Source of the DNA: a virus
Lineage: Duplodnaviria; Caudoviricetes
IMG/VR virus record: IMGVR_UViG_3300043444_000048
Location: 1-59,733 of that record
Strand: one strand, 5' to 3'
Length of the DNA stretch: 59,733 nt
Part shown: one piece after another, positions 1 to 59,733 of the stretch
Numbering within the stretch: the stretch's first letter is position 1
How the letters are laid out: every line of letters starts with the position of its first letter
Program-made: the position numbers and the translations under genes
Notes under the pieces: model-generated
Databases searched by the model: none
Told to the model about the DNA's origin: nothing
The model's input: only the letters and a program-made list of their open reading frames with translations

Positions 1-20
1 CCCACATTTTGGGGGTATTG

Positions 21-113
21 TCAAGTGGTTTCTGCTATAGCAGTCTCTAGCATTACAATACCAGCAATAGCCTGGTCAAACTCTTCCCAAGTCTCGAAGG
101 TTAGTTCTATCAT
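21..113 (-). CDS. Small acidic hypothetical protein (30 aa)
   Basis: Hand-translated MIELTFETWEEFDQAIAGIVMLETAIAETT*. The ATG follows the upstream gene's stop (TAAtaATG). Below the ORF-track length cutoff. Confidence 0.55.
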   Translation of the reverse strand: MIELTFETWEEFDQAIAGIVMLETAIAETT

Positions 114-115
114 TA

Positions 116-280
116 TTACCACTTTCTCTTAGTGCCAAGTGACTTGGCTAGTCTGATTAGGCTAGTGACTTCCTTGATTTCACTATCGCTTGGCTCTCTA
201 TCGCCAATCAGTTGAATCATTAGGTCAACCTCACGCTCAACCTCTGCTAGGTTTAGAACATCTAGTTTTCTGAATCTCAT
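116..280 (-). CDS. Small hypothetical protein (54 aa)
   Basis: Hand-translated MRFRKLDVLNLAEVEREVDL...KRKW*, preceded by an SD-like GAAAGGA. Confidence 0.65.
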   Translation of the reverse strand: MRFRKLDVLNLAEVEREVDLMIQLIGDREPSDSEIKEVTSLIRLAKSLGTKRKW

Positions 281-300
281 CTGTTATCCTTTCTGGCTTT

Positions 301-324
301 AGCCTAACACATACCTCTGACATT
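301..324 (-). promoter_or_regulatory. Leftward promoter, AATGTC-N12-TAGGCT with TG extension
   Basis: Same AATGTC-N12-TAGNNT geometry as the promoter at 591-614; lies upstream of the SD of the 116-280 gene. Confidence 0.5.
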
Positions 325-395
325 TATTGAAACATCTTGGCCACGATCAGCAGGGTAGCGAATGCACCCATCCACAACATGATATCAACAATCAT
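324..395 (-). CDS. 23 aa hydrophobic microprotein (single TM helix)
   Basis: MIVDIMLWMGAFATLLIVAKMFQ*. Start overlaps the upstream stop (TAATG coupling). Confidence 0.5.
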   Translation of the reverse strand: MIVDIMLWMGAFATLLIVAKMFQ

Positions 396-565
396 TAGTT
401 AGCACCAATCGCAATGATAGTACCATCGTTTAGGGTTGCCTTGAATCCCTGAATCTTCATTGCCCAATACTGCTTGGTGTAGAAACCAATGACGCTTGCC
501 TTGTGCTCAGGGTCATAGCTTGGGTAAATCTTTGAGTTGTCGTTTAGGGTTACTTCTACGTTCAT
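395..565 (-). CDS. Small hypothetical protein (56 aa)
   Basis: MNVEVTLNDNSKIYPSYDPEHKASVIGFYTKQYWAMKIQGFKATLNDGTIIAIGAN*, with SD GAAAGGA and a consensus promoter upstream. Confidence 0.7.
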   Translation of the reverse strand: MNVEVTLNDNSKIYPSYDPEHKASVIGFYTKQYWAMKIQGFKATLNDGTIIAIGAN

Positions 566-590
566 TTCTTTTCCTTTCCTAACTGTTTAA

Positions 591-619
591 ATACTAATAC
601 AGGGGTAGGACATTGTCAA
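591..619 (-). promoter_or_regulatory. Sigma70/SigA-type promoter TTGACA-N17-TAGTAT
   Basis: Exact -35 hexamer, 17 nt spacer and TANNNT -10 upstream of the 395-565 gene. Confidence 0.75.
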
Positions 620-639
620 GTTTAGATAAGCATTATTTG

Positions 640-749
640 ATAACAAAATTATAACGAAGGGGGCCCTAGTACTAAACAAGAAGGGTGGCTGGGTATTATA
701 TACCTGGTTTGCCTTGTGTGCGGACTAAGATTTGTAACAATTTTATAAC
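640..749. repeat. Two (A/G)TAAC-N6-ATAAC direct-repeat boxes (640-655, 734-749)
   Basis: ATAAC-aaaatt-ATAAC and GTAAC-aatttt-ATAAC. A third copy, GTAAC-tctttt-ATAAC, is at 2476-2491. Confidence 0.55.
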
Positions 750-843
750 AAACCTGTATCGTACATCTTTGCAAAATATTCAGATTTTCACAAAAGTGGT
801 TTTTAAAAATTTTTTCAGATTCGCTGCGGTATAATAGAACCAG

Positions 844-1734
844 ATGTCACTAGAAAAAATATTTGTATCCATAGCATCCTACAGAGACTTAGAACTTTAT
901 CCTACTGTAGAAAATTTGCTGCGTCAAGCCAGGTATCCAGAAAGAATTTTTATATCTCTAGTGGTCCAGGACAGAATATTTCCTGATTTCACAGAATTAT
1001 TCAACAAATATCCAATCGCAGGACATAGATATGTCAAAATTGACTACACAAATGCAAAAGGTGTAGGTTTTGCAAGGGCAAAAGCACAAGAAGCCCTAAT
1101 AACCAAGTACAAATACTACTTTCAGGTAGATTCTCACTCTAGATTTACAGAACATTGGGACGTAAAAGCTATTTCTGATCACAAAAGGCTATCTGAAATC
1201 TGGGGTAACGTACTTTTAAGCACTTATCCACCTAGATATGACATAAATGACGACGGTACAGAGACAACTTATGACTCATATGTCCCAGTAGTACGTGTAA
1301 AAGAGACAAATGACATAGTAAAGTTCGAACCAGAGTATTTTGAAACGTCTGTAGACACAAAAAATGGTTTTTACACAGGATATTTCACTGGTGGACAAAC
1401 TTTTGGCTTGACAGAAGACATTTTACTAGCTAGATATGATCCAGACATCTATTTTTGGGGGGAAGAGCAAACATTATCCCTAAGATTCTTTGAACAAGGT
1501 ATAAACATAGTAGCTCCACCAAGAAACTACGTATTTCATGATTACGAAGGAACAAGAAGAGTAAGACACTGGGATTCAAATACAATTCAAGAAATGTACA
1601 GGAGTCGTTCTGATCAAAGAATTAGAAGGTTTTTTAAAGGTCGGCTAGAAGAGTTTGGTATCACAGATGTTGGAATTATCGAAGAATACAAAAAGATGTT
1701 AATTCAATTTGGTCATAATGTCGAGGGTACATAA
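844..1734 (+). CDS. Glycosyltransferase, GT60 / Skp1-GlcNAc transferase-like (Pfam GlcNAc family)
   Basis: IFVSIASYRD N-terminal motif, QVDSHSRF (DxH metal-binding motif), LSTYPP and YFWGEE motifs typical of this family. Confidence 0.8.
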   Translation: MSLEKIFVSIASYRDLELYPTVENLLRQARYPERIFISLVVQDRIFPDFTELFNKYPIAGHRYVKIDYTNAKGVGFARAKAQEALITKYKYYFQVDSHSRFTEHWDVKAISDHKRLSEIWGNVLLSTYPPRYDINDDGTETTYDSYVPVVRVKETNDIVKFEPEYFETSVDTKNGFYTGYFTGGQTFGLTEDILLARYDPDIYFWGEEQTLSLRFFEQGINIVAPPRNYVFHDYEGTRRVRHWDSNTIQEMYRSRSDQRIRRFFKGRLEEFGITDVGIIEEYKKMLIQFGHNVEGT

Positions 1735-1759
1735 TCAGCTCCGCTGATCAGAAAAGTCC

Positions 1760-1969
1760 CTACCACTTACCAACAGGACACTTTGCCTTCTTGAGTGTAG
1801 TCTTTAAAGTCATAAAGCATCCACACTTAGTGCAACGTTCTCCTGTTTTTGAGAAAAATGGACATGTTCTGCAAATCTCCATACGATATGCTTTTAATTC
1901 TTCTTCTGACCTAGGTTGGTTTGGGTTAAACAGGTCAAGAAAGCTTACGTCTTTTTCTTTATTATCCAT
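1760..1969 (-). CDS. Small Cys-rich, probably metal-binding protein
   Basis: RMEICRTC...CTKCGCFM..KT....KCPVGKW. Leaderless TGA-TATACT promoter 6 nt upstream of the ATG. Confidence 0.75.
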   Translation of the reverse strand: MDNKEKDVSFLDLFNPNQPRSEEELKAYRMEICRTCPFFSKTGERCTKCGCFMTLKTTLKKAKCPVGKW

Positions 1970-2108
1970 GTATTAAGTATATCAGGGATATTAGATTTGT
2001 TGCACATATACCACATGTTGTGGTTTGGTGTGCATTGGTACTCTATATTTGCCGACGAACTTAAATACCGCCGAGATTTTTAAAAAATAAGATTATAATT
2101 GTTATATT

Positions 2109-2348
2109 ATGTCAATCGAATCTTGGATCGGAATTATTGTAGGAATTTCCACCATTATCACATCCGCAGGCCTAGGGGTTCGTTGGCTAACCAAACACTA
2201 CTTTGACGAAATCAAGCATGAATTGAAGCCAAATAGTGGATCTAGCATGAAAGATCAAGTCACAAGGCTTGAAGAGAAAACAGAAAAGCTAGAGACAAAG
2301 ATTGATGACCTTTACGATAAGCTAATAAATTATTTAGCTAACAAATAG
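2109..2348 (+). CDS. Small membrane protein (TM helix plus coiled coil), holin-like or lysis accessory
   Basis: Hydrophobic N-terminus followed by ELKPNSGSSMKDQVTRLE and a heptad tail, a pattern seen in actinophage membrane proteins. Confidence 0.6.
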   Translation: MSIESWIGIIVGISTIITSAGLGVRWLTKHYFDEIKHELKPNSGSSMKDQVTRLEEKTEKLETKIDDLYDKLINYLANK

Positions 2349-2356
2349 ACAAAAGC

Positions 2357-2440
2357 TAGATATCTATATATAATATATATTTATATATAAGTTATACTAA
2401 CTAGCTAGTTATATTTAATATTTATTAATAATATATATAC
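2357..2440. other. Extremely AT-rich palindromic tract, candidate replication origin or unwinding element
   Basis: Runs of TA dinucleotides with perfect palindromes TAGATATCTA (2357-2366) and TAACTAGCTAGTTA (2398-2411); non-coding. Confidence 0.4.
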
Positions 2441-2589
2441 TACCAAACTCTGACTCGATGTCAAGTACTTTTTAGGTAACTCTTTTATAACAATTAATGT
2501 TATATATGTTTATACAGAATAATCTTTTATTTTCCTGACTTATTACAGAATAATATTCGTTGACGTTACTATTATGTTATAATTTATAT

Positions 2590-2644
2590 CTGACTAGCAC
2601 TTAGGATGTCTCTCATACCCACCCCTGAGTGCTAGTCTTTTTTT
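2590..2644 (+). ncRNA. Candidate ~55 nt single-hairpin small RNA
   Basis: TGTTATAAT at 2575-2583, then a 14 bp stem (2592-2605 / 2624-2637, one G-U pair), an 18 nt C-rich loop and a T7 tract. Confidence 0.5.
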
Positions 2645-2673
2645 ATTTATTTTAGTGGTATAATGTAGATACT

Positions 2674-3060
2674 ATGACATCTGCTTGTGCTCCCGAAATT
2701 TTTGGTGCTGACCCAGTCAACATTAAGTGGCAAATTGTAAGAGGCGATACCTCTCCACTTAGAGTTGAGTTCTATGAAAATGATGAGGTTACACCCTATG
2801 ATACAGCTGGTTGGCAGTATGCTGCTACAGCTTATGACTTCCGTGGCGATGTCCTAGACGAATTAGAAATAACACCTGGTAGCGGTTTTGTAGAAATCGT
2901 GGCACCAGCAGAAATAACGGCACTATGGGGAACAGGATATTCTAACGTAGTAGCCGAATTGGCTTTTGATCTTCAAGTTATCGTTGCAAACGATACTGTT
3001 TGGACTCCTGTTATTGGAACCATTACTGTGCTTGGGGATGTTACAGGAGGTAGTTTATAA
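2674..3060 (+). CDS. Minor virion protein, BppU-N-like beta-sandwich (paralog 1)
   Basis: WQIVRGDT motif shared with 9743-10153 and, more distantly, 4075-4749. Confidence 0.6.
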   Translation: MTSACAPEIFGADPVNIKWQIVRGDTSPLRVEFYENDEVTPYDTAGWQYAATAYDFRGDVLDELEITPGSGFVEIVAPAEITALWGTGYSNVVAELAFDLQVIVANDTVWTPVIGTITVLGDVTGGSL

Positions 3061-3287
3061 TGCCAACAATTAAAGTTGTACCATTCCCTGGTGCCCCTGG
3101 ACCGCAGGGACCAAGAGGTTTTCAAGGAATTCAAGGTGAGCAAGGCCTTACTGGGCCAATGGGTCCTGCAGGAGACGCAACTGCTTACACACCAGCTAAT
3201 CCATCAGACTGGAATCCAGCTCCAACAACAATCGCAGAAGCCTTAGATCAGGTTGCACAGCGTATCTCAGCAATAGAAAATTCTTAA
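3060..3287 (+). CDS. Short collagen-like protein
   Basis: Ten Gly-X-Y triplets followed by a short coiled coil. Confidence 0.75.
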   Translation: MPTIKVVPFPGAPGPQGPRGFQGIQGEQGLTGPMGPAGDATAYTPANPSDWNPAPTTIAEALDQVAQRISAIENS

Positions 3288-3306
3288 AGCCTGGGATAAT
3301 TGATGT

Positions 3307-4047
3307 ATGTCAACATCTAAGAATATGGACTTCCCAACTGTATCAAAAAAGAACTATGCTGCTAAGGTAGAGGAGTCACGCTCGTCTGAATCCGTTGCTC
3401 CAGAGATTCCAAATGTTGTTTATTTGCCTATTGCAGGTCCAGAAGGTCCAAGAGGTCAAAAGGGTGACACTGGTCCCAAAGGTGATCAGGGTCCAAAGGG
3501 AGAGCGTGGAGCTCCAGGAAAAGATGGCAAAGACGGTAAGCCAGGAAAAGACGGAGCTTCTTCATTTCCAGTCTACGGTCAAAAATCAGGTTGGGCTATG
3601 TATGTTAACCAAAATAACAACATGTCTAGGCTTGGTGCAGATAGAGGTGAAGACGGCTGGGTAGCATTATCTATTAACGACCTATCTGACGCATCTGTCG
3701 AAGATTACCTTCCAGAGAATGGAGTATCTCTTTATAGCACTGAGTTCAAAAGAATTAATCTTAAAAACCTTAAGATAGGCTCTCAAGTTCAGATAACTTA
3801 CGGCTTTGAGATAACCACACTTTCTTCAAATACAGAAGTTTGGTGTAGGTCTGTTCTTCCTGGATCTGGAATGTCGTCTACGTCTCTTGTTGGCAACCTG
3901 AAGTATGAGTACGTTTATGACTTTTCAGTAACGCACAACATAGTTTTGACTAATGAAGGTGATAGAATTAGTGGTGTAATACCGCAGGTGCGAACAGACA
4001 ATGACTGTTTAGGTATTTTAAAATCTATCTATGTTTCAGTCTTCTAA
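3307..4047 (+). CDS. Collagen-like fibre protein with C-terminal beta domain
   Basis: About 14 Gly-X-Y triplets (GPEGPRGQKGDTGPK...). Confidence 0.75.
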   Translation: MSTSKNMDFPTVSKKNYAAKVEESRSSESVAPEIPNVVYLPIAGPEGPRGQKGDTGPKGDQGPKGERGAPGKDGKDGKPGKDGASSFPVYGQKSGWAMYVNQNNNMSRLGADRGEDGWVALSINDLSDASVEDYLPENGVSLYSTEFKRINLKNLKIGSQVQITYGFEITTLSSNTEVWCRSVLPGSGMSSTSLVGNLKYEYVYDFSVTHNIVLTNEGDRISGVIPQVRTDNDCLGILKSIYVSVF

Positions 4048-4074
4048 CATGCTATAATATTACAAGGAGCAAGC

Positions 4075-4749
4075 ATGGCATTTCCAGCAACTTACAATTT
4101 TAGTTATTACAAGGGCGACACCCTTGAATTTCGAGCATACCCAAAGGATAATTCTGGCTTGCCGTTTAGCCTAGAAGGGTATGAGGTATCTTTTACAATC
4201 TCAACAGCTAGAGGGTCTGATGGTCTTGCAAACCAGGTATCTGCATTCGCATCTATCGTAGACAACGCAAGCATTTTGTGTGCTATTAGACCACAAGACA
4301 GCCTAGAGCTAGCAAATGCAGCTTCTTATGTGTACGACGTTGAAATCCGAAAAGTAGATGCTACACCATACCCACTCGTATACACGATTTTGACAGGAAC
4401 GATCACTGTTGAAGACCAGGTAACTGATATTCAGGTATCACTACCAGAAGGTCCTACAAACCTAGTCGTATCAGAATCTGCAGGTGTGGTCACGATCAAC
4501 TGGGACGCTCCAACAGCTGGAGATCAGCCAACAGGATACAACGTATACGGTAAGTCAGATGCTCTTGGTCTAACAAGTTATGTCCTTGTAGCAACTGTTC
4601 CAGCACCGTCAACAATTTATGAGCTATCTTCTGTTATGGGCATTCCTCTTACTCCAGGAATCCAGTATGAGGTAAAGGTTACATCATATAACTCTGCTGG
4701 TGAAAACACCACAGACTTTGTTACTGACGAGATTACGGTGGCAGTATAA
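4075..4749 (+). CDS. Minor virion protein, BppU-N-like domain plus fibronectin type III domain
   Basis: YKGDTLEF N-terminus; FN3 signature PTNL...INWDAP...GYNVY...YEVKVTSYNSAG; SD AGGAG. Confidence 0.7.
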   Translation: MAFPATYNFSYYKGDTLEFRAYPKDNSGLPFSLEGYEVSFTISTARGSDGLANQVSAFASIVDNASILCAIRPQDSLELANAASYVYDVEIRKVDATPYPLVYTILTGTITVEDQVTDIQVSLPEGPTNLVVSESAGVVTINWDAPTAGDQPTGYNVYGKSDALGLTSYVLVATVPAPSTIYELSSVMGIPLTPGIQYEVKVTSYNSAGENTTDFVTDEITVAV

Positions 4750-5315
4750 TGACAAACCCAGCAGTAGGATCAATCGACATATCCGTTCTTGGTGGACCAT
4801 CTACCATCAACCTAGATGTTGACTTTGGTCCAACTGGTGTTCGTGGAAGCAGAATTTTTGGTGTTTCTGCAGACCCAAGACTGTCTACTACTCCAAAGCC
4901 AATCGAAGTCATGAATTACGATCTTGGAATTGTTATTACGCCTTCTGCACCAGACTACCTTTCCGTGTATCAAAAAACTGGAACATCTCCAGAAGACTGG
5001 GATGCTTTTGCAGCATTGTACCCAAATTTTTATGCTGACAAGAAAACAGTATCCTTTAACTCACAAGGTGTTGGAACTTTTACAATCATTGCATCCAGCG
5101 TATTCACGGTTCCTGCATACCTTCTTGCTATGTTCAATGTTTTTTATCAAATTGAAAATGCCAACCCGATATCTTCTTCTATGAATCTTTCACTAGACCA
5201 GAGCGGAAATCAGCAAGTCCTGACAGTGACTATTAAGGCAATTGAGTACAACGGAACCGCTTGGTCAGCTCTTCAGGGAGATAAGACGGTTCACGTATTT
5301 TCGACGGTGGTTTAG
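4749..5315 (+). CDS. Hypothetical virion protein
   Basis: Translationally coupled ORF in the structural block; GPTGVRGSRIF motif. Confidence 0.6.
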   Translation: MTNPAVGSIDISVLGGPSTINLDVDFGPTGVRGSRIFGVSADPRLSTTPKPIEVMNYDLGIVITPSAPDYLSVYQKTGTSPEDWDAFAALYPNFYADKKTVSFNSQGVGTFTIIASSVFTVPAYLLAMFNVFYQIENANPISSSMNLSLDQSGNQQVLTVTIKAIEYNGTAWSALQGDKTVHVFSTVV

Positions 5316-5324
5316 GGGGTATAA

Positions 5325-6104
5325 ATGTCAGAAGAAATTGGATCAATTTTCCCAACTCAGGTTCCATCATATAGCGATGCTGCAGACATTAGGAGAGCCT
5401 TCAACCTTTATCACTATGGGTCTCAGGATGTTCCAACACAATCTTCGTCAATTGTACGAAACTCTATAGCTGGAGAGCTCAACAGCATCAATGAAAGAAT
5501 AGCTACGCTTGAAACAGCTGGCTCTGATATATCTCAGCTATTATCTACACAAAGCTTAGACGAAATTGTTCAAAGCGGAATCTACCACTCGATTGAGTCT
5601 CCAACAATTGCGTTAAAATACCCAACTACCACTTCTGGAATTTTGTTTGTGTATAAGCATGTTCTTGGTATTAATACTCTTGTGTATCAAAACTACCAGA
5701 CAAATCACACAACTACAAATCTATACTGGAGAGCTGGATACCTTTCTGGAACTTCTTATGTTTGGTCTTCTTGGTCAACAGCATCTAAAGATGGTCACAC
5801 TCACAGCGAGTACGTAACGTCAACAACCTTGAACAATAGGGTTTCTCAGACTCTGACAGCTTCTAGGGCAGCTGTAGTTGATTCATCTGGAAAGGTAAAC
5901 TCTTCAACATCTATTACAGAGCTAGAGCTAAACCAGCTTGACGGAATATCTACTGCTGCTACAATTCAAGCACAGCTAAACGACAAGGCAGCATTATCTC
6001 ATAATCATGATGGTACATATCACAAGATCGGTGAACAGCCACGTATTTATGTAACTAGCCAAGAGCCAACAGGAGCTGTCGTAGGCGATCTTTGGATATA
6101 CTAG
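5325..6104 (+). CDS. Tail fibre-like protein
   Basis: HTH/HNH fibre motifs (GHTHSEY, SHNHDG), ELNQLDG repeat and C-terminal IYVTSQEPTGAVVGDLWIY. Confidence 0.65.
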   Translation: MSEEIGSIFPTQVPSYSDAADIRRAFNLYHYGSQDVPTQSSSIVRNSIAGELNSINERIATLETAGSDISQLLSTQSLDEIVQSGIYHSIESPTIALKYPTTTSGILFVYKHVLGINTLVYQNYQTNHTTTNLYWRAGYLSGTSYVWSSWSTASKDGHTHSEYVTSTTLNNRVSQTLTASRAAVVDSSGKVNSSTSITELELNQLDGISTAATIQAQLNDKAALSHNHDGTYHKIGEQPRIYVTSQEPTGAVVGDLWIY

Positions 6105-6113
6105 GGGGACTAA

Positions 6114-8534
6114 ATGCCATATTTTTATTGGAGCAATCAGTCAACCATATATAGGACTACTGGATATTCTGATGCTAGTCCAAGAAACACTATAACTATA
6201 CCTCTGGGTAGGGCTTCATACTTATATACAACTGGTGGTACAAATAACCCAATCTGGATTCAGCAAGCCAAGATGTATCTTGCAGGTAGGGGTGGAACTA
6301 GGACAGCATCTCTAGTTATTGGAAATTCTACAAGTTCAAGCTTTTCTCTTGCTAACGTTGGAACAGGTACAACAGAACCACAGGCTGTAGATATTGGTTG
6401 GAAGAATGTAGACTATAAATATTCTGGAACTTCTGCAGCGTCAATTTCTGTTGGATATAATACAAACGGAAGTACGTTTTTCGGAAGGTATGGAACTACT
6501 GCAGACACAACAACTTTGTGGGGAAGATGTTTTTATACTCAGGTTCCAACAGCTCCAACAAGCGTCACAGCGTCATCTCTAGCTGCAAACTCTATGACGG
6601 TGTCATGGTCTACACCAAGTGATGATGGTGGTTCACCAGTTTCTGGCTATGTTGTGCACATATCTACATCTTCATCATTTTCTTCTATAACTCTGGCAGA
6701 TGTTGGAAGCACTACATTTTCTGCACAGTTCACTGGCCTGACTTCAGGAACAACTTATTATGCTAGAGTTTTTGCATACAACGAAACGCATTATAATTTT
6801 CAAAACTATCCAATGTCAGTTTCTTCATCAATAGCTTCTTCTGTTATTTCTGCCCCAGCAGCACCAACCTGGACAACAGACACAACTCTTCCAGTTGCTC
6901 AAATAAACTCATCCTACTCAACCTCTGTTTCTGCAACGAATACGAATGCAGATGGATACTCAAAAATCTCTGGTGATTCTTGGATATCTGTATCTAGCAG
7001 CGGTAATGTATCTGGAACTGCTCCATCATCTGTAGGAACTTCATCTGTAACTATTAGGGCGACAGGACCAGGAGGATCTTCCGATAGGACATTCTCTATC
7101 CCAGTTGATGGCCCAGCCCCATCTTGGAATACTTCATCAGCTTTACCTAACGTAAATGTGTCAACATATTACTCGACACAACTTTCTGCATCCAATACAT
7201 CGTCATATTCAAAGTTGTCTGGTGGCACCAATGATTCTTGGGTATCAGTTTCATCGTCGGGCCTTGTAACTGGTACCTCTCCATCAAGCCCATCATCTGT
7301 ATCTTTTACAGTAAGGGCTACAGGAAACAATAAAAATACTGATAGGACATTTACTTTAGATGTTGTTCAGCCATCACCATCTTGGATAACTGGAACCACG
7401 CTCCCTTCTGCACAGCAGTCAGTATCGTATTCTACTAATGTATCTGCATCATACACCTCGTCATACTCTAAGGTTAGTGGTGACTCTTGGATTTCTGTAT
7501 CCTCTTCTGGAACGATATCTGGAACTCCAACAGCTTCTGGTTCTGCATCTGTAACGGTTCGTGCTACAGGACCAACTGGGCTAACATCAGATAGAACCTT
7601 TTCAATATCAGTAGAGTCTGCACCAGTGCCAACGTGGAACACGTCATCGCCACTACCAAGTGTGGTAGTTGGAACAGCATACAACACATCAGTGTCAGCT
7701 ACAAATGCTCAAACATACTCTAAGCTACCTGGTGGCACTAACGATTCTTGGGTGACTGTTTCGTCTAGCGGTCAGGTTTTTGGATCTCCTCCAGAAATTG
7801 GCACTACTATAGTAAAGATTCGAGCCACATCTTCACTAGGCTTGACATCCGACAAAGACTTTTCTATTACAGTGAATGCACCGCTACCAGCTTGGGTAAC
7901 TGGCTCAACTCTAACAGGTGGCAAATCTAACGTTGCTTATTCTGCTACCCTAGTTGCTTCAAACACAACTTCGTATGCAACTTCTGGAACTGTCCCATCC
8001 TGGATAGCTCTGAACACTTCTACGGGTCAATTAAGCGGTACTCCAACTCAAGAGGGAACATACTCTATAACAGTTATACCATCTGGCCCAGGTGGGGTAG
8101 GTCCAAGTAGAACCTTCTCAATTACAATTGCATCTGCTTCACCAGAGTGGATTGACTCAACATTACAAAATACTTTTGCAGTTTTAAATACGCCATACTC
8201 TGACGGATTCTCTGCATCAAATGTTACATCCTCTAGCGGTTATTTAATTACTGGGCTCCCAACAGGTATGACATACAGCTCAAGTACTGGTGCAATATCT
8301 GGTTCTCCAACTCAGACTGGTGCTTTTACAGTACAAGTAACAGCATTCGGTATTGATGGCACTACAATTACTTCCAGTGCTCCGCTTACTGTATTCTACC
8401 CTGGAGAAAGAAAAGGTCTTTCTGGAACATGGTCAAATATATCAGATATGAAACGGTTTAATGGAACTGTTTGGGTACCAGTACAGTTTGTTAAGAGAAA
8501 GACATCTTCTGGTTGGGAAAATGCTTCTAATTAG
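6114..8534 (+). CDS. Ser/Thr-rich adhesin-like virion protein, FN3 plus six putative Ig (He_PIG-like) repeats
   Basis: FN3 motif WSTPSDDGGSPVSGY; six ~85 aa repeats starting P-x-W and mostly containing GxxSGTP and RTFSI. Confidence 0.8.
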   Translation: MPYFYWSNQSTIYRTTGYSDASPRNTITIPLGRASYLYTTGGTNNPIWIQQAKMYLAGRGGTRTASLVIGNSTSSSFSLANVGTGTTEPQAVDIGWKNVDYKYSGTSAASISVGYNTNGSTFFGRYGTTADTTTLWGRCFYTQVPTAPTSVTASSLAANSMTVSWSTPSDDGGSPVSGYVVHISTSSSFSSITLADVGSTTFSAQFTGLTSGTTYYARVFAYNETHYNFQNYPMSVSSSIASSVISAPAAPTWTTDTTLPVAQINSSYSTSVSATNTNADGYSKISGDSWISVSSSGNVSGTAPSSVGTSSVTIRATGPGGSSDRTFSIPVDGPAPSWNTSSALPNVNVSTYYSTQLSASNTSSYSKLSGGTNDSWVSVSSSGLVTGTSPSSPSSVSFTVRATGNNKNTDRTFTLDVVQPSPSWITGTTLPSAQQSVSYSTNVSASYTSSYSKVSGDSWISVSSSGTISGTPTASGSASVTVRATGPTGLTSDRTFSISVESAPVPTWNTSSPLPSVVVGTAYNTSVSATNAQTYSKLPGGTNDSWVTVSSSGQVFGSPPEIGTTIVKIRATSSLGLTSDKDFSITVNAPLPAWVTGSTLTGGKSNVAYSATLVASNTTSYATSGTVPSWIALNTSTGQLSGTPTQEGTYSITVIPSGPGGVGPSRTFSITIASASPEWIDSTLQNTFAVLNTPYSDGFSASNVTSSSGYLITGLPTGMTYSSSTGAISGSPTQTGAFTVQVTAFGIDGTTITSSAPLTVFYPGERKGLSGTWSNISDMKRFNGTVWVPVQFVKRKTSSGWENASN

Positions 8535-9042
8535 GAAAGTCTTTAATAATTAGCTTGGCACTATTTTTCGTAGACCAAGCACTCCAATTTTTCCCACCAT
8601 TAGACATCTGATAAGCAATCTTTGCATTTATTAGAGGATCAAACAAGTCTTTTTCAGAACCTAGACCGTACTTTTCCACCCTGTTATCTCCTAGTGAGCC
8701 AGACATGTTTATTTGAAATAGCCCGTAGCAGTCGCTAGACTTGTTGTATGCCATAGGACGCTTAGTGGATTCCTTAACTGCAATTGCCCAGGCATACTTC
8801 AATGAACTTCCAGAAAAGCCAGCTTCACGAAGAATAGATATTAATTCTTTATCTGATAGCATATGTTTTGGATCATATATAGCCTCTACAATCTTATACT
8901 CTCCACGCTCGAAATTAATCTCTTGTGAGGAGTAGGGCACTGTTAGCTTTTGCATTTCAGTATTAGCTGGCTGCCCCACTATGCTAGAAGCAGTTAGTGA
9001 GACAACCATGCTAATTGAACCAAATAAAATGTTAGTGTTCAT
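8527..9042 (-). CDS. Exported lysozyme-like / lytic transglycosylase protein
   Basis: Signal-peptide-like N-terminus; AIAVKES (catalytic Glu), YGLFQIN, LFDPLINAKIA and WSAWST motifs. Confidence 0.85.
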   Translation of the reverse strand: MNTNILFGSISMVVSLTASSIVGQPANTEMQKLTVPYSSQEINFERGEYKIVEAIYDPKHMLSDKELISILREAGFSGSSLKYAWAIAVKESTKRPMAYNKSSDCYGLFQINMSGSLGDNRVEKYGLGSEKDLFDPLINAKIAYQMSNGGKNWSAWSTKNSAKLIIKDFPN

Positions 9043-9629
9043 TAATTTTTTATTACCCTTACAAAAGAAATTTCACTTTGTGCAAACCAGCTATCAGTTA
9101 GCTTAATAATTTCAGTCTTGGTTCCTGGCTTTCTTGCGTGTACAACTTTGCCATTTCCAATATAAATGCCAACATGATAATACTTTTCAGAATTAAGGTG
9201 CTTAAAAGCCACAATGTCTCCAGGTTTTGGGGTAGAGACATGGGTTCCTGCATATCTAGCCTGTTTGCTAGCAGAATGTTCTAGCTCAACGCCAAGTCCT
9301 TCATAGAACCATCTAGTAAGCCCAGAGCAGTCCCATCCAGACGGAGAAGATCCACTGAAAATATATGGAACACGGTTAACGTATTTCTTTAGCTGCTTGA
9401 TTCTTTTTTCAAGAGCAACGGCGTTTTTTTGTTTGGCAACGCTCTCAGCCATTTTAGCGATGTTTAGCTCACGCTCTTGCTTTACTGCTATCGAGTAGTT
9501 TATTACACTTTGCTGTTTTATATTTGTATTAACGCTTTGGGCGTTATGTCGAATATCTCCAACAGCGATTGATGCAGAACAGCTAACAACTAGCAGCCCT
9601 GCGATTCCTAGTATTGCAATCTTCTTCAA
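9042..9629 (-). CDS. Exported NlpC/P60 peptidoglycan peptidase
   Basis: PYIFSGSSPSGWDCSGL, HVGIYIG and HA catalytic motifs. Start reassigned to the TTG at 9629 (SD AGGAGG), giving a signal peptide MKKIAILGIAGLLVVSC. Confidence 0.9.
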   Translation of the reverse strand: MKKIAILGIAGLLVVSCSASIAVGDIRHNAQSVNTNIKQQSVINYSIAVKQERELNIAKMAESVAKQKNAVALEKRIKQLKKYVNRVPYIFSGSSPSGWDCSGLTRWFYEGLGVELEHSASKQARYAGTHVSTPKPGDIVAFKHLNSEKYYHVGIYIGNGKVVHARKPGTKTEIIKLTDSWFAQSEISFVRVIKN

Positions 9630-9742
9630 GTTGCACCTCCTAAAGCAAAAAGCACCTTTTTTAAGGGTGCCGTTCGGTTGTCTAAATAGTTTAGCACGAT
9701 TTTGGTTAAAAATCAACTGAAATCCTATGTTATAATTAAACA

Positions 9743-10153
9743 ATGGCAACGCTAAGAGGTTCAGCCTCATCTTACGACATTGGGAATGTACCCCCAAGAA
9801 TTAATTGGACTATTGTTCGAGGTGACACAGCCTCATTCAGGGTATATGTAACTGACGACAATAAAGAGGCACTAAATATTCCAGACTGGAATATCTCTAT
9901 GCAGATTAAAAGACCAAACCTAGCAGCTAACCTTGGTAAGATAACCGATGACGCTACGCTAGTTCTTGACCTTACTCCGTCTGCAGACAGCGATGATCTA
10001 GCAGGAGAGTTTACGGTTTCTCTTACAGCTGCACAGTCAGCGATACTTCAAACTGGAGATATTTTTGATATTGAGCTATCCCTTCCACAGGATGAATTAG
10101 TTTGGACTGTTGCCCAGGGCAGTGTAATTATTATTGAGGACGTTACTGCATAA
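9743..10153 (+). CDS. Minor virion protein, BppU-N-like (paralog)
   Basis: WTIVRGDTASFRV, homologous to 2674-3060; leaderless promoter TGTTATAAT 6 nt upstream. Confidence 0.65.
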   Translation: MATLRGSASSYDIGNVPPRINWTIVRGDTASFRVYVTDDNKEALNIPDWNISMQIKRPNLAANLGKITDDATLVLDLTPSADSDDLAGEFTVSLTAAQSAILQTGDIFDIELSLPQDELVWTVAQGSVIIIEDVTA

Positions 10154-10380
10154 TGGCTTCAGTAAAAATTATTGAAGATAAAAAACACAGAGCAAAATCT
10201 CTTAAAGCCATAGATTATGCAATTATAAATGTTGCTAAGCGAGGATGGGCATCAGTCATTGTCGAAGAAGATATCCCGTTTAGAGTAAAATTTACAAATA
10301 TCACAATCCCTGGGTATGGACCAAACAACATTCCTGGTATCGGCATCCAGGTTATTGGATACAGCAACTACATTCTTTAA
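10153..10380 (+). CDS. Hypothetical protein
   Basis: TAATG-coupled ORF within the structural block. Confidence 0.6.
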   Translation: MASVKIIEDKKHRAKSLKAIDYAIINVAKRGWASVIVEEDIPFRVKFTNITIPGYGPNNIPGIGIQVIGYSNYIL

Positions 10381-10408
10381 TGTTTAAAAATCCTGGTATA
10401 CTTGTTAC

Positions 10409-10855
10409 ATGGCCAGAGTATCTATTCCTTATGTAAAGTCACGCTACGAAACAGGTGACAGACCGTCCCAAGAGGACTACGAAGATCTAATTGATACCGT
10501 TGCTGCTCAATCTACCGACCTTGGTACATTTGGTAACAACGAGAATACAGTTAGCGACATCCAAAACCCAACTGTACTGGATAGCTTTGATGCTACCGTA
10601 TGGAGAATGGTTAAGTATATTGTCTCACTATCTAAGACTTCTCAGGGAGACAACTACTTCTACGCCACAGAATTGACCGTACTTGTTGATGGAGAAAATG
10701 TTTCTGTATCAGAGTTCGGAACAATAGACAACGATGGGAATATGGGCACCATAGCTGTCTCTCGGACTGGAAATACTGTAGCACTTACAGTTACCCCAGA
10801 TTCAGTCATTAAGCCAGTTACCGCACGTTTTGCACGTATGGGACTTAAGGCATAA
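10409..10855 (+). CDS. Virion structural protein
   Basis: YETGDRPSQEDYEDLIDT N-terminal motif; C-terminal beta domain resembles the C-terminus of 10876-12600. Confidence 0.65.
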   Translation: MARVSIPYVKSRYETGDRPSQEDYEDLIDTVAAQSTDLGTFGNNENTVSDIQNPTVLDSFDATVWRMVKYIVSLSKTSQGDNYFYATELTVLVDGENVSVSEFGTIDNDGNMGTIAVSRTGNTVALTVTPDSVIKPVTARFARMGLKA

Positions 10856-10875
10856 ATTAAACAGGAGATAACAAA

Positions 10876-12600
10876 ATGGCAACAGTCGTAAAAGACTTTA
10901 AGATTAAAAGCGGTCTGATTGTTGAGGGCACCAGCGGTACCATCAACGGTTATGACATTCTTACAAAGAAAACAGCAGACCAGAACTACATTATTGGTCT
11001 GATTGGTGGAGCTGCAACTTCAGAAGCAACTCCAGATACAGTAGTTCTTCGTGATGAAAACGGAGACTTTTCTGCAAACGTAGTTACTGCCGACCTTGTT
11101 GGTGACGTAACTGGTAACGCAGATACAGCTACTGCACTTGAGACATCTCGCACAATTGAGCTAACTGGTGACGTAACAGGTTCTGTATCGTTCGACGGTA
11201 CTGCAAATGTTCAGATTTCTACAACCCTAGACGGATCATTTGCAACAGACGCAGAGGTTGCTACAGCTAAGGGCGAAGCAATTACTGCTGCTGGAGACTA
11301 CACAGATCAGGAAATCTCTGACCTAGATGCTTCTCTTAAGCTATATGCAGACCAGGCAGAGGCAGACGCAATTTCTGCTGCTGCTCTAGACGCAACAACC
11401 AAGGCAGACCAGGCTGAAGCTGATGCTATCGCTGCAGCTGCACTAGATGCAACCACAAAGGCAAACGCTGCTGAAGCTGCTGCAAAGCTTTACGCAGATG
11501 GTCTTGCTGTCAACTATGACGAAGCTGGTGCAGCTGATGCTGCATTGGTAGACGCTAAGGCATACACTGATGCTGAGGTAGCTGCTCTTGTTGATGGTGC
11601 TCCAGCACTTCTTGACACCCTTAACGAGCTTGCTGCAGCTATTGCTGACAACCCAAACTACGCAACTGACGTTGCCAACCTGGTTGCTAGCAAGGCAGAC
11701 ACAACCTACGTTGACGATGAGATTGCTGCTGCAATCCAGGCTACAACATACACTGCAGGCACAAACATTGACATCACTGGCAATGTAGTATCTGTAACTG
11801 GCCTAGACTCAGCAGACATTTCTGACTTCAACACAGCTGCAGTATCTGCAAACACTGGACTATGGGACACCATTGGTGCAGCTTCGACTGCAGAGACAAA
11901 CGCTAAGTCATACGCTGACGGTCTTGCTGTTAACTATGATGCAGCTGGATCTGCTTCTGCTGCTCAGACGGCTGCCGAGACATTTGCTACCAACGCAATC
12001 AATGCACTAGACACAGATGACATTGAGGAAGGTTCTAGCAACCTATACTACACAACTGGTCGTGCAAAGACTGACGCTGCTGCTCTGCTTGTAGGTGCAA
12101 CCCTTACCAACATCCAGATTACTGGAGATGGAAACGGCCTTACCATTACAGCAGAAAATGGTGTTGCTGACTCAGACACAGACGATCTAGCTGAAGGTAC
12201 ATCTAACTTGTACTTTACTGACCAGAGAGCTGTTGATGCATTGCAAAACACTGACTCTGTATTCAACACAGTAAGCATTGACGAGGTTGCACTTCAGGTA
12301 GCAGCTACACTCTCTGCTCCAACTGCTGGTATTCAGTCAGCTTACACATGGAACACCGCAGATTACACCTCTGCAGAATTCCTTGTAAAGGTTGCATACG
12401 GAACTCACACCGAGGTATCTAAGGTTCTTCTTACCCTAGACACATCAAGCAACATTGCAATCACTGAGTACGCAATTGTTGGCACCAACGGTTCAGCATC
12501 TACCATCTCTGCTAGCGTAGCTGATGGTGTTGTGAGCCTAGACGTAACAACAAACAACAACAACTCTACAGTTACCGTAGTCGGTACACTGCTAGTTTAA
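10876..12600 (+). CDS. Long fibre protein (Ala/Asp-rich coiled coil plus fibre repeats)
   Basis: RTIELTGDVTGSVSFDG, LVDGAPALLDTLNELAAAI and two DTDDxxEGxSNLY(Y/F)T repeats; SD AGGAG. Confidence 0.8.
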   Translation: MATVVKDFKIKSGLIVEGTSGTINGYDILTKKTADQNYIIGLIGGAATSEATPDTVVLRDENGDFSANVVTADLVGDVTGNADTATALETSRTIELTGDVTGSVSFDGTANVQISTTLDGSFATDAEVATAKGEAITAAGDYTDQEISDLDASLKLYADQAEADAISAAALDATTKADQAEADAIAAAALDATTKANAAEAAAKLYADGLAVNYDEAGAADAALVDAKAYTDAEVAALVDGAPALLDTLNELAAAIADNPNYATDVANLVASKADTTYVDDEIAAAIQATTYTAGTNIDITGNVVSVTGLDSADISDFNTAAVSANTGLWDTIGAASTAETNAKSYADGLAVNYDAAGSASAAQTAAETFATNAINALDTDDIEEGSSNLYYTTGRAKTDAAALLVGATLTNIQITGDGNGLTITAENGVADSDTDDLAEGTSNLYFTDQRAVDALQNTDSVFNTVSIDEVALQVAATLSAPTAGIQSAYTWNTADYTSAEFLVKVAYGTHTEVSKVLLTLDTSSNIAITEYAIVGTNGSASTISASVADGVVSLDVTTNNNNSTVTVVGTLLV

Positions 12601-12623
12601 TTAAATAGGAGGATGGGGCAGAA

Positions 12624-12962
12624 GTGACTGCTGAAAACAAAGACTTTAAGGTAAAGCACGGCCTACAGGTTGCTGAGGCAGCTTATGTAGGTGGAAACCT
12701 AGCGGTTTCTGAAGTCTCTGACAGCAGTCACGCTGCTTCTCTAGGTTATCTAAACCTACTTACCGTTGAGGTATCTGCAACTGCCCCATCTTCTATTTTC
12801 TCTGGCAAGCTATGGCTTGATACCACAGAGTCAAGATTAAAGTTTTATCATAACAATGCATGGGTAACCATAGCATCAAAGGCTGACACAGAGCAGGTCG
12901 TAGATCACATTCACGACTATGCTATTGACGGCACAGGCAGAATAATTGAGGTATTGGATTAA
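12624..12962 (+). CDS. Short fibre/adaptor protein (paralog A)
   Basis: KDFKVKHGL N-terminus, GKLWLDT and DHIHD..IDG.GRI shared with the next gene. Confidence 0.7.
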   Translation: MTAENKDFKVKHGLQVAEAAYVGGNLAVSEVSDSSHAASLGYLNLLTVEVSATAPSSIFSGKLWLDTTESRLKFYHNNAWVTIASKADTEQVVDHIHDYAIDGTGRIIEVLD

Positions 12963-13408
12963 TGACAACTATTAGTAAAGATTTTAAGGTTCGTAATGGA
13001 ATTTACGTTACTGGAGATGCTGTTATTGGCGGTACCGCAACAGTTGCTAACCCTACTCTTGCAGCCCACGCAGCAACAAAGAGTTATGTAGATACCGTTG
13101 CTATCCCTGCAATTGGTTCAACAGTTCCAGCAAACCCAATATCTGGACAGCTGTGGCTAGACACTAATGAGTCACGACTAAAAGTTTACTCTGGAACAGA
13201 GTGGATTGCTCTTGCAAATATGAACGATGCAATGCAGCTTCCTGACCACATTCACGATACTTCCATCGACGGAGATGGTAGAATTGTTACAATCTTTACC
13301 GATGGTGGAACACCATTCGGTGCAGCAGTCGCAGATGGTGGAGACCCAACTATCACTATCTGGGAAGGTACATGGACTGGTGGACTAGCCACCGACAACT
13401 TTAACTAA
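12962..13408 (+). CDS. Short fibre/adaptor protein (paralog B) with DGG motifs
   Basis: KDFKVRNG, HAATKSYVD, GQLWLDT, DHIHD and DGGxP repeats. Confidence 0.7.
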   Translation: MTTISKDFKVRNGIYVTGDAVIGGTATVANPTLAAHAATKSYVDTVAIPAIGSTVPANPISGQLWLDTNESRLKVYSGTEWIALANMNDAMQLPDHIHDTSIDGDGRIVTIFTDGGTPFGAAVADGGDPTITIWEGTWTGGLATDNFN

Positions 13409-13457
13409 AAGCATTTATAATTAATGTATTAGTTACACACAACAGGAGAAGTGTTTA

Positions 13458-16154
13458 ATGGCAACTAGAATGCAGCAAAGAAGAGGAACAGCCTCTCAAT
13501 GGACTACTGCTAACCCTATTCTGGCAGCTGGTGAAATTGGTTTTGAATCAGATACTGGCCAGTTTAAGATTGGTGATGGTACCAACTACTGGGCTGACCT
13601 ATCTTACTTCAAGAACATTGACGACCTTGGTGGAAACCTAGACGACTACGTTCCAATTAGCTTGCTCGCTCAGCCAGAAGGTGTTGCCACACTAGATGTA
13701 AATGGTCAGGTACCATCAGATCAGCTTGGAAACGCTGTTACAAGCCTTTCTGGCTACGCTACCGAAACATATGTCAATGATGCAATTGCTGGCGTTGTAG
13801 ACGGTGCTCCTGCCCTCCTAGACACGCTTAACGAAATTGCCACGGCTATTGCTGATGATGAGAACTATGCGGTATCAACAGTAAACTACATTAACCAGCA
13901 AGTAGACGATCTTGAGGTTGCTATTGGTAACGCAATCACTACAGCAGAAACCACAACAAATACCGCAATTGACACATTTGAGCAGAACGTTATTGTTCCT
14001 ATCCAGTCAGATGTAACTACACTACAGTCTAACGTACTAAATCTTGATGGGTCTAAGCAAGACAAGATTGATGGAGTTTCCGACGTTGAGATTGGCTACC
14101 TTGCCAACGTAACATCAGATATCCAAACACAGATTAACGCAAAGGCAGATGGTTCTCACACCCACACTGTAGGAGAAATAACTGGAATCACCGTTTCTGC
14201 TGAAGAAATTAACTCTTTGGTAGGTATCACAGATGATGTCCAAGTTCTTTTGGATGGAAAGGCTGGAGTAATCCACACCCATAGCCTATCTGATATTACA
14301 GATGTAACCGCTACCGTAGCCGAAGTAAACGTTTTGGATGGAATTACAGCCACCACAGCTGAGCTCAACATTCTAACTGGAGCTACTGTAACTGCTCTAG
14401 AGCTAGACACCTTGTCTGGTGCAACATCAAATATTCAAAACCAGCTAGATGATAAAGCTGCTGCAACTCACGTCCACTCTTTGGTAGACGTTACAGACGT
14501 TACTGCAACCACTACAGAAGTAAATTATCTATCTGGAGTGACTTCAGGTCTTCAGTCTCAGCTAGACGACAAGGCAGCAGCTTCACACTCGCATGCAGTA
14601 TCAGACCTTACTGGCGTAACTGTAGATGCTACAGCTATTAACTCGCTATCTGGAGTCCAGGGTAATGTTCAAAGCCAGCTAGATGGAAAGGCTGATGACC
14701 CTCATACACACTTCCTGCAGAATATTACAGATGTGTCTGCAACAGCGTCGGAGGTTAACTACTTGTCTGGAGTAACTTCTGGAATTCAAGGACAGCTAGA
14801 TGCTATTTCTGGAGACGTTTCAGACATCTCTGACGCACTTGTAACGAAGCAAGATAAGGTTGCTGGAATTACCGATACTGAAATTGGCTATCTAGATGGA
14901 GTAACATCTCTCATTCAGCAACAGCTAGATGGCAAGTCTGCAATTGGACACACTCACGGCATTTCAGATGTTTCTGGAGTAACTGCCACTACAACAGAAA
15001 TTAATCACCTTGTTGGTGTATCTAGTGCTATCCAAGACCAACTAGATGATAAGGCTGCAGCAACACACACTCACCCACAATCAGACATTACGGATCTAGT
15101 AGCTGACCTCGCATCTAAGGCAGATTTGGCAGGTGCAACATTCAGCGGTAGCGTAGAAGTTCCAAGCATGACAGTAACTGGTAACCTAGTTGTTCAAGGA
15201 ACCACTACTACAGTAGACACCACAAACTACTCTATTCGTGACAACATGCTATACATGAACCAAGCAGGAGTATTTGCAATTTCTGACGCTATTGGCAATG
15301 GAGCTACAGTTACGTATACTGCACAAGATCATGACTTCCAGGCTGGAGACTATATTGTTGTTACTGGTGTAAATCCATCTGGTTACAATATTGCTGGAAC
15401 AGACTTGCTGACAATAGACTCAGTTACCAATAATACCTTTACTGTAACAAAGTCAGATACTGGAACATATGTTTCTGGAGGTAGTGCCAGAGGAAAGTCT
15501 GCAGCTAACCCAGACCTAGGGTTTGCAGCTGGTAGAACAACCGCAGAGGGGTATGCTCACGCTGGACTGTTCCGTGATGCCTCAGATGCAACATTTAAGT
15601 TTTTTGATGGCTACACACCAGAGCCAGACGAGTCTCTATATATTGATACTGCCCACGCTAGCTTTGCCTTGGCACCAATCGAAGTTGCAGCAGTAACTAC
15701 TGGCGACCTAGACGTATCTGGAGCTGTGTCTGGTATATCTACATCTGATCTGGATGATGTAACGCTGTCTTTTGCATCAGATAAGGATGTTCTTGTCCAT
15801 GACGGTTCTGGCTGGGTAAACAAGTATGTTAACGCAATCCCAACAAAGATTAGTCAAGGATCTGTGGTTAGCAATAACTATGAGCTGGTAGCAGCTGATG
15901 CTGGAAAGATTGTTGAGATCTCAAATGCTAACGCAACTACAGTAACCATTCCAAGTGATGAAACATTCGCAGTAGGATCTATGATTGTTGTGTCTCAGAC
16001 AGGTGCTGGGCAAGTAACAGTTGTAGTCGAAGATTCTGGAATACAGACACTAAACTCTACCCCTGGCAGCAAACTGAGAGCACAATGGTCAGTTGCAACA
16101 TTGCTGAAGCGTTCAGCTAACACATGGCTAGTATACGGAGATTTGGTGGCTTAA
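13458..16154 (+). CDS. Tail fibre with Mtd-N-like N-terminal domain and His-containing fibre repeats
   Basis: QQRRGTASQW...NPILAAGEIGFESDTGQFKIGDG; about seven HxH...D(V/I)T...E(V/I)NYL.GV...Q.QLD.K repeats; conserved C-terminal domain. Confidence 0.85.
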   Translation: MATRMQQRRGTASQWTTANPILAAGEIGFESDTGQFKIGDGTNYWADLSYFKNIDDLGGNLDDYVPISLLAQPEGVATLDVNGQVPSDQLGNAVTSLSGYATETYVNDAIAGVVDGAPALLDTLNEIATAIADDENYAVSTVNYINQQVDDLEVAIGNAITTAETTTNTAIDTFEQNVIVPIQSDVTTLQSNVLNLDGSKQDKIDGVSDVEIGYLANVTSDIQTQINAKADGSHTHTVGEITGITVSAEEINSLVGITDDVQVLLDGKAGVIHTHSLSDITDVTATVAEVNVLDGITATTAELNILTGATVTALELDTLSGATSNIQNQLDDKAAATHVHSLVDVTDVTATTTEVNYLSGVTSGLQSQLDDKAAASHSHAVSDLTGVTVDATAINSLSGVQGNVQSQLDGKADDPHTHFLQNITDVSATASEVNYLSGVTSGIQGQLDAISGDVSDISDALVTKQDKVAGITDTEIGYLDGVTSLIQQQLDGKSAIGHTHGISDVSGVTATTTEINHLVGVSSAIQDQLDDKAAATHTHPQSDITDLVADLASKADLAGATFSGSVEVPSMTVTGNLVVQGTTTTVDTTNYSIRDNMLYMNQAGVFAISDAIGNGATVTYTAQDHDFQAGDYIVVTGVNPSGYNIAGTDLLTIDSVTNNTFTVTKSDTGTYVSGGSARGKSAANPDLGFAAGRTTAEGYAHAGLFRDASDATFKFFDGYTPEPDESLYIDTAHASFALAPIEVAAVTTGDLDVSGAVSGISTSDLDDVTLSFASDKDVLVHDGSGWVNKYVNAIPTKISQGSVVSNNYELVAADAGKIVEISNANATTVTIPSDETFAVGSMIVVSQTGAGQVTVVVEDSGIQTLNSTPGSKLRAQWSVATLLKRSANTWLVYGDLVA

Positions 16155-16156
16155 TT

Positions 16157-17764
16157 ATGAGAATATTTGGATTTGGTGGTAAGTTCCTGGGTGGCAAGTT
16201 TGAAGATGATTTTAATCGTCCAAATACTACCACTGGATTGGGTGTCTCAAGCAGCGGTACAGCTTGGGAAACTGTTAGTGGAACTATTAACGTAGAAAAC
16301 GGTAAAGCTGTATCCACTCCACCATCAACTCCATCTACAGGAAGCTCATACCCTATGTCAGTTATTGAGGCACAGGATGAGAATGCTATAATTACGCTAT
16401 CTGACACTAATGAAGGATCCTCTGTTGCTCTTTGGGTTCAGTCAAGCCAAGACTGGTGGATGGTATCAGTAGACTCTACCTTTAACACCATTCCAGGTGC
16501 AGTTAACTATACATCTGGAACACCTCTAGTGTATACCTCTAGCGGACCAACGTATACAAAGGGTGCTACCACCTATACCGATGCCTTGGGAACATATACA
16601 TCAAACACTCCATATACTCAGGGTACAACAACTTATACATCTGGAACAACTGGATATACAGCTGGATCAACACTATACTCTGTTGGTGGCACCTCATATA
16701 CTTCTGGACCAGCAAACTATACTGCGTCAACAGTTTATAGCTCATACACGCCATACACTGCATCTACGGCCTATACAACTGCTGGCGGTGGGGTTTACTC
16801 ATTTGCGAACTACTCGTTTGATGATACATACTACACTCAGGGACCAACCCTTTATGGTGCAGCAACAAACTACACGATGAACCAGCCATATACTTCTAGC
16901 AGAAGCTACACATCTTCTAGAAGCTATACTTCAGGTAGCTCATTTACAAAGTCTACGGCATACACCATGAAGTTTGCACCATATGCCTGGACAGCTGGTC
17001 CATCTACCTATACAAAGTCTACCAACTATACTGCATCAGCAATTTCCTATACGGCATCCGCTGCAAACTATACTGGCGGAACTGCAAACTTTACATCTAC
17101 TACAAATTATATTAATTTTGGAACAGCATATTCTAGTCAAAATGTTTATATTTTATGGCAAAGCGGTACCTACACAGAGCCTACAACCTACACTCAAGGA
17201 CCAACCAACTACTATGCTGGTAGCTCATACGTAATTTCAGGACCAACAACGTATACGCAGAATGGACCGTTTTACACCTCTAACACTCCGTACACCACCG
17301 TAGTGCCTTACACTTCAAACACCCCATATACATCAAACACACCTTATAGCAGTGTTAATAACTATACAAGTAGCGTGGTGTATACAAGTGCTGACAACTA
17401 TACTGCAAATATTGCATACACCTCTAACCACACATATACTAAGGGTCAGGATCCAGATACATATGCCTATGCAGCATATCTTAAGATTAAAAAGTCTGTC
17501 AATAATGTTGTTACGACGGTTAGCTCTTCACTTGTATCAACCGTGTCTACCATCAAGTCTATAATTGTTCAAACATCTGGCAATCAAATTACTGCAAAAG
17601 GCTTTTCTGACGACAATTTTGTTGCCCAAATAGGAAATGATTTGGTTTATACTGCAACTGGTGCTATTGTAGTAGCAAAATATGGAATTTCTCTATCTAA
17701 TGCAGAATACGATCAAAGTGCTATAATAGGTACTGAAATTGTTATAGATAAAAACAATGCATAG
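16157..17764 (+). CDS. Putative fibre-tip adhesin, beta-sandwich domain interrupted by Tyr-Thr repeats
   Basis: Start reassigned to ATG 16157, just after the upstream stop. FEDDFNRPN lectin-like N-terminal half, ~320 aa repeat insert, globular C-terminal half. Confidence 0.7.
   Translation: MRIFGFGGKFLGGKFEDDFNRPNTTTGLGVSSSGTAWETVSGTINVENGKAVSTPPSTPSTGSSYPMSVIEAQDENAIITLSDTNEGSSVALWVQSSQDWWMVSVDSTFNTIPGAVNYTSGTPLVYTSSGPTYTKGATTYTDALGTYTSNTPYTQGTTTYTSGTTGYTAGSTLYSVGGTSYTSGPANYTASTVYSSYTPYTASTAYTTAGGGVYSFANYSFDDTYYTQGPTLYGAATNYTMNQPYTSSRSYTSSRSYTSGSSFTKSTAYTMKFAPYAWTAGPSTYTKSTNYTASAISYTASAANYTGGTANFTSTTNYINFGTAYSSQNVYILWQSGTYTEPTTYTQGPTNYYAGSSYVISGPTTYTQNGPFYTSNTPYTTVVPYTSNTPYTSNTPYSSVNNYTSSVVYTSADNYTANIAYTSNHTYTKGQDPDTYAYAAYLKIKKSVNNVVTTVSSSLVSTVSTIKSIIVQTSGNQITAKGFSDDNFVAQIGNDLVYTATGAIVVAKYGISLSNAEYDQSAIIGTEIVIDKNNA
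16508..17460 (+). repeat. 48 degenerate Y-T-x(4-5) peptide repeats
   Basis: Units such as YTSGPAN, YTSNTP, YTSSRS; 24 units on each side of a central MKFAPYA. Confidence 0.85.
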
Positions 17765-17778
17765 CAGATAGGATTAAT

Positions 17779-18468
17779 GTGAAAATAATTAGATTTTTTT
17801 CAAAAAAAATTTATGATGGTCTAGGCCAGCCGACAACGGCAAAAAAGCATCTTCCTCAATGGTATAAAGACTCAGAATCGACCTTTATAACTGATGAAGG
17901 CTCTGACCACCCTGGGCTGAAGAAGTGTATTCCATTTCTGGACTCTATGCTTTCTGGATATATGCTAGTTACTCCAGTAGATGTTTTTATATCTCATAAC
18001 GAAGACGGAACTCCAAATATTAGGTGGAACTCATCAGAATTTTTTATAGATTTTATTTCAGAGCGAACAAAGCTTCTAGGCGAAAAAATGCCAAGACCAG
18101 CAGGACATTTTCCAAATCACTTAGCATTTAGGGGTACTTGGGGATTTCGATTGCCAAGAGGTTGGAGTGTGCTAGTAACCCAGCCATTTAATAGACATGA
18201 TTTGCCATGGACGTTGACTTCTGGAATAATGGACGCTGATCAGTTTTCTACTAGCGGTAATCTTCCATTTTTCCTTAGAAAAGACTTCGTCGGCATGATT
18301 CCAGCAGGAACCCCTATTGCACAGCTAATCCCAATAAAACGTGCATCGTGGAAGGCAATCTATAATGATCAAGGAATTGCGTATCTGGATGATTTGCAGA
18401 CTGCAGCGGTAAGAAGTCCTGGGAAAAGTTATAAGAAACTGTTCTGGCAAAGAAAGGACTATACATAG
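17779..18468 (+). CDS. Conserved phage protein of unknown function, 'KKCxPFLD' type (paralog 1)
   Basis: PQWYK...KKCIPFLDSMLSGY...QPFNR.DLP...SGIMDAD...IPAGTPIAQLIP; clearly paralogous to 18895-19545. Confidence 0.75.
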   Translation: MKIIRFFSKKIYDGLGQPTTAKKHLPQWYKDSESTFITDEGSDHPGLKKCIPFLDSMLSGYMLVTPVDVFISHNEDGTPNIRWNSSEFFIDFISERTKLLGEKMPRPAGHFPNHLAFRGTWGFRLPRGWSVLVTQPFNRHDLPWTLTSGIMDADQFSTSGNLPFFLRKDFVGMIPAGTPIAQLIPIKRASWKAIYNDQGIAYLDDLQTAAVRSPGKSYKKLFWQRKDYT

Positions 18469-18908
18469 TGCTATTTAAAAAAAAGAAGAATCAAGAGGTC
18501 TATGGAGATTTCTTGTACGAGTACAGACCAACAGTATCTTCGTTGCTGAAGCAATATCTAGAAACTAAGATCGCAAAAGAGAGGCTCGTAAAAGAGTCGC
18601 CTAAGCGAGAGGGTGCTGTTTTTAGACCACATGAAGATATCCTGAAGTCCTTACCACTAAAGTATATTGCTGTTGTTAAAGATAACACTGTAGTTGAAAT
18701 GATTCGTGTTAATGAACAGACCGCAGATATCTTGCTTGATCCATTAGTTAGTCTCGTTGGTTTTAATCCAGAAGAGGTTGTCGTCCAGATAGGCATGATC
18801 TGTGTAGATGGAAACTTTGTTTTCCGTGCAGATATTCCAGAAGAGAACTCAGATTTTATTAACTCAGACACTACATTTGACGAGGAGATTTCTGATGAAA
18901 AAGATTAA
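18468..18908 (+). CDS. Hypothetical protein, possible fibre assembly factor
   Basis: YIAVVKDNTVVEMI...VQIGMICVDGNFV resembles small proteins found next to fibre genes; overlaps both neighbours. Confidence 0.55.
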   Translation: MLFKKKKNQEVYGDFLYEYRPTVSSLLKQYLETKIAKERLVKESPKREGAVFRPHEDILKSLPLKYIAVVKDNTVVEMIRVNEQTADILLDPLVSLVGFNPEEVVVQIGMICVDGNFVFRADIPEENSDFINSDTTFDEEISDEKD

Positions 18909-19545
18909 GTTTAGATCAAAGCACCCAGAAATTGATTACGATACTCCAAAACCAGCATCAAAGATTGTCCCAGAGTGGTTTAGAAAGTTTGAAGGGGTAG
19001 TTGGTGGTCAAGAAACCATCAAGAAGTGCGTACCATTCTTAGATGCAATGACTGCTGGATACGTAATAACTTTAGCGTCAGACATATATGTTGACAAAAA
19101 CGGTATTCAGGACCTATCTAAACACAAGGTGGTCACTAATCACTTGATTGAGCAGATTGGTGAGATGAAGGTGCCATATGAGTTTATAAGAACGCCATTT
19201 AAGTGGATGAACTTTTTTTTGGCTAAGACCCCAAGAGGCTACAGTACAATGTTTGTGCATCCGCTAAATAGACCAGACTTGCCATTCTATACTCTGAGTG
19301 GTGTTGTAGATACCGATAAGTTTCCATTAGAAGTTAACTTCCCATTCTTTTTGAGAAAAGATTTTGTTGGAATTATTCCTGCAGGAACACCAATTGCTCA
19401 GGCAATTCCATTCAAGAGAGAAGACTGGTCTATGGAGCTTGACACAACGACTCCGTATCAGGAGCCAACCTTCACCCACACTATGCATAATCCTCCATTT
19501 GGATACTACAAGAGACACTTCTGGTCTAGAAAAAGATACTCATAA
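18895..19545 (+). CDS. Conserved phage protein of unknown function, 'KKCxPFLD' type (paralog 2)
   Basis: Start reassigned to ATG 18895 (SD GAGGAG; aligns with paralog 1). KKCVPFLDAMTAGY, HPLNRPDLPF, SGVVDTD, IPAGTPIAQAIP. Confidence 0.8.
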   Translation: MKKIKFRSKHPEIDYDTPKPASKIVPEWFRKFEGVVGGQETIKKCVPFLDAMTAGYVITLASDIYVDKNGIQDLSKHKVVTNHLIEQIGEMKVPYEFIRTPFKWMNFFLAKTPRGYSTMFVHPLNRPDLPFYTLSGVVDTDKFPLEVNFPFFLRKDFVGIIPAGTPIAQAIPFKREDWSMELDTTTPYQEPTFTHTMHNPPFGYYKRHFWSRKRYS

Positions 19546-19568
19546 TCAAAGTGTGATAAACTAGTTAC

Positions 19569-20528
19569 ATGTCTGTCGAAAGAATCCAACTTAGAAGAGG
19601 TACTACTTCTGCATGGTCAGCAGCAAACCCCATTCTATACTTGGGCGAGTTTGGCGTAGAGAAAACAGTTTCAGACCAGGTCTTGCTAAAAATTGGTGAT
19701 GGAGAAACCTCTTGGAATTCTCTTCCATATATTACTGCAGAAATTGACCTATCTGCCTACTACACTTCATCACAGACAGATCAAAAAATTGCATCAGACA
19801 TTGGTGCAGCGTCTGCAGTAATCTTGGGTCAGCTTGCTGGAAAGTCTGACGTATCCCACAACCACGCTTTATCTAGTCTAACTGATGTAGAGGTAGACGG
19901 AGTAACTCTTGGACAATATCTTAAGTTTGATGGAACAGAGTGGGTTCCTGGCACCGTTTCTACGCCAACCACTTTTGACTACAATGATCTCGTCAATGTG
20001 CCAACATCTTTTGAGCCATCAGAGCACACTCATGCAATTTCTGAGGTAGTAAATTTACAGACTACCCTAGATGGAAAAGCTAGCTCATCACATACGCACC
20101 AGATTTCAGATACAACTGGTCTACAGTCTGCCCTAGACTCAAAAGCGTTATCGTCACACACTCATACACTTTCAAATATATCTGATATTGCAAATTTAAC
20201 AGTTAGCTCGTCTCAGGTGACTACATCAATTTCGGATGTTTCCTCAAATTATTCAACTCAGGCCTCAGATAATGGCAAGCTAATCAACTCTACTGCAAGC
20301 TCTGCTGTAACAATTACCATAAGCAACAGCATGTCTGCAGGACAAAGCCTTGCAATTTTTCAGTCTGGAGCAGGCATTGTAACCATTGCCCCTGGCTCTG
20401 GCGTAACCTTGCAGGGTGCTGGAGTATCTGGAACATCTCTAGCGATTAATGATAGGTATTCTAGTGCCACAGTCTTCTGTTTATCATCTGGCACTTACGC
20501 TGTAATTGGCAATGTTTCTGGGGTATAG
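19569..20528 (+). CDS. Second, shorter Mtd-N-type fibre
   Basis: IQLRRGT..AW...NPIL..GEFG...KIGDG, HTH repeats, and the same C-terminal domain as 13458-16154. Confidence 0.8.
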   Translation: MSVERIQLRRGTTSAWSAANPILYLGEFGVEKTVSDQVLLKIGDGETSWNSLPYITAEIDLSAYYTSSQTDQKIASDIGAASAVILGQLAGKSDVSHNHALSSLTDVEVDGVTLGQYLKFDGTEWVPGTVSTPTTFDYNDLVNVPTSFEPSEHTHAISEVVNLQTTLDGKASSSHTHQISDTTGLQSALDSKALSSHTHTLSNISDIANLTVSSSQVTTSISDVSSNYSTQASDNGKLINSTASSAVTITISNSMSAGQSLAIFQSGAGIVTIAPGSGVTLQGAGVSGTSLAINDRYSSATVFCLSSGTYAVIGNVSGV

Positions 20529-20530
20529 CT

Positions 20531-21799
20531 ATGATAAACGGAATGCTATTTTCTGGAGCATCATCCTCTATAGCTAAAAGGAATGGCTGGATTATTAAGT
20601 ATTCTGGCGGATCTGTTTTTGATGGCACCTTGGTGCAAATACCCTCAGATTCAGAGCATGCGTACCTGATAACAAGAAATATAGAGATCAGAAAAATCAA
20701 GCTGTCTACTGGTATTGTTGTAGACAATTACCAATACTCACCGACACTTTCATCTCTTCATGAAGCTGTTGCAGATTCTTCGTCAAACATGTATATAACT
20801 GGAAGCTCTGGCAACTCTGTTTATGTATTAAAAATAAACTCAAGCATGCAGCTAGTCTGGCAAAAAACCATATCCAATAACAACATATCATTTGGAGAGG
20901 GTGCAATTAGGGTAGATTCTAGCGGTAACGTTTATGTAACAAACTACGAAAAGACCACGGGTTCCCTTATGACTATTCTTTCTAAGTTTGATTCAAACGG
21001 AAATCCTTTATGGCATAGACAGCTTGGCAACGGGTCTTCTGACGTATCTATCCAGCCATTAGCATTAGACAGCTCAAGTAACGTGTATGTGGCTGGATAC
21101 TTTGTTTCTGGGTCAAGTGCTGCTGCTGCTGTTATGAAGTTTGATACTAATGGCAACCACCAATGGACTACTTCTCTAGACAATTCTTCAGTTTGGGATG
21201 CATTCTTGAATGAGGTGCAGGTTGATTCTTCTGGAAACGTTTACGCCCTAGGATTCTCTGACAATGGTGGAAGGCGTTCTTTTATTGTTAAGCTGAACTC
21301 TTCTGGCTCTGTGCAATGGCAAAAAACTATTGGTGCAGGTGTAGGAGAGTGGATTGGTCCAGGGTCAATGGTTATGGATGGCACTACGCTGTACTTTAAT
21401 ATGTTTGGCCCAGTGGTAGAAAGCAATAATGTTATTAGCATTGTGGCACTTAATCTATCTGGAGTAAAGCAGTTTGAAAGACAGTTTAGATATTATGGTC
21501 AAAACCTTTATAGCCAAAAAATTTCTATAATTGGTAATCATATTTATGTTCCAGGGTATAGTCCATTTGGTTTTGCATTTAAGGTTCCCAAGGATGGCTC
21601 TAAAACTGGAACGTATAATTCATTTGGTAACGTTGTAACTTATACAAACTCTGCAACCCAACTTGTAGAGCAGAACACTACATATTCAGTATCCTCTGGA
21701 GGTATAAGCGTATCTTCAACGTCAAGAACAGTTGCTACCGCATCTGGGTCAGTAGTTCAGCAACCTGGCCTAACCAGTGCTATTGTGAGAAGATTCTAG
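20531..21799 (+). CDS. Beta-propeller repeat protein, putative fibre-tip adhesin
   Basis: Repeated DSSGNVYV.G...K(F/L)(D/N)..G...W blades (SBBP-like). Confidence 0.8.
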   Translation: MINGMLFSGASSSIAKRNGWIIKYSGGSVFDGTLVQIPSDSEHAYLITRNIEIRKIKLSTGIVVDNYQYSPTLSSLHEAVADSSSNMYITGSSGNSVYVLKINSSMQLVWQKTISNNNISFGEGAIRVDSSGNVYVTNYEKTTGSLMTILSKFDSNGNPLWHRQLGNGSSDVSIQPLALDSSSNVYVAGYFVSGSSAAAAVMKFDTNGNHQWTTSLDNSSVWDAFLNEVQVDSSGNVYALGFSDNGGRRSFIVKLNSSGSVQWQKTIGAGVGEWIGPGSMVMDGTTLYFNMFGPVVESNNVISIVALNLSGVKQFERQFRYYGQNLYSQKISIIGNHIYVPGYSPFGFAFKVPKDGSKTGTYNSFGNVVTYTNSATQLVEQNTTYSVSSGGISVSSTSRTVATASGSVVQQPGLTSAIVRRF

Positions 21800-21824
21800 A
21801 CTTCGTATATGGTAAAATACTTGT

Positions 21825-24800
21825 ATGTCAATCCTATCTAACTTGTATGCCGAAAGAGTTTTTTCAGAACAGCCAACCGCTCTTTGGGCACTAGATGATG
21901 ACGCAGACTTCATATCTCTGATTCCACCAGAGCTACGCTCAATGGATGGTTGGCACCTAACCAACGCATCAAAGTCACAGTCTTCAGATCTAATTAAGCA
22001 AATAAAGAAATCTCCTTTAATTAAATTTGAAACTACAAACTCTTTAGGCTTTACAGCAAAAAGTCCTGCAGTATTTAATGCACAGGATTTAGTGGAAGAA
22101 AAGGGGTCGTTTAGCATAGGCACCTATTTTTATTCCAATACAGATGAAATATCTGAGGTAAAAATTGGGTATGAGTATGCTAACGGAACACCAGGTGAAG
22201 TTACTACCTATGCTGTTACTACAAGTGGAGCCTGGGTGTTTTTATCAAACACTTATGCACTACCATCTCCAGAAGTAGATATAAAATTAACGCTTGAAGT
22301 AGTTACATCAACTGCTGGCTCTTACTCTTTTTATGTTAACGGATTTTCTGTAGGCCAGTGGTCGGAAAAATTTCACACGGTTTCTGATGGAATTGACTTA
22401 ATTGATTTACCAGAAAATATAAACATTGAAAATACAAAATGCTATCCTGCTTATGCTTACGGGTTTTCTGATAAAACTGGATACTATCTAGCTACAGGCA
22501 ATAATCTTTCAGCCTATAACGACGGCTTTCCGATGGTGTTTGGTGCATCAGGTGTTACTAGGATTGTTGGTAACCAAGGCAAGCCATCTTTGATTATTCC
22601 AGGAGGAGGCTTCCTTCATGATTTGGGTAGGTATCAGGACCTCACCCTGGAGTTTTGGCTAAGAGTCCTTAATATGTCTGTATCTCCTCAAAAAATTGTT
22701 GGACCCGTATTCTCTGAAGACGGTCTGTATGTAGATGGTCAGTTTTTAGTTCTTAAAATAGATAGGAATGTTCAGTCTTATTTTGTTGGTGAGTGGGAGA
22801 GACCAATGCTAATAGATTTTAGAGTATCTCCCAACACGTCAAGCGTAATGATCAATGGTGAAATTGTAATTAGCATGGATATTGATACAAAAGCTGTTCC
22901 AATGCCAGATGCTGTAGATAATGACTGGATAGGCTTTTACGGATTTACTGACAAGGTCTCTTTAGATATTGACTGTGTAGCATTATATTCATACCAGGTT
23001 CCATCAGTTGTTGCAAAAAGAAGATTTGTTTATGGTCAGGGTGTTGATGTTCCAGAAACTATAAATGGGTCGCTTGTCGGATCTGGTGTTACTATAGACT
23101 ACCCAGTTGCAGGGTATGCAAATAACTATATTTACCCAGACATGGGAAGATGGAGTCAAGGCATTTTCGACAATTTATCAACGGACGGCAGCTCCTTGTC
23201 TAGTCCAAAGTATGATTTGCCACTCTTTGTTTTTAAGAATAAGGATATCTCTTTAGACCAGTGGCTAGACCTATGCTATGACCAAGAAGGAAGTGAGGAC
23301 TTCTCATCGATAGACATGTCGCTAGCCGATACTGCTGATAAGTCTGGTGGGTATATTCTATTTGATAAGTTCAATATCTCTGGACAAGACACAAAAGCAG
23401 CCTATGGTATTTTTAAAACAAAAGATACTTCAGATAGACTGCTCTTTAAGCTGTTTAATAAAACTAACCAGGCAAGCCTTACTCTTTCAATAATTGATAG
23501 CAAGGCTGTTTACAGGTTTGAGTACCCAAACATGGAATCTTTAGAGGTTGAGTCTTCTCAATCAATTCCGATAAACTCTATATTCTTGGCAGGCTTTGAT
23601 GTAGACAAGATGGTTGCACATTTTGGTGGCATTGTGTCCAGGGTATTCTCTGACCCAAAGAAACTATCTCTATATGTAGCAGGAGACGAATCATTCTTAA
23701 ATACCTTTAACGGTAAGATATATAAGGTTGGGTTAGCTATTAAGTCTAATCTGCCAGAGATTGCAGACTGGTCATCTGAAGATGGAATTATGCTGGTTCT
23801 TGGAGAGAATGTTCCATTACTAGATGGTGGAGAGCCACCAACAAACTATACAGTTCTGGCAAATGCAGGAGAGCCCGACTCTGACCTGCTATCTACAAGA
23901 AGCGGTGGGCTTCCCACCCTGGGCACAACTCTTGAGTTGATTAATTATATTGCAGGGTACACACTAACTCCAAGACTATATTTGGGCAAGTTCATCATAG
24001 ATGTTGCATCCAAGGGTTACTGGCAAGACTTTGTTTCTTTGTCGCACTTTGGAAAAAATATGCCTAACCTAGAAGGCGATGCAATTCCAACTCTCAGTTA
24101 CTTGCAGTTTAACATAGATGTACCTAGGATGGATATCTTAGATCCCCTAGAGCCATGGCATCTGGATACCTCAAGCTTGCCAGTAAAGACATACGTTTCG
24201 TTCCAGTATTTGGCCTCTGGTGCAAATAAACTACTCAAAAATTTTACAGCGGTTCAACGAGCTTTAGCGAACTCCCCAGTAGTTCCAGGAGATGGTTGGA
24301 TGAATACTGCATACGAGGTTGTCTCTGGATCAGTTATCTATCTTCCATCTGGAGTAGATTATAGGAACCTTGCCCTTGTGTACCATATCAAGGTAGAAAC
24401 AAAGTCAGTATTTTCTAATGCTGTAAAAATTAAGCGTATGGAGACCTGCTCTCAGGCAATTAGCATTCACGAGCCACTAAAAATCAATACTAAGTTTGGT
24501 GTTCAAATATCTCCATATATTAAGAGAGGTCTGTACCAAGACTATCTGGGCAAAAATCCAGTATGCATTTATAAGAGAAGTACGCCATACATCCACCTGA
24601 CCAAGCAAAGTGGCATAAAGATGCTAGATTATTTTATTGAAGAGGGGGCTGAAAAGGGCATTTCTATACCAATAAATTCAAATCGTGTAGCCCAGTATGC
24701 AGTCGGAGCTATTCAGACATTTATCAACTATCAGGCTAGTGGCTTTCCAGAGCTTGAGGTAAAGATGATGGAGATCAAGGCCTATAATAGATCAACCTCT

Positions 24801-25367
24801 ATCATGCTTGTATCTGATGTCATTGATAATACCAGAGGAAAAATATTTGCAATAGACTCAAAAACAGGTCTTCCTGATCAGTTTGTTAATTTCTATCTTA
24901 ACGGAAAGTTGGTAAAGTCACCATACATTAATGCTAAGCAGTGGGATGTTTTGGCTATTCAGTTTATCGATGGAATGAAATTCGACAGCTTCTCTGGCTC
25001 TATAAATTTGTGTTCAGAGCAGATGCTATTCAACAATATTTCTACCTACAGGCTGTCAGAGATTCAGACATCTGTAACCTCTATTTTTAGAACCTGGGCA
25101 CAGCTTGAGCAGATGATAGATAAGCCAGGGAATGAGTCTACATACTGGGGAGACTTCTTGTCTGCAACACCACCGCTTTCTTGGGAGAATATCCTGTTTA
25201 TTCCTACGGTTCGACGTTATTTGATAGACCCAAAAGCTATTTTTGAGTCATATTCTGGTACAAACAGGATATCTGTATCTGATGATTCTGTATTAATGTT
25301 TAAAAATTATAGGTACACAGCATATTCAGATGTCAGATGGCGTTCAAACATTGCTTCACCAGTTTAG
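21825..25367 (+). CDS. Large minor virion protein with LamG/concanavalin-like domains
   Basis: PTALWALDD N-terminus and DLTLEFWLR LamG-like strand; leaderless promoter. Confidence 0.65.
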   Translation: MSILSNLYAERVFSEQPTALWALDDDADFISLIPPELRSMDGWHLTNASKSQSSDLIKQIKKSPLIKFETTNSLGFTAKSPAVFNAQDLVEEKGSFSIGTYFYSNTDEISEVKIGYEYANGTPGEVTTYAVTTSGAWVFLSNTYALPSPEVDIKLTLEVVTSTAGSYSFYVNGFSVGQWSEKFHTVSDGIDLIDLPENINIENTKCYPAYAYGFSDKTGYYLATGNNLSAYNDGFPMVFGASGVTRIVGNQGKPSLIIPGGGFLHDLGRYQDLTLEFWLRVLNMSVSPQKIVGPVFSEDGLYVDGQFLVLKIDRNVQSYFVGEWERPMLIDFRVSPNTSSVMINGEIVISMDIDTKAVPMPDAVDNDWIGFYGFTDKVSLDIDCVALYSYQVPSVVAKRRFVYGQGVDVPETINGSLVGSGVTIDYPVAGYANNYIYPDMGRWSQGIFDNLSTDGSSLSSPKYDLPLFVFKNKDISLDQWLDLCYDQEGSEDFSSIDMSLADTADKSGGYILFDKFNISGQDTKAAYGIFKTKDTSDRLLFKLFNKTNQASLTLSIIDSKAVYRFEYPNMESLEVESSQSIPINSIFLAGFDVDKMVAHFGGIVSRVFSDPKKLSLYVAGDESFLNTFNGKIYKVGLAIKSNLPEIADWSSEDGIMLVLGENVPLLDGGEPPTNYTVLANAGEPDSDLLSTRSGGLPTLGTTLELINYIAGYTLTPRLYLGKFIIDVASKGYWQDFVSLSHFGKNMPNLEGDAIPTLSYLQFNIDVPRMDILDPLEPWHLDTSSLPVKTYVSFQYLASGANKLLKNFTAVQRALANSPVVPGDGWMNTAYEVVSGSVIYLPSGVDYRNLALVYHIKVETKSVFSNAVKIKRMETCSQAISIHEPLKINTKFGVQISPYIKRGLYQDYLGKNPVCIYKRSTPYIHLTKQSGIKMLDYFIEEGAEKGISIPINSNRVAQYAVGAIQTFINYQASGFPELEVKMMEIKAYNRSTSIMLVSDVIDNTRGKIFAIDSKTGLPDQFVNFYLNGKLVKSPYINAKQWDVLAIQFIDGMKFDSFSGSINLCSEQMLFNNISTYRLSEIQTSVTSIFRTWAQLEQMIDKPGNESTYWGDFLSATPPLSWENILFIPTVRRYLIDPKAIFESYSGTNRISVSDDSVLMFKNYRYTAYSDVRWRSNIASPV

Positions 25368-25385
25368 TATGGTATACTAATGGTT

Positions 25386-25763
25386 ATGAACAATGCAAAA
25401 CCAAGATTTCCTGGTCAAATTGGTGACACAAAGGTGCAAGTAATTAAAGAAGAGTTTTCTCTTTTTGGCACATACGTTTGGGTAAAGCCAAATGGTAAGC
25501 CCTTTACAGATGGTCAGGGGAATGCTCTTTCAATTGAGGGTATGAAAGATGATCACGCCAGGATTAAAGAGCTAGCAGACGCAGCTAAATATTGGGGTCA
25601 GCCAGAGGGTAGGGCCGTGTTCTATCCGAATATGCGTAAGATTTCGGATGAAGAGTATTCTGAACAAGTAGACAGAATGAACCAGGGTCTTATCCCCAGC
25701 ATGAATGACCTAGGTGCTGTAATTGCTGCAAAGAAAACACTAGAGCTTTATGGAGACGAGTAA
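25386..25763 (+). CDS. Conserved hypothetical protein upstream of portal
   Basis: Start reassigned to ATG 25386, 7 nt after TGG-TATACT; TAATG-coupled to the portal gene. Confidence 0.65.
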   Translation: MNNAKPRFPGQIGDTKVQVIKEEFSLFGTYVWVKPNGKPFTDGQGNALSIEGMKDDHARIKELADAAKYWGQPEGRAVFYPNMRKISDEEYSEQVDRMNQGLIPSMNDLGAVIAAKKTLELYGDE

Positions 25764-27397
25764 TGGAACAAGAATATCAGATTCCAATTGTTGGTGCATC
25801 ACTACCTGACTTTCAGCCAGTAGAAAATGTTTTTAAATCTCAAGATCCCTTTAACAAGACTTGGGATAGGCTAAGAGACCTCTCTGGTCTAGAAAAAAAC
25901 TTTAAGCGTAGGTCAGATAGGATTGCCAAGGTATATGACGAAGCTGTTGCAAACAACGTTGATGTAAATTCACTTGGATACCTAGATAGTGCTCTAGCAA
26001 TTAGTTCTGGTAGAGATGATGCAAAGTCAAAAGAGATTAACCCAGGAAACGTCTATCGCAACGGGTACGGCATGTTTGACGTGATTACTCCACCATGGAA
26101 CCTGTACGAGCTTGCAAACTACTACGACACATCTTTTGCTAACCACGCAGCAATTGACGCTAAGGTAGAAAATATTGTTGGCCTTGGCTATGACTTTTTC
26201 CCAACTCAGGCAACCGTTATGGCTCTAGAGGATAACGACTCAGAGACTGCCAGAGACAAGGCTAGACGTAGAATTGAAAGAACCAAGGCAGAGCTTAGAA
26301 ACTGGCTTGAGAGTCTAAATGACGATGATTCGTTTACAAATACTATGACTAAGTTTTTTACAGACGTTCAGTCTACTGGTAATGGATACCTAGAAATTGG
26401 TAGAACAACGAGCGGTGCCATTGGATACGTTGGCCACATTCCATCAACAACCATGCGTGTTCGTAGGCTGCGTGATGGGTATGTTCAGATTATTGGAAAT
26501 AAGGTAGTTTACTTTAGAAATTTCGGGGCAACGAACCAAAACCCAGTAACTGCTGATCCAAGACCAAATGAGATTCTTCACTATAAGGAATACTCTCCGC
26601 TAAATACTTTCTATGGTGTCCCAGATATCATGTCTGCTATTAGCTCTCTACATGGAGATCAGTTGGCATCACAGTATAACATTGACTACTTCAGCAATAA
26701 AGCTGTGCCACGTTATGTTGTAACTCTTAAGGGTGCTAAGCTATCTGCCGATGCCGAGGATAAGCTATTCAGATTCCTGCAGGCTAACCTTCGTGGGCAG
26801 AGTCACAGAACTCTATATATCCCACTCCCAGGAGACTCTGACCAAAACAAGGTAGAGTTTGACATGAAGCCTATTGAGAATGGTGTCCAAGAGGCATCAT
26901 TTAACGACTACCGTCTTCGCAATCGTGACGATATCCTAGTTGCTCACCAGGTCCCTCTGTCTAAGATTGGTGGCGGAGATTCTTCTGCTATCGCAGCTGC
27001 ACTAGCTCAAGACCGTACCTTTAAAGAGCAGGTAGCTAGACCAGCCCAGCGTAATCTAGAAAAGATGATCAATAAGATCATTCGTGAAAAAACAGATATC
27101 GTAGAGTTTAAATTCAACGAGCTAACCCTTACAGATGAAATTGCTCAGTCACAGATTCTTGAAAGATACGTCAAGACTCAGATCATGGTTCCTAATGAGG
27201 CCAGACAGGTTCTTGGACTTCCTCAAAGACCAGATGGAGATGATCCATTTGAGATGACATCTCGTCAGTCTGCTGATGCTAGAGCAAACACTGCTGGCAA
27301 CAGGCAAAGAGATGCAGAGCGAACAAATAATAATTCAGACAGCCCAAGCACAATTAGTGGAAGAAACCCACAGGGTGAAGGCAATTCTTCAGCATAA
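25763..27397 (+). CDS. Portal protein
   Basis: GNGYLEI, NEILHYK, YGVPDI, YFSNKAVP and PNEARQVLGLP motifs; directly upstream of protease and capsid. Confidence 0.92.
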   Translation: MEQEYQIPIVGASLPDFQPVENVFKSQDPFNKTWDRLRDLSGLEKNFKRRSDRIAKVYDEAVANNVDVNSLGYLDSALAISSGRDDAKSKEINPGNVYRNGYGMFDVITPPWNLYELANYYDTSFANHAAIDAKVENIVGLGYDFFPTQATVMALEDNDSETARDKARRRIERTKAELRNWLESLNDDDSFTNTMTKFFTDVQSTGNGYLEIGRTTSGAIGYVGHIPSTTMRVRRLRDGYVQIIGNKVVYFRNFGATNQNPVTADPRPNEILHYKEYSPLNTFYGVPDIMSAISSLHGDQLASQYNIDYFSNKAVPRYVVTLKGAKLSADAEDKLFRFLQANLRGQSHRTLYIPLPGDSDQNKVEFDMKPIENGVQEASFNDYRLRNRDDILVAHQVPLSKIGGGDSSAIAAALAQDRTFKEQVARPAQRNLEKMINKIIREKTDIVEFKFNELTLTDEIAQSQILERYVKTQIMVPNEARQVLGLPQRPDGDDPFEMTSRQSADARANTAGNRQRDAERTNNNSDSPSTISGRNPQGEGNSSA

Positions 27398-27458
27398 ATT
27401 TTTAAAAAATGTTATAATATATTAATATTTGAAAAAAGTAAGGTATAATAAAACTACC

Positions 27459-28805
27459 ATGGCAATAAACAAGGTCCAGCTGGACACCAATGGCGACAAT
27501 GTTCGCCTATCAGTCCCTTTTAGTAAGGTCGACGTTGAGAGACGCATTGTCTCTGGTTTTGCCACACTCGATAACGTAGACAAGCAGGCCGACATTGTTA
27601 CAGCTGAAGCTAGCCTCAAGGCATTCTCTAAGTTCAAGGGTAACATTCGTGAAATGCACCAGCCTGTATCTGTAGGCAAGATGGTAGCTTTTAAAGAGGA
27701 TAAGTACTTCGATCCACAGTCAAAGAAGTTCTATTCTGGTATTTACGTTTCTGCATATGTATCAAAGGGTGCTCAGAACACTTGGGAAAAGGTTCTTGAC
27801 GGCACCCTTTCTGGCTTCTCTATTGGCGGAAGAATGAACAAGTACGATGATGCTTATAATGCAGACATCGACAAGACTGTAAGAATTATTAAAGACTACG
27901 ACCTAGTCGAGCTATCTCTAGTTGACAATCCTGCAAACCAGTTTGCCAACATTCTATCAATTGAAAAGGTTGATGGCGTTGACACCCTAAAGGGAGAGAA
28001 TGCTGACACTGAGCTTGAGAATGTTTTCTGGGACAAGGAAAACGGTATCGTAGTACTTTCTGAAAACGACACTGAGGAAAGCCCTATTAGTGGCACCCAG
28101 ATGGAGAATATAGGTTTCGTTGAAAAGAATGACAGCGAAAAAACAGAAATGATAAAGTTCTTGGTAGATAGTGCTAAAGGCATTAGCTCTGAGATAACTA
28201 AGGAGGTAAGTCCTATGACTGACACAACTGAAAACACAGTTGAGACTACAGCAGAAGATGTAGTAGTCGAAACAGCAGAGGTCGCTCCAGAGGCAGATGC
28301 CGAAGTTGAGAAGTCTGACAATGTAGCAGAAGAGTCAACAGAATCAGCAGAAGATGTTTCTAAGGCTGACGAGGTTGAGGATGCTGCAGTAGCAGAAGAT
28401 GAGACAGTAGAGGCAGATGCAACTTCTGAGTCTACAGAGGCAACTTCTGAAGATGCTGCATCAGACGATGAAGTATCTAAGTCAGATGACGTTGCTTCGG
28501 CTGAGATGATTGCCGATCTAAAGAGCAACATCGCAACAGCCTTTAGCGATCTAAGCGAAGTAGTAAAGTCGTTGCACGGCGAAATTACAGAGCTAAAGAA
28601 GTCACTAAATCTAGCAAATGCTAAGCTTTCAGATGCAGAGCGTGACTTTGAAGAATTTGGTAAGCGAATGGATGCCGTTGAGGCTGACACTGCTTTCCGT
28701 AAGTCTGGCGATCTAGGCGAGATCGTACAGGAAACTCAGATTAGAAAGTCTGAGCAATCCCCTTGGGGCGGTCGTTTCCTCAAAACTACCGACTTATTTC
28801 GATAA
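27459..28805 (+). CDS. HK97-family prohead protease fused to scaffold domain
   Basis: RIVSGFA, REMHQ (His), GFSIGG (Ser), LVELSLVDNPAN; acidic and coiled-coil C-terminal half. Start reassigned to ATG 27459. Confidence 0.92.
   Translation: MAINKVQLDTNGDNVRLSVPFSKVDVERRIVSGFATLDNVDKQADIVTAEASLKAFSKFKGNIREMHQPVSVGKMVAFKEDKYFDPQSKKFYSGIYVSAYVSKGAQNTWEKVLDGTLSGFSIGGRMNKYDDAYNADIDKTVRIIKDYDLVELSLVDNPANQFANILSIEKVDGVDTLKGENADTELENVFWDKENGIVVLSENDTEESPISGTQMENIGFVEKNDSEKTEMIKFLVDSAKGISSEITKEVSPMTDTTENTVETTAEDVVVETAEVAPEADAEVEKSDNVAEESTESAEDVSKADEVEDAAVAEDETVEADATSESTEATSEDAASDDEVSKSDDVASAEMIADLKSNIATAFSDLSEVVKSLHGEITELKKSLNLANAKLSDAERDFEEFGKRMDAVEADTAFRKSGDLGEIVQETQIRKSEQSPWGGRFLKTTDLFR
28215..28805 (+). 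CDS. Nested in-frame scaffolding protein (196 aa)
   Basis: Perfect SD TAAGGAGGT at 28199-28207 before an in-frame ATG; TGATAAAGT extended -10 at 28150-28158. Confidence 0.7.
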   Translation: MTDTTENTVETTAEDVVVETAEVAPEADAEVEKSDNVAEESTESAEDVSKADEVEDAAVAEDETVEADATSESTEATSEDAASDDEVSKSDDVASAEMIADLKSNIATAFSDLSEVVKSLHGEITELKKSLNLANAKLSDAERDFEEFGKRMDAVEADTAFRKSGDLGEIVQETQIRKSEQSPWGGRFLKTTDLFR

Positions 28806-28831
28806 TAAGCAATCACTTAGGAGGTGACAAT

Positions 28832-29941
28832 ATGTCGGAAGAGATTATTAAAAACTATCCAGATGCCGATGGAAACCCAACTGTAAATGGTGAGGGTGCT
28901 TTTGCGTCTGGTGGCATTGGCGGTGTGACTGATCCAGGTGCTAGCACCTTGGGCAACATTCCAACTGCTAACTTTGGTGTAACTTCTGGGCCAAATGCCG
29001 TAAATCCTTCGGGTGATGCAGCAAGCGGTATCCTCCGTCCTGAGCAAGCACGTCGTTTTATCGACTATGTTTGGGACGCTACAGTTCTCGCCAAGGATGG
29101 TCGCAGAGTAACTATGCGAGCCAACACCATGGAACTTGAGAAGGTTAACGTAGGTGAGCGTGTTATCCGTGCAGCTGCTCAGGCAGACGCTGGTTACACA
29201 AACACTGGTGCGACATTCTCAAAGGTTGAGCTAACCACAAAGAAGATTCGTCTAGACTGGGAAGTCTCAGCTGAGGCACTTGAAGACAACGTCGAAGGTG
29301 CAGCACTTGAGGATCACCTAGTTCGTTTGATGACAAATGCATTCGCAAATGACATCGAAGACCTAGCAATCAACGGTACTGGTACTGGTAATGACGCATT
29401 CTTGGCAATTATGCCTGGTTTCGTCAAGAAGGCACAGGATGGCGATGCACACGAGGCTATTGTAACAGTAGCTGACAATGCATGGACTCCAGAGGTAATG
29501 CAGAGCATTATCCTTGCTATGCCACGTAAGTACCGTGCACTTAAGAACAACCTTAAGTTCTACGCAGGCACAGATGCATTCCAGGGTATCGTTAAGCACA
29601 ACGGTACACTAGCTGACGCTATTGCTGAGGCTTTTGGTTCTGCAGCTAACACCGAGCGTAACGCTCAGGCTTACCTAGACGGCGTTGGCCAGACATTTGG
29701 TGGTGCACGTACCACCCGTGTTCTTGGCATCGACGTTCAGGAAGTACCTTACTACCCTAATGGTTTTGTAGACCTGACATTCCCAGCCAACCGTGTTTGG
29801 GGATTCCAGCGTGACATCACCGTTAACCGTGAGTACAAGCCAAAGAAGGACACCATTGAGTACACCGTATTCGTACGTTTCGGTATTCAGTGGGAGGAAG
29901 AGGATGCAATCGCATTTGCTGACGCAGCTGCGGATGCCTAA
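28832..29941 (+). CDS. Major capsid protein (HK97 fold)
   Basis: GILRPEQARRFID, ALEDNVEG and ANDIEDLAINGTG motifs; SD AGGAGGT before ATG 28832; followed by a terminator. Confidence 0.92.
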   Translation: MSEEIIKNYPDADGNPTVNGEGAFASGGIGGVTDPGASTLGNIPTANFGVTSGPNAVNPSGDAASGILRPEQARRFIDYVWDATVLAKDGRRVTMRANTMELEKVNVGERVIRAAAQADAGYTNTGATFSKVELTTKKIRLDWEVSAEALEDNVEGAALEDHLVRLMTNAFANDIEDLAINGTGTGNDAFLAIMPGFVKKAQDGDAHEAIVTVADNAWTPEVMQSIILAMPRKYRALKNNLKFYAGTDAFQGIVKHNGTLADAIAEAFGSAANTERNAQAYLDGVGQTFGGARTTRVLGIDVQEVPYYPNGFVDLTFPANRVWGFQRDITVNREYKPKKDTIEYTVFVRFGIQWEEEDAIAFADAAADA

Positions 29942-29960
29942 TCCATAGATCCTTTTGAAA

Positions 29961-29995
29961 GGGGGCGGAGGCTAACTGGCCTCTGCCCCTTATTC
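29961..29995 (+). terminator. Intrinsic terminator after capsid gene
   Basis: GGGGCGGAGGC-taactg-GCCTCTGCCCC stem followed by TTATT. Confidence 0.75.
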
Positions 29996-30036
29996 ATTAA
30001 TCTGTTATAATTATTAAGACAAATTAAGGAGAAAAT

Positions 30037-30492
30037 ATGTCAGAAGAAATTAAGATTGAAGACAATGTTGCTCCAGAAGTGGTAGAAGAGGTTGTTGCCC
30101 CTGCTCCAGTAGAAGAGCTAGATGTCGTTGCAGAGCCAGAAGCGGTTGTTGAGGATATTGCCCCAGCAGCAGAAACTTCAGAGGTATCTGTAGAGGAAGA
30201 CAATGTAGTATCTTCAAAGCTTCCAGAGGTAAAGGCAGAGCCTAAGCCATCGCTGGATGCAAAGTCTGGAGTGTTCAAGGCAAAAGAGCCAAAGAAGAAG
30301 GCAGTTAAGGAAGAGCCAGCAGTTAAGACTGTTGCAGTTTATTCTGGAAAGAACCTTCACTGGGCAGGCGTTGGTAGCCTTGTCCGTGGCTACTCTATCG
30401 TTTCTGAGGCTATCGCTGAAAAGTGGATTGCTAAGAGCAGCAACGTTAGACTTGCAACACCAGAAGAAGTCGCCAAGGAGTTCGGTCTCTAA
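30037..30492 (+). CDS. Hypothetical head-associated protein
   Basis: Acidic E/V/P-rich N-terminus and compact C-terminal domain (VRLATPEEVAKEFG); SD AGGAG. Confidence 0.7.
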   Translation: MSEEIKIEDNVAPEVVEEVVAPAPVEELDVVAEPEAVVEDIAPAAETSEVSVEEDNVVSSKLPEVKAEPKPSLDAKSGVFKAKEPKKKAVKEEPAVKTVAVYSGKNLHWAGVGSLVRGYSIVSEAIAEKWIAKSSNVRLATPEEVAKEFGL

Positions 30493-31370
30493 TGGAGATA
30501 TTGAGGGTTCCGCCATATAACTTGTCTGTAACTATTGAGGTGACTAATCCTGTCACAGAATATAGCTACAAGATTACGGATATGGCGGACCTCTCAACTT
30601 CCAGCGGTACTGTAACTTCTAACTCGTCTGCAAATGTAACAATAAGCCTCCCGTCAAAGTATGATGGCTTATATACAGTATCAGTAGATGGAGAAGACCA
30701 CCTAGTCGATGTTGTTAGACCATACGTTGATCCAACTACAAAGGGATCCACAGCATCTGAGGTTGCCCAGTTTGCAGCAAATGAACAGCTGGCTAGAGCA
30801 ATTATTGACTCCGTTATTCTTGACGGATTTTATTACAAGAAAAAGGTAGTAGAGCTTACAGGTTTGGGTGCTGACTACCTGCCAATTTGGCAAAACTCAT
30901 ACAAACTATTGAGACTGCATGAAAACAACGTACTAGTGTTTGATGCAGATACCCCAGAAGATTTTGCAGTTCACTATGAGCTGACTGAAGATAGATTCGC
31001 TATCAAAGAAAAGTATGCAGGAACATTTAACAGAAATGAAGCTGCCCCAAACATTCTACCAGCTACACCATCAGACATTATTGATATGAAGTATGGCTTT
31101 AGAGGCTTTGCTAAAGGATTTGACTATAAGGCAGTTCTAGAGGTGGGGTATAAGAGAATTCCACAGGATATCGTTAGAGCAACCCAGCTTCTGATAGACG
31201 ATATTGCTTGTGGCAAGCTAGACTATTACAAGAGATATATCACAGACTATAATACTGACCAGTTCAAGCTAAAGTTTGATAGTGCAGTATTTAATGGAAC
31301 AGGCAATCTTCTTGTTGATAAGATTCTTTCTAAGTATATGATTTCGATAAGAAATATTGGAGTGCTGTAA
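30492..31370 (+). CDS. Head-tail connector/adaptor protein
   Basis: ARAIIDS and GYKRIPQDIVRATQLLI motifs; position after capsid. Confidence 0.7.
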   Translation: MEILRVPPYNLSVTIEVTNPVTEYSYKITDMADLSTSSGTVTSNSSANVTISLPSKYDGLYTVSVDGEDHLVDVVRPYVDPTTKGSTASEVAQFAANEQLARAIIDSVILDGFYYKKKVVELTGLGADYLPIWQNSYKLLRLHENNVLVFDADTPEDFAVHYELTEDRFAIKEKYAGTFNRNEAAPNILPATPSDIIDMKYGFRGFAKGFDYKAVLEVGYKRIPQDIVRATQLLIDDIACGKLDYYKRYITDYNTDQFKLKFDSAVFNGTGNLLVDKILSKYMISIRNIGVL

Positions 31371-31819
31371 TGTCATGCGGAGAACTGACTGATTTCTCAT
31401 TCCCCATGGAAGCTGATGTTTACTATCCAATAGTTGAACAGGGTGCTCTAGGTAACGTTAAAAAGACCTGGGTTCTAGATAGATCCATTGGATGTAGCTT
31501 TAATCCAGCTGGCAGTGCCTTTAAAGAAGAGGTTAAGCCAAATGTAAACATTACTCAGTCTGGCCTTTTAATAGGTAGGGTAAGGGAAGACATTCGGATT
31601 TCTAGTCGTGAAGCTAATAATGCAATCACTAACGTAATTATTACTAACATCAGAGATAAGCATTGTAATCCAATCTATGTAGAGACATCTGGTCCAAGAG
31701 CAGGAAAGTCAACTATTTTTGAGATTGCCACCAATGAGCCATTTGTGGGGCCATTTGGGAATGTGGAGTACCACAAGCTAATCATTAGGCGATCGGAAAA
31801 CCAGGCGGTAGACATCTAA
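31370..31819 (+). CDS. Head closure/stopper protein
   Basis: Size, beta-rich sequence and synteny in the neck module. Confidence 0.55.
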   Translation: MSCGELTDFSFPMEADVYYPIVEQGALGNVKKTWVLDRSIGCSFNPAGSAFKEEVKPNVNITQSGLLIGRVREDIRISSREANNAITNVIITNIRDKHCNPIYVETSGPRAGKSTIFEIATNEPFVGPFGNVEYHKLIIRRSENQAVDI

Positions 31820-32490
31820 TGATTTCGGTTAAGTTTAATTCAAAACAGTTTATGAAAGAAATGAACAACCTAACAGGATATGCTACAGGCTTTTTGGATG
31901 GTGTAAAGCTTGGACACCCAGGATTCCTAAAGTCTTTTGGTGAATCTACACTAGAGGCACTTAGGAACTATATTGACTCTAATGCTAGAGTAAATCCACA
32001 GCTTTTGCACCACGTCTATGAATGGAATCAAACTGGATCTCCAGATGCTAGACTGTTCAATTTGCAGTGCAATGTCACAGGCGTAGGTATGACGTTCTCT
32101 TCTACATTTAGACAATCTTCTGTAATTAAGGAAGGCTCAAGAGTGCCATTCTTTGACAAGGCTAGAATTATGGAAGAGGGTACTCCAGTTACAATTATTC
32201 CTAAGAATAGAGTTCTAGCATTTACTGACGACAATGGCGAAGAAGTCTTTACCAGTAAGCCTGTTAGAGTTCAAAATCCTGGCGGTAACGTTGCAGGGGA
32301 ATACGAAAAAGTCTTTGACTCATTCTTTAATAGATACTTCACTCAAGCATTTATGTCAGCTAGTGGCATTACTGCTTATTTGTCTAACCCACTAGACTTT
32401 GATCGCTACCTATCTAATGGTAAGAGACGTGGTAGGGCAGAGGGTCTTAAAGTTGGACAAGCTTGGATTCAGAAGGCAGGTGTTCTATAA
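31819..32490 (+). CDS. Neck protein (HK97 gp10-like position)
   Basis: Synteny; ARIMEEGT motif. Confidence 0.5.
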   Translation: MISVKFNSKQFMKEMNNLTGYATGFLDGVKLGHPGFLKSFGESTLEALRNYIDSNARVNPQLLHHVYEWNQTGSPDARLFNLQCNVTGVGMTFSSTFRQSSVIKEGSRVPFFDKARIMEEGTPVTIIPKNRVLAFTDDNGEEVFTSKPVRVQNPGGNVAGEYEKVFDSFFNRYFTQAFMSASGITAYLSNPLDFDRYLSNGKRRGRAEGLKVGQAWIQKAGVL

Positions 32491-33026
32491 TGGCTTTGCA
32501 CTACCCACCAATTTTTATAAATGACTATCTTCAGGAAAAGATTAGTGAGGCCTTTACGCAAGATGGAAATAGGTTCGGTTTTTCCATGCCATTCTTTCCA
32601 GTAGGTCCATCAGACATTGAGCAGCTTACAGAAACATTTCCAGAGGGAATGTATGCCGTATATGACAGAATGTTTAAGATGCGTAGAAAAGCTTTCCCAC
32701 ATATTAGGGACGAGCAGTTGCTGTATTATTTCTATAAGATGTCTGGAGATCCAGAAAGACTTATAGATGTTACTCAGGTGGTTGCAGATTTACTAGACAA
32801 TGGCGATGAGTCTGCCCAAGACCTAAATGCTTGGATTGAGTCTAAGCTTCAAAATGGGGTATATGTAAAGCCAAACGGGGCGACTACAAAAGAGTTCCTG
32901 CCAGTATTTTTTCATGAGATTAAGATCTACCAGCTTGAAGAGACTAGGGACATCATTGATTTCGGCACTGCCAGAACCTACGCTGGCAATAAAATAATTA
33001 TTGATTACTGCTACCACAAAAACTAG
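32490..33026 (+). CDS. Tail terminator/completion protein
   Basis: Directly precedes the tail tube gene; start reassigned to the TAATG-coupled ATG 32490. Confidence 0.55.
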   Translation: MALHYPPIFINDYLQEKISEAFTQDGNRFGFSMPFFPVGPSDIEQLTETFPEGMYAVYDRMFKMRRKAFPHIRDEQLLYYFYKMSGDPERLIDVTQVVADLLDNGDESAQDLNAWIESKLQNGVYVKPNGATTKEFLPVFFHEIKIYQLEETRDIIDFGTARTYAGNKIIIDYCYHKN

Positions 33027-33105
33027 GTTATCCTACAAAAGGTGGTATACTTATCTTGAGGAAACAGCCCCTTTTACTAGTATAAGGAAAAAGAGGTGAA
33101 AAAAT

Positions 33106-33768
33106 ATGCCAAACTACAATCGTGGAGATAGCAAGCAGATCATCGTTGGTGCTGCTGCACTTTTTGCTGCAGACACTACACTAGATGCTGACGTATTGCC
33201 AGCTGCCGTTAACGGTGCTAGCTACAAGGAAACCCTTTCGGACCCTCTAAACACAGAGGTAACCGATCTTGGTATCCGTAACGTAGGTTACACTATGAAC
33301 GGTCTAGAGCTACAGTTCCAGCCTGACTTCGGTGAGGTTCAGGTTGACCAGGTTCTTGACGTTGCCAAGCTTTACAAGCAGGGTATGCAGGTTAACCTAA
33401 ACACAACCTTCGCAGAGGCAACTCTGGAGAACTTGCTTTTTGCAATCGCAGGCCAGGACGAAGACAAGACTTCGGCCAACGCTTGGGGTACAGGAAGCAT
33501 GCAGCTAGACCTTTCTGCTGGTGACATCGGTGAATGTCCAGTAGAGCGTGGTCTCATTGCTGTTGGTCCTGGCACAGGTGACTGTGAAGCAGGAACAAGC
33601 AAGGAGCGTATCTATGTTGCTTACCGTGCACTCTCAATCGAGAGCGTAACAGTATCAGCAAAGCGTGACGAAGCAACAATGTTCGAAGTTTCGTTCCGTC
33701 TGCTACCAGAAGACGCATCAGGTTCATACGGTAAGATCGTTGATCGTACCATCCCAGCTGCAGCTTAA
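33106..33768 (+). CDS. Major tail tube protein
   Basis: IIVGAAALF, VGYTMNGL, VQVDQ, TTFAEATLENL and FEVSFRLLP motifs; own promoter, SD and terminator. Confidence 0.88.
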   Translation: MPNYNRGDSKQIIVGAAALFAADTTLDADVLPAAVNGASYKETLSDPLNTEVTDLGIRNVGYTMNGLELQFQPDFGEVQVDQVLDVAKLYKQGMQVNLNTTFAEATLENLLFAIAGQDEDKTSANAWGTGSMQLDLSAGDIGECPVERGLIAVGPGTGDCEAGTSKERIYVAYRALSIESVTVSAKRDEATMFEVSFRLLPEDASGSYGKIVDRTIPAAA

Positions 33769-33786
33769 TCTATAACTTAATAAAAG

Positions 33787-33821
33787 ACTGCCTCGACTTC
33801 GGTCGGGGCAGTTTTATTTTT
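33787..33821 (+). terminator. Intrinsic terminator after tail tube gene
   Basis: ACTGCCTCGAC-TTCG-GTCGGGGCAGT followed by TTTATTTTT; UUCG tetraloop. Confidence 0.9.
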
Positions 33822-33835
33822 GGTACAATATATTA

Positions 33836-34534
33836 ATGTCAAATACAATATACGAGTCAGCAACGATAGAAGCAATCGACGGAACTCAGATATACATAAC
33901 TCCTCTAAAGATAAAGTACATGAGAGACTTTATGAAAGAGTTTGAGTCAGTAAAAGGTTCTCAGAACGATGACGAAGCCATCAGTCATCTGGTAAGATGT
34001 GCAACAATTGCTATGAGGCAATACTATCCAGAGATCAAGACAGAGGATCAGTTTGAAGACAACTTTGATCTGAAGACAGTTTATAAGATTTTGGAGATTG
34101 CAGCAGGCATCAAGTTCACAAAGGCTGCAGAACAAAAAGAAGTAGAAGACGTAGCAAAACAAGCCAGTAATCAAAAGGGTGGCTCTTGGTCTGAGCTAGA
34201 CCTGGCTAGGCTAGAGTCAGAAGTATTTTTGCTGGGTATCTGGAAAGACTATGAAGATTTAGAGACATCTCTCTCTATGCCAGAGTTGACAGCGGTACTC
34301 AATGCAAAGAGAGAAGCTGACTATGATCACAAAAAGTTCTTGGCTGCTATTCAAGGAATCGACCTAGATAAGCAAAGAGGAAACAGTCGGAATGAGTGGG
34401 AGGATCTAAAGGCTAGAGTCTTTAGTAAAGGCAAGACTTCAAATAGCGATGACATTGTTTCACTGCAAGGAGCTAATGCCCAGAAGGCTGGTTTTGGTAT
34501 AGGACTGGGCCTAGACTACGAAGATATGGGCTGA
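33836..34534 (+). CDS. Tail assembly chaperone, long (gpGT-like) form
   Basis: Lies between tube and TMP; first ~90 aa paralogous to the next gene, plus a ~140 aa C-terminal extension. Confidence 0.75.
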   Translation: MSNTIYESATIEAIDGTQIYITPLKIKYMRDFMKEFESVKGSQNDDEAISHLVRCATIAMRQYYPEIKTEDQFEDNFDLKTVYKILEIAAGIKFTKAAEQKEVEDVAKQASNQKGGSWSELDLARLESEVFLLGIWKDYEDLETSLSMPELTAVLNAKREADYDHKKFLAAIQGIDLDKQRGNSRNEWEDLKARVFSKGKTSNSDDIVSLQGANAQKAGFGIGLGLDYEDMG

Positions 34535-34586
34535 TTTAGAAACTTGATTATGTTATAATTAAGAGGTCAAATATGAGAGGAAATAA

Positions 34587-34898
34587 ATGACAACTACAAT
34601 TAATGAAAAGAAGACAGTTAGCCTTCTAGATGGTACCGAGATTGAGGTGCGTCCGCTGAAGATTTCTCTTCTACGTGACTTCATGAAGAACTTCGAAAAG
34701 CTTGCAGAAGTTTCAGAAGACAACGAAGCTTCAATGGATGTGCTCATGGAGTGTGTCCGCATTGCCTTGACTCAGTACAAGCCAGAGCTTGCTGCTGATG
34801 CAAAGGTTCTAGAAGACAACCTGGACCTTCCAACAGTCTACAAGATCGTTGAAGAGGCTTCAGGAAACGCTTCGCTATTTAACAACTTTAACAAGTAA
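34587..34898 (+). CDS. Tail assembly chaperone, short (gpG-like) form
   Basis: DGTEI...PLKI...RDFMK.FE...EDNLDLPTVYKI; own promoter and SD. Confidence 0.75.
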   Translation: MTTTINEKKTVSLLDGTEIEVRPLKISLLRDFMKNFEKLAEVSEDNEASMDVLMECVRIALTQYKPELAADAKVLEDNLDLPTVYKIVEEASGNASLFNNFNK

Positions 34899-34918
34899 AT
34901 TACTGGGGGTGCCGATGA

Positions 34919-37900
34919 ATGACTGATATACGTTCAGACATAATTATTAATGTTGATACGTCTATCGGCATTGCTGAAATTAAGAATCTGCAAAGACAGA
35001 TTGCAGAACTTAATGCACAGCTCCTGAAGTCAGGTGCCCAACAAGCACGAGCTGCCCAGAACATACAGCGTAATCTTATTAATAATATTAACGCTACTGG
35101 GCAGTTCGCTGCTTCTGTAAAGAACATTTCTTCTACTGCCGAAAGCTTTACCACAGCACTAGAAAGAAACAAGCTCGGCATGGGCGAGTACTTTCGGTAC
35201 GCAGGTGGTGCAAGCAAGACTTTTGGTAAACTCTTTAAGAGAGAGTTTGACACAATCCAGCAGGTAGCTGAGTCACGTGTAAAGACCCTTCAGACTCAGT
35301 ATGTAAAGCTAGGTAGAGACGCTAACGGAGCCCTAAAAGCTATCCAGGTTAGACCACTAGCTCTTGACATGGAGAACCTAGCCACAAAGACAGCTATTGC
35401 AGCTCAAAAGCAACAGCTAATGAACCAGCTGCTAAAGCAGGGTTCTACAAACCTTCTAAACTTTGGTAAGAACACCCAGTGGGCTGGTCGTCAGCTTATG
35501 GTTGGTTTCACTATTCCTCTTGCATACTTGGGTAGCGTTGCATCTAAGACCTTCATGCAGATGGAAGAGCAAGCTATCCGCTTCAAGCGTGTTTATGGAG
35601 ATACATTTACAGCTACCTCTGAAACTGACAAGATGATTGATCAGGTAAAGAAGCTTGCTGGAGAGTTTACTAAGTATGGTGTTCAGGTAGAGAAGACCAT
35701 GAAGATGGCTGCTGACGCAGCTGCTATGGGTAAGATGGGTGCTGACCTTCTTGCACAGATCAAGGAAGCTAGTACACTGGCTGTTCTTGGTGGGGTAGAG
35801 CAAGAGCAAGCCCTAGAAACAACCATCTCTCTGACCAATGCTTTCGGTATCGCTGCAGAAAAACTAGCTGGAAAGATTAACTTCCTAAACGCAGTAGAAA
35901 ACCAAACCGTAACATCAATTGAAGACTTGACTATTGCTATTCCAAAAGCTGCTCCTGTAATTAAGCAGCTTGGTGGTGACGTAGAAGACTTGACATTCTT
36001 CCTAACAGCTATGAAGGAAGGTGGCATCAATGCTTCCGAAGGTGCTAACGCCCTAAAGTCTGGTTTGGCATCCCTAATTAACCCAACAGACAAGGCTAGT
36101 AAGTTTTTGGCAGGCTTTGGAATTAACCTCAAGGGGATTGTTGAGGCAAACAAGGGAAACGTCAAGGGTCTGGTCGTAGACTTCGCTCAGGCTCTTGACA
36201 CCCTTGATCCACTAAGCAAAGCTCGTGCTATTGAGCAGCTATTTGGTAAGTTCCAGTTTTCACGTCTATCTACCCTTTTCCAAAACGTAATTGCCGAGGG
36301 TAGCCAGGCAGAACGAGTTCTAAAACTAACAAGAAACTCTACAGAAGAGCTAGCTATCCTATCTGAGCGAGAGCTTAAGCGTGTTGAAGAGTCTCCGATG
36401 TACAAGTTTAAGAAGGCTGTAGAGGACTTGAAGGTTTCTCTAGTGCCTCTTGGTGAAGCATTCCTTAAGGCAGTTACTCCGCTTGTAGAGTTTGCCAAGG
36501 GCTTCCTAGACCGCTTTAACTCAATGGGTGAGGGTGCAAAACAGTTTGCAGTTATTGCTACAACCGTAGTAGCTGGAATTGGTCCAGTTCTACTTATGAC
36601 TTTTGGTCTGATTGCTAACGGTGTTGCAAACCTTATTAAGATGTTTGCAGCTATTTCAAATATCTTTAGGGGTGCAGGAAAGTCGTCAGCTGACCTAGGT
36701 ACTCAGACTGAGTACATGACTCAGCAGCAGCTAGAAGCAGCAGCAGTTGCAGCATCTCTAGATCAGACACACGCAAAGCTAATTCAAACATTCGGTGTTG
36801 AAACAGCAGCTGTTGAAAAGTTGGCAACCGCATATGCACGTGCTGTAGTTGCACAGTCTAAGCTAGTTGGTTCCCCAATTCCTGCTGGTAAGGGTAGAGG
36901 TGCAGCACCTGCCAAGCCAATGAAGCTCCAGTCTGGAATCTTGTCTGTTCCTGGTCCAAAGGGTGCAGGAGACGTTGTTCCTGCTATGCTTTCGCCTGGT
37001 GAAGCAGTTATCCCTGCTAAGCAATCTCAGAAGTACGCTGGACTAATCCAGGGCATGATGAAGGATGAGATCCCAGGATTTAGATTTGGTCGCAATCCTT
37101 TTGCCTCTATGCTTGGTCGCTCTCGTGTTGCTGTAAGGATGAAGCAGGAAGACCTACAGGCTGCACTTGGAGCTGGCAAGAAGGCACGTTACCAGAACGC
37201 ATTTGCTACTGGTACTGGTGCAGACTACCTGACTACTTCTGGTCTGCAGAATCCAGCACAGGCTAAGCTACGCTCTGCAATGGAGAGAGATGTCTTTGGC
37301 ATTCCTCTAGATGCTGCAGCAGGCTCTAGACCAACTTATGGATATGCAAGAACATCTCCACTCCAGGCAATTATTAATAAGCTTTTTGGATTCAAGGGCA
37401 GACAGTTTAATACTGTTACAGCTAACCAGAGAATTGGTGAAAAGAAGTTCTGGAGTCCAGCTAACCAGCCAGATGTTAAGTACCCAGAGCTTGATAGAAA
37501 TGATCCTCTTGCACGTTATGGTGATGTGGACCTCATTACTAGGAGATCTGTTGCAAAGAGATCTTCTGCACACGTTGGCGATGCCCTGATTCGCTACAAT
37601 AGAGTTCTGGGTGGAAGAAAGTCAGTAGTTCCAGTCGATCCAAGATTTGGTGCAGCACCAATAAAGGGTGCTACACAGTCGCAGCTTGACAAGGCAATGT
37701 TCGATACCCTGAATAGTCCATTTGGAAACAACCGTGTTCCTGGAACAAACATGTACAACGCCAACCCAAAGCCAGGGTACGTAGAGACATATACTCCAGG
37801 TGGCTTTGGTCTAAACGAAGTTTCTAGAATTGTTACAAGAGACCGAGGTACTGCTAAGCAACTACAAAAGCTTGTTGATAGAGCTGGTCTAAGAATCAAG

Positions 37901-40900
37901 GTAACCCCACAGAATGCCCCACTAGTTGTTAGAATGCTTTCTAACGTTATTGGGTCTCGTTTTTCTGAGGGATCAGATAAAATATCTGCAAATATTATTC
38001 GTGAGCTTAGGTCTAAGCTAAGAGGATCTCCTACAGCAATCAGTGATGCCTATAAGGGTGTCACATACGGAGCGTTGGCACAAGAAGATGCTTTAGTTAA
38101 GAGTTTGGCTACAAAGTATGGTCTGTCACAATCTCAGGTTCTTAGCTTGCTTGGCACAGACAACTCTCACATTGGTAAGGTTACAAGAACAGTCACTATT
38201 GGTGGCTCCACAGAAGAGGCAAAGCTGTGGAGAATGCAAGACATTCAAAAGGACCACAGAGCAGTAAATCAGATTCTAGAAAACATCTCTGTGATGGGTT
38301 CTCCAAAGGGGTCGTTCCTACAGTCTTTGACTGCCGAAGAGATTTCACGTTCACAAAAAATTGGTCTAGAGGATGCTAGAAGAGAGCTTGCAAACATTCA
38401 AGCTGGGGGTCACCCAACTAGTAGAGCTGGATATCAGGTACTTAAGGGAATTGCTGACATTACTGCGAACAAGTTCCCAACCAAGGCAACTGGGGTTAGA
38501 GCAAAGATTCTTTCTGAGCTTCTAGATTTCAGATTTAAGGACAAGACTGCTGGATCTTATTTCAAGGCACTGGAGGCAAAGAAACTAACTCTTCCAGCAG
38601 ATGACAAGATTACGAGCCGAGGAATTGCTCAGCAAGACAGAAGAATTGCTACAGCAAATCAACAGCTAGCTCTTTTGCCATCAGTTAAGAGGCCAGCAAA
38701 GAACCCAACCACTAAAGTTCAAGCTCCAAAGCTAACCAGGGGTTCTAAGCAACAAGCAGCAATTAGTATGGCTCAGTTGCTAGGTAAAAGGTATGCTAGC
38801 GGTGTTGTTTCTGTTCCTGGACCAAAGGGTGCTGGCGATGTAGTCCCAGCCATGCTGTCTCCAGGAGAGGCTGTAATCCCTGCCAAGATGTCGGAAAAGT
38901 ATGCTCCGCTAATTAGCAGCATGATTTCGGACTCAGTTCCTGGCTATGCCCAGGGTAGACAGCGTAGAAACCGTGCTAACTTTGGAAACAACTATGGACC
39001 AATAGCACGTGGAGAAATGACTCCACCAGTATCTCAAACACAGGTATCAGCTTCAGTTGCAAATACTCTGATGGCATCTATGAAGTCTTCCAGAGTTAAG
39101 ACAGCATTTGGCAACATTGCTACCTCTGTAGGAAACTCAATTAGCTCAGGTTTGTCTAGTATCAAGGGCAAGATTATTGACGCAGCATCCTCTGCAAAAG
39201 AAAAAATGTCGGGTGCCAAATCACCTCAAGCAGGGCAAATTGTTCAAACTGGAAACAGGTATTATGAGATAGGTGCGGATGGCAAGAAGCGTCCAATAAA
39301 GAAGGCCGATGCCGTGGCCAAGCAGCAACAGCAGGCTAAACCTAGCCTAGGAAGCAGACTCAGTGGTCGACTCGGAACCGTGGGCATGGTTGGTTCTACT
39401 GTTGGCATGGGTATGATGATGTCTGGTGACCCAAATATGCAGCAAGCTGGAGGAGCTGTTATGGCAGCCTCTATGATTGCACCACTGCTGCCTATGCTAA
39501 TGAACCCAATTGGTCTTGCAGTAGCAATGCTTGCAGGTCTCGCAGCGACCGTGGTTCTTCTTAACCAGGCATACAAAGAAAATGTTAAAAAGACTTACGA
39601 GCTGACCATGGCAGTAGGTGGCTCAACCAAGTCTATTAGAAAGCTGTCTGAGTTTACTGGAAATGTGACCGCTGGCGAAATAATGGATAAGCGTCGCTCC
39701 AAAGGGGTGGATATTTTCCAGGTAGCTGCAGGTAAAACTGGCTTTGGAGACGCATTCTTGCAGTCGGAAGCAGGTCAAGCACTCAAGGCATCTCTTGGAG
39801 AGTCTCTCAAGACTAATGGCAGAGAGGCAGCTGCAACTAGCCTAACAAACCAGATGGCCACAGCTGTTGCTTCTGGTGCCCTATCGGCAGGCCAGGCAAG
39901 AGATATTGTAGCTGCAATTGGAAAAGAGATGGACGATTATTCGTTCTCAATTGGCGTTAATTCAAAGCTCTTGTCGGTTCTTGGTCCAAACGGCGAGAAC
40001 CTTTTGACTGATCCTCTACAGGTACGCCTAGACTTGGTAAAAAGCTCACAGGCAGAAGTTAAAAAGTTTGGAAAGGTTTGGGACGAAGAGGTAAACCTAG
40101 ACATTGCTAATGATCTTGATCAAGGCGGTTTTGCTGGCTCTGTTGCAGCTATTGCTGGATCGGTGGCTTTAATCTCAACAGCAATGGCAGGGTTCACTGC
40201 TGGAACAAGCCTTATCGTGGCTGGTCTCGCTGCTGCAGTGGCAGGTACTGCAGCATATTTCTCTACAGCAGAAGACTTCTCTAAGGACGCAGCTGCAACT
40301 GGTGCTTTTGTTGCAAATAGTGCTATTGCTTTGCAGACAAACAAGGAAATGGTAGACTCTCTCCAGATTCAATATGAGCAAGAACGTGCAATAGCCCTAG
40401 CAAAGAAAGATTCTGCCGAAGTCTCAAGACTAGATCTTCAGTATGCAGAAGACAGGCAGGCACTTCTTTCAGAGTATGCTACAACCGTAAAGTCTATTCA
40501 AGACACGTTTGCAACAGCAGACAACCAGCAGTCAGTTCTTGATGAATACGAGACCCTTACCAAAGAAATGTATAAGGATGACCCACTTAGTGGCAAGATT
40601 TTGGAAGGTATTGAGTCTCAGCTAGACGCTCTTACAGATGACAAAGAGGTCGTTATTAGAGCAGCACTTCTTTCAAAGGACCTGTCTCCAACAGCTGCTC
40701 AGGCATTGCTTAGTGGTGAAAATATTGATAGGAATGTTTCTCTATACGTTAAGCTGGGTGGATCTGGGTACTCTAAGCTAGAGCAAACCGTAGCTCTATT
40801 TGATGAAGGTTCAAAGACCAAGGACGCATTCAGAGACAAGGTAAATTCTTTTGTTGACCCAGTAGAGGCAGAAAAATTTGTCGCAAGCTTTGACCCAGTT

Positions 40901-43900
40901 ATACAGTCACTGTCGGCAATGGGAGAAGGCACCCTCTCTGCTGGACTGGAGTTTTACTTTGCTAACCCAGAAGCCCTTGATGAAGCTAACGCCCAAATTG
41001 CTGAGTTTAAGAAGCAGGCTGACAAGGGGCCAATTACCCAAAAGATGATTCAAGAGGTCTATGGTCAAGAGATGGTAGACAAGATTAAGACCAACCAGGC
41101 TTACTTCGATACCTTGCCAGATGATCAAAAGGTTGTTTATACAACTGTTCTTAAGATGATTGGAGAAATGGACCCAACAGCAAAGATGATTGCTGCAATT
41201 AACTTTGTTAAGAGTGGTAAGGGTGCAGACCAGTTTAAGAAAATGACTGGCATGGATTATGCCACAGCATCAGCTTCTGGAACAATGAGCTACGAGTGGG
41301 TAAATAGCAAGGCTGTTGAAGTGTTTGATACCTACGGTGCTGAAGCGGTAACAACTGCAGGAGACACCACAACCAAAACTTCTGCACCACCAACCACCAA
41401 TAATTCGGGTGGCAAGAAGGATGACCCATACGAAGACATTCTGCGTGACCTAAAGAGACTAAGAAACTGGACCATTAAGACTGCTGGTGGCTTTAAAGAG
41501 CTGCAACGTGTAATGGGCAAGTCTAACAATATGAAGATTCTTGGTGGTGTAGAGTCTAAGCTTCTAGAGTCTACTGCAGGTATTTCTGCACCACTAGCAA
41601 GCTACTTCGCTGGACTTGACGAAAAAACTCAAAAGCTGTTTTTCAAGATTGGTAAGGATGGCAAACTTGTTCTAACTAAGCAAGGCAAGTACTTCAAGCA
41701 AGCCTTTGACGAGAGAGCAGTTGGAAACGTATATGTTGGTTTGCAGGGGCAGCTAAAGACTCTGAAGCAGCAAAACATTGCAACTAAGAAGCTAGCAGAC
41801 ATGGGTCTTGATTGGGCTACCGCATCAGAGATGGCTGGCGACGCAGAGTTTGCAGCAGCGGTAGCTAGCGGAAAGAATGCTACAGAGCTACAGAAGATTG
41901 TAAACCTGAAGAAGCAAGAGCTAGAGCTTACAAAGAAGAGCAACGCCTTGCAAGAAGCTAGAATTGCAATTGATGAAAATAATGAGCAAACCAAGCTAAA
42001 CGATCTTATTGCTGCATACTCATTTGACGATCAGAAAGCTATTATGGCTAGCTCTCAGCTCCAAGAGCTAATCAAGACAGGTCAGGCAAACACAGCAGAG
42101 TTCCAAAGACTTCTGGCACAAGAGATTAAAAAGATTATCGACCAAGACTTTAGGGCAGCAGCAGATGCTCTAAAGCAAGCTGTCAAGGACTTTATGGCAC
42201 GTGCAAGGGCAGAAAGAACTGTTCAGTCACAGTTTGGAAAGTCTTCCCCAGTAGTCGCATCGGTAATTCAGTCAGACCAGCAGCTAATGGATATGATTAC
42301 CGCTGCACAGACAGCAGGTAAAGAGCTAGGTCAAGAGTTCTATGATAGACTACGCCAGCTTCTGTCAGATCCAGATACACTTGGTCAGGTATTTGACGAA
42401 GGTCTTAACAAAGCTTTCTCAGCTTTTGACGCACAGGAAAAGGCAATTGAGCTTAAGTTTGAGGCAGACACCAAGTTCTTGACTGATCCAGAAACTGGAG
42501 TCATATCAGTAGCACAGCGTAAGATTGCAGACCTAGAGTATGCTATCGATGATTACAACTATGGTCTTGAGCAGATTTCTCAAAAGGAAACAGAAATCAA
42601 TGAGAAGTATGACGAAAGATTTAAGGCTCTGGATGAAATCCGCAAGGTAAACGATAGACTTATCGCACAAGAGCAAGCTCAGCTAAATGTTGCAGATGCA
42701 CTTACTCGTGGTGATATCGCTGCAGCAGCTAGAGCAGTGCAAGACTACAGAGCAAAGCAGGTTGCTACCAATGCAGAAGCACAGCGTGATGCTCTTGAAA
42801 CCGCTAAGCAGAAGGAGCTAGACGCTCTCACAGCAACAGTTAATGGCAAGACTCTGACTCGCAAGCAGCTTGAAAAAGAAATTCAGACAATTAAGAACCA
42901 AATTCTTGAAATTGAAGAAAAGACTTTGGAGCCAGCTGAGAAGGCACTTAGAAACTTCACTGAGCAGCGTGACATCGCCATCTCTAACGTTACTGTTCTA
43001 GGTAAGACACGCCTAGAATGGGAGGGTATCCAGAACCAGGTAGCCATTGCAGCGGTTAATAACAATGCATTCCTCTCATCACTAATTGCTACCTTGTCAG
43101 TTGTAGAGGCACTAAAGAAGGCATACGGTGAGCTAGGAGGATCTACTCCAGGAAGCGTTAATATTGCAACTTCTCCAGCAGGAACTATTGCTAACTTTAC
43201 TACTCCAGAAAGCTCAACAGCAGAGCCAAGCAGCGTAACGATTAACCCAAACCTTACCGCTGCTGCACCTGTAGTTACCGCAACACCAGAAACAACTACC
43301 GCTGCTCCAGTGGTCGTGACAACAGCAGCACCTGCAGCCACATCGGCACCAGCAAAGAGCACTACCGCAGCTCCTAAGAAAACAACTACTGCAGCACCAA
43401 AAAAGGTTAATCCAGCTTATACTACTGCAAAAAATGCAGTGGATAACTTAACAGATCAGCTGGCTGATGCAAGAGCTAAAGTTTCTAAACACTCAAACCT
43501 TCTTGCAGGTTTTGAGAGATCGAGAAATGCAGTACCACCAGCATATAGGTACACCTATGATGATGACATTGCTGCACAAAAGAAACTAATTTCTCAGTGG
43601 CAATCAACTATTAATTGGACTGGCAAGGCTTTGCAGGATGCACAGTCAAAGCTTGCAAAGACTCCACAATACCTTGCTATGGGTGGACTTGTCAAGGGCT
43701 TTAATACAGGTGGGTTTGTTTCTCAGGGTACTGACACTGTTCCTGCAATGCTAACTCCAGGAGAATTTGTTGTTAAGAAGTATGCAGTAGACAGCTTTGG
43801 AATGGATAACCTAAAGGCAATTAATAATGGCACATACCAGGGTGAATCAGTGTATAATTATGAAGTAAACATTAGCGTTAAGTCAGATGCAGATGCAGAC

Positions 43901-43978
43901 CAGATTGCAAGAGCAGTAATCTCGCAGATCAAGCAGGTAGACTCGCAAAGAATTAGAGGAAATAGTTTTAATGGCTAG
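34919..43978 (+). CDS. Tape measure protein (3019 aa) with inserted cargo domains
   Basis: TP901-type TMP core in the N-terminal ~600 aa, hydrophobic segments, long coiled coils and C-terminal GTDTVPAMLTPGEFVV motif. Confidence 0.92.
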   Translation: MTDIRSDIIINVDTSIGIAEIKNLQRQIAELNAQLLKSGAQQARAAQNIQRNLINNINATGQFAASVKNISSTAESFTTALERNKLGMGEYFRYAGGASKTFGKLFKREFDTIQQVAESRVKTLQTQYVKLGRDANGALKAIQVRPLALDMENLATKTAIAAQKQQLMNQLLKQGSTNLLNFGKNTQWAGRQLMVGFTIPLAYLGSVASKTFMQMEEQAIRFKRVYGDTFTATSETDKMIDQVKKLAGEFTKYGVQVEKTMKMAADAAAMGKMGADLLAQIKEASTLAVLGGVEQEQALETTISLTNAFGIAAEKLAGKINFLNAVENQTVTSIEDLTIAIPKAAPVIKQLGGDVEDLTFFLTAMKEGGINASEGANALKSGLASLINPTDKASKFLAGFGINLKGIVEANKGNVKGLVVDFAQALDTLDPLSKARAIEQLFGKFQFSRLSTLFQNVIAEGSQAERVLKLTRNSTEELAILSERELKRVEESPMYKFKKAVEDLKVSLVPLGEAFLKAVTPLVEFAKGFLDRFNSMGEGAKQFAVIATTVVAGIGPVLLMTFGLIANGVANLIKMFAAISNIFRGAGKSSADLGTQTEYMTQQQLEAAAVAASLDQTHAKLIQTFGVETAAVEKLATAYARAVVAQSKLVGSPIPAGKGRGAAPAKPMKLQSGILSVPGPKGAGDVVPAMLSPGEAVIPAKQSQKYAGLIQGMMKDEIPGFRFGRNPFASMLGRSRVAVRMKQEDLQAALGAGKKARYQNAFATGTGADYLTTSGLQNPAQAKLRSAMERDVFGIPLDAAAGSRPTYGYARTSPLQAIINKLFGFKGRQFNTVTANQRIGEKKFWSPANQPDVKYPELDRNDPLARYGDVDLITRRSVAKRSSAHVGDALIRYNRVLGGRKSVVPVDPRFGAAPIKGATQSQLDKAMFDTLNSPFGNNRVPGTNMYNANPKPGYVETYTPGGFGLNEVSRIVTRDRGTAKQLQKLVDRAGLRIKVTPQNAPLVVRMLSNVIGSRFSEGSDKISANIIRELRSKLRGSPTAISDAYKGVTYGALAQEDALVKSLATKYGLSQSQVLSLLGTDNSHIGKVTRTVTIGGSTEEAKLWRMQDIQKDHRAVNQILENISVMGSPKGSFLQSLTAEEISRSQKIGLEDARRELANIQAGGHPTSRAGYQVLKGIADITANKFPTKATGVRAKILSELLDFRFKDKTAGSYFKALEAKKLTLPADDKITSRGIAQQDRRIATANQQLALLPSVKRPAKNPTTKVQAPKLTRGSKQQAAISMAQLLGKRYASGVVSVPGPKGAGDVVPAMLSPGEAVIPAKMSEKYAPLISSMISDSVPGYAQGRQRRNRANFGNNYGPIARGEMTPPVSQTQVSASVANTLMASMKSSRVKTAFGNIATSVGNSISSGLSSIKGKIIDAASSAKEKMSGAKSPQAGQIVQTGNRYYEIGADGKKRPIKKADAVAKQQQQAKPSLGSRLSGRLGTVGMVGSTVGMGMMMSGDPNMQQAGGAVMAASMIAPLLPMLMNPIGLAVAMLAGLAATVVLLNQAYKENVKKTYELTMAVGGSTKSIRKLSEFTGNVTAGEIMDKRRSKGVDIFQVAAGKTGFGDAFLQSEAGQALKASLGESLKTNGREAAATSLTNQMATAVASGALSAGQARDIVAAIGKEMDDYSFSIGVNSKLLSVLGPNGENLLTDPLQVRLDLVKSSQAEVKKFGKVWDEEVNLDIANDLDQGGFAGSVAAIAGSVALISTAMAGFTAGTSLIVAGLAAAVAGTAAYFSTAEDFSKDAAATGAFVANSAIALQTNKEMVDSLQIQYEQERAIALAKKDSAEVSRLDLQYAEDRQALLSEYATTVKSIQDTFATADNQQSVLDEYETLTKEMYKDDPLSGKILEGIESQLDALTDDKEVVIRAALLSKDLSPTAAQALLSGENIDRNVSLYVKLGGSGYSKLEQTVALFDEGSKTKDAFRDKVNSFVDPVEAEKFVASFDPVIQSLSAMGEGTLSAGLEFYFANPEALDEANAQIAEFKKQADKGPITQKMIQEVYGQEMVDKIKTNQAYFDTLPDDQKVVYTTVLKMIGEMDPTAKMIAAINFVKSGKGADQFKKMTGMDYATASASGTMSYEWVNSKAVEVFDTYGAEAVTTAGDTTTKTSAPPTTNNSGGKKDDPYEDILRDLKRLRNWTIKTAGGFKELQRVMGKSNNMKILGGVESKLLESTAGISAPLASYFAGLDEKTQKLFFKIGKDGKLVLTKQGKYFKQAFDERAVGNVYVGLQGQLKTLKQQNIATKKLADMGLDWATASEMAGDAEFAAAVASGKNATELQKIVNLKKQELELTKKSNALQEARIAIDENNEQTKLNDLIAAYSFDDQKAIMASSQLQELIKTGQANTAEFQRLLAQEIKKIIDQDFRAAADALKQAVKDFMARARAERTVQSQFGKSSPVVASVIQSDQQLMDMITAAQTAGKELGQEFYDRLRQLLSDPDTLGQVFDEGLNKAFSAFDAQEKAIELKFEADTKFLTDPETGVISVAQRKIADLEYAIDDYNYGLEQISQKETEINEKYDERFKALDEIRKVNDRLIAQEQAQLNVADALTRGDIAAAARAVQDYRAKQVATNAEAQRDALETAKQKELDALTATVNGKTLTRKQLEKEIQTIKNQILEIEEKTLEPAEKALRNFTEQRDIAISNVTVLGKTRLEWEGIQNQVAIAAVNNNAFLSSLIATLSVVEALKKAYGELGGSTPGSVNIATSPAGTIANFTTPESSTAEPSSVTINPNLTAAAPVVTATPETTTAAPVVVTTAAPAATSAPAKSTTAAPKKTTTAAPKKVNPAYTTAKNAVDNLTDQLADARAKVSKHSNLLAGFERSRNAVPPAYRYTYDDDIAAQKKLISQWQSTINWTGKALQDAQSKLAKTPQYLAMGGLVKGFNTGGFVSQGTDTVPAMLTPGEFVVKKYAVDSFGMDNLKAINNGTYQGESVYNYEVNISVKSDADADQIARAVISQIKQVDSQRIRGNSFNG
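36932..37090 (+). repeat. TMP internal module, copy 1 (SVPGPKGAGDVVPAMLSPGEAVIPAK...)
   Basis: 26 aa core identical to copy 2 at 38798-38956. Confidence 0.9.
38798..38956 (+). repeat. TMP internal module, copy 2
   Basis: Same peptide as copy 1 with many synonymous nucleotide differences; a third, diverged copy lies at ~43700-43790. Confidence 0.9.
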
Positions 43979-44699
43979 TATTAGTTACTTCTCTGGAAGA
44001 AAGCGTTATGGCAGACCACAAGCCATGCTGTTTTCTGATAACCCAGGAACACTACATGTAATAAACCAAGGCACAGAGAATGAGCAAAAGTTCTATCTTC
44101 CAGATGGCTTTGAGGTAGGAACTAACGAGCTAAACATTACTAATCCTGACCTGATTGACCAATTCATAATCCTGTCTGATGACAATAGGTCTGAAATTAA
44201 GTTTGCAACTGAAAGAATTGAAAAGCGTCAAAGAATGATTAATGGTAGAATGCGTTCATACCACATTGCCGATAAGCTAAAGATTGATGTATCTTGGGAC
44301 ATGTTGCCATCAAGAGCGTTCAGCTCTTTTGCATCTTTTGACCCAGAAACAGGTGAGAAGACTTTTGTAAGTGCAGTAGACAATGACAATAATCAGCTGA
44401 CTCCAGACAAGAAAGTAAGCCCATTCGGCTCTCAGTTCTATCCAGATCAGCAGTATACTTCAGATGGTGGAGCTGGTGGTGTAGAGCTTCTTAAGTGGTA
44501 TGAAAACCACCCTGGCTCATTCTGGGTATTTTTGTCTTACGACAAGTATTCAGCTTTTGACAACTCTCCGTTTAACAATCTTACCAAGTATAGCCAAGTT
44601 GTAGAGGTATTCTTTGACGAGTTTACATACTCTGTTGTTAAGCGTGGTAGGGCTAACCATGATTTCTGGAACGTATCGTTGACGCTAGAAGAGGTTTAA
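43971..44699 (+). CDS. Distal tail (Dit-like) protein
   Basis: Immediately follows TMP; RMINGRMRSY..ADK...VSW and WNVSLTLEEV motifs. Confidence 0.65.
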   Translation: MASISYFSGRKRYGRPQAMLFSDNPGTLHVINQGTENEQKFYLPDGFEVGTNELNITNPDLIDQFIILSDDNRSEIKFATERIEKRQRMINGRMRSYHIADKLKIDVSWDMLPSRAFSSFASFDPETGEKTFVSAVDNDNNQLTPDKKVSPFGSQFYPDQQYTSDGGAGGVELLKWYENHPGSFWVFLSYDKYSAFDNSPFNNLTKYSQVVEVFFDEFTYSVVKRGRANHDFWNVSLTLEEV

Positions 44700-44700
44700 G

Positions 44701-47700
44701 TTGTTCGTAGATAAAGATCTCAAGAAGCACCTGGAAACTTCGTCGGTAATTAAGAACCAATCTCTTGTAACTGCCGAATGGAACATGAATATTGCTACCA
44801 ACGTAACAAAGCTTGGAAACTATAAGTATCGACCATATGAAAATGTAGCCTTGCCTATAGGGCAAAGATCGGTATATGCTACTCTAAACAACGCTTTTGA
44901 CCCCAATGACACAGGACTGTTCTACACTGGTGCTACAGACAGCGACATTATCATAGATGGTGGGTACGATAACTCAGATCAGCCAATGGCTTTTGTTAGG
45001 CCAAAGCAAAAAGAAAAGCTGCTATATTCTTTAGAGAGTTGCATTGAAAGATTTAGACCACGCTCAGGCATCAACAAGCTAAGGTGGTTTGACAACTCGT
45101 ATTCTCATTTCACTAACTCTAACCTTTCTACTAGACCTAGATACTATATGGCTCATAAGGATGATCCATTCAAGTACTGGTCATCGTATAGAATGGACGG
45201 TACAGTCGAAAGAGGTATTGCAAACTCTTCTAGACAATTCTCTGGAACAAACTATATTGATGATGCAGCCCCATTCGTAGTATATTCATCACCAGTTCCT
45301 GCTAACAGACTAGTTGTTAAGATGCAGACAAATGTTGGCTCTACTAATCTAGGACCATTTAGCAATAGTTTTGGTGAGTTTGCAGACCCATTCTTTGGAG
45401 CAGAAAACATGTCTGTTCCACAAAGATGGAAGGTCCAGTACCTAAACAACGGCTCGTGGCAAGACGCAGTAGTCTTCAATGAATTCTCTACTAGAAATGA
45501 CGGATCTTCTGTAATTGGCCCTGATGGCTATGTTGAGCTAGCATATGGACTAATCATTCCAGAGCAATACAAGTCAAACTTTATTCTTTATGACACTATC
45601 TCTACTAGCTTTGCATTGCCAGCAGAGGCTCTAGAGGGTCAGGCCTGGCTTGTAGCGTCTGGCACCAATGACTCTGGAACTGTTCACGTATGGTCAAACG
45701 GCAGCTTTAAGTCTTTTAAGGCTAGATATGGCTGGTACTTGTTAAGTGAACCTATGGAGTCATCTCTAACCATGGCTACTAAGTTAGTCAACCCAGACCA
45801 ATTTCATGATCCTGTATCTGCAAACATAGTGTATAGGGAGTTCCAATATGTTTCTGGAATTCGGGTAGTAGTTGACACAATGGTAAAGCCAGACTCTACA
45901 TTTGACCTTATCGAGATGTCTCCAAGGCTTGCTGTAGACCTGACAGACAAAGTGTCTTCTTTTAATGTCACTAAGACAGCGTCTGACCTAGGAGTTAGTG
46001 GTCTTCCTGTTGGGCAGCTGCTGGCAGGTACTGGAGACGTAGACATTTTTGACTATGATATGGCATTCTCTAAAACTAACTCTTCTAGTATAATTGCAGA
46101 CTACGCATCTCAAAGTGTTCAGATTAAATTTTACGAGACTATTTATGATGTTCCCCAGTATGACACTGCTGGCAATAACACTGGTCTAGCCAACTACTAT
46201 GTCCCCCTAAAGACCATGTTCTCTGAGGGTTTCCCAACTATTGACTCTAACTCTAGAAACGTTCAGCTAAAGCTTAGAGATAAATTCTTCTACTTTGAAT
46301 TTTTGACGGCACCGCAGATATTCATCCAGAATGTCTCTCTAAGCTATGCTGTGTCTACTATTCTAGATTACATTGGTTTCTCTAACTACACTTTTAAGAG
46401 GATGCCAGACGAAAATGAGCCAATCATTCCATTCTTCTTTATTCAACCTGAGACTTCTGTGGCACAGGTGCTGCAGGACTTGGCTATCTCCACACAAACA
46501 ACCATGTTCTTTGACGAATACAACAACTTTGTAGTCATGAGCAAAGACTATATGTTGCCATCAAATGACAATAGACCACTAGATGTTGTGCTAGTCGGCA
46601 GCAAGGACTTTGAGTCGGATGGAGTATACTCTAATAAGGCAACCAATGGTGAGCTCCCACTAGCAAACATTATTGAAATTGCTTCACAGGATAATCAGGT
46701 ATACAACGATGGCTCTATTCAGTATACGCATAGATATATTCAGCGTTCTATAGGAAAGCTAAGCCAGGCATCATTTACTGAAAAAGACCAGACCTGGATA
46801 TACAAGCCAGCATTGCTTTGGGAAATTGCTCCACAAGACAGTCCAAAATCGGTTAACAATGAAGTGTCTTCAGTGTCTAACTACGCCCTGACAGCAGTTC
46901 CTCTGAACTCAGACTTGCCAGATCGTGCTCCAATTGTTTCTAGCAATCAGATTTTGTACAATACTATCGACCTAGGAGAAGCTGTTTTTTGGCTAGGCAG
47001 ATACAATGGCTACCTATATGCTAACGGTGAGATTATTAGATTTGACGCTATCCAGTACACAATTCCTGGGTATGTTGCTGAAGATGGCACAAGCAACTTT
47101 TGGATTTCTAGCGTACGAGAATACCAACAGTACTTCTCAAACATTCCGTTTAATGGAAAGCTTTACCCGACAGGTCTGGTGAGAATCTATACAGAGCCAC
47201 ACTACGAGACTATTGGTAACATTACTCGTATGAAGAATGGCAATGTGGCTAAGCACGGTAGAGGACAGTTTGGTACTCCAGTTGTATATCACAATGCTGG
47301 CCTTAATTCCCACTGGACTGACAACGCCAATGTTCATGCTTGCAAGATGCAAACAGACTACTTGTTTGGTAACAAGGTGTTTACTGGAACTGCAGACAGC
47401 ACAGTCGCAGGAGACTCTCCAGCGGTAGCAATTAGGTTAAATCGTACAGGAATTATCAAGAATTTCCTAAGTGCAACATTCAACTCCGAGTCTGAGCTAA
47501 GCTCTCTATACTCTACTCAGACTGGAACTGTTCAGTCTTCTGCATTAGTTATGCAGGGAGGAAGCTTCTTTAGTACAGAAACTCCTCTACAGTATATGTC
47601 TTACGTTCACAAGCCACTCAAGAACAACTATAAGCACTTTGGAACTAGAATGAGAATTGTTGGTAGGATTGAGAATGACTCTAACAATACGCAGACTGCG

Positions 47701-49050
47701 TCTGGCTCAATGTCATACTTTGTTTCACAAAATGCAACGCCAGACAAGACACCAGTTATTGGTGGTGGCTCAGGAGGTCTTGGAATCTTTGTTAATCCAG
47801 CAAAAAACACAGGCTACTTCTTTGAGATGATTGCTCTAGCGAGCACAAACATTGATGAGATTGACTCGGTAGCTGACGTAGTGTTCTACAAGGTTGTAGC
47901 ATCTGGAAGCGAAGCAATCCCAATCAAACTTTGGTCTGGAATTGCTGGGAATAGTGTTGATGATGGTAACTTTGCTGGGCAGTATAGGGTTACTGCTGAA
48001 GAAAGACCATCAGTATACGATATCTCTGTAGAGTACCAGGATGTTGGAAAGATTAGAAAGTTCTATCTATATATTAACGGCAGTTTGGTCCAGATTGTAG
48101 ATGATGCAGACCCACTTCCAATCTACAACAACATGGCTTTGTTCGTCCGTGGAACTTCTAAGTGTATGTTTGAAAATGTGTATGCCCTGACATCTAACTA
48201 TGCTCAAAATACCGCTACTGCAGTCAACTTGCCATCAAATTCAGTCTTTGCCAATAAGGCAATCACGGTTAATGATACGTTTAGAAAGTATGCCTTGAGC
48301 GGTATGGTTGAGTCTTCCTACCTGTCAAACATTAGCCCATCTCAGCCACCATCGTATGATATGTACTTTGAAGAATTTGGGACAATCATGCGTGAAGCAG
48401 CATACATGAACGTTAAGTATGAGGTGTTCCCAGCACTAACTGCACAGCTATCTCCAACTTTTAGCAGCCTAAAGGGATATACAGTTTCTGGTTTTTCTGC
48501 TGGGGCATATGGAGCAGAGTTCCTAATCTTCAACACAACAGACGCACCAATAAGCCTAGATGAGACTAGCGGAAACTACCTAAGAATTCAGGGTGCAGCT
48601 ATTACTCAAGAGTCAGAAAACGACCTAACTGTCGACGAGTATTTTGCAAAGACGGGTAGTTTTAGCGACCAAGAGCTATCTTCTGGAAACTCCGTGATAT
48701 TCTCACCAGCTAGACAGCAAAAGCTGTTCTACGACATTAAGAACAGCAGAATTACTTATGGCAAGAATGCATTCTCGCTAGCTGCTCCCTATATCCAAAG
48801 CCACGACGAAGCTTGGAACCTCATGGGATGGCTAACAAAGAAGATCATGAAGCCAAGAATGTCTGTTGGCATTAAGATATTCTCTAACCCAACAATTCAG
48901 CTTGGAGATATTGTAAGCATTCACTATAGGGACAATAGCCAGGATGTAGTTATCCCTAGCGATAAAAAGTTTGTGGTGTACAATATTTCTCATACAAGAA
49001 GTTTGGATGGACCAGACATGACTGTATACCTAAGTGAGGTTGGTGAATAA
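44701..49050 (+). CDS. Large tail-tip/baseplate hub protein
   Basis: Synteny after Dit; MFFDEYNNFV and C-terminal NPTIQLGDIV hub-type motifs. Start codon uncertain (TTG). Confidence 0.7.
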   Translation: MFVDKDLKKHLETSSVIKNQSLVTAEWNMNIATNVTKLGNYKYRPYENVALPIGQRSVYATLNNAFDPNDTGLFYTGATDSDIIIDGGYDNSDQPMAFVRPKQKEKLLYSLESCIERFRPRSGINKLRWFDNSYSHFTNSNLSTRPRYYMAHKDDPFKYWSSYRMDGTVERGIANSSRQFSGTNYIDDAAPFVVYSSPVPANRLVVKMQTNVGSTNLGPFSNSFGEFADPFFGAENMSVPQRWKVQYLNNGSWQDAVVFNEFSTRNDGSSVIGPDGYVELAYGLIIPEQYKSNFILYDTISTSFALPAEALEGQAWLVASGTNDSGTVHVWSNGSFKSFKARYGWYLLSEPMESSLTMATKLVNPDQFHDPVSANIVYREFQYVSGIRVVVDTMVKPDSTFDLIEMSPRLAVDLTDKVSSFNVTKTASDLGVSGLPVGQLLAGTGDVDIFDYDMAFSKTNSSSIIADYASQSVQIKFYETIYDVPQYDTAGNNTGLANYYVPLKTMFSEGFPTIDSNSRNVQLKLRDKFFYFEFLTAPQIFIQNVSLSYAVSTILDYIGFSNYTFKRMPDENEPIIPFFFIQPETSVAQVLQDLAISTQTTMFFDEYNNFVVMSKDYMLPSNDNRPLDVVLVGSKDFESDGVYSNKATNGELPLANIIEIASQDNQVYNDGSIQYTHRYIQRSIGKLSQASFTEKDQTWIYKPALLWEIAPQDSPKSVNNEVSSVSNYALTAVPLNSDLPDRAPIVSSNQILYNTIDLGEAVFWLGRYNGYLYANGEIIRFDAIQYTIPGYVAEDGTSNFWISSVREYQQYFSNIPFNGKLYPTGLVRIYTEPHYETIGNITRMKNGNVAKHGRGQFGTPVVYHNAGLNSHWTDNANVHACKMQTDYLFGNKVFTGTADSTVAGDSPAVAIRLNRTGIIKNFLSATFNSESELSSLYSTQTGTVQSSALVMQGGSFFSTETPLQYMSYVHKPLKNNYKHFGTRMRIVGRIENDSNNTQTASGSMSYFVSQNATPDKTPVIGGGSGGLGIFVNPAKNTGYFFEMIALASTNIDEIDSVADVVFYKVVASGSEAIPIKLWSGIAGNSVDDGNFAGQYRVTAEERPSVYDISVEYQDVGKIRKFYLYINGSLVQIVDDADPLPIYNNMALFVRGTSKCMFENVYALTSNYAQNTATAVNLPSNSVFANKAITVNDTFRKYALSGMVESSYLSNISPSQPPSYDMYFEEFGTIMREAAYMNVKYEVFPALTAQLSPTFSSLKGYTVSGFSAGAYGAEFLIFNTTDAPISLDETSGNYLRIQGAAITQESENDLTVDEYFAKTGSFSDQELSSGNSVIFSPARQQKLFYDIKNSRITYGKNAFSLAAPYIQSHDEAWNLMGWLTKKIMKPRMSVGIKIFSNPTIQLGDIVSIHYRDNSQDVVIPSDKKFVVYNISHTRSLDGPDMTVYLSEVGE

Positions 49051-49544
49051 TGGTTGATGCAGTGCCAAATCTGCCCTTAGTTCAGGCCAACCTGTCTGCT
49101 GCTAATGGGGCAACAAAGAAGGCAGAGCCAGACAGAATTTTGATGGATAGTCAAAACATTCCTGTTTCTGCTATTCCACAGCTACTGCTTGAAAACATTG
49201 GTGGTCAAGAATTGCTTAGCTTGTCTAGGCACGACCTTGTCAATGGTCAGAGTGTTGTATACAGACCAATTAAGAACTTGTCTGATCTTGCTAATCGATA
49301 TGGCCCACAGAACTTAGTCGCTCTGCAGTCACCTGGCAATGTTATTTTTAATAACTTTTCTATTAAACTTGGAGATAAGATTCCAGATGTTGGCACAGGT
49401 TTGTATGGTGAAACGGTATATATTGAAGAAGGAACAAATAACCTAATTATCAATGTATTTAACATGGCAGATGACGAGCAGGTAGAAGTAGAGATATTAG
49501 TCTCTGGAGCTATTCAAGATGATACAATAGAGGTTGGAGAATAA
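49050..49544 (+). CDS. Minor tail protein
   Basis: Coupled ORF in the tail-tip operon. Confidence 0.6.
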   Translation: MVDAVPNLPLVQANLSAANGATKKAEPDRILMDSQNIPVSAIPQLLLENIGGQELLSLSRHDLVNGQSVVYRPIKNLSDLANRYGPQNLVALQSPGNVIFNNFSIKLGDKIPDVGTGLYGETVYIEEGTNNLIINVFNMADDEQVEVEILVSGAIQDDTIEVGE

Positions 49545-50704
49545 TGATTACAGAAACTGGAAAAAATATCTTAGCCAAGTATATGATTGGCCAAGCCCCT
49601 GCATACGCATCATACCTTTCTTTTGGTAGTGGTCCAAAAGCCCTAGCCTCCGCTGAGCCATTCAACAACGATCCATCTACATCTGCTATGCAGTTTGAGA
49701 TGTTCCGTGCACCCATTGTGTCTCGTGGTTATGTTACTCAAAATGTAACAGATGAGAATGGTGTAGTACAGCTTGACCTAGATGGCAATCCTATCAAGTA
49801 TTCTGAGATTGTATTTACTGCACAGTTGCCCACAGATGAACGATATGAGATCACTGAGGTTGGAGTTTGGTCTGCAGGTGGTAATCCATCAGCAGGATCT
49901 AATGACAGCAGAATGCTATTTGCTTTTAGCGAATCTGAAAACTGGGAGCATCACACATCTCTTGCAGCAATTCCTGCAACAAAGATCGTAACAGCTCTTG
50001 ATGCTGGTAACGATGAAAATACAATCGAAGTAACGGAAAAAGTCTTCCAGGCTAACTCAGACAACACAGCTCTAGATGCTCCAGTTAGGTATCAAAGAAA
50101 TGAGAGACCAAGATTTCTAAACAACTCTTTGTTTTTGAGAGGAGATGTGTCATCGGTATCTGGCACTGGGTCATCTCTAACTGCTACTGGTGAGCACGTC
50201 CACCTTAATGGCATTACCCTGAACCTAGATAAAAATGCTGGTACTGACGAGATTCGCATAGCCTTTTCACTTATTAACAAGTTTTCAACATCAGAAAGCC
50301 CAAGCGACGTTAAGATTATTGTGGAGTTCTCAACACCAGAGACTGGAGAGGCTATTCAGTATGCTAGAATGAAGGCTCATCTTACAGCAGTTGCTGACGG
50401 ATTTAGCACTAACCGCTATTTTGTAGTTTCCCAAAAGCTAGAAGATCTAGAGAAGAGTCAATCATTTAGCTGGGAGTCTGCATCAGTTGTAAAAATTTAT
50501 GCAACTATTTTGGATGGTGGCAGTGCATCAGACGAGTTCTTCCTAGCATTCGACGGTATCAGACTAGAAAATCTAACAACCCAAAATCCACTATATGGTC
50601 TAGTTGGATATACTCAGGTTAAGACAGAAACAGGGTTGCCAATCATTAAGCAGCCAAACACCTCTAACCTGCTAGAGTTTAGGTTTGCAATGGATGTTGC
50701 ATAA
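49544..50704 (+). CDS. Minor tail/baseplate protein
   Basis: MITETGKNILAKY and ITEVGVW motifs typical of fibre-attachment or baseplate proteins. Confidence 0.65.
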   Translation: MITETGKNILAKYMIGQAPAYASYLSFGSGPKALASAEPFNNDPSTSAMQFEMFRAPIVSRGYVTQNVTDENGVVQLDLDGNPIKYSEIVFTAQLPTDERYEITEVGVWSAGGNPSAGSNDSRMLFAFSESENWEHHTSLAAIPATKIVTALDAGNDENTIEVTEKVFQANSDNTALDAPVRYQRNERPRFLNNSLFLRGDVSSVSGTGSSLTATGEHVHLNGITLNLDKNAGTDEIRIAFSLINKFSTSESPSDVKIIVEFSTPETGEAIQYARMKAHLTAVADGFSTNRYFVVSQKLEDLEKSQSFSWESASVVKIYATILDGGSASDEFFLAFDGIRLENLTTQNPLYGLVGYTQVKTETGLPIIKQPNTSNLLEFRFAMDVA

Positions 50705-51162
50705 TGGCAGACAAAAACATTAAAAAGGTTATTATTAATAAAGCATCTCTGCCTGCCCTGAACGGAGACTTGGAGAAGTACGTAGTTAGATATCGCATCA
50801 TCTCTGAAGACCGTAACAGAATCTCTCACTGGTCTCCACAATTTTACATTTCGCCAAATCCTCTTGTCCCTGGATCAACAGACAACATCTCCATCGTTCA
50901 GGTTGGAAGTTCAATTGTTGCATCTTGGCCGCTTGAAGGTGACTCAGAGATTCCAGCATCTGATGTTTTCGTAGCTTGGGGAACCTCACCAGGCGTTGTG
51001 GGGGCATATGAGTATCATGCAACCATTACAGCCAACTCAACAACCATTCCAATCCCTGCAGGCAAGGTAGCCGTTGACATAAAGGTTCAGCTGGCGGTAT
51101 ACCCTAGAAAACTAGTAGAAGCTAGATTCATTGCAGAATCTGGTGTTCAAGCACTGGTTTAA
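50704..51162 (+). CDS. Minor tail protein, FN3-like
   Basis: YVVRYRIISEDRNRISHWSP motif; coupled ORF. Confidence 0.6.
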   Translation: MADKNIKKVIINKASLPALNGDLEKYVVRYRIISEDRNRISHWSPQFYISPNPLVPGSTDNISIVQVGSSIVASWPLEGDSEIPASDVFVAWGTSPGVVGAYEYHATITANSTTIPIPAGKVAVDIKVQLAVYPRKLVEARFIAESGVQALV

Positions 51163-51180
51163 TGGTATAATATAATCACT

Positions 51181-51624
51181 ATGTCAAGAGTTCCAGTTCC
51201 AGAGCGTGGTCAGCCATTAGACCTTTCGTATATTAGCATGCTTGCTGAGGCAATTAATGATATCTCAACACAGCTATCTCCATCAAACAACAGATACGTA
51301 ACCATAGACACACCTGCTGACGGAAAGCAGAGCACTCTGTCTTCTGGTGTTAAGATCAATGCTGCCTACGTACAGGTTGCTAACAGCAGCACGGTGCTTG
51401 CTGGATCTGAGCAGACCTTCCAGTATATCTTCCCAGCTGAGTATAAGTATGCCCCAGTCGCAACTGCTACTCCTGTTAACGCTGGCGGTACTCCAGCAGG
51501 TCGAGAGATCTCCGTAATTCTTAAGAACGTTACAACCTCTCGTGTAGATGGTGTAATAAAATATAACGCCAGTGGTGACGTTACTATTGGTGTTAATATT
51601 ATTATTGTAGGTATTCCTAACTAA
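51181..51624 (+). CDS. Minor virion protein with small C-terminal beta domain
   Basis: FPAEYKYAPVATAT...VNIIIVG resembles gp53-like/H-type lectin C-terminal domains; own promoter. Confidence 0.55.
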   Translation: MSRVPVPERGQPLDLSYISMLAEAINDISTQLSPSNNRYVTIDTPADGKQSTLSSGVKINAAYVQVANSSTVLAGSEQTFQYIFPAEYKYAPVATATPVNAGGTPAGREISVILKNVTTSRVDGVIKYNASGDVTIGVNIIIVGIPN

Positions 51625-51625
51625 A

Positions 51626-52165
51626 ATGAAAAAAGGCGGACCACTCTCTAGGGGAGACTATAATTCCGCACCTGCAATAACAGGAAACAAAAAGGTGTGG
51701 TTCTTGAATGGTGACCTCGTAAGGATTCACCATATTAACCGATCAAACGGAATCATGTCAGTCTACAATATCATTCATGACAGGATTGAAAGCTGTTTAG
51801 TTAGTGATTTTAATAAGAACAAAGAGCGAGCTTACACTGTTGGTGAGACCGCTGCACTGGTAAATAGGCACAAAAAGTACATGCCAAACCTAATGAACCG
51901 TGGAGTTATTCCTTTCCCTATGGGTAGCCAAAAGGGTGGGGCAAGAGGCTGGCAAGTAAGAAGTTACTACTCAGAGTCGCAAGTTAGAGAAATTCGTGAT
52001 ATACTTGCTTCCTACCATATGGGCAGACCTCGTAAAGATAAGCTTATCACAAATGATATAACACCTTCTCCACAAGAGTTGACACGGAGAATGGGTGATG
52101 GTATACTGACTTATACAAGGACTGAAGACGGACGATTTATCCCTATTTGGTCAGAATCAATATAG
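51626..52165 (+). CDS. DNA-binding protein with MerR/excisionase-like HTH
   Basis: AYTVGETAALVNRH...RGVIP...RSYYSESQV pattern. Confidence 0.65.
   Translation: MKKGGPLSRGDYNSAPAITGNKKVWFLNGDLVRIHHINRSNGIMSVYNIIHDRIESCLVSDFNKNKERAYTVGETAALVNRHKKYMPNLMNRGVIPFPMGSQKGGARGWQVRSYYSESQVREIRDILASYHMGRPRKDKLITNDITPSPQELTRRMGDGILTYTRTEDGRFIPIWSESI
52079..52107 (+). promoter_or_regulatory. Consensus promoter TTGACA-N17-TATACT (with TG) inside the HTH gene, driving the replication genes
   Basis: Direct sequence match. Confidence 0.8.
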
Positions 52166-52181
52166 TTTCTTGAAAGGAAAC

Positions 52182-52397
52182 ATGGGTATGGAAAACGAAA
52201 ACACTAAAGTACGAGTTGCACTAGGTTATACTCTCAACCTTGGCAACTTCCAGTCGCTACGCATTGACATTGAGGTCTCAGACAATAAGCGTGATGGCGA
52301 AAACACCAACGAGGCATTTGAGCGAGTATACTCGTTCGTTGAAGACAAGCTTGCCGAAAAGGTCAAGGAAGCATCTCAGGAGATTGAGAGTAAGTAG
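52182..52397 (+). CDS. Conserved small hypothetical protein
   Basis: KVRVALGYTLNLGNFQSLRID; SD GAAAGGA; start at 52182 or 52188. Confidence 0.7.
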   Translation: MGMENENTKVRVALGYTLNLGNFQSLRIDIEVSDNKRDGENTNEAFERVYSFVEDKLAEKVKEASQEIESK

Positions 52398-52705
52398 TGG
52401 CAGATCGCAAAGACCGCATGGCTTTGCTGAGCAGATTTAATAAACACTACCAGTTTAAATACAACGTAAAGCCAACGTACAACCTTTGGGCAGAGCAGTG
52501 GGCTGCAGATGCCCTTATCGAATCTTATGGTTTGAGCACGTGCTATGAGCTACTGGAGTATTACTTTGAGTCTGCACAAAAGCCAGACTGGAAGTATTTC
52601 TCTAACTTTGCTCACGAAATCGTGTTGGCAAAACAAAACTATGAATCAGACAAAAAAGAGCGTGAGCAACGCAGACAACTAGCAAAGAAGTGGCTAAATG
52701 AGTAA
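52397..52705 (+). CDS. Hypothetical protein upstream of helicase (possible loader)
   Basis: Overlaps both neighbours; helical sequence. Confidence 0.6.
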   Translation: MADRKDRMALLSRFNKHYQFKYNVKPTYNLWAEQWAADALIESYGLSTCYELLEYYFESAQKPDWKYFSNFAHEIVLAKQNYESDKKEREQRRQLAKKWLNE

Positions 52706-53918
52706 TGTAGAAGCAAAAGTAATATCAGCAGTTTTGCAGGATAAGCAGATTCACGTCTTGCTGCAGGCAAACGTTGAGACGCTCCTGCGTACTCACAACG
52801 ACATCTGGAACTTTATTCGCCTATACTCAGAGCAGAATAATGCCTTGCCACCAACTAGTCTAGTGGTAGAAAAGTTCAGAGACTTCTCTCCTGTTGACGG
52901 TGTTGGAGCAACTAAGCATCACCTAGAAGAGCTGCAGGCAGAGTATCTAAACGATAGCCTTAAGGATATCATTCGCAACGCAGCTACTGAGGTTCAGTCT
53001 GGCCAGGGCACCAAAGCTCTAGAGGAGCTAATCCAGAAGACATCAGAGCTAAAGAAGAATACTGCGGTAATTCGAGACATCGATGTTACTGATATCGAGT
53101 CAGCTGTAGCATACTATGAGCATGTTCAGAAGCAGCAAGAGCTGGGCACAATTGGTATTAAGACTGGTCTCCCAGGCTTTGACAACTATCTTCCTGCAGG
53201 CATTATGCCAGGACAGCTTGGAGTATTTCTTGCTTATCCAGGTATTGGTAAGTCATGGCTATCGCTATATTTTGCGGTACAGGCTTGGAAGCAAGGCAAG
53301 TCTCCTCTAGTAATCTCTCTTGAGATGTCTGAGACTGAGGTTCGCAACCGTGTATTTACAATCATGGGTGAAGGTCTTTGGTCACACCGCAAGCTAAGCA
53401 ATGGTCAGATCGACATTAACGATCTAAAGCGTTGGCACAAGTCAAAGCTAGAGGGTCGTCCAGAGTTCCACATTATTTCTAATGACTCTGGTGGAGATAT
53501 TAGCCCATCGGTGTTGCGAGGCAAGATTGACCAGTATAAGCCAGACTTTGTTATTGTAGACTACCTGCAGCTCATGTCTCCAAACCAAAAGGCAGACAAC
53601 GAGACGGTACGTATGAAAAACCTGTCACGTGAGCTAAAGCTTCTAGCAATTGCAGAAGAGGTTCCAATTATCGCTATCTCGTCAGCAACACCAGACGACA
53701 TTACCAAGCTTGATACTGTGCCTACTCTTGGTCAGACCGCATGGTCACGCCAGATTGCCTACGATGCTGACTGGGTGATGGCTCTGGGTCGTGGAACTAA
53801 CTCTGACATTATTGAGTGTGTCTTCCGTAAGAACCGTAACGGTTTCATGGGTGAGTTTTTGGTCCAGGTAGACTTTGACAAAGGCTGGTACAAATACAAA
53901 GACATGGAAGATATGTAG
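52698..53918 (+). CDS. dnaB: Replicative DNA helicase, DnaB family
   Basis: Walker A AYPGIGKS, SLEMSE, VIVDYLQLM, SRELKLLA, DADWV and KNRNG motifs. Confidence 0.95.
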   Translation: MSNVEAKVISAVLQDKQIHVLLQANVETLLRTHNDIWNFIRLYSEQNNALPPTSLVVEKFRDFSPVDGVGATKHHLEELQAEYLNDSLKDIIRNAATEVQSGQGTKALEELIQKTSELKKNTAVIRDIDVTDIESAVAYYEHVQKQQELGTIGIKTGLPGFDNYLPAGIMPGQLGVFLAYPGIGKSWLSLYFAVQAWKQGKSPLVISLEMSETEVRNRVFTIMGEGLWSHRKLSNGQIDINDLKRWHKSKLEGRPEFHIISNDSGGDISPSVLRGKIDQYKPDFVIVDYLQLMSPNQKADNETVRMKNLSRELKLLAIAEEVPIIAISSATPDDITKLDTVPTLGQTAWSRQIAYDADWVMALGRGTNSDIIECVFRKNRNGFMGEFLVQVDFDKGWYKYKDMEDM

Positions 53919-53931
53919 TTATAATATATGC

Positions 53932-54258
53932 ATGGATACGCTTCACCACAAGCCAATACGGCGGTTTAACCTAAGTGGAAACATCTATGATGATTCTGCC
54001 ATTGTGAGGCTGCGTATGGAGTATCTAAAGCTTCTGACACTAGAAATGAAGTTGCTAGGATACGTTCCAAGACTTGACATTAATCAAGACTTTACATTAA
54101 GATATAACGAGCAAACAAAATATTTTGAATTTGAGCTAAGCATTTATGGAGTATACGTAGGGAAGAAGAAGAGCGAATGGATATCAGGAATAGACGAAAC
54201 AAGAGTGGTGCCTATACCGCAGATCAAATCAAGCGAGTTCTCGCAGGAGCAGGTATAA
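53932..54258 (+). CDS. Conserved hypothetical protein
   Basis: Start reassigned to ATG 53932, 6 nt after TATAAT (leaderless). Confidence 0.65.
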   Translation: MDTLHHKPIRRFNLSGNIYDDSAIVRLRMEYLKLLTLEMKLLGYVPRLDINQDFTLRYNEQTKYFEFELSIYGVYVGKKKSEWISGIDETRVVPIPQIKSSEFSQEQV

Positions 54259-55121
54259 GCATTGAGTCCGAGGTAGACTCTGACTACATCATCTTCTGTC
54301 CATTCCATGGCAACCACAGAACCCCAGCAGGCGAAGTAGACAAGACTTCTGGCATGTTCTTTTGCTTTTCGTGTCACCATGTAACTGACTTAATCCAGTT
54401 AATTATGCATATGACAAATCGGACATACTTCGAGTCAGCACGGTATATCAAGAGTAAAGAGGATGGCTCTAATCTTGAAGCAGAGATCAATAAGAAACTT
54501 ATTGTACAGCCAACGTACGTACAGTATGACCAAGTCCTAATTAAAAGACTCAACCAGCAAGCACTAGAATCTCCTCGTGCCATGCGTTACTTTGCAAGCA
54601 GATTCCTAACAGAAGACTCTGTAAAAAAGTTTGCACTTGGCTATTCTGAAAAGCAGGATATGGTAACTATTCCTGTACACTCTCCAGATGGTATGGAGAT
54701 TGGTTTTGTTGGCAGATCGGTAGAGGGTAAGAGCTTTAAGAATACTCCTGGGCTACCAAAGTCTAAGATACTGTTCAACCTACATAGGATTAAAACGTCT
54801 AGCAAGGTATACGTAGTAGAGTCATCCTTTGACGCTATTCGTCTAGACCAGGTTGGATTCCCAGCGGTAGCAACCCTAGGATCCAACGTATCAAATATAC
54901 AGATAGATCTTCTTCAGAAGTACTTCAATGATATCTATGTCATTGCTGATAACGATGAAGCAGGCGGTAATATGAGAGATAGGCTAGTAGAACGTCTAGG
55001 CTCACGTGTTAACGTTATACAACTAAATAAAGAATATAAAGACATTGGAGATATGGACGATGCAGCGATAAAAACTTTAGAGCAATCGTTTGACAAATCT
55101 ATATCCTTGATGTTAAACTGA
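54177..55121 (+). CDS. dnaG: DNA primase (zinc finger plus TOPRIM)
   Basis: CPFH...CFSC zinc finger, GFVGR, VVESSFD, ADNDEAG and KDIGD motifs. Confidence 0.92.
   Translation: MDIRNRRNKSGAYTADQIKRVLAGAGISIESEVDSDYIIFCPFHGNHRTPAGEVDKTSGMFFCFSCHHVTDLIQLIMHMTNRTYFESARYIKSKEDGSNLEAEINKKLIVQPTYVQYDQVLIKRLNQQALESPRAMRYFASRFLTEDSVKKFALGYSEKQDMVTIPVHSPDGMEIGFVGRSVEGKSFKNTPGLPKSKILFNLHRIKTSSKVYVVESSFDAIRLDQVGFPAVATLGSNVSNIQIDLLQKYFNDIYVIADNDEAGGNMRDRLVERLGSRVNVIQLNKEYKDIGDMDDAAIKTLEQSFDKSISLMLN
55090..55119 (+). promoter_or_regulatory. Promoter TTGACA-N18-TAAACT for ssb/dnaE
   Basis: Sequence match at the 3' end of the primase gene; SD AGGAG follows. Confidence 0.65.
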
Positions 55122-55165
55122 TATAGCTAATTTACATAGCAAACTACTATAAGGAGAAATACAAC

Positions 55166-55822
55166 ATGAGTGTTATTAAGGGACTTAAGAACATCAATGC
55201 ACTACTAGACAAGCCAAAGTATGACGAGAACACTGCAAAGGTTCGTTGGCTTAAGCTTGCAGACGGTCAGTCTGTCAAGATTCGTTTCGTCGAAGAGCTG
55301 GACGAAGATTCAGCTAGCTACTCAGCAGACCGTGGCCTTGCCCTCGTTGTCAAGGAGCACACCAATCCAAAGGACTACAAGCGTAAGGCTGTAGACACCA
55401 TGGACACTGAAGGTCGTGACTGGGCAGAAGAGATGCACCGCAAGGATCCAAAGGCTGGTTGGCGAGGTCGCCTACGCTTCTACTGCAACGTTGTTGTAGA
55501 TGATGGCATCGAGGCTCCATACGTTGCAATCTGGTCAATGGGTGTTAGCAAGCAGTCTGCATTCAACACTATTCGTGAGTATGCTATCGAGACTGGCAGC
55601 ATCTCAAACCTACAGTGGAAGCTCAAGCGTAATGGTCAGGGAACTGAAACCAGCTACACCTTGATCCCATCAGCACCTGACACCCAGCCATTCGATTGGT
55701 CAAATGTCAAGCCTTTCCCACTCGAATCAGCATTGAACAAGATTCCATATGCTGAGCAAGAGGCATTCTACCTGGGCTTTGATGGCCCATCTTCATCCGC
55801 CACTTCCAACATCGACTGGTAA
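55166..55822 (+). CDS. Single-stranded DNA-binding protein (phage type)
   Basis: WLKLADGQSVKIRF and KLKRNGQGTETSYTL motifs, acidic-aromatic tail (IDW); between primase and polymerase. Confidence 0.7.
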   Translation: MSVIKGLKNINALLDKPKYDENTAKVRWLKLADGQSVKIRFVEELDEDSASYSADRGLALVVKEHTNPKDYKRKAVDTMDTEGRDWAEEMHRKDPKAGWRGRLRFYCNVVVDDGIEAPYVAIWSMGVSKQSAFNTIREYAIETGSISNLQWKLKRNGQGTETSYTLIPSAPDTQPFDWSNVKPFPLESALNKIPYAEQEAFYLGFDGPSSSATSNIDW

Positions 55823-55837
55823 GAAAGGTTTTCTACG

Positions 55838-58800
55838 TTGAGTTACATTGGTTTGCACGTTCACACCCACTATTCTCTATTTGACGGCATCGCAACTCCA
55901 GCAGAGTACGTTGACCGTGCTCAGGAGCTAGGCATGTCAGCTCTAGCTATTACTGACCATGGTTCTCTATCTGGACACCGTGAGATGTATCGTGCTGCAA
56001 AAGAGAAGGGTATCAAGCCAATCCTTGGCGTAGAAGGCTACATAACTGAAAACAGGTTCGACCAGCGAGACAAAGAACAGAGACAGGGACCACTAGATCT
56101 CGTCTATAATCACATTATTATTCTCGCTAAGAACGACATTGGGCTAGAAAATCTAAACAAGCTCAATGAGATTGCGTGGACTGAAGGTTACTACAAGAAG
56201 CCACGTATCGACTACGAGGTGCTAGAGAAGTACTCAGAGGGGCTTATCGTCCTTTCTGGGTGCCTCTCTGGTGCCCTAGCCAAAGCCATCGAGGCTGAAG
56301 AATTCGCAGAAGCGAAAAGAATTATTGAGTGGCACAAGCGTGTCTTCGGAGACGACTATTACATCGAAGTAATGCCACACAATCCTGCAGAGGTAAACAA
56401 GCAGCTTCTTGCTCTGGCAGATGAATATGGAGTCAAGGCTGTCATTACACCTGACTGCCACCACGCTCACACTGGTCAGAAAGAAATCCAGGAGCTAAAG
56501 CTTATCCTTAACACCTACTCTAACAAGGTTCAGAAGGATGTCACATACGAGAAGTCAACTAAGTTTGATAATCTAGTAGATCGCCTAGAGTACCTGTACG
56601 GTAAGCGAGACATCACCTTTACAGAGTTTGACATCCACCTATTGTCTGACGATGAGATGCACGATGCCATGAAGGCTCAGGGTATCGATCGTGAAGACAT
56701 GTATGAAGCCACCATTGAGATTGCTGACAAGATTAGCGACTATGGAATTAAGGACCACGCAAACCTTCTCCCAGTACAGTATCAAGACCCAGACGGTGAG
56801 CTATACAAGCTTGCTATTGAGGGGCTAACTCAGCGTGGTCTAGTAAACAAAGAGAACTACCTAGCACGTCTAGACGAAGAGCTAGAGGTAATCAAGGCAA
56901 AGAACTTTGGTCCATACTTCCTAGTTGTACGCAATATGATTTCTTGGGCTAAGCAAGAGGGAATCATGGTAGGTCCAGGACGTGGTTCTGCTGCAGGCTC
57001 ATTGTTGTGTTATGCACTGGGTATCACTGACGTTGACCCTATTCAGCATGGCTTGCTGTTCTTCCGTTTTATCAACCCAGAGCGTAACGACTTCCCAGAT
57101 ATCGATACAGATATCCAGGACTCACGTCGTGAAGAGGTTAAGGACTATTTGGTACGTCAGTATCGTCACGTTGCATCTATCGCCACGTTCCTTGAGTTCA
57201 AGGACAAGGGTGTTGTTCGAGACATTGCACGTGTGCTCCACATCCCACTTACTGACGTTAACAAGGTCATGAAGGTTGTAGACACTTGGGACGACTACTG
57301 CACATCTAAGCAGGCTTCTTGGTTCCGTGAGAAGTACCCAGAGATTGAGATGTATGGAGACCAGCTACGTGGTCGCATCCGTGGTACAGGTATTCACGCT
57401 GCTGGTGTTGTTACCGCTAAAGAGCCAATCTTTAGATATGCACCAATGGAGACTCGTACGTCACCAGGATCTGGAGAGCGTATCCCTGTTGTAGCTGTAG
57501 ACATGGAAGAGGCAGAGCGTATTGGTCTTATTAAGATTGACGCACTTGGTCTAAAGACCTTGTCTGTTATTCAGGACACTCTAGCTATCATCAAGGACCG
57601 TACAGGTAAAAAGATTGACCTGCTGTCTCTTAACATGGAAGACTCTAAGGTATACGAGATGCTTTCTTCTGGATTCACCAAGGGTGTATTCCAATGTGAA
57701 GCTACGCCATATACTAATTTGCTAATTAAGATGGGCGTTAAAAACTTTGCTGAGCTAGCTGCTTCTAACGCTTTGGTTCGTCCAGGTGCAGCTAACACCA
57801 TTGGTAAGGACTACATTGCTCGTAAGCACGGTAAGCAGAATATCGCCTACCACCACCAGGTAATGAAGGCATTTACTGCTGAAACCTATGGCTGCATTCT
57901 TTATCAAGAGCAGGTTATGCTTGCCTGTACAGAACTTGGCGGTATGACAATGGCTGAAGCTGATAAGGTCCGTAAGATCATTGGTAAGAAGAAAGACGCT
58001 AAAGAGTTCAAGCAGTTCCAAGACAGATTTGTTGAGGGTGCTTCTAGATTCCTGTCTCCAAACATTGCAGAAGAGCTGTGGCACGACTTTGAGGCTCACG
58101 CAGGGTACTCGTTTAACAAGTCTCACGCTGTAGCCTACTCAACGCTATCCTACTGGACTGCATGGCTAAAGTACTACTATCCTCTAGAGTTCATGTACTC
58201 GTTGCTAAAGAACGAAAAAGACAAGGATGCTCGTACTGAGTATCTGATTGAGGCAAAGCGTATGAACATTCCTATTCGCTTGCCACATATCAATGAGTCT
58301 GACATTGACTTCAAGATTGAGGGTAAGGCTATCCGCTTTGGCTTGTCTGCTATTAAGTTTATTAGTGATAACATTGCAGAAAAGTATATTGCTGCACGAC
58401 CATTTGCATCATACAAGGAGCTAGAAGAATTTACTTTTGGCAAGGGTAATGGTGTTAATTCACGTGCTCTACAGGCACTAAGAGTAATTGGAGCAGCAAC
58501 ATTCCCAGACCAGCCACGCAATGACGAAGAGATCCGTGAAAACCTGTACGAGTATTTGAATCTACCAGAGTTTAACATTACGGTGCCAAACCACTTCCAC
58601 GCATTTATCAATGACGTGGCAGACTTTGAAGAAAAGGGTGTGTTTATCCTAATGGGTATGGTCAAGGCTATTAAGCGTGGCAAAGGCTGGTCTCGTGTAG
58701 AGATCCTAGACAAGACTGGTAGTGTTGGAATCTTCGACGAGGAGCAGACGGCTATTGAACCAGGTAAGACCTACCTGCTTCTTGCTAGCGATAATAGAAT

Positions 58801-59113
58801 TACTAGTGCTATTCAGGTAGAGGACCTGAAAAAGTCTGAATCTTCGCTTGTCAAGTTCTTGAACTACAAGCAGCTACCTTACAAGGATGAAGAGATGTAC
58901 GTTGTGTCATTTAGACCACGCATCACTAAGGCAGGCAAGAAGATGGCTAGCCTAACCCTAGCAGATAGCACCAGAGATTTGCACTCCGTAACCGTATTCC
59001 CAACGGCATTTCCAAAGGCATACATGAAGGTTAAAGAGGGCAACGCATACAAGTTTGACTTGGGCAAAACAAAAGATGGAACAATTATTATGGAGGACGT
59101 ATTCGATGTTTGA
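55838..59113 (+). CDS. dnaE: DNA polymerase III alpha subunit (family C)
   Basis: PHP motifs HVHTHYS and TDHG; GPGRGSAAGS, PDIDTD, HAAGVV, KIDALGL and YSFNKSHA. Confidence 0.97.
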   Translation: MSYIGLHVHTHYSLFDGIATPAEYVDRAQELGMSALAITDHGSLSGHREMYRAAKEKGIKPILGVEGYITENRFDQRDKEQRQGPLDLVYNHIIILAKNDIGLENLNKLNEIAWTEGYYKKPRIDYEVLEKYSEGLIVLSGCLSGALAKAIEAEEFAEAKRIIEWHKRVFGDDYYIEVMPHNPAEVNKQLLALADEYGVKAVITPDCHHAHTGQKEIQELKLILNTYSNKVQKDVTYEKSTKFDNLVDRLEYLYGKRDITFTEFDIHLLSDDEMHDAMKAQGIDREDMYEATIEIADKISDYGIKDHANLLPVQYQDPDGELYKLAIEGLTQRGLVNKENYLARLDEELEVIKAKNFGPYFLVVRNMISWAKQEGIMVGPGRGSAAGSLLCYALGITDVDPIQHGLLFFRFINPERNDFPDIDTDIQDSRREEVKDYLVRQYRHVASIATFLEFKDKGVVRDIARVLHIPLTDVNKVMKVVDTWDDYCTSKQASWFREKYPEIEMYGDQLRGRIRGTGIHAAGVVTAKEPIFRYAPMETRTSPGSGERIPVVAVDMEEAERIGLIKIDALGLKTLSVIQDTLAIIKDRTGKKIDLLSLNMEDSKVYEMLSSGFTKGVFQCEATPYTNLLIKMGVKNFAELAASNALVRPGAANTIGKDYIARKHGKQNIAYHHQVMKAFTAETYGCILYQEQVMLACTELGGMTMAEADKVRKIIGKKKDAKEFKQFQDRFVEGASRFLSPNIAEELWHDFEAHAGYSFNKSHAVAYSTLSYWTAWLKYYYPLEFMYSLLKNEKDKDARTEYLIEAKRMNIPIRLPHINESDIDFKIEGKAIRFGLSAIKFISDNIAEKYIAARPFASYKELEEFTFGKGNGVNSRALQALRVIGAATFPDQPRNDEEIRENLYEYLNLPEFNITVPNHFHAFINDVADFEEKGVFILMGMVKAIKRGKGWSRVEILDKTGSVGIFDEEQTAIEPGKTYLLLASDNRITSAIQVEDLKKSESSLVKFLNYKQLPYKDEEMYVVSFRPRITKAGKKMASLTLADSTRDLHSVTVFPTAFPKAYMKVKEGNAYKFDLGKTKDGTIIMEDVFDV

Positions 59114-59423
59114 TGAACTAGCAGAACAGCTGCATACAACGGCAGTTGCAAAAGGCTTTTGGCCAGAGGATGTAGACGATATCTTTATTACTAAGCAGCT
59201 TATGATGATTGTGTCAGAGGCTGTAGAGGTAATGGAGGCCATTCGTAAGGATAAGGGTGAAGACCAGATCGCTGATGAAATGGCTGACATTCTTATCCGA
59301 ACACTAGACCTATATGCAGGTCTGGTAGAGAATGGATATACTCGTGTATCACTCGACTACGCTCTCGACAAGAAGGCAAATATTAACAAGGACAGACCAG
59401 AAAGGCACGGTGTTCGCTTTTAA
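59106..59423 (+). CDS. MazG-like nucleotide pyrophosphohydrolase
   Basis: SEAVEVMEAIRK...DEMADILIR (ExxE...ExxD); start reassigned to ATG 59106. Confidence 0.8.
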   Translation: MFDELAEQLHTTAVAKGFWPEDVDDIFITKQLMMIVSEAVEVMEAIRKDKGEDQIADEMADILIRTLDLYAGLVENGYTRVSLDYALDKKANINKDRPERHGVRF

Positions 59424-59733
59424 TGACAACTATTGAAGAGGCTCTAGCACAGCTAGACCCAAAGATTAGAAAGCGGTTGGGACCAGCTATCGGAATTAAG
59501 ACAGAGTTCCAGCCTACACCAAGCCCAGGATTGAATCGTGCACTAGGTGGTGGATTCCCATACGGACGACAGGTTCTGCTATGGGGTAGCAAGTCTAGTG
59601 CGAAGTCTTCTCTTTGCTTGCAAACAATTGGCATGGCTCAGAAAGAGGGCAAGCTCTGTGCTTGGATTGATGCTGAGATGTCTTATGATGAAGAGTGGGC
59701 TAGACGACTTGGTGTAGATACTGAGCAGCTAAT
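59423..59733 (+). CDS. recA: RecA/UvsX-like recombinase (5' part, runs off the window)
   Basis: Hand-translated MTTIEEALAQLD...TPSPGLNRALGGGFPYGRQVLLWGSKSSAKSS...AWIDAE...ARRLGVD. Absent from the ORF track because there is no stop codon. Confidence 0.9.
   Translation, partial: MTTIEEALAQLDPKIRKRLGPAIGIKTEFQPTPSPGLNRALGGGFPYGRQVLLWGSKSSAKSSLCLQTIGMAQKEGKLCAWIDAEMSYDEEWARRLGVDTEQL

Follow-up and report, generated by a model that had tools for sequence, protein, structure and literature searches.

Lectin-like phage proteins split by a symmetric, aromatic-anchored insert: a candidate two-armed hairpin stalk

The locus and its repeat-bearing gene

The window is the whole stretch of DNA that was analysed, a virus record of 59.7 kb (59,733 nucleotides). 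Our subject is one gene within it, present as a single copy, which encodes a protein of 535 residues that we call P0001. This gene belongs to a cluster of tail-fibre-like genes that precedes the portal gene, and it does not follow the tape measure gene. The features of the locus are as follows.

13458..16154, + strand: upstream fibre gene (898 aa; PTR repeats, Mtd_N)
16157..17764, + strand: the family gene, encoding P0001 (535 aa plus stop)
16157..16507, + strand: N-terminal half of a ConA-like/CBM beta-sandwich (aa 1-117; AF2 and VIA alignments)
16508..16966, + strand: outbound arm (aa 118-270; units 1-23 and the first two residues of unit 24)
16967..16990, + strand: pivot M-K-F-A-P-Y-A-W, the predicted hairpin tip (aa 271-278; conserved basic-Pro-aromatic)
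16991..17461, + strand: return arm (aa 279-435; unit 25 from its fourth residue, through unit 48)
17462..17761, + strand: C-terminal half of the beta-sandwich (aa 436-535; AF2)
17779..18468, + strand: DUF6065-like gene, first copy (downstream module)
18468..18908, + strand: orf146 (downstream module)
18808 or 18895..19545, + strand: DUF6065-like gene, second copy (downstream module)

The ATG of the P0001 gene lies 2 nt past the stop codon of the upstream fibre gene. This neighbourhood recurs in relatives. The C-terminal ~90 residues of the upstream fibre are kept directly before the family gene in 22 of 26 related loci, and the DUF6065 - orf146 - DUF6065 module (17779..19545) lies directly downstream in 24 of the 26; the other two loci end there. 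The order fibre, family gene, DUF6065, orf146, DUF6065 is common to related phage contigs. The DUF6065 label itself reflects a sub-threshold Pfam match (24.6 bits against a cutoff of 26.6), and the idea that these neighbours are modifying enzymes, prompted by a JGI label of JMJD6 on one family member, finds no support. By eye, the lone His-Asp of the first DUF6065-like copy is absent from the second.

P0001 has an unusual composition, with 98 threonines, 75 serines and 56 tyrosines among its 535 residues and a single histidine. We parsed residues 118-435 greedily, taking each Y or F as an anchor and requiring the next anchor to lie at least 5 residues further on. This divides the insert of ~319 residues into 48 aromatic-anchored units, most of them of 6 (25 units) or 7 (15 units) residues, the remainder being of 8 (five), 9 (two) and 5 (one). 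A manual count of the parse list finds that Y-T opens 32 of the 48. The junction M-K-F-A-P / Y-A-W is the exact boundary of units 24 and 25, and the two arms measure 158 and 160 residues. The initial annotation had described an aromatic-anchored insert of ~320 residues with 24 units on each side of a central turn, and this feature is real, since a simple rule returns 24+24 units in 319 residues. The aromatic periodicity is also far above chance: 37 of the 57 aromatic-to-aromatic spacings are of 6 or 7 residues, against 7.0 +/- 2.5 (maximum 17) in 10,000 shuffles.

The finer arithmetic of the units is less persuasive. On the outbound arm the outer units are mainly 7-mers and the inner units 6-mers; on the return arm the inner units are mainly 7-mers and the outer units 6-mers. 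The initial annotation took this as a complementary arrangement in which opposed units sum to 12-14 residues, usually 13. Sums of 12-14 do occur in 20 of 24 pairs, but with units of 6-7 residues this is near-automatic. A sum of 13 occurs in 11 of the 24 pairs, against a mean of 8.1 in permuted pairings (P=0.11), and long units do not tend to face short ones (r=+0.16 for opposed lengths). We therefore reject 'complementary 7+6=13' as evidence of pairing. A recent origin of the repeats by DNA slippage is likewise rejected, as Tandem Repeats Finder reports only one weak array (period 21, 2.3 copies); the DNA copies of the repeats have diverged.

A split lectin-like sandwich in an undescribed family

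The two ends of P0001 belong together. In an AF2 model built on a 68-sequence alignment, residues ~10-115 and 430-535 form a single ConA-like lectin/CBM sandwich, with block pLDDT values of 78-96 over residues 11-110, 67 over 111-120 and 79-97 over 431-535. This two-sheet jelly roll superposes on known ConA-like members, and the VIA alignments of the model cover model residues 13..535. That a globular lectin-like domain is split by the insert, as had been suggested, is thus confirmed by the model. The C-terminal half of the sandwich is the most conserved part of the family, and the model of a shorter homologue, P0077, likewise has a confident N half and C half.

A Foldseek search of the PDB with the P0001 model returned nothing at E<=0.001. 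The closest fold matches of the sandwich are the C-terminal CBM of Douge BppU (8zdo_a), the C-terminal receptor-binding domain of TM4 gp23 (9n6a_A), the CBM2 of the evolved Dit of phage J-1 (5ly8_A) and the bacterial CBM66 (4b1m_A). In these structural alignments the identity over aligned residues is 8-12%, the aligned lengths are at most 182 residues and the insert is uncovered; in the descriptions consulted, none of the four has a long repeat insertion. Douge BppU is, in the parts of PMC13033339 drawn on here, a protein of 311 residues whose C-terminal CBM (residues 116-311) binds mycobacterial glycans, and we equated 8zdo_a with it via its length and the aligned range.

Sequence searches placed the protein in no described family. 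P0001 matches no Pfam family at E<=1, repeat families included, no PHROGs family and, in a profile search, no PDB sequence at E<=1. Pfam gave matches in none of 68 aligned family members and NCBIfam in none of four. Neither tblastn of P0001 nor megablast of positions 13000-20000 found a match among 50,697 phage records, a set that may leave out records close to the window. We collected 236 relatives, 139 of them full length with both anchors. The family counts 156 clusters at 50% identity and 26 IMG/VR loci. The inserts of the 139 full-length members span 61-384 residues (median 175), and 43% of the residues in family inserts are T, S or Y. When insert-less or split forms were sought by their shorter length, 10 proteins of 81-271 residues were found, all on contigs of at most 3.7 kb; these look like fragments.

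The family is therefore undescribed, a novel variant of phage adhesion modules, and it is widespread among uncultured aquatic phages, where it is entirely unannotated. The combination of a lectin-like domain with a two-armed Tyr/Thr stalk appears to be an architecture of many uncultured phages that has not yet been described. A partial parallel is found in the tentaclins, whose C-type-lectin domain carries a hypermutated surface beta-hairpin thought to bind receptors (PMC10743442, in the part consulted). These proteins resemble the architecture proposed for P0001 in that a lectin-type domain displays a beta-hairpin. They differ in having a C-type lectin fold rather than a ConA-like one, and in that their hairpin is short, diversified by a diversity-generating retroelement and followed by Ig domains.

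Symmetry of the two arms and evidence for a hairpin

If the chain runs out and back, the two arms should have evolved together, and the initial annotation had proposed that homologues would gain or lose repeats in symmetric pairs. This prediction passed clearly. We searched the inserts for the pivot motif [RK]x2-3Px1-2[YFW] without positional constraint and obtained 56 matches in 47 sequences, of which 48 fall at 0.45-0.55 of the insert; shuffled inserts contain 0.14 matches each, with 10% central. In the 41 sequences with a single match the arm lengths are tightly correlated (r=0.986, slope 0.90) over 31 distinct pairs, from (63,61) to (185,164). Among 20 non-overlapping pairs of nearest relatives, nine show a change of at least 3 residues in either arm, and in eight of these nine both arms changed in the same direction. 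P0084 carries matched insertions of 12+12 residues, one per arm. The pivot motif of P0001 is unchanged in an 84%-identical relative.

P0001's own model does not display the anti-diagonal that had been expected of it, as AF2 leaves residues 138-424 unresolved, with pLDDT below 50 and only scattered strands of 3-5 residues. Such a result could also be read as disorder, the insert being an intrinsically disordered stretch of low complexity, a Tyr/Thr/Ser spacer or sticky segment that lacks a defined two-armed structure and whose symmetry is incidental, and the strong bias towards T, S and Y in family inserts would suit this. We find this reading highly improbable. A spacer of that kind does not account for the correlated arm lengths, the paired indels and the central motif across inserts of 61-384 residues, for a pN of 0.055 at the arm bases with saturated pS, for antiparallel covariation, or for a short homologue that is modelled as long strands.

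That homologue is P0077, a protein of 327 residues from a short, well-aligned subfamily, which was modelled after the insert of P0001 failed to resolve. Its AF2 model (mean pLDDT 79.1, pTM 0.61) shows the insert as one long antiparallel hairpin, with outbound strands at residues 104-123, 126-157 and 161-170, a turn at 171-172 and return strands at 173-181, 185-217 and 221-242, so that the strand breaks are mirror-symmetric around the turn. The turn is A-P-G-S, the equivalent of the central motif of P0001. Block pLDDT over residues 121-220 is 58-76, and the mean pLDDT of the five models ranges widely (79.1, 78.4, 71.0, 58.2 and 53.2).

Covariation points the same way, in analyses of just 19 and 35 related sequences (the short and long classes) with peaks ~2.6-3 SD above the all-diagonal mean. 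For the short class, i+j=340 and 342 are, in that order, the strongest two of 90 anti-diagonals and exceed all 104 parallel diagonals, the top parallel diagonal reaching 0.020 against 0.042 for the anti-diagonal peaks. In the short homologue, i+j=340 gives 10 aromatic cross-pairs and i+j=341 gives 9, whereas the remaining 26 registers of the scan give 1-6. In the long class, six of the top seven among 111 hairpin-type diagonals lie at offsets -11..-3, which match the arm-length offset of that class, and the highest control value stays below half of theirs. A parallel beta-solenoid or hexapeptide-repeat (left-handed beta-helix) fold was considered and rejected: Pfam repeat families gave no match, both ends of the insert join a single sandwich, the arms mirror each other around a pivot, and the top parallel covariation lies below the anti-diagonal peaks.

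Antiparallel pairing of the two arms is thus largely borne out for the family and is predicted for P0001 from its homologues. The stricter proposal of a giant antiparallel ribbon held by cross-strand tyrosine pairs fares less evenly. The hairpin of P0077 and the covariation in two subfamilies, both of which belong to the homologues, support the ribbon, but P0001 shows no ungapped Tyr-Tyr register: the best ungapped register has 9 aromatic cross-strand pairs against ~5.4 expected, no excess over chance. The residue register between its arms, built from 7-mer and 6-mer blocks, drifts by up to 6-8 residues. Given this drift and the lack of an aromatic-enriched ungapped register, a flat ribbon with Tyr opposite Tyr would need a bulge in many units.

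Another possibility is that the arms pair in a different, much shorter fold, either two face-to-face beta-meander sheets with one unit per rung or, in the long versions, a folded-back ribbon. In 36 of 41 sequences the arms have the same number of units to within +/-1, a match no worse than that of the residue counts (mean difference 9.7), and in P0001 7-mers stand opposite 6-mers, which suggests pairing by unit rather than by residue; the failure of AF2 on the long insert would also fit. We regard this as very unlikely all the same, as the strands of the P0077 model are continuous over 20-33 residues rather than forming rungs of 3-4 residues, and the covariation is concentrated on single anti-diagonals.

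A two-stranded ribbon of such length is not known to be stable in isolation. Phage fibres are usually trimers, and gp37 of phage T4 is a trimer with metal-binding H-x-H motifs. It is conceivable, though somewhat doubtful, that three or more copies of P0001 bundle their hairpins into a gp37-like, six-stranded antiparallel needle with the aromatic stripe as its inter-chain core. A needle of this kind requires the out-and-back chain path and the arm symmetry that are both seen in the family, and a regular aromatic stripe in a polar stalk would suggest a buried interface. The tip of the T4 long tail fibre comprises a collar, a six-stranded antiparallel needle and a head (PMC7291167, in the part used here). 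Like the proposed stalk, its needle is a long antiparallel beta structure, each chain passing out to the distal receptor-binding end and back to the proximal domain. Unlike the gp37 collar, the base of P0001 is lectin-like, and the stalk has aromatic repeats of 6/7 residues and arms of up to 185 residues in the family. With one histidine P0001 has no H-x-H metal sites, and the nearest fold matches of its head are CBM-type modules, not the gp37 collar. Nor does the head imply a trimer, as the CBM of Douge BppU is described as a dimer within a hexamer of dimers in the parts of PMC13033339 drawn on above.

The tip, selection and a proposed role

In family inserts the central fifth holds 507 of 714 K/R residues, and D/E are found at the ends. 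Seven of 42 Cys-rich members have a motif of the type N-S-[RK]-N-K-T-G-G-N-C at 0.48-0.52 of the insert. We analysed selection by comparing P0001 with one 84%-identical relative, where the gene is under strong purifying selection. Both halves of the sandwich have a dN/dS of 0.06 and the arm bases a pN of 0.055 with saturated pS, and dN/dS is 0.22 over the distal 40 residues of each arm. Identity climbs symmetrically, from 55-60% beside the tip to 90-100% at the base.

These data bear on a further alternative, that the hairpin is an assembly arm. In siphophage Dit proteins such as those of p2 and 1358, an 'arm and hand' extends from the galectin-like domain; like the proposed stalk, it is a hairpin-like arm with a functional tip on a lectin-type sandwich. 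This arm spans tens of residues, lacks repeats and belongs to a Dit that forms a ring. A figure legend of PMC7291167 has the 'arm and hand' interacting with the base of the RBPs. P0001 might then be a giant Dit-like version, its tip gripping, or its arms wrapping, the upstream fibre or another virion protein while the sandwich binds the host. The 2-nt gap between the stop and start codons, the ~90-residue C-terminal domain of the fibre, which 22 of 26 related loci keep just before the gene, and a conserved tip motif that fits a constant partner all suit such an arm. We consider it unlikely, however. The stalk varies six-fold in length across the family (61-384 residues) and is repetitive, unlike the Dit arm, and the residues flanking the tip evolve fastest, a better fit to a changing host target than to a fixed virion partner. 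P0001 has no PHROGs match and so none to the Dit families; in that search the Dit N-terminal domain, with the ring/belt of siphophage Dits, was not detected, and the gene is not placed after the tape measure gene.

We propose instead that P0001 is probably a virion-associated adhesion or probe protein with a long two-armed hairpin stalk, from an uncultured long-tailed siphophage. Three features suggest the adhesion or probe role: its gene sits in a conserved fibre-gene module, its basic tip diverges faster than its base and it is under strong purifying selection. The split sandwich, the symmetric arms, the central motif, the basic tip and the purifying selection are direct results, and the hairpin model and the covariation are results for homologues; presence in the virion, a receptor-contact role and any oligomeric state are what we infer. 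In the proposed mechanism, residues 1-117 and 436-535 would fold jointly into one ConA-like/CBM-type beta-sandwich. The 319-residue insert would leave and re-enter this sandwich at neighbouring strands, an adjacency suggested by DSSP strings and fold alignments. The stalk would consist of two arms of equal length, beta-paired in antiparallel fashion and each made of 24 aromatic-anchored 6/7-residue units; it is uncharged apart from its far end, which is basic and surrounds the conserved K-F-A-P-Y-A-W turn. An extended strand covers 3.3 A per residue, so the stalk of P0001 could reach up to ~50 nm when fully extended. Evolution would lengthen or shorten it by adding or removing units in both arms alike, with the distal 40 residues of each arm diverging fastest. 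The tip may contact a component of the host surface, probably an anionic one, and the sandwich may bind glycan or dock P0001 onto the product of the adjacent upstream fibre gene. The Thr/Tyr rows of the stalk might, as the initial annotation suggested, bind glycan or be modified.

A bolder hypothesis, which we put forward tentatively, is that the family represents a new kind of fibrous protein: a beta-hairpin 'ruler' of ~10 to 60 nm, if extended, that is made of aromatic-anchored 6/7-residue units, grafted into a lectin-like domain and tuned by paired insertions. The basic tip would cross host surface layers to reach an anionic receptor, and the Cys-rich and N-Y-G-heptad versions of other phages would realise one two-armed plan with different chemistry.

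Should the two-armed stalk prove real, phages would have a simple means of evolving how far an adhesin reaches, with units added or removed in pairs while base and tip stay. The stalk would also be an unusually long fibre based on a beta-hairpin, polar and aromatic with almost no charge, and such a ribbon is relevant to protein design and to how long ribbons gain stability. The paired-indel signature provides a criterion, using sequence only, for similar out-and-back inserts elsewhere. Finally, naming this family would improve the annotation of host-recognition modules.

The split head and its repeats

A repeat insert had been proposed in the initial annotation at 16157..17764, and we could confirm it by a mechanical parse and by shuffled spacings. 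These coordinates are exact: the ORF (+ strand) encodes a 535-aa protein, P0001, with 18% Thr, 14% Ser and 10% Tyr. We divided residues 118-435 at anchors of Y or F, requiring the next anchor at least five residues on. The result is 48 units: 25 six-mers, 15 seven-mers and 8 of other lengths. Of the 48, 32 start with Y-T by a hand count of the parsed list. The boundary between units 24 and 25 coincides exactly with the M-K-F-A-P/Y-A-W junction. The proposed 24+24 count with a central motif is real. The two arms are 158 and 160 residues long. Aromatic spacings of 6 or 7 account for 37 of 57, compared with 7.0 +/- 2.5 in 10,000 shuffles. A recent tandem array was ruled out by repeat analysis at the DNA level.

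AlphaFold2, run with a 68-sequence alignment, predicts confident all-beta structure for residues of about 10-115 and 430-535 of P0001. VIA-align places both halves of this model in a single ConA-like sandwich, and a second model, made on a homologue, returns the same structural matches. Lower in the list are many lectins and glycoside-hydrolase accessory domains.

Leading VIA-align matches of the P0001 model, with the three values for each
9n6a_A, TM4 gp23 receptor-binding domain: 14.4; 3.2; 176 (model range 13..535)
4b1m_A, CBM66: 13.9; 3.1; 149
8zdo_a, Douge baseplate chain: 13.5; 3.3; 169
5ly8_A, phage J-1 Dit CBM2: 12.1; 4.1; 181

From chain length and aligned range we equate 8zdo_a with Douge BppU, a 311-aa protein whose C-terminal CBM (residues 116-311) binds mycobacterial glycans, according to the Douge paper (PMC13033339). 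Together with this CBM, the placement supports the view of a lectin-like head split by the insert. The predicted fold is that of phage CBM modules, and the head putatively works in a similar way. No curated sequence family includes it: there were no matches in Pfam (P0001 and 68 members), in PHROGs (P0001), in NCBIfam (four members) or in a profile search of the PDB.

A two-armed family

Matches to P0001 comprise 94 proteins in a 90%-clustered collection and 156 representatives at 50% identity (E<=0.001), all unnamed or 'hypothetical' and derived from metagenomes and viromes. BFVD adds six entries from uncultured phages that show clear similarity (E 6e-13 to 4e-8) and are labelled 'uncharacterized proteins'. 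The source names on P0020, P0241 and P0244 (members or fragments), 'histone arginine demethylase JMJD6', 'Roadblock/LC7/MglB' and 'queuine synthetase', look like mis-annotations, since these proteins align to P0001's own domains.

Both sandwich halves are present in 139 of 236 family proteins, with inserts of 61-384 aa (median 175); no insert-less form was found among the 236. The insert chemistries vary, from Y/F/W-T/S hexads and heptads to N-Y-G-x-x-G-S heptads and Cys-rich arrays, and aromatic spacing peaks family-wide at 6 and 7. The N-Y-G-x-x-G-S heptads of P0071, P0091 and P0101, about 7 to 10 per arm by eye around a non-repetitive centre, read as a third chemistry of the same two-armed design. 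Cys-rich inserts occur in 42 of the 139 full-length members (e.g. P0094, P0095, P0203 and P0219), where G-C-T-x-Y pentad arrays or C-N-P-Y repeats, for instance, take the place of Tyr/Thr-rich units. As they retain the two-armed layout and a central basic cluster, they suggest disulfide-laddered versions of the stalk.

A basic-Pro-aromatic pivot motif, [RK]x2-3Px1-2[YFW], was searched for anywhere in the insert. It has 56 matches in 47 sequences, 48 of them at relative position 0.45-0.55; shuffled inserts have 0.14 matches each, 10% central. A different central motif lies at 0.48-0.52 of the insert in 7 of the 42 Cys-rich members. Family-wide, K/R fall in the central fifth in 507 of 714 cases, and D/E at the two ends. 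In the 41 single-match sequences, arm lengths run from about 60 to about 185 residues and are tightly correlated between the two arms (r=0.986, slope 0.90). The arms differ by no more than one unit in 36 of the 41 and have equal unit counts in 17.

Repeats had been expected to be gained and lost symmetrically among homologues, and this is what we observe. Among 20 non-overlapping nearest-relative pairs, nine differ by at least 3 residues in at least one arm, and eight of these nine change in the same direction in both arms (e.g. +6/+9, -4/-4, -44/-46, -66/-80). Opposite signs occur in three cases, all with shifts of 2 residues or fewer. P0084 carries two 12-aa insertions relative to its close relatives, one per arm. 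On these sequence comparisons, a two-armed layout ending in a basic tip is a property of the family and no accident of P0001.

Evidence for a hairpin stalk

The expected AlphaFold anti-diagonal was not obtained for P0001 itself, as pLDDT is below 50 over residues 138-424. The 327-aa homologue P0077, of the short length class, was modelled with a 28-sequence alignment (mean pLDDT 79.1, pTM 0.61). Its predicted strands, 104-123, 126-157 and 161-170, then 173-181, 185-217 and 221-242, are separated at 171-172 by the P-G of an R-P-A-P-G-S-F pivot motif, and the remaining breaks are mirror-symmetric about the pivot. The model is moderate evidence for a beta-hairpin, because block pLDDT over stalk residues 121-220 is 58-76 and two of five models are poor overall (58.2, 53.2).

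Covariation lends the hairpin independent support. In the short class (19 gap-free sequences), the two strongest of 90 anti-diagonals are i+j=340 and 342, in that order. Both lie about 3 SD over the mean and score higher than any of the 104 parallel diagonals; of 87 bands, 340-343 comes first. Aromatic cross-pairs are likewise most numerous in this register, with 10 at i+j=340 and 9 at 341, compared with 1-6 at the 26 other registers scanned. In the long class (35 sequences, about 39% identical to P0001), six of the top seven of 111 hairpin-type diagonals lie at offsets of -11 to -3, matching an arm-length offset of about 7-9, and the parallel-type control peak is less than half as high.

For P0001 the case for a hairpin draws on its homology, equal arms, motif and shared point of insertion, its own AlphaFold2 model being uninformative. 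The original interpretation is thus supported in part: its main topological claim, arms running out and back, holds. Its details of Tyr pairing do not, as no ungapped aromatic register stands out in a register scan of P0001, nor do its complementary unit lengths: pairs sum to 13 in 11 of 24, against a permutation mean of 8.1 (P=0.11, not significant), and sums of 12-14 are uninformative because they are automatic for 6- and 7-mers. Where 7-mer blocks lie opposite 6-mers, the residue register drifts by up to 6-8 and then comes back. The units may alternatively stack as rungs rather than form an extended ribbon. Overall, the evidence for a giant hairpin stalk, which would be unusual, is moderately strong.

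Comparison of P0001 with an IMG/VR relative (84% identical, a single 1-aa indel) shows saturated synonymous sites (pS 0.62-0.75), with pN of 0.08 per sandwich half, 0.055 at the arm bases, 0.13 mid-arm and 0.25 in the 40 residues nearest the tip. The corresponding dN/dS values are 0.06 for the sandwich halves and 0.22 for the distal part. Beside the tip identity is 55-60%, and it climbs symmetrically along both arms to reach 90-100% at the base; the tip motif is unchanged. On this one close pair, the stalk is therefore constrained and functional, with its distal flanks evolving fastest.

Genomic setting and a proposed adhesion role

The P0001 gene is single copy in the 59.7 kb window (CheckV completeness estimate 55%), and its ATG lies 2 nt past the stop of a tail-fibre-like gene.

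Neighbours of the P0001 gene
13458..16154 (+), upstream fibre gene, 898 aa, PTR repeats (5 matched stretches) and Mtd_N domain
17779..18468 (+), first DUF6065-like gene (phrog_7084)
18468..18908 (+), small ORF between the DUF6065-like paralogues
18808/18895..19545 (+), second DUF6065-like gene (phrog_7084), paralogue of the first

The true start of the second DUF6065-like gene is probably 18895, as the ESM Atlas copy begins at residue 30. This downstream trio is found directly after the family gene in 24 of 26 related IMG/VR loci; in the other two the sequence ends right after the family gene. For the first DUF6065-like gene, tblastn matches (28-35% identical) occur in 49 records. Of these, 48 carry the names of haloarchaeal tailed viruses or phages (HF2, HRTV, HCTV and others), and all matches among the 25 records listed are annotated 'hypothetical protein'.

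The portal, protease, capsid, 3019-aa tape measure, several fibre-like and replication genes of the record indicate a long-tailed siphophage-type virus. Even the best matches to its capsid in cultured phages share only about 43% identity. Tail length is usually about 0.15 nm per tape measure residue, thus the tape measure gene at 34919..43978 (+) implies an exceptionally long tail of roughly 450 nm. An unusually large fibre/adhesin-like block (3307..25367, +/-) lies upstream of the portal gene, not after the tape measure gene, and includes collagen-like, He_PIG/fn3, beta-propeller-repeat and PTR/Mtd_N genes and a 1180-aa ORF without a family. Near it is a glycosyltransferase-like gene (phrog_24687; 844..1734, +), with a possible link to fibre glycosylation.

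The conserved C-terminal ~90 aa of the fibre gene precede the family gene in 22 of the 26 loci, and an arm of P0001 may dock onto this fibre, as in the Dit 'arm and hand'. The 898-aa fibre protein contains seven H-x-H motifs at regular intervals, and a similar stretch of ~10 residues follows each of them; the motifs may resemble the metal-binding H-x-H sites in T4 fibre needles. Alternatively, the hairpins of the family protein may bundle into a gp37-like needle. The out-and-back stalk is reminiscent of the gp37 needle (PMC7291167), but in P0001 it is without His motifs. With tentaclins (PMC10743442) the resemblance stops at the concept of a lectin that displays a hairpin. We found no description of the two-armed stalk architecture in the open-access literature.

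The CBM-type head, the position right after a fibre gene, the length-variable stalk and the fast-evolving basic distal end together suggest an adhesion protein of the virion, with a basic tip that would probe the host surface. The family is unannotated and widespread, a phage adhesion module in a new form.

Follow-up and report, generated by a model that had tools for sequence, protein, structure and literature searches.

The stretch of DNA analysed in this work (59,733 nucleotides, hereafter the window) derives from a Caudoviricetes virus (IMG/VR record IMGVR_UViG_3300043444_000048) and contains a single forward-strand open reading frame (ORF) of 3019 amino acids at 34919..43978. By its domain and family matches, this ORF is a tape measure protein (TMP), since PhageMin_Tail has been found at aa 252-443 (Pfam, E 4.7e-24) and ten PHROG tape measure families are matched, with phrog_10030 as the best of them (E 4.4e-94). 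The gene order runs portal, protease, major head, Ig-domain tail protein, two small ORFs, TMP, a 242-aa ORF and minor tail protein, and the closest matches in cultured phages, at ∼31% identity, are annotated as TMPs. The following features have been mapped:

34919..43978 (+), TMP gene, single ORF of 3019 aa carrying all mapped parts
34919..36925 (+), conserved N-terminal core, aa 1-669, including PhageMin_Tail at 35672-36247 and a hydrophobic segment
36539-36652 (+), hydrophobic Gly/Ala-rich segment within the N-terminal core, aa 541-578 (hydropathy scan)
36926..37090 (+), block 1, aa 670-724, ∼55 aa, containing VPAMLSPGE; left cassette border
36944-37059 / 38810-38925, direct repeat of 116 nt with 73% identity (DNA comparison); the left arm lies in block 1
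37091..37918 (+), DUF3626/SopF-like ADP-ribosyltransferase-like (ART-like) domain, aa 725-1000, 276 aa (hhalign, HMMs)
37337-37339 (+), Y807, predicted NAD+ contact (codon checked)
37517-37519 (+), Y867, predicted NAD+ contact (codon checked)
37784-37786 (+), E956, predicted NAD+ contact (codon checked)
37919..38785 (+), module 2, aa 1001-1289, a second insert with no Pfam match
38786..38956 (+), block 2, aa 1290-1346, near-repeat of block 1; right cassette border
39368..40258 (+), region with two further hydrophobic Gly/Ala-rich segments, aa 1484-1548 and 1735-1780 (hydropathy scan)
43676..43975 (+), C-terminal block, aa 2920-3019, with the third motif copy, TVPAMLTPGE

The N-terminal core is common to 29-35 of 37 large homologues and shows 65-80% identity across 80 IMG/VR loci, with at least 587 relatives in existence, and the C-terminal block is kept in 24-34 of the 37. 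The C-terminus of sequence P0039, in which the same motif is found, matches C-terminal parts of PHROG tape-measure families. The Gly/Ala-rich segments at aa 1484-1548 and 1735-1780 are candidates for membrane insertion; channel formation and glycine zippers have been proposed for TMPs (PMC10240207).

For the domain directly behind block 1, the initial annotation had proposed a DUF3626-type, ADP-ribosyltransferase-related domain on the basis of an ordered set of motifs. All of them, namely VAVR, YQNAFATGT, R..MERDVFG, RPTYGY, ARYGDVDL, VAKRSSAHVGDA and YVETYTPGGFGLNEVSRI, have been located in this order in frame 1 of 37091-37920, and the limits given there agree with the domain boundaries: the profile alignments span residues 2-276 of 276, and the domain starts directly after the conserved 55-aa block. 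The DUF3626 consensus given in the initial annotation has turned out to be nearly the literal consensus of the collected PF12294-type proteins. Profile comparison of TMP aa ∼725-1000 has upheld the identification as well. An alignment of 28 TMP-embedded domain sequences (A1), compared by hhalign with three sets of PF12294-type proteins, has yielded 99.3% (E 8.5e-21), 99.84% (E 2.1e-30) and 99.75% (E 2.4e-27) over 195-199 aligned columns. With a home-built DUF3626 HMM made from 31 DUF3626-type domains, none of them from a TMP, the window domain scores 65.5 bits over residues 5-273, whereas the best control among 2000 domain shuffles and the remaining 276-aa windows along this TMP has reached 5.1 bits; the resemblance is far beyond chance. 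The same HMM matches 48/48 TMP-embedded domains at 47-115 bits and, reciprocally, an HMM of A1 matches 31/31 DUF3626 domains at 30-75 bits. A search of 1.84 billion proteins has led from the window domain (P0001) to P0044 (E 1.2e-4). P0044 in turn connects with P0052, P0054 and P0056, whose PF12294 scores are 27.1, 53.2 and 42.6 bits, respectively (gathering cut-off 27 bits).

PF12294 itself matches neither the domain nor the complete TMP at E≤1, and a six-frame translation of the record has yielded no match at E≤10; at E≤1 the model matches 4 of the 28 relatives in A1 (best 5.9e-5). No match of the domain has been obtained in PHROGs or NCBIfam, or by tblastn in 50,697 cultured phage records, and no classical ART family (e.g., ADPrib_exo_Tox) has been detected in the TMP or the domain at E≤1 (Pfam). 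The TMP-borne domains form a separate clade (FastTree local support 0.958). Despite the missed Pfam threshold, aa 725-1000 are, by the profile comparisons, a homologue of DUF3626 proteins, and the PF12294 model overlooks a whole TMP-borne branch of this family.

DUF3626 includes SopF of Salmonella enterica (PMC6682159), an ADP-ribosyltransferase with the structures 7DN8 and 7DN9 (PMC10333799). DUF3626 profiles match the SopF chains 7dn8_C and 7dn9_A with E-values of 1.4e-6 and 2.9e-5, as does a profile including P0001 (1.5e-5 and 3.4e-4); the A1 profile alone has no match among PDB sequences at E≤10. The proposed relation of DUF3626 to ADP-ribosyltransferases is thereby supported, and we infer a fold of this type for the TMP domain. 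ARF GTPases activate SopF, whose target residue is a Gln in the c subunit of the V-ATPase (PMC10333799, PMC12560355), with GTP-ARF1 being needed to open the catalytic site (PMC12560355). As a T3SS-1 effector of 374 aa, SopF is a free protein that is injected into animal cells, whereas the window domain is internal to a phage TMP, and its injection is what we infer. Required for SopF activity are E325, at the N-ribose, and Y224 and Y240, at the nicotinamide (PMC11937434). These residues are borne by motifs common to SopF and the window domain (RP-x-Y, Y-G and Y-[IV]-E), and by motif register in the sequence alignment Y224, Y240 and E325 correspond to Y807, Y867 and E956 of the TMP.

The latter three positions are kept in 47/48, 47/48 and 48/48 distinct TMP-embedded copies, respectively, at an overall identity among these sequences of only 29-58%, and R740, Y758, R785, E789, R804, P805, G868, D888 and G962 are found in 48/48. 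Ten positions (in domain numbering R61, P81, Y83, G84, Y143, G144, D164, E232, G237 and G238) are invariant in P0001 and 21 DUF3626-type proteins and are also kept in 47-48 of the 48 TMP copies, and the ordered DUF3626 motif set of R-x3-E..FG, RP-x-YG, YG, R-[ST]-[ST]..GD-[SA]-L, Y-[IVL]-E and GG is present. Such strict residue conservation would fit catalysis with NAD+; the acceptor is not indicated by it. The His of E-A-Q-I-H-G-G, which is found in 19/19 DUF3626 proteins (alignment A3) and, within an H-I-H-G-D stretch, also in SopF, is replaced in 48/48 TMP copies (P 30, F 6, M 4, A 3, L 3 and K 2), the window domain having Pro960 at this position. The adjacent Gln has been retained in only a part of the 48 TMP copies (Q 22, Y 17, H 7 and L 2). 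Because this invariant His is lost throughout, the chemistry may differ. The initial annotation had concluded from deviating positions that the domain might be inactive, which agrees with the replaced His, whereas the retained equivalents of the NAD+ contacts speak against it.

It is conceivable, if rather unlikely, that the domain is a true DUF3626 homologue which does not transfer ADP-ribose to protein, and which would instead act as an NAD+ glycohydrolase, as a modifier of DNA, RNA or small molecules, or only as a binder of NAD+, ADP-ribose or a nucleotide signal. An altered activity of this kind would be in line with the missing His, the partly kept Gln and the separate branch of the TMP clade, as well as with the unusual Gln modification of SopF, the sole DUF3626 member with known activity (PMC12560355). 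It is less easily reconciled with the retention of the three SopF NAD+-use residues together with the ten further invariant positions.

The ART-like domain is an optional, mobile cassette between two copies of the 55-aa block. In homologues, each of the two blocks also matches the other, and the domain has been found in 13 of 80 related TMPs and is absent from the other 67, its position varying between TMPs. A tract of 1119 nt with the ART-like domain is identical to phage contig L001, with flanks of 58-93% identity, and the identity rises to 100% from codon 696, within block 1. Of the 37 large homologues that bear the ART-like domain, 7 also have module 2, which occurs in 0 of 80 related loci, and the order of module 2 relative to the ART-like domain is variable among homologues. 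On a further reading, the domain would be catalytically dead and a structural element of the very long TMP, be it a spacer, a plug or a docking module. Such an element might well be optional in this manner, the main known role of the carrier protein is structural, and both the failing Pfam model and the lost His would agree with it. We nevertheless consider it improbable, as a spacer would not be expected to hold ten residues invariant and to retain the Y/Y/E trio in 47-48 of the 48 copies despite such low overall identity, nor to pass between diverged phages in a tract of 100% identity.

Canonical DUF3626 domains form fusions with head proteins of the Phage_Mu_F or Phage_min_cap2 type, at times together with ADPrib_exo_Tox. 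Among 68 viral carrier ORFs whose 3' end is intact, 48 have the domain at most 50 aa from the C-terminus. Across 80 canonical-DUF3626 viral loci, no ORF matches the N-terminal core of the window TMP family. Cultured tblastn matches of DUF3626 are a 'minor capsid protein' of Lactococcus phage P1045, a 'DUF3626 domain-containing protein' of Nodularia phages, and gp9 of Mycobacterium phage Tierra, a 'capsid maturation protease and ADP-ribosyltransferase'. The head-borne domains (PF12294 / phrog_8314) are homologous to the TMP domain and are likewise located on a virion protein thought to exit with the DNA. However, canonical DUF3626 is terminal, retains the QIHGG His and passes the Pfam threshold, whereas the window domain is internal, resides in the tail tape measure and belongs to a clade of its own.

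Canonical DUF3626 occupies the toxin-domain site of MuF polymorphic toxins (Jamet 2017, PMC5576092), and the cassette is exchanged between phages as toxin modules are. All the same, it seems doubtful to us that the domain is, in the manner of the MuF toxins, a weapon of the polymorphic-toxin type or a tool of superinfection, which would hit cells not open to productive infection or act late in the producing cell. No MuF domain has been found in the TMP (Pfam), and the ART-like domain is internal and not C-terminal. MuF toxins have been reported almost exclusively from temperate phages, where immunity genes accompany them (PMC5576092), whereas a search for tyrosine integrase, Macro and ADP-ribosylglycohydrolase (ARH) genes has detected none in the window record or in five related ART-like-bearing records (two of them complete), and genes for DnaB, primase and Pol III alpha are present in the phage itself. 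The lack of tyrosine integrase, Macro and ARH genes in these records is more in line with a virulent phage and an early effector than with a toxin-immunity pair. A motif match by chance or composition within ordinary tape-measure sequence, which the lack of direct matches in Pfam, PHROGs, NCBIfam and PDB sequence searches could have suggested, is ruled out by the control scores and the hhalign E-values given above.

With a probability of roughly 0.55, we regard aa 725-1000 as belonging to a branch of the DUF3626/SopF ADP-ribosyltransferase superfamily that is divergent and specific to TMPs, with a putative host-modifying role and residing in an exchangeable cassette that phages of this group would acquire, lose and swap by recombination. 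An NAD-using enzyme would probably enter the host together with the phage DNA. The initial annotation had likewise put forward an NAD+-using effector that travels with the TMP, an idea that is indirectly supported by canonical DUF3626 domains being cargo of head proteins of the MuF type. One may postulate that the TMP leaves the tail ahead of the DNA and that its hydrophobic segments enter the envelope, upon which the ART-like domain would meet cytoplasmic NAD+, bind it via Y807, Y867 and E956, and transfer ADP-ribose to a host target before phage gene expression, resulting in takeover or counter-defence. As a counterpoint, a folded 276-aa domain in several copies must fit or unfold within the tail tube.

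The muralytic motifs of the mycobacteriophage TM4 TMP and of T5 pb2 are TMP enzyme modules that act on the host during entry; they address peptidoglycan, outside the cytoplasm, whereas an enzyme dependent on NAD+ would have to reach the cytoplasm. T4 Alt, an ART of the R-S-E type, represents the same concept of a virion-carried ART, but is a separate head-packaged protein, whereas the window domain is embedded in the TMP. A parallel course is thought to hold for head-borne enzymes, i.e., for T4 Alt and the MuF-fused ARTs. Alt is carried in the particle, injected with the DNA, and modifies host proteins, RNA polymerase alpha among them, before expression of phage genes sets in (PMC7824862, PMC5576092).

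A further-reaching and speculative idea, to which we attach little likelihood, is that the TMP serves ∼110-125 kb virulent siphophages as a modular injection vehicle whose cassettes, bounded by copies of the 55-aa block, are exchanged through recombination at this block, that the SopF-like cassette acts at the membrane during DNA entry, and that SopF-type effectors of animal cells descend from phage entry weapons. The V-ATPase c subunit, the membrane-embedded target of SopF, has its bacterial homologue in the F-ATPase c ring, and a membrane-inserted TMP could set its ART directly on an inner-membrane target, e.g., the c ring.

Phage heads are an established source of injected ADP-ribosyltransferases (T4 Alt and the MuF fusions), and TMP enzyme modules are, to our knowledge, known only as cell-wall hydrolases. 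Our literature search has found no paper on an ADP-ribosyltransferase domain within a TMP, and the DUF3626 literature it found is Salmonella work only; the MuF toxin-domain tables of Jamet 2017 may already name DUF3626. SopF, the only characterised DUF3626 enzyme, is a member of a family that appears to reside mainly in virion proteins of phages. With the clear borders of the cassette and Y807, Y867 and E956 as sites for point mutants, the idea of an enzyme within the tape measure is directly testable. If an NAD+-type catalytic module in the TMP is real, part of the tape measure would reach the cytoplasm and act there, which would bear on the old question of the fate of the TMP during DNA entry.

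The ordered set of motifs from which the initial annotation had read a DUF3626-type, ADP-ribosyltransferase (ART)-like domain has been found complete, and in exactly the same order, in frame 1 of window positions 37091-37920. This segment represents aa 725-1000 of a single ORF of 3019 aa, which has been identified as tape measure protein (TMP) by Pfam PhageMin_Tail at aa 252-443 (E 4.7e-24) and by matches to ten tape-measure families of PHROGs (best E 4.4e-94). The TMP gene and its neighbours are consistent with a siphovirus tail module:

25763-27397: portal
27429-28805: protease
28763-29941: major head protein
33106-33768: Ig-domain tail protein
34919-43978 (+): tape measure protein
44701-49050: minor tail protein, downstream of the TMP

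Within the TMP, three hydrophobic Gly/Ala-rich segments (aa 541-578, 1484-1548 and 1735-1780) and, near the C-terminal end, a Thr/Ala/Pro-rich low-complexity stretch (~43290-43440, aa ~2790-2840) have been observed, and small overlapping ORFs lie inside the conserved coding frame of the domain at 37307-37573 (-), 37311-37589 (+) and 37594-37899 (-). The window is an entire IMG/VR virus record, linear and with a completeness estimate of 55%, which also codes for DnaB, primase and the Pol III alpha subunit; in this replication module (52698-59113) the helicase is DnaB-like, the primase is of DnaG type and the Pol III alpha is full-length, with PHP, NTPase, finger and HhH domains. A tRNA search of the record has returned nothing. 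Two further ORFs, of 1180 aa (21825-25367, directly upstream of the portal gene) and 546 aa (16124-17764), have no Pfam or PHROG match. A 319-aa protein (19569-20528) combines an Mtd_N (major tropism determinant N-terminal) domain with phage tail repeats, and no reverse transcriptase has been found in the ~55% complete record, so that a diversity-generating retroelement is unsupported either way.

Taken alone, the direct look-ups of the domain would make the DUF3626 assignment look refuted, as all of them have been negative. Pfam contains no match to the domain at E<=1, PF12294 (the DUF3626 family) finds none at E<=10 in the six-frame translated record, and PHROGs and NCBIfam have yielded nothing for it. 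The PDB sequences match neither the domain by phmmer nor its A1 profile, 50,697 cultured phage records show no match by megablast or tblastn, and the species-representative genomes hold no close relatives. A phmmer search of 1.84 billion representative proteins has given 45 matches at E<=1e-3, among them 37 proteins of more than 1000 aa, mostly 2100-3400 aa, that have the TMP N-terminal core in common. The domain is usually located at ~aa 720-1000 of these relatives, and in some proteins at ~1050-1350, 1830-2070, 2100-2340, 2300-2525 or 2510-2765. The 28-sequence alignment A1 combines the window's domain with 27 full-length domain segments out of these 37, with pairwise identities of 29-58% to the former; P0003, a copy identical to that of the window, has been left out together with nine redundant segments, and none was dropped because of any result.

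At the level of sequence, DUF3626 homology is nevertheless settled by profile-profile comparison. One weak phmmer match, the 310-aa protein P0044 (E 1.2e-4), reaches 21.1 bits on PF12294 and matches phrog_8314 at E 2.6e-18, and its relatives P0054, P0056 and P0052 score 53.2, 42.6 and 27.1 bits, all passing the Pfam cut-off of 27 bits. Aligned by hhalign to A2, a set of six proteins around P0044, A1 has given a probability of 99.3% (E 8.5e-21, 197 columns), and with a local alignment of all 31 collected DUF3626 domains, 29 of which carry a precomputed PF12294 assignment, 99.84% (E 2.1e-30, 199 columns), covering 246 of 253 query and 202 of 226 template positions. For A3, 19 of the 31 picked to keep out long fusion partners, the value is 99.75% (E 2.4e-27, 195 columns). 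Reciprocal HMM searches agree, and here bit scores rather than E-values count, since the databases are tiny: the HMM of the 31 DUF3626 domains matches 48/48 distinct TMP-embedded domains at 47-115 bits (65.5 bits for the window's), and the A1 HMM matches 31/31 DUF3626 domains at 30-75 bits, against a best control of 5.1 bits among 2000 domain shuffles and all remaining 276-aa windows of this TMP. The DUF3626-type identification thus stands despite the failure of Pfam, and the consensus given for it in the initial annotation agrees with the actual family consensus. In a midpoint-rooted FastTree phylogeny covering 88 domains, one clade (local support 0.958) unites the 48 TMP copies with the short proteins P0048-P0050 and has the stand-alone protein P0047 as sister, and MuF-fused, capsid-fused and free DUF3626 domains all fall outside of it; close relatives of P0047 or P0044 have not been found in viral contigs. 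The ART-like domain is a clear DUF3626 homologue and part of a TMP-specific branch.

The Salmonella effector SopF, in which DUF3626 spans residues 178-338 (PMC6682159), has been described as an ADP-ribosyltransferase whose triad is I-Y-E and whose structures are 7DN8 and 7DN9 (review PMC10333799). The enzyme targets a Gln residue in the c subunit of the V-ATPase and depends on GTP-ARF1 (PMC12560355). The SopF chains are recovered by the A3 profile (7dn8_C, E 1.4e-6; 7dn9_A, E 2.9e-5) and, at E 1.5e-5 and 3.4e-4, by the A4 profile, in which the window's domain is aligned with 21 DUF3626-type proteins; the small A2 profile reaches only E 1.8. SopF activity is largely abolished by E325A, which concerns N-ribose binding, and by Y224A and Y240A, which concern nicotinamide binding, and the mutagenesis primers place the residues in P-I-Y-A-A-L, A-Y-G-K and Y-I-E-A-H (PMC11937434). 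By motif register, Y224, Y240 and E325 correspond to Y807 (RPTYGY), Y867 (RYGDV) and E956 (YVETY) of the TMP. Conservation has been determined on the 48 distinct TMP-embedded copies that are left when duplicates are removed from a set of 51. Of these 48, 37 come from the representative proteins and the others from related loci, and the following residues stand out:

R740, Y758, R785, E789, R804, P805, G868, D888, E956, G962: kept in 48/48 copies
Y807: kept in 47/48, F in one
Y867: kept in 47/48, F in one

Such strict conservation at 29-58% identity is the pattern of a putative working active site. In E-A-Q-I-H-G-G, 19/19 A3 proteins share an invariant His, which SopF has too, and the same position is never His in the 48 TMP copies (P 30, F 6, M 4, A 3, L 3, K 2). 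Judged by its sequence, the domain is therefore outside PF12294 as now drawn, being below threshold and without the invariant His. The comparisons show that the TMP carries a conserved member of the ART superfamily in which the predicted NAD+-contact residues are intact, and the domain most likely uses NAD+ as SopF does.

Canonical DUF3626 domains are carried by other proteins. A pattern scan for the canonical motif has hit 142 viral contigs, from which 80 loci with 71 distinct carrier ORFs have been kept, and the HMM of the TMP-family core matches none of these 71. Of the 68 carriers whose 3' end is intact, 48 have the canonical domain no more than 50 aa away from the C-terminus, and nine of the 71 contain at least two copies. 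Among six large carriers tested, a MuF domain is present in five, scoring below threshold in one of them, and two of the six also have a classical ART domain. The fusions among the collected DUF3626 proteins involve Phage_Mu_F, Phage_min_cap2 and ADPrib_exo_Tox, with one sub-threshold domain in two of the MuF fusions; five loci (L093, L094, L115, L123 and L155) have tandem canonical DUF3626 domains, or DUF3626 and ADPrib_exo_Tox on one MuF protein. A DUF3626 domain also finds matches in 24 records of cultured phages, where the matched genes are annotated, among other things, as 'minor capsid protein', 'capsid maturation protease and ADP-ribosyltransferase' or 'DUF3626 domain-containing protein'. 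Jamet et al. (2017; PMC5576092) have proposed that MuF toxin domains, of which 14% are ARTs, are delivered together with DNA; PF12294 is not named in their main text.

The TMP-embedded domain behaves as part of a cassette. At least 587 relatives of the TMP N-terminal core have been found in IMG/VR, and the domain is present in 13 of the 80 best loci among them, or in 11 of the 65 whose ORF is uncut at the 3' end, some loci being duplicates; 5/5 related records have one copy each, always within the TMP ORF. A ~55-aa block with VPAMLSPGE (~aa 670-724) is common to all relatives, with divergence starting directly after it, and insert-bearing TMPs have a second block copy behind the insert. The window's two copies make up a direct repeat of 116 nt (36944-37059 / 38810-38925, 73% identity) and enclose the ART-like domain and a 289-aa module:

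36926-37090: first VPAML(S/T)PGE block copy, aa 688
37091-37918: ART-like domain
37919-38785: module 2, 289 aa, no Pfam match
38786-38956: second block copy, aa 1310
43676-43975: third block copy, aa 2942

Most TMP relatives have the block at ~aa 685 and at the C-terminus, plus an extra copy behind every insert; the block is similar to the C-terminus found in many TMPs, and may serve in docking, in cleavage or as a recombination site. Module 2 occurs in 7/37 large ART-like-bearing homologues and 0/80 related loci, in an order relative to the ART-like domain that differs between proteins. Other inserts of 300-1050 aa follow block 1 or the ART-like domain in eight loci (L004, L005, L041, L054, L083, L026, L008 and L010), none with a Pfam match at E<=0.01. 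A Pfam search of nine other inserts or regions of the variable slot in the window's TMP and its relatives has been negative, and the slot after block 1 may hold further uncharacterised cargo domains.

Compared with contig L001, nucleotide identity of the TMP is 81-93% on the left side and 58-78% past about aa 1400, and codons 696-1068 (1119 nt, window ~37004-38122) are identical. The 276 codons of the domain thus show neither synonymous nor non-synonymous changes, versus 164 synonymous and 16 non-synonymous ones across the N-terminal core (485 codons aligned). This tract, whose left end falls within block 1, is taken as a putative recent recombination; the two sequences are metagenome assemblies, in which chimerism is possible. 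Across 39 ART-like-bearing TMPs, which are non-independent points, identity to the window's copy shows no correlation between core and domain (Spearman 0.17, p 0.30). These data show the cassette to be a module exchanged among phages; the domain bears no compositional sign of foreign origin (GC 46.5% versus 45.2% for the TMP).

Host assignment from MAG bins has proven unreliable, with TMP-relative contigs in unrelated phyla: nine such loci are binned as Acidimicrobiaceae (2), Methylococcus (3) and Bacteroidota (4), and 0/9 have the domain. Of the five related ART-like-bearing records, two are complete, one of 124.5 kb that has terminal repeats and one of 112 kb; 112-125 kb is large for a siphovirus. 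No Macro, ADP-ribosylglycohydrolase or tyrosine integrase gene has been found in the window record or in these five, which is in better agreement with an early effector of a virulent phage than with a toxin-immunity pair. As described in PMC10240207 with reference to Roessner & Ihler and Cumby et al., TMPs leave the tail before the DNA does and probably make or line a channel through the envelope. The TMP would leave the tail before the DNA, forming or lining a channel through the envelope, the domain would then be exposed to cytoplasmic NAD+, and a host component would be modified by it at the very start of infection. The domain would thereby join the virion-delivered ARTs of phages.
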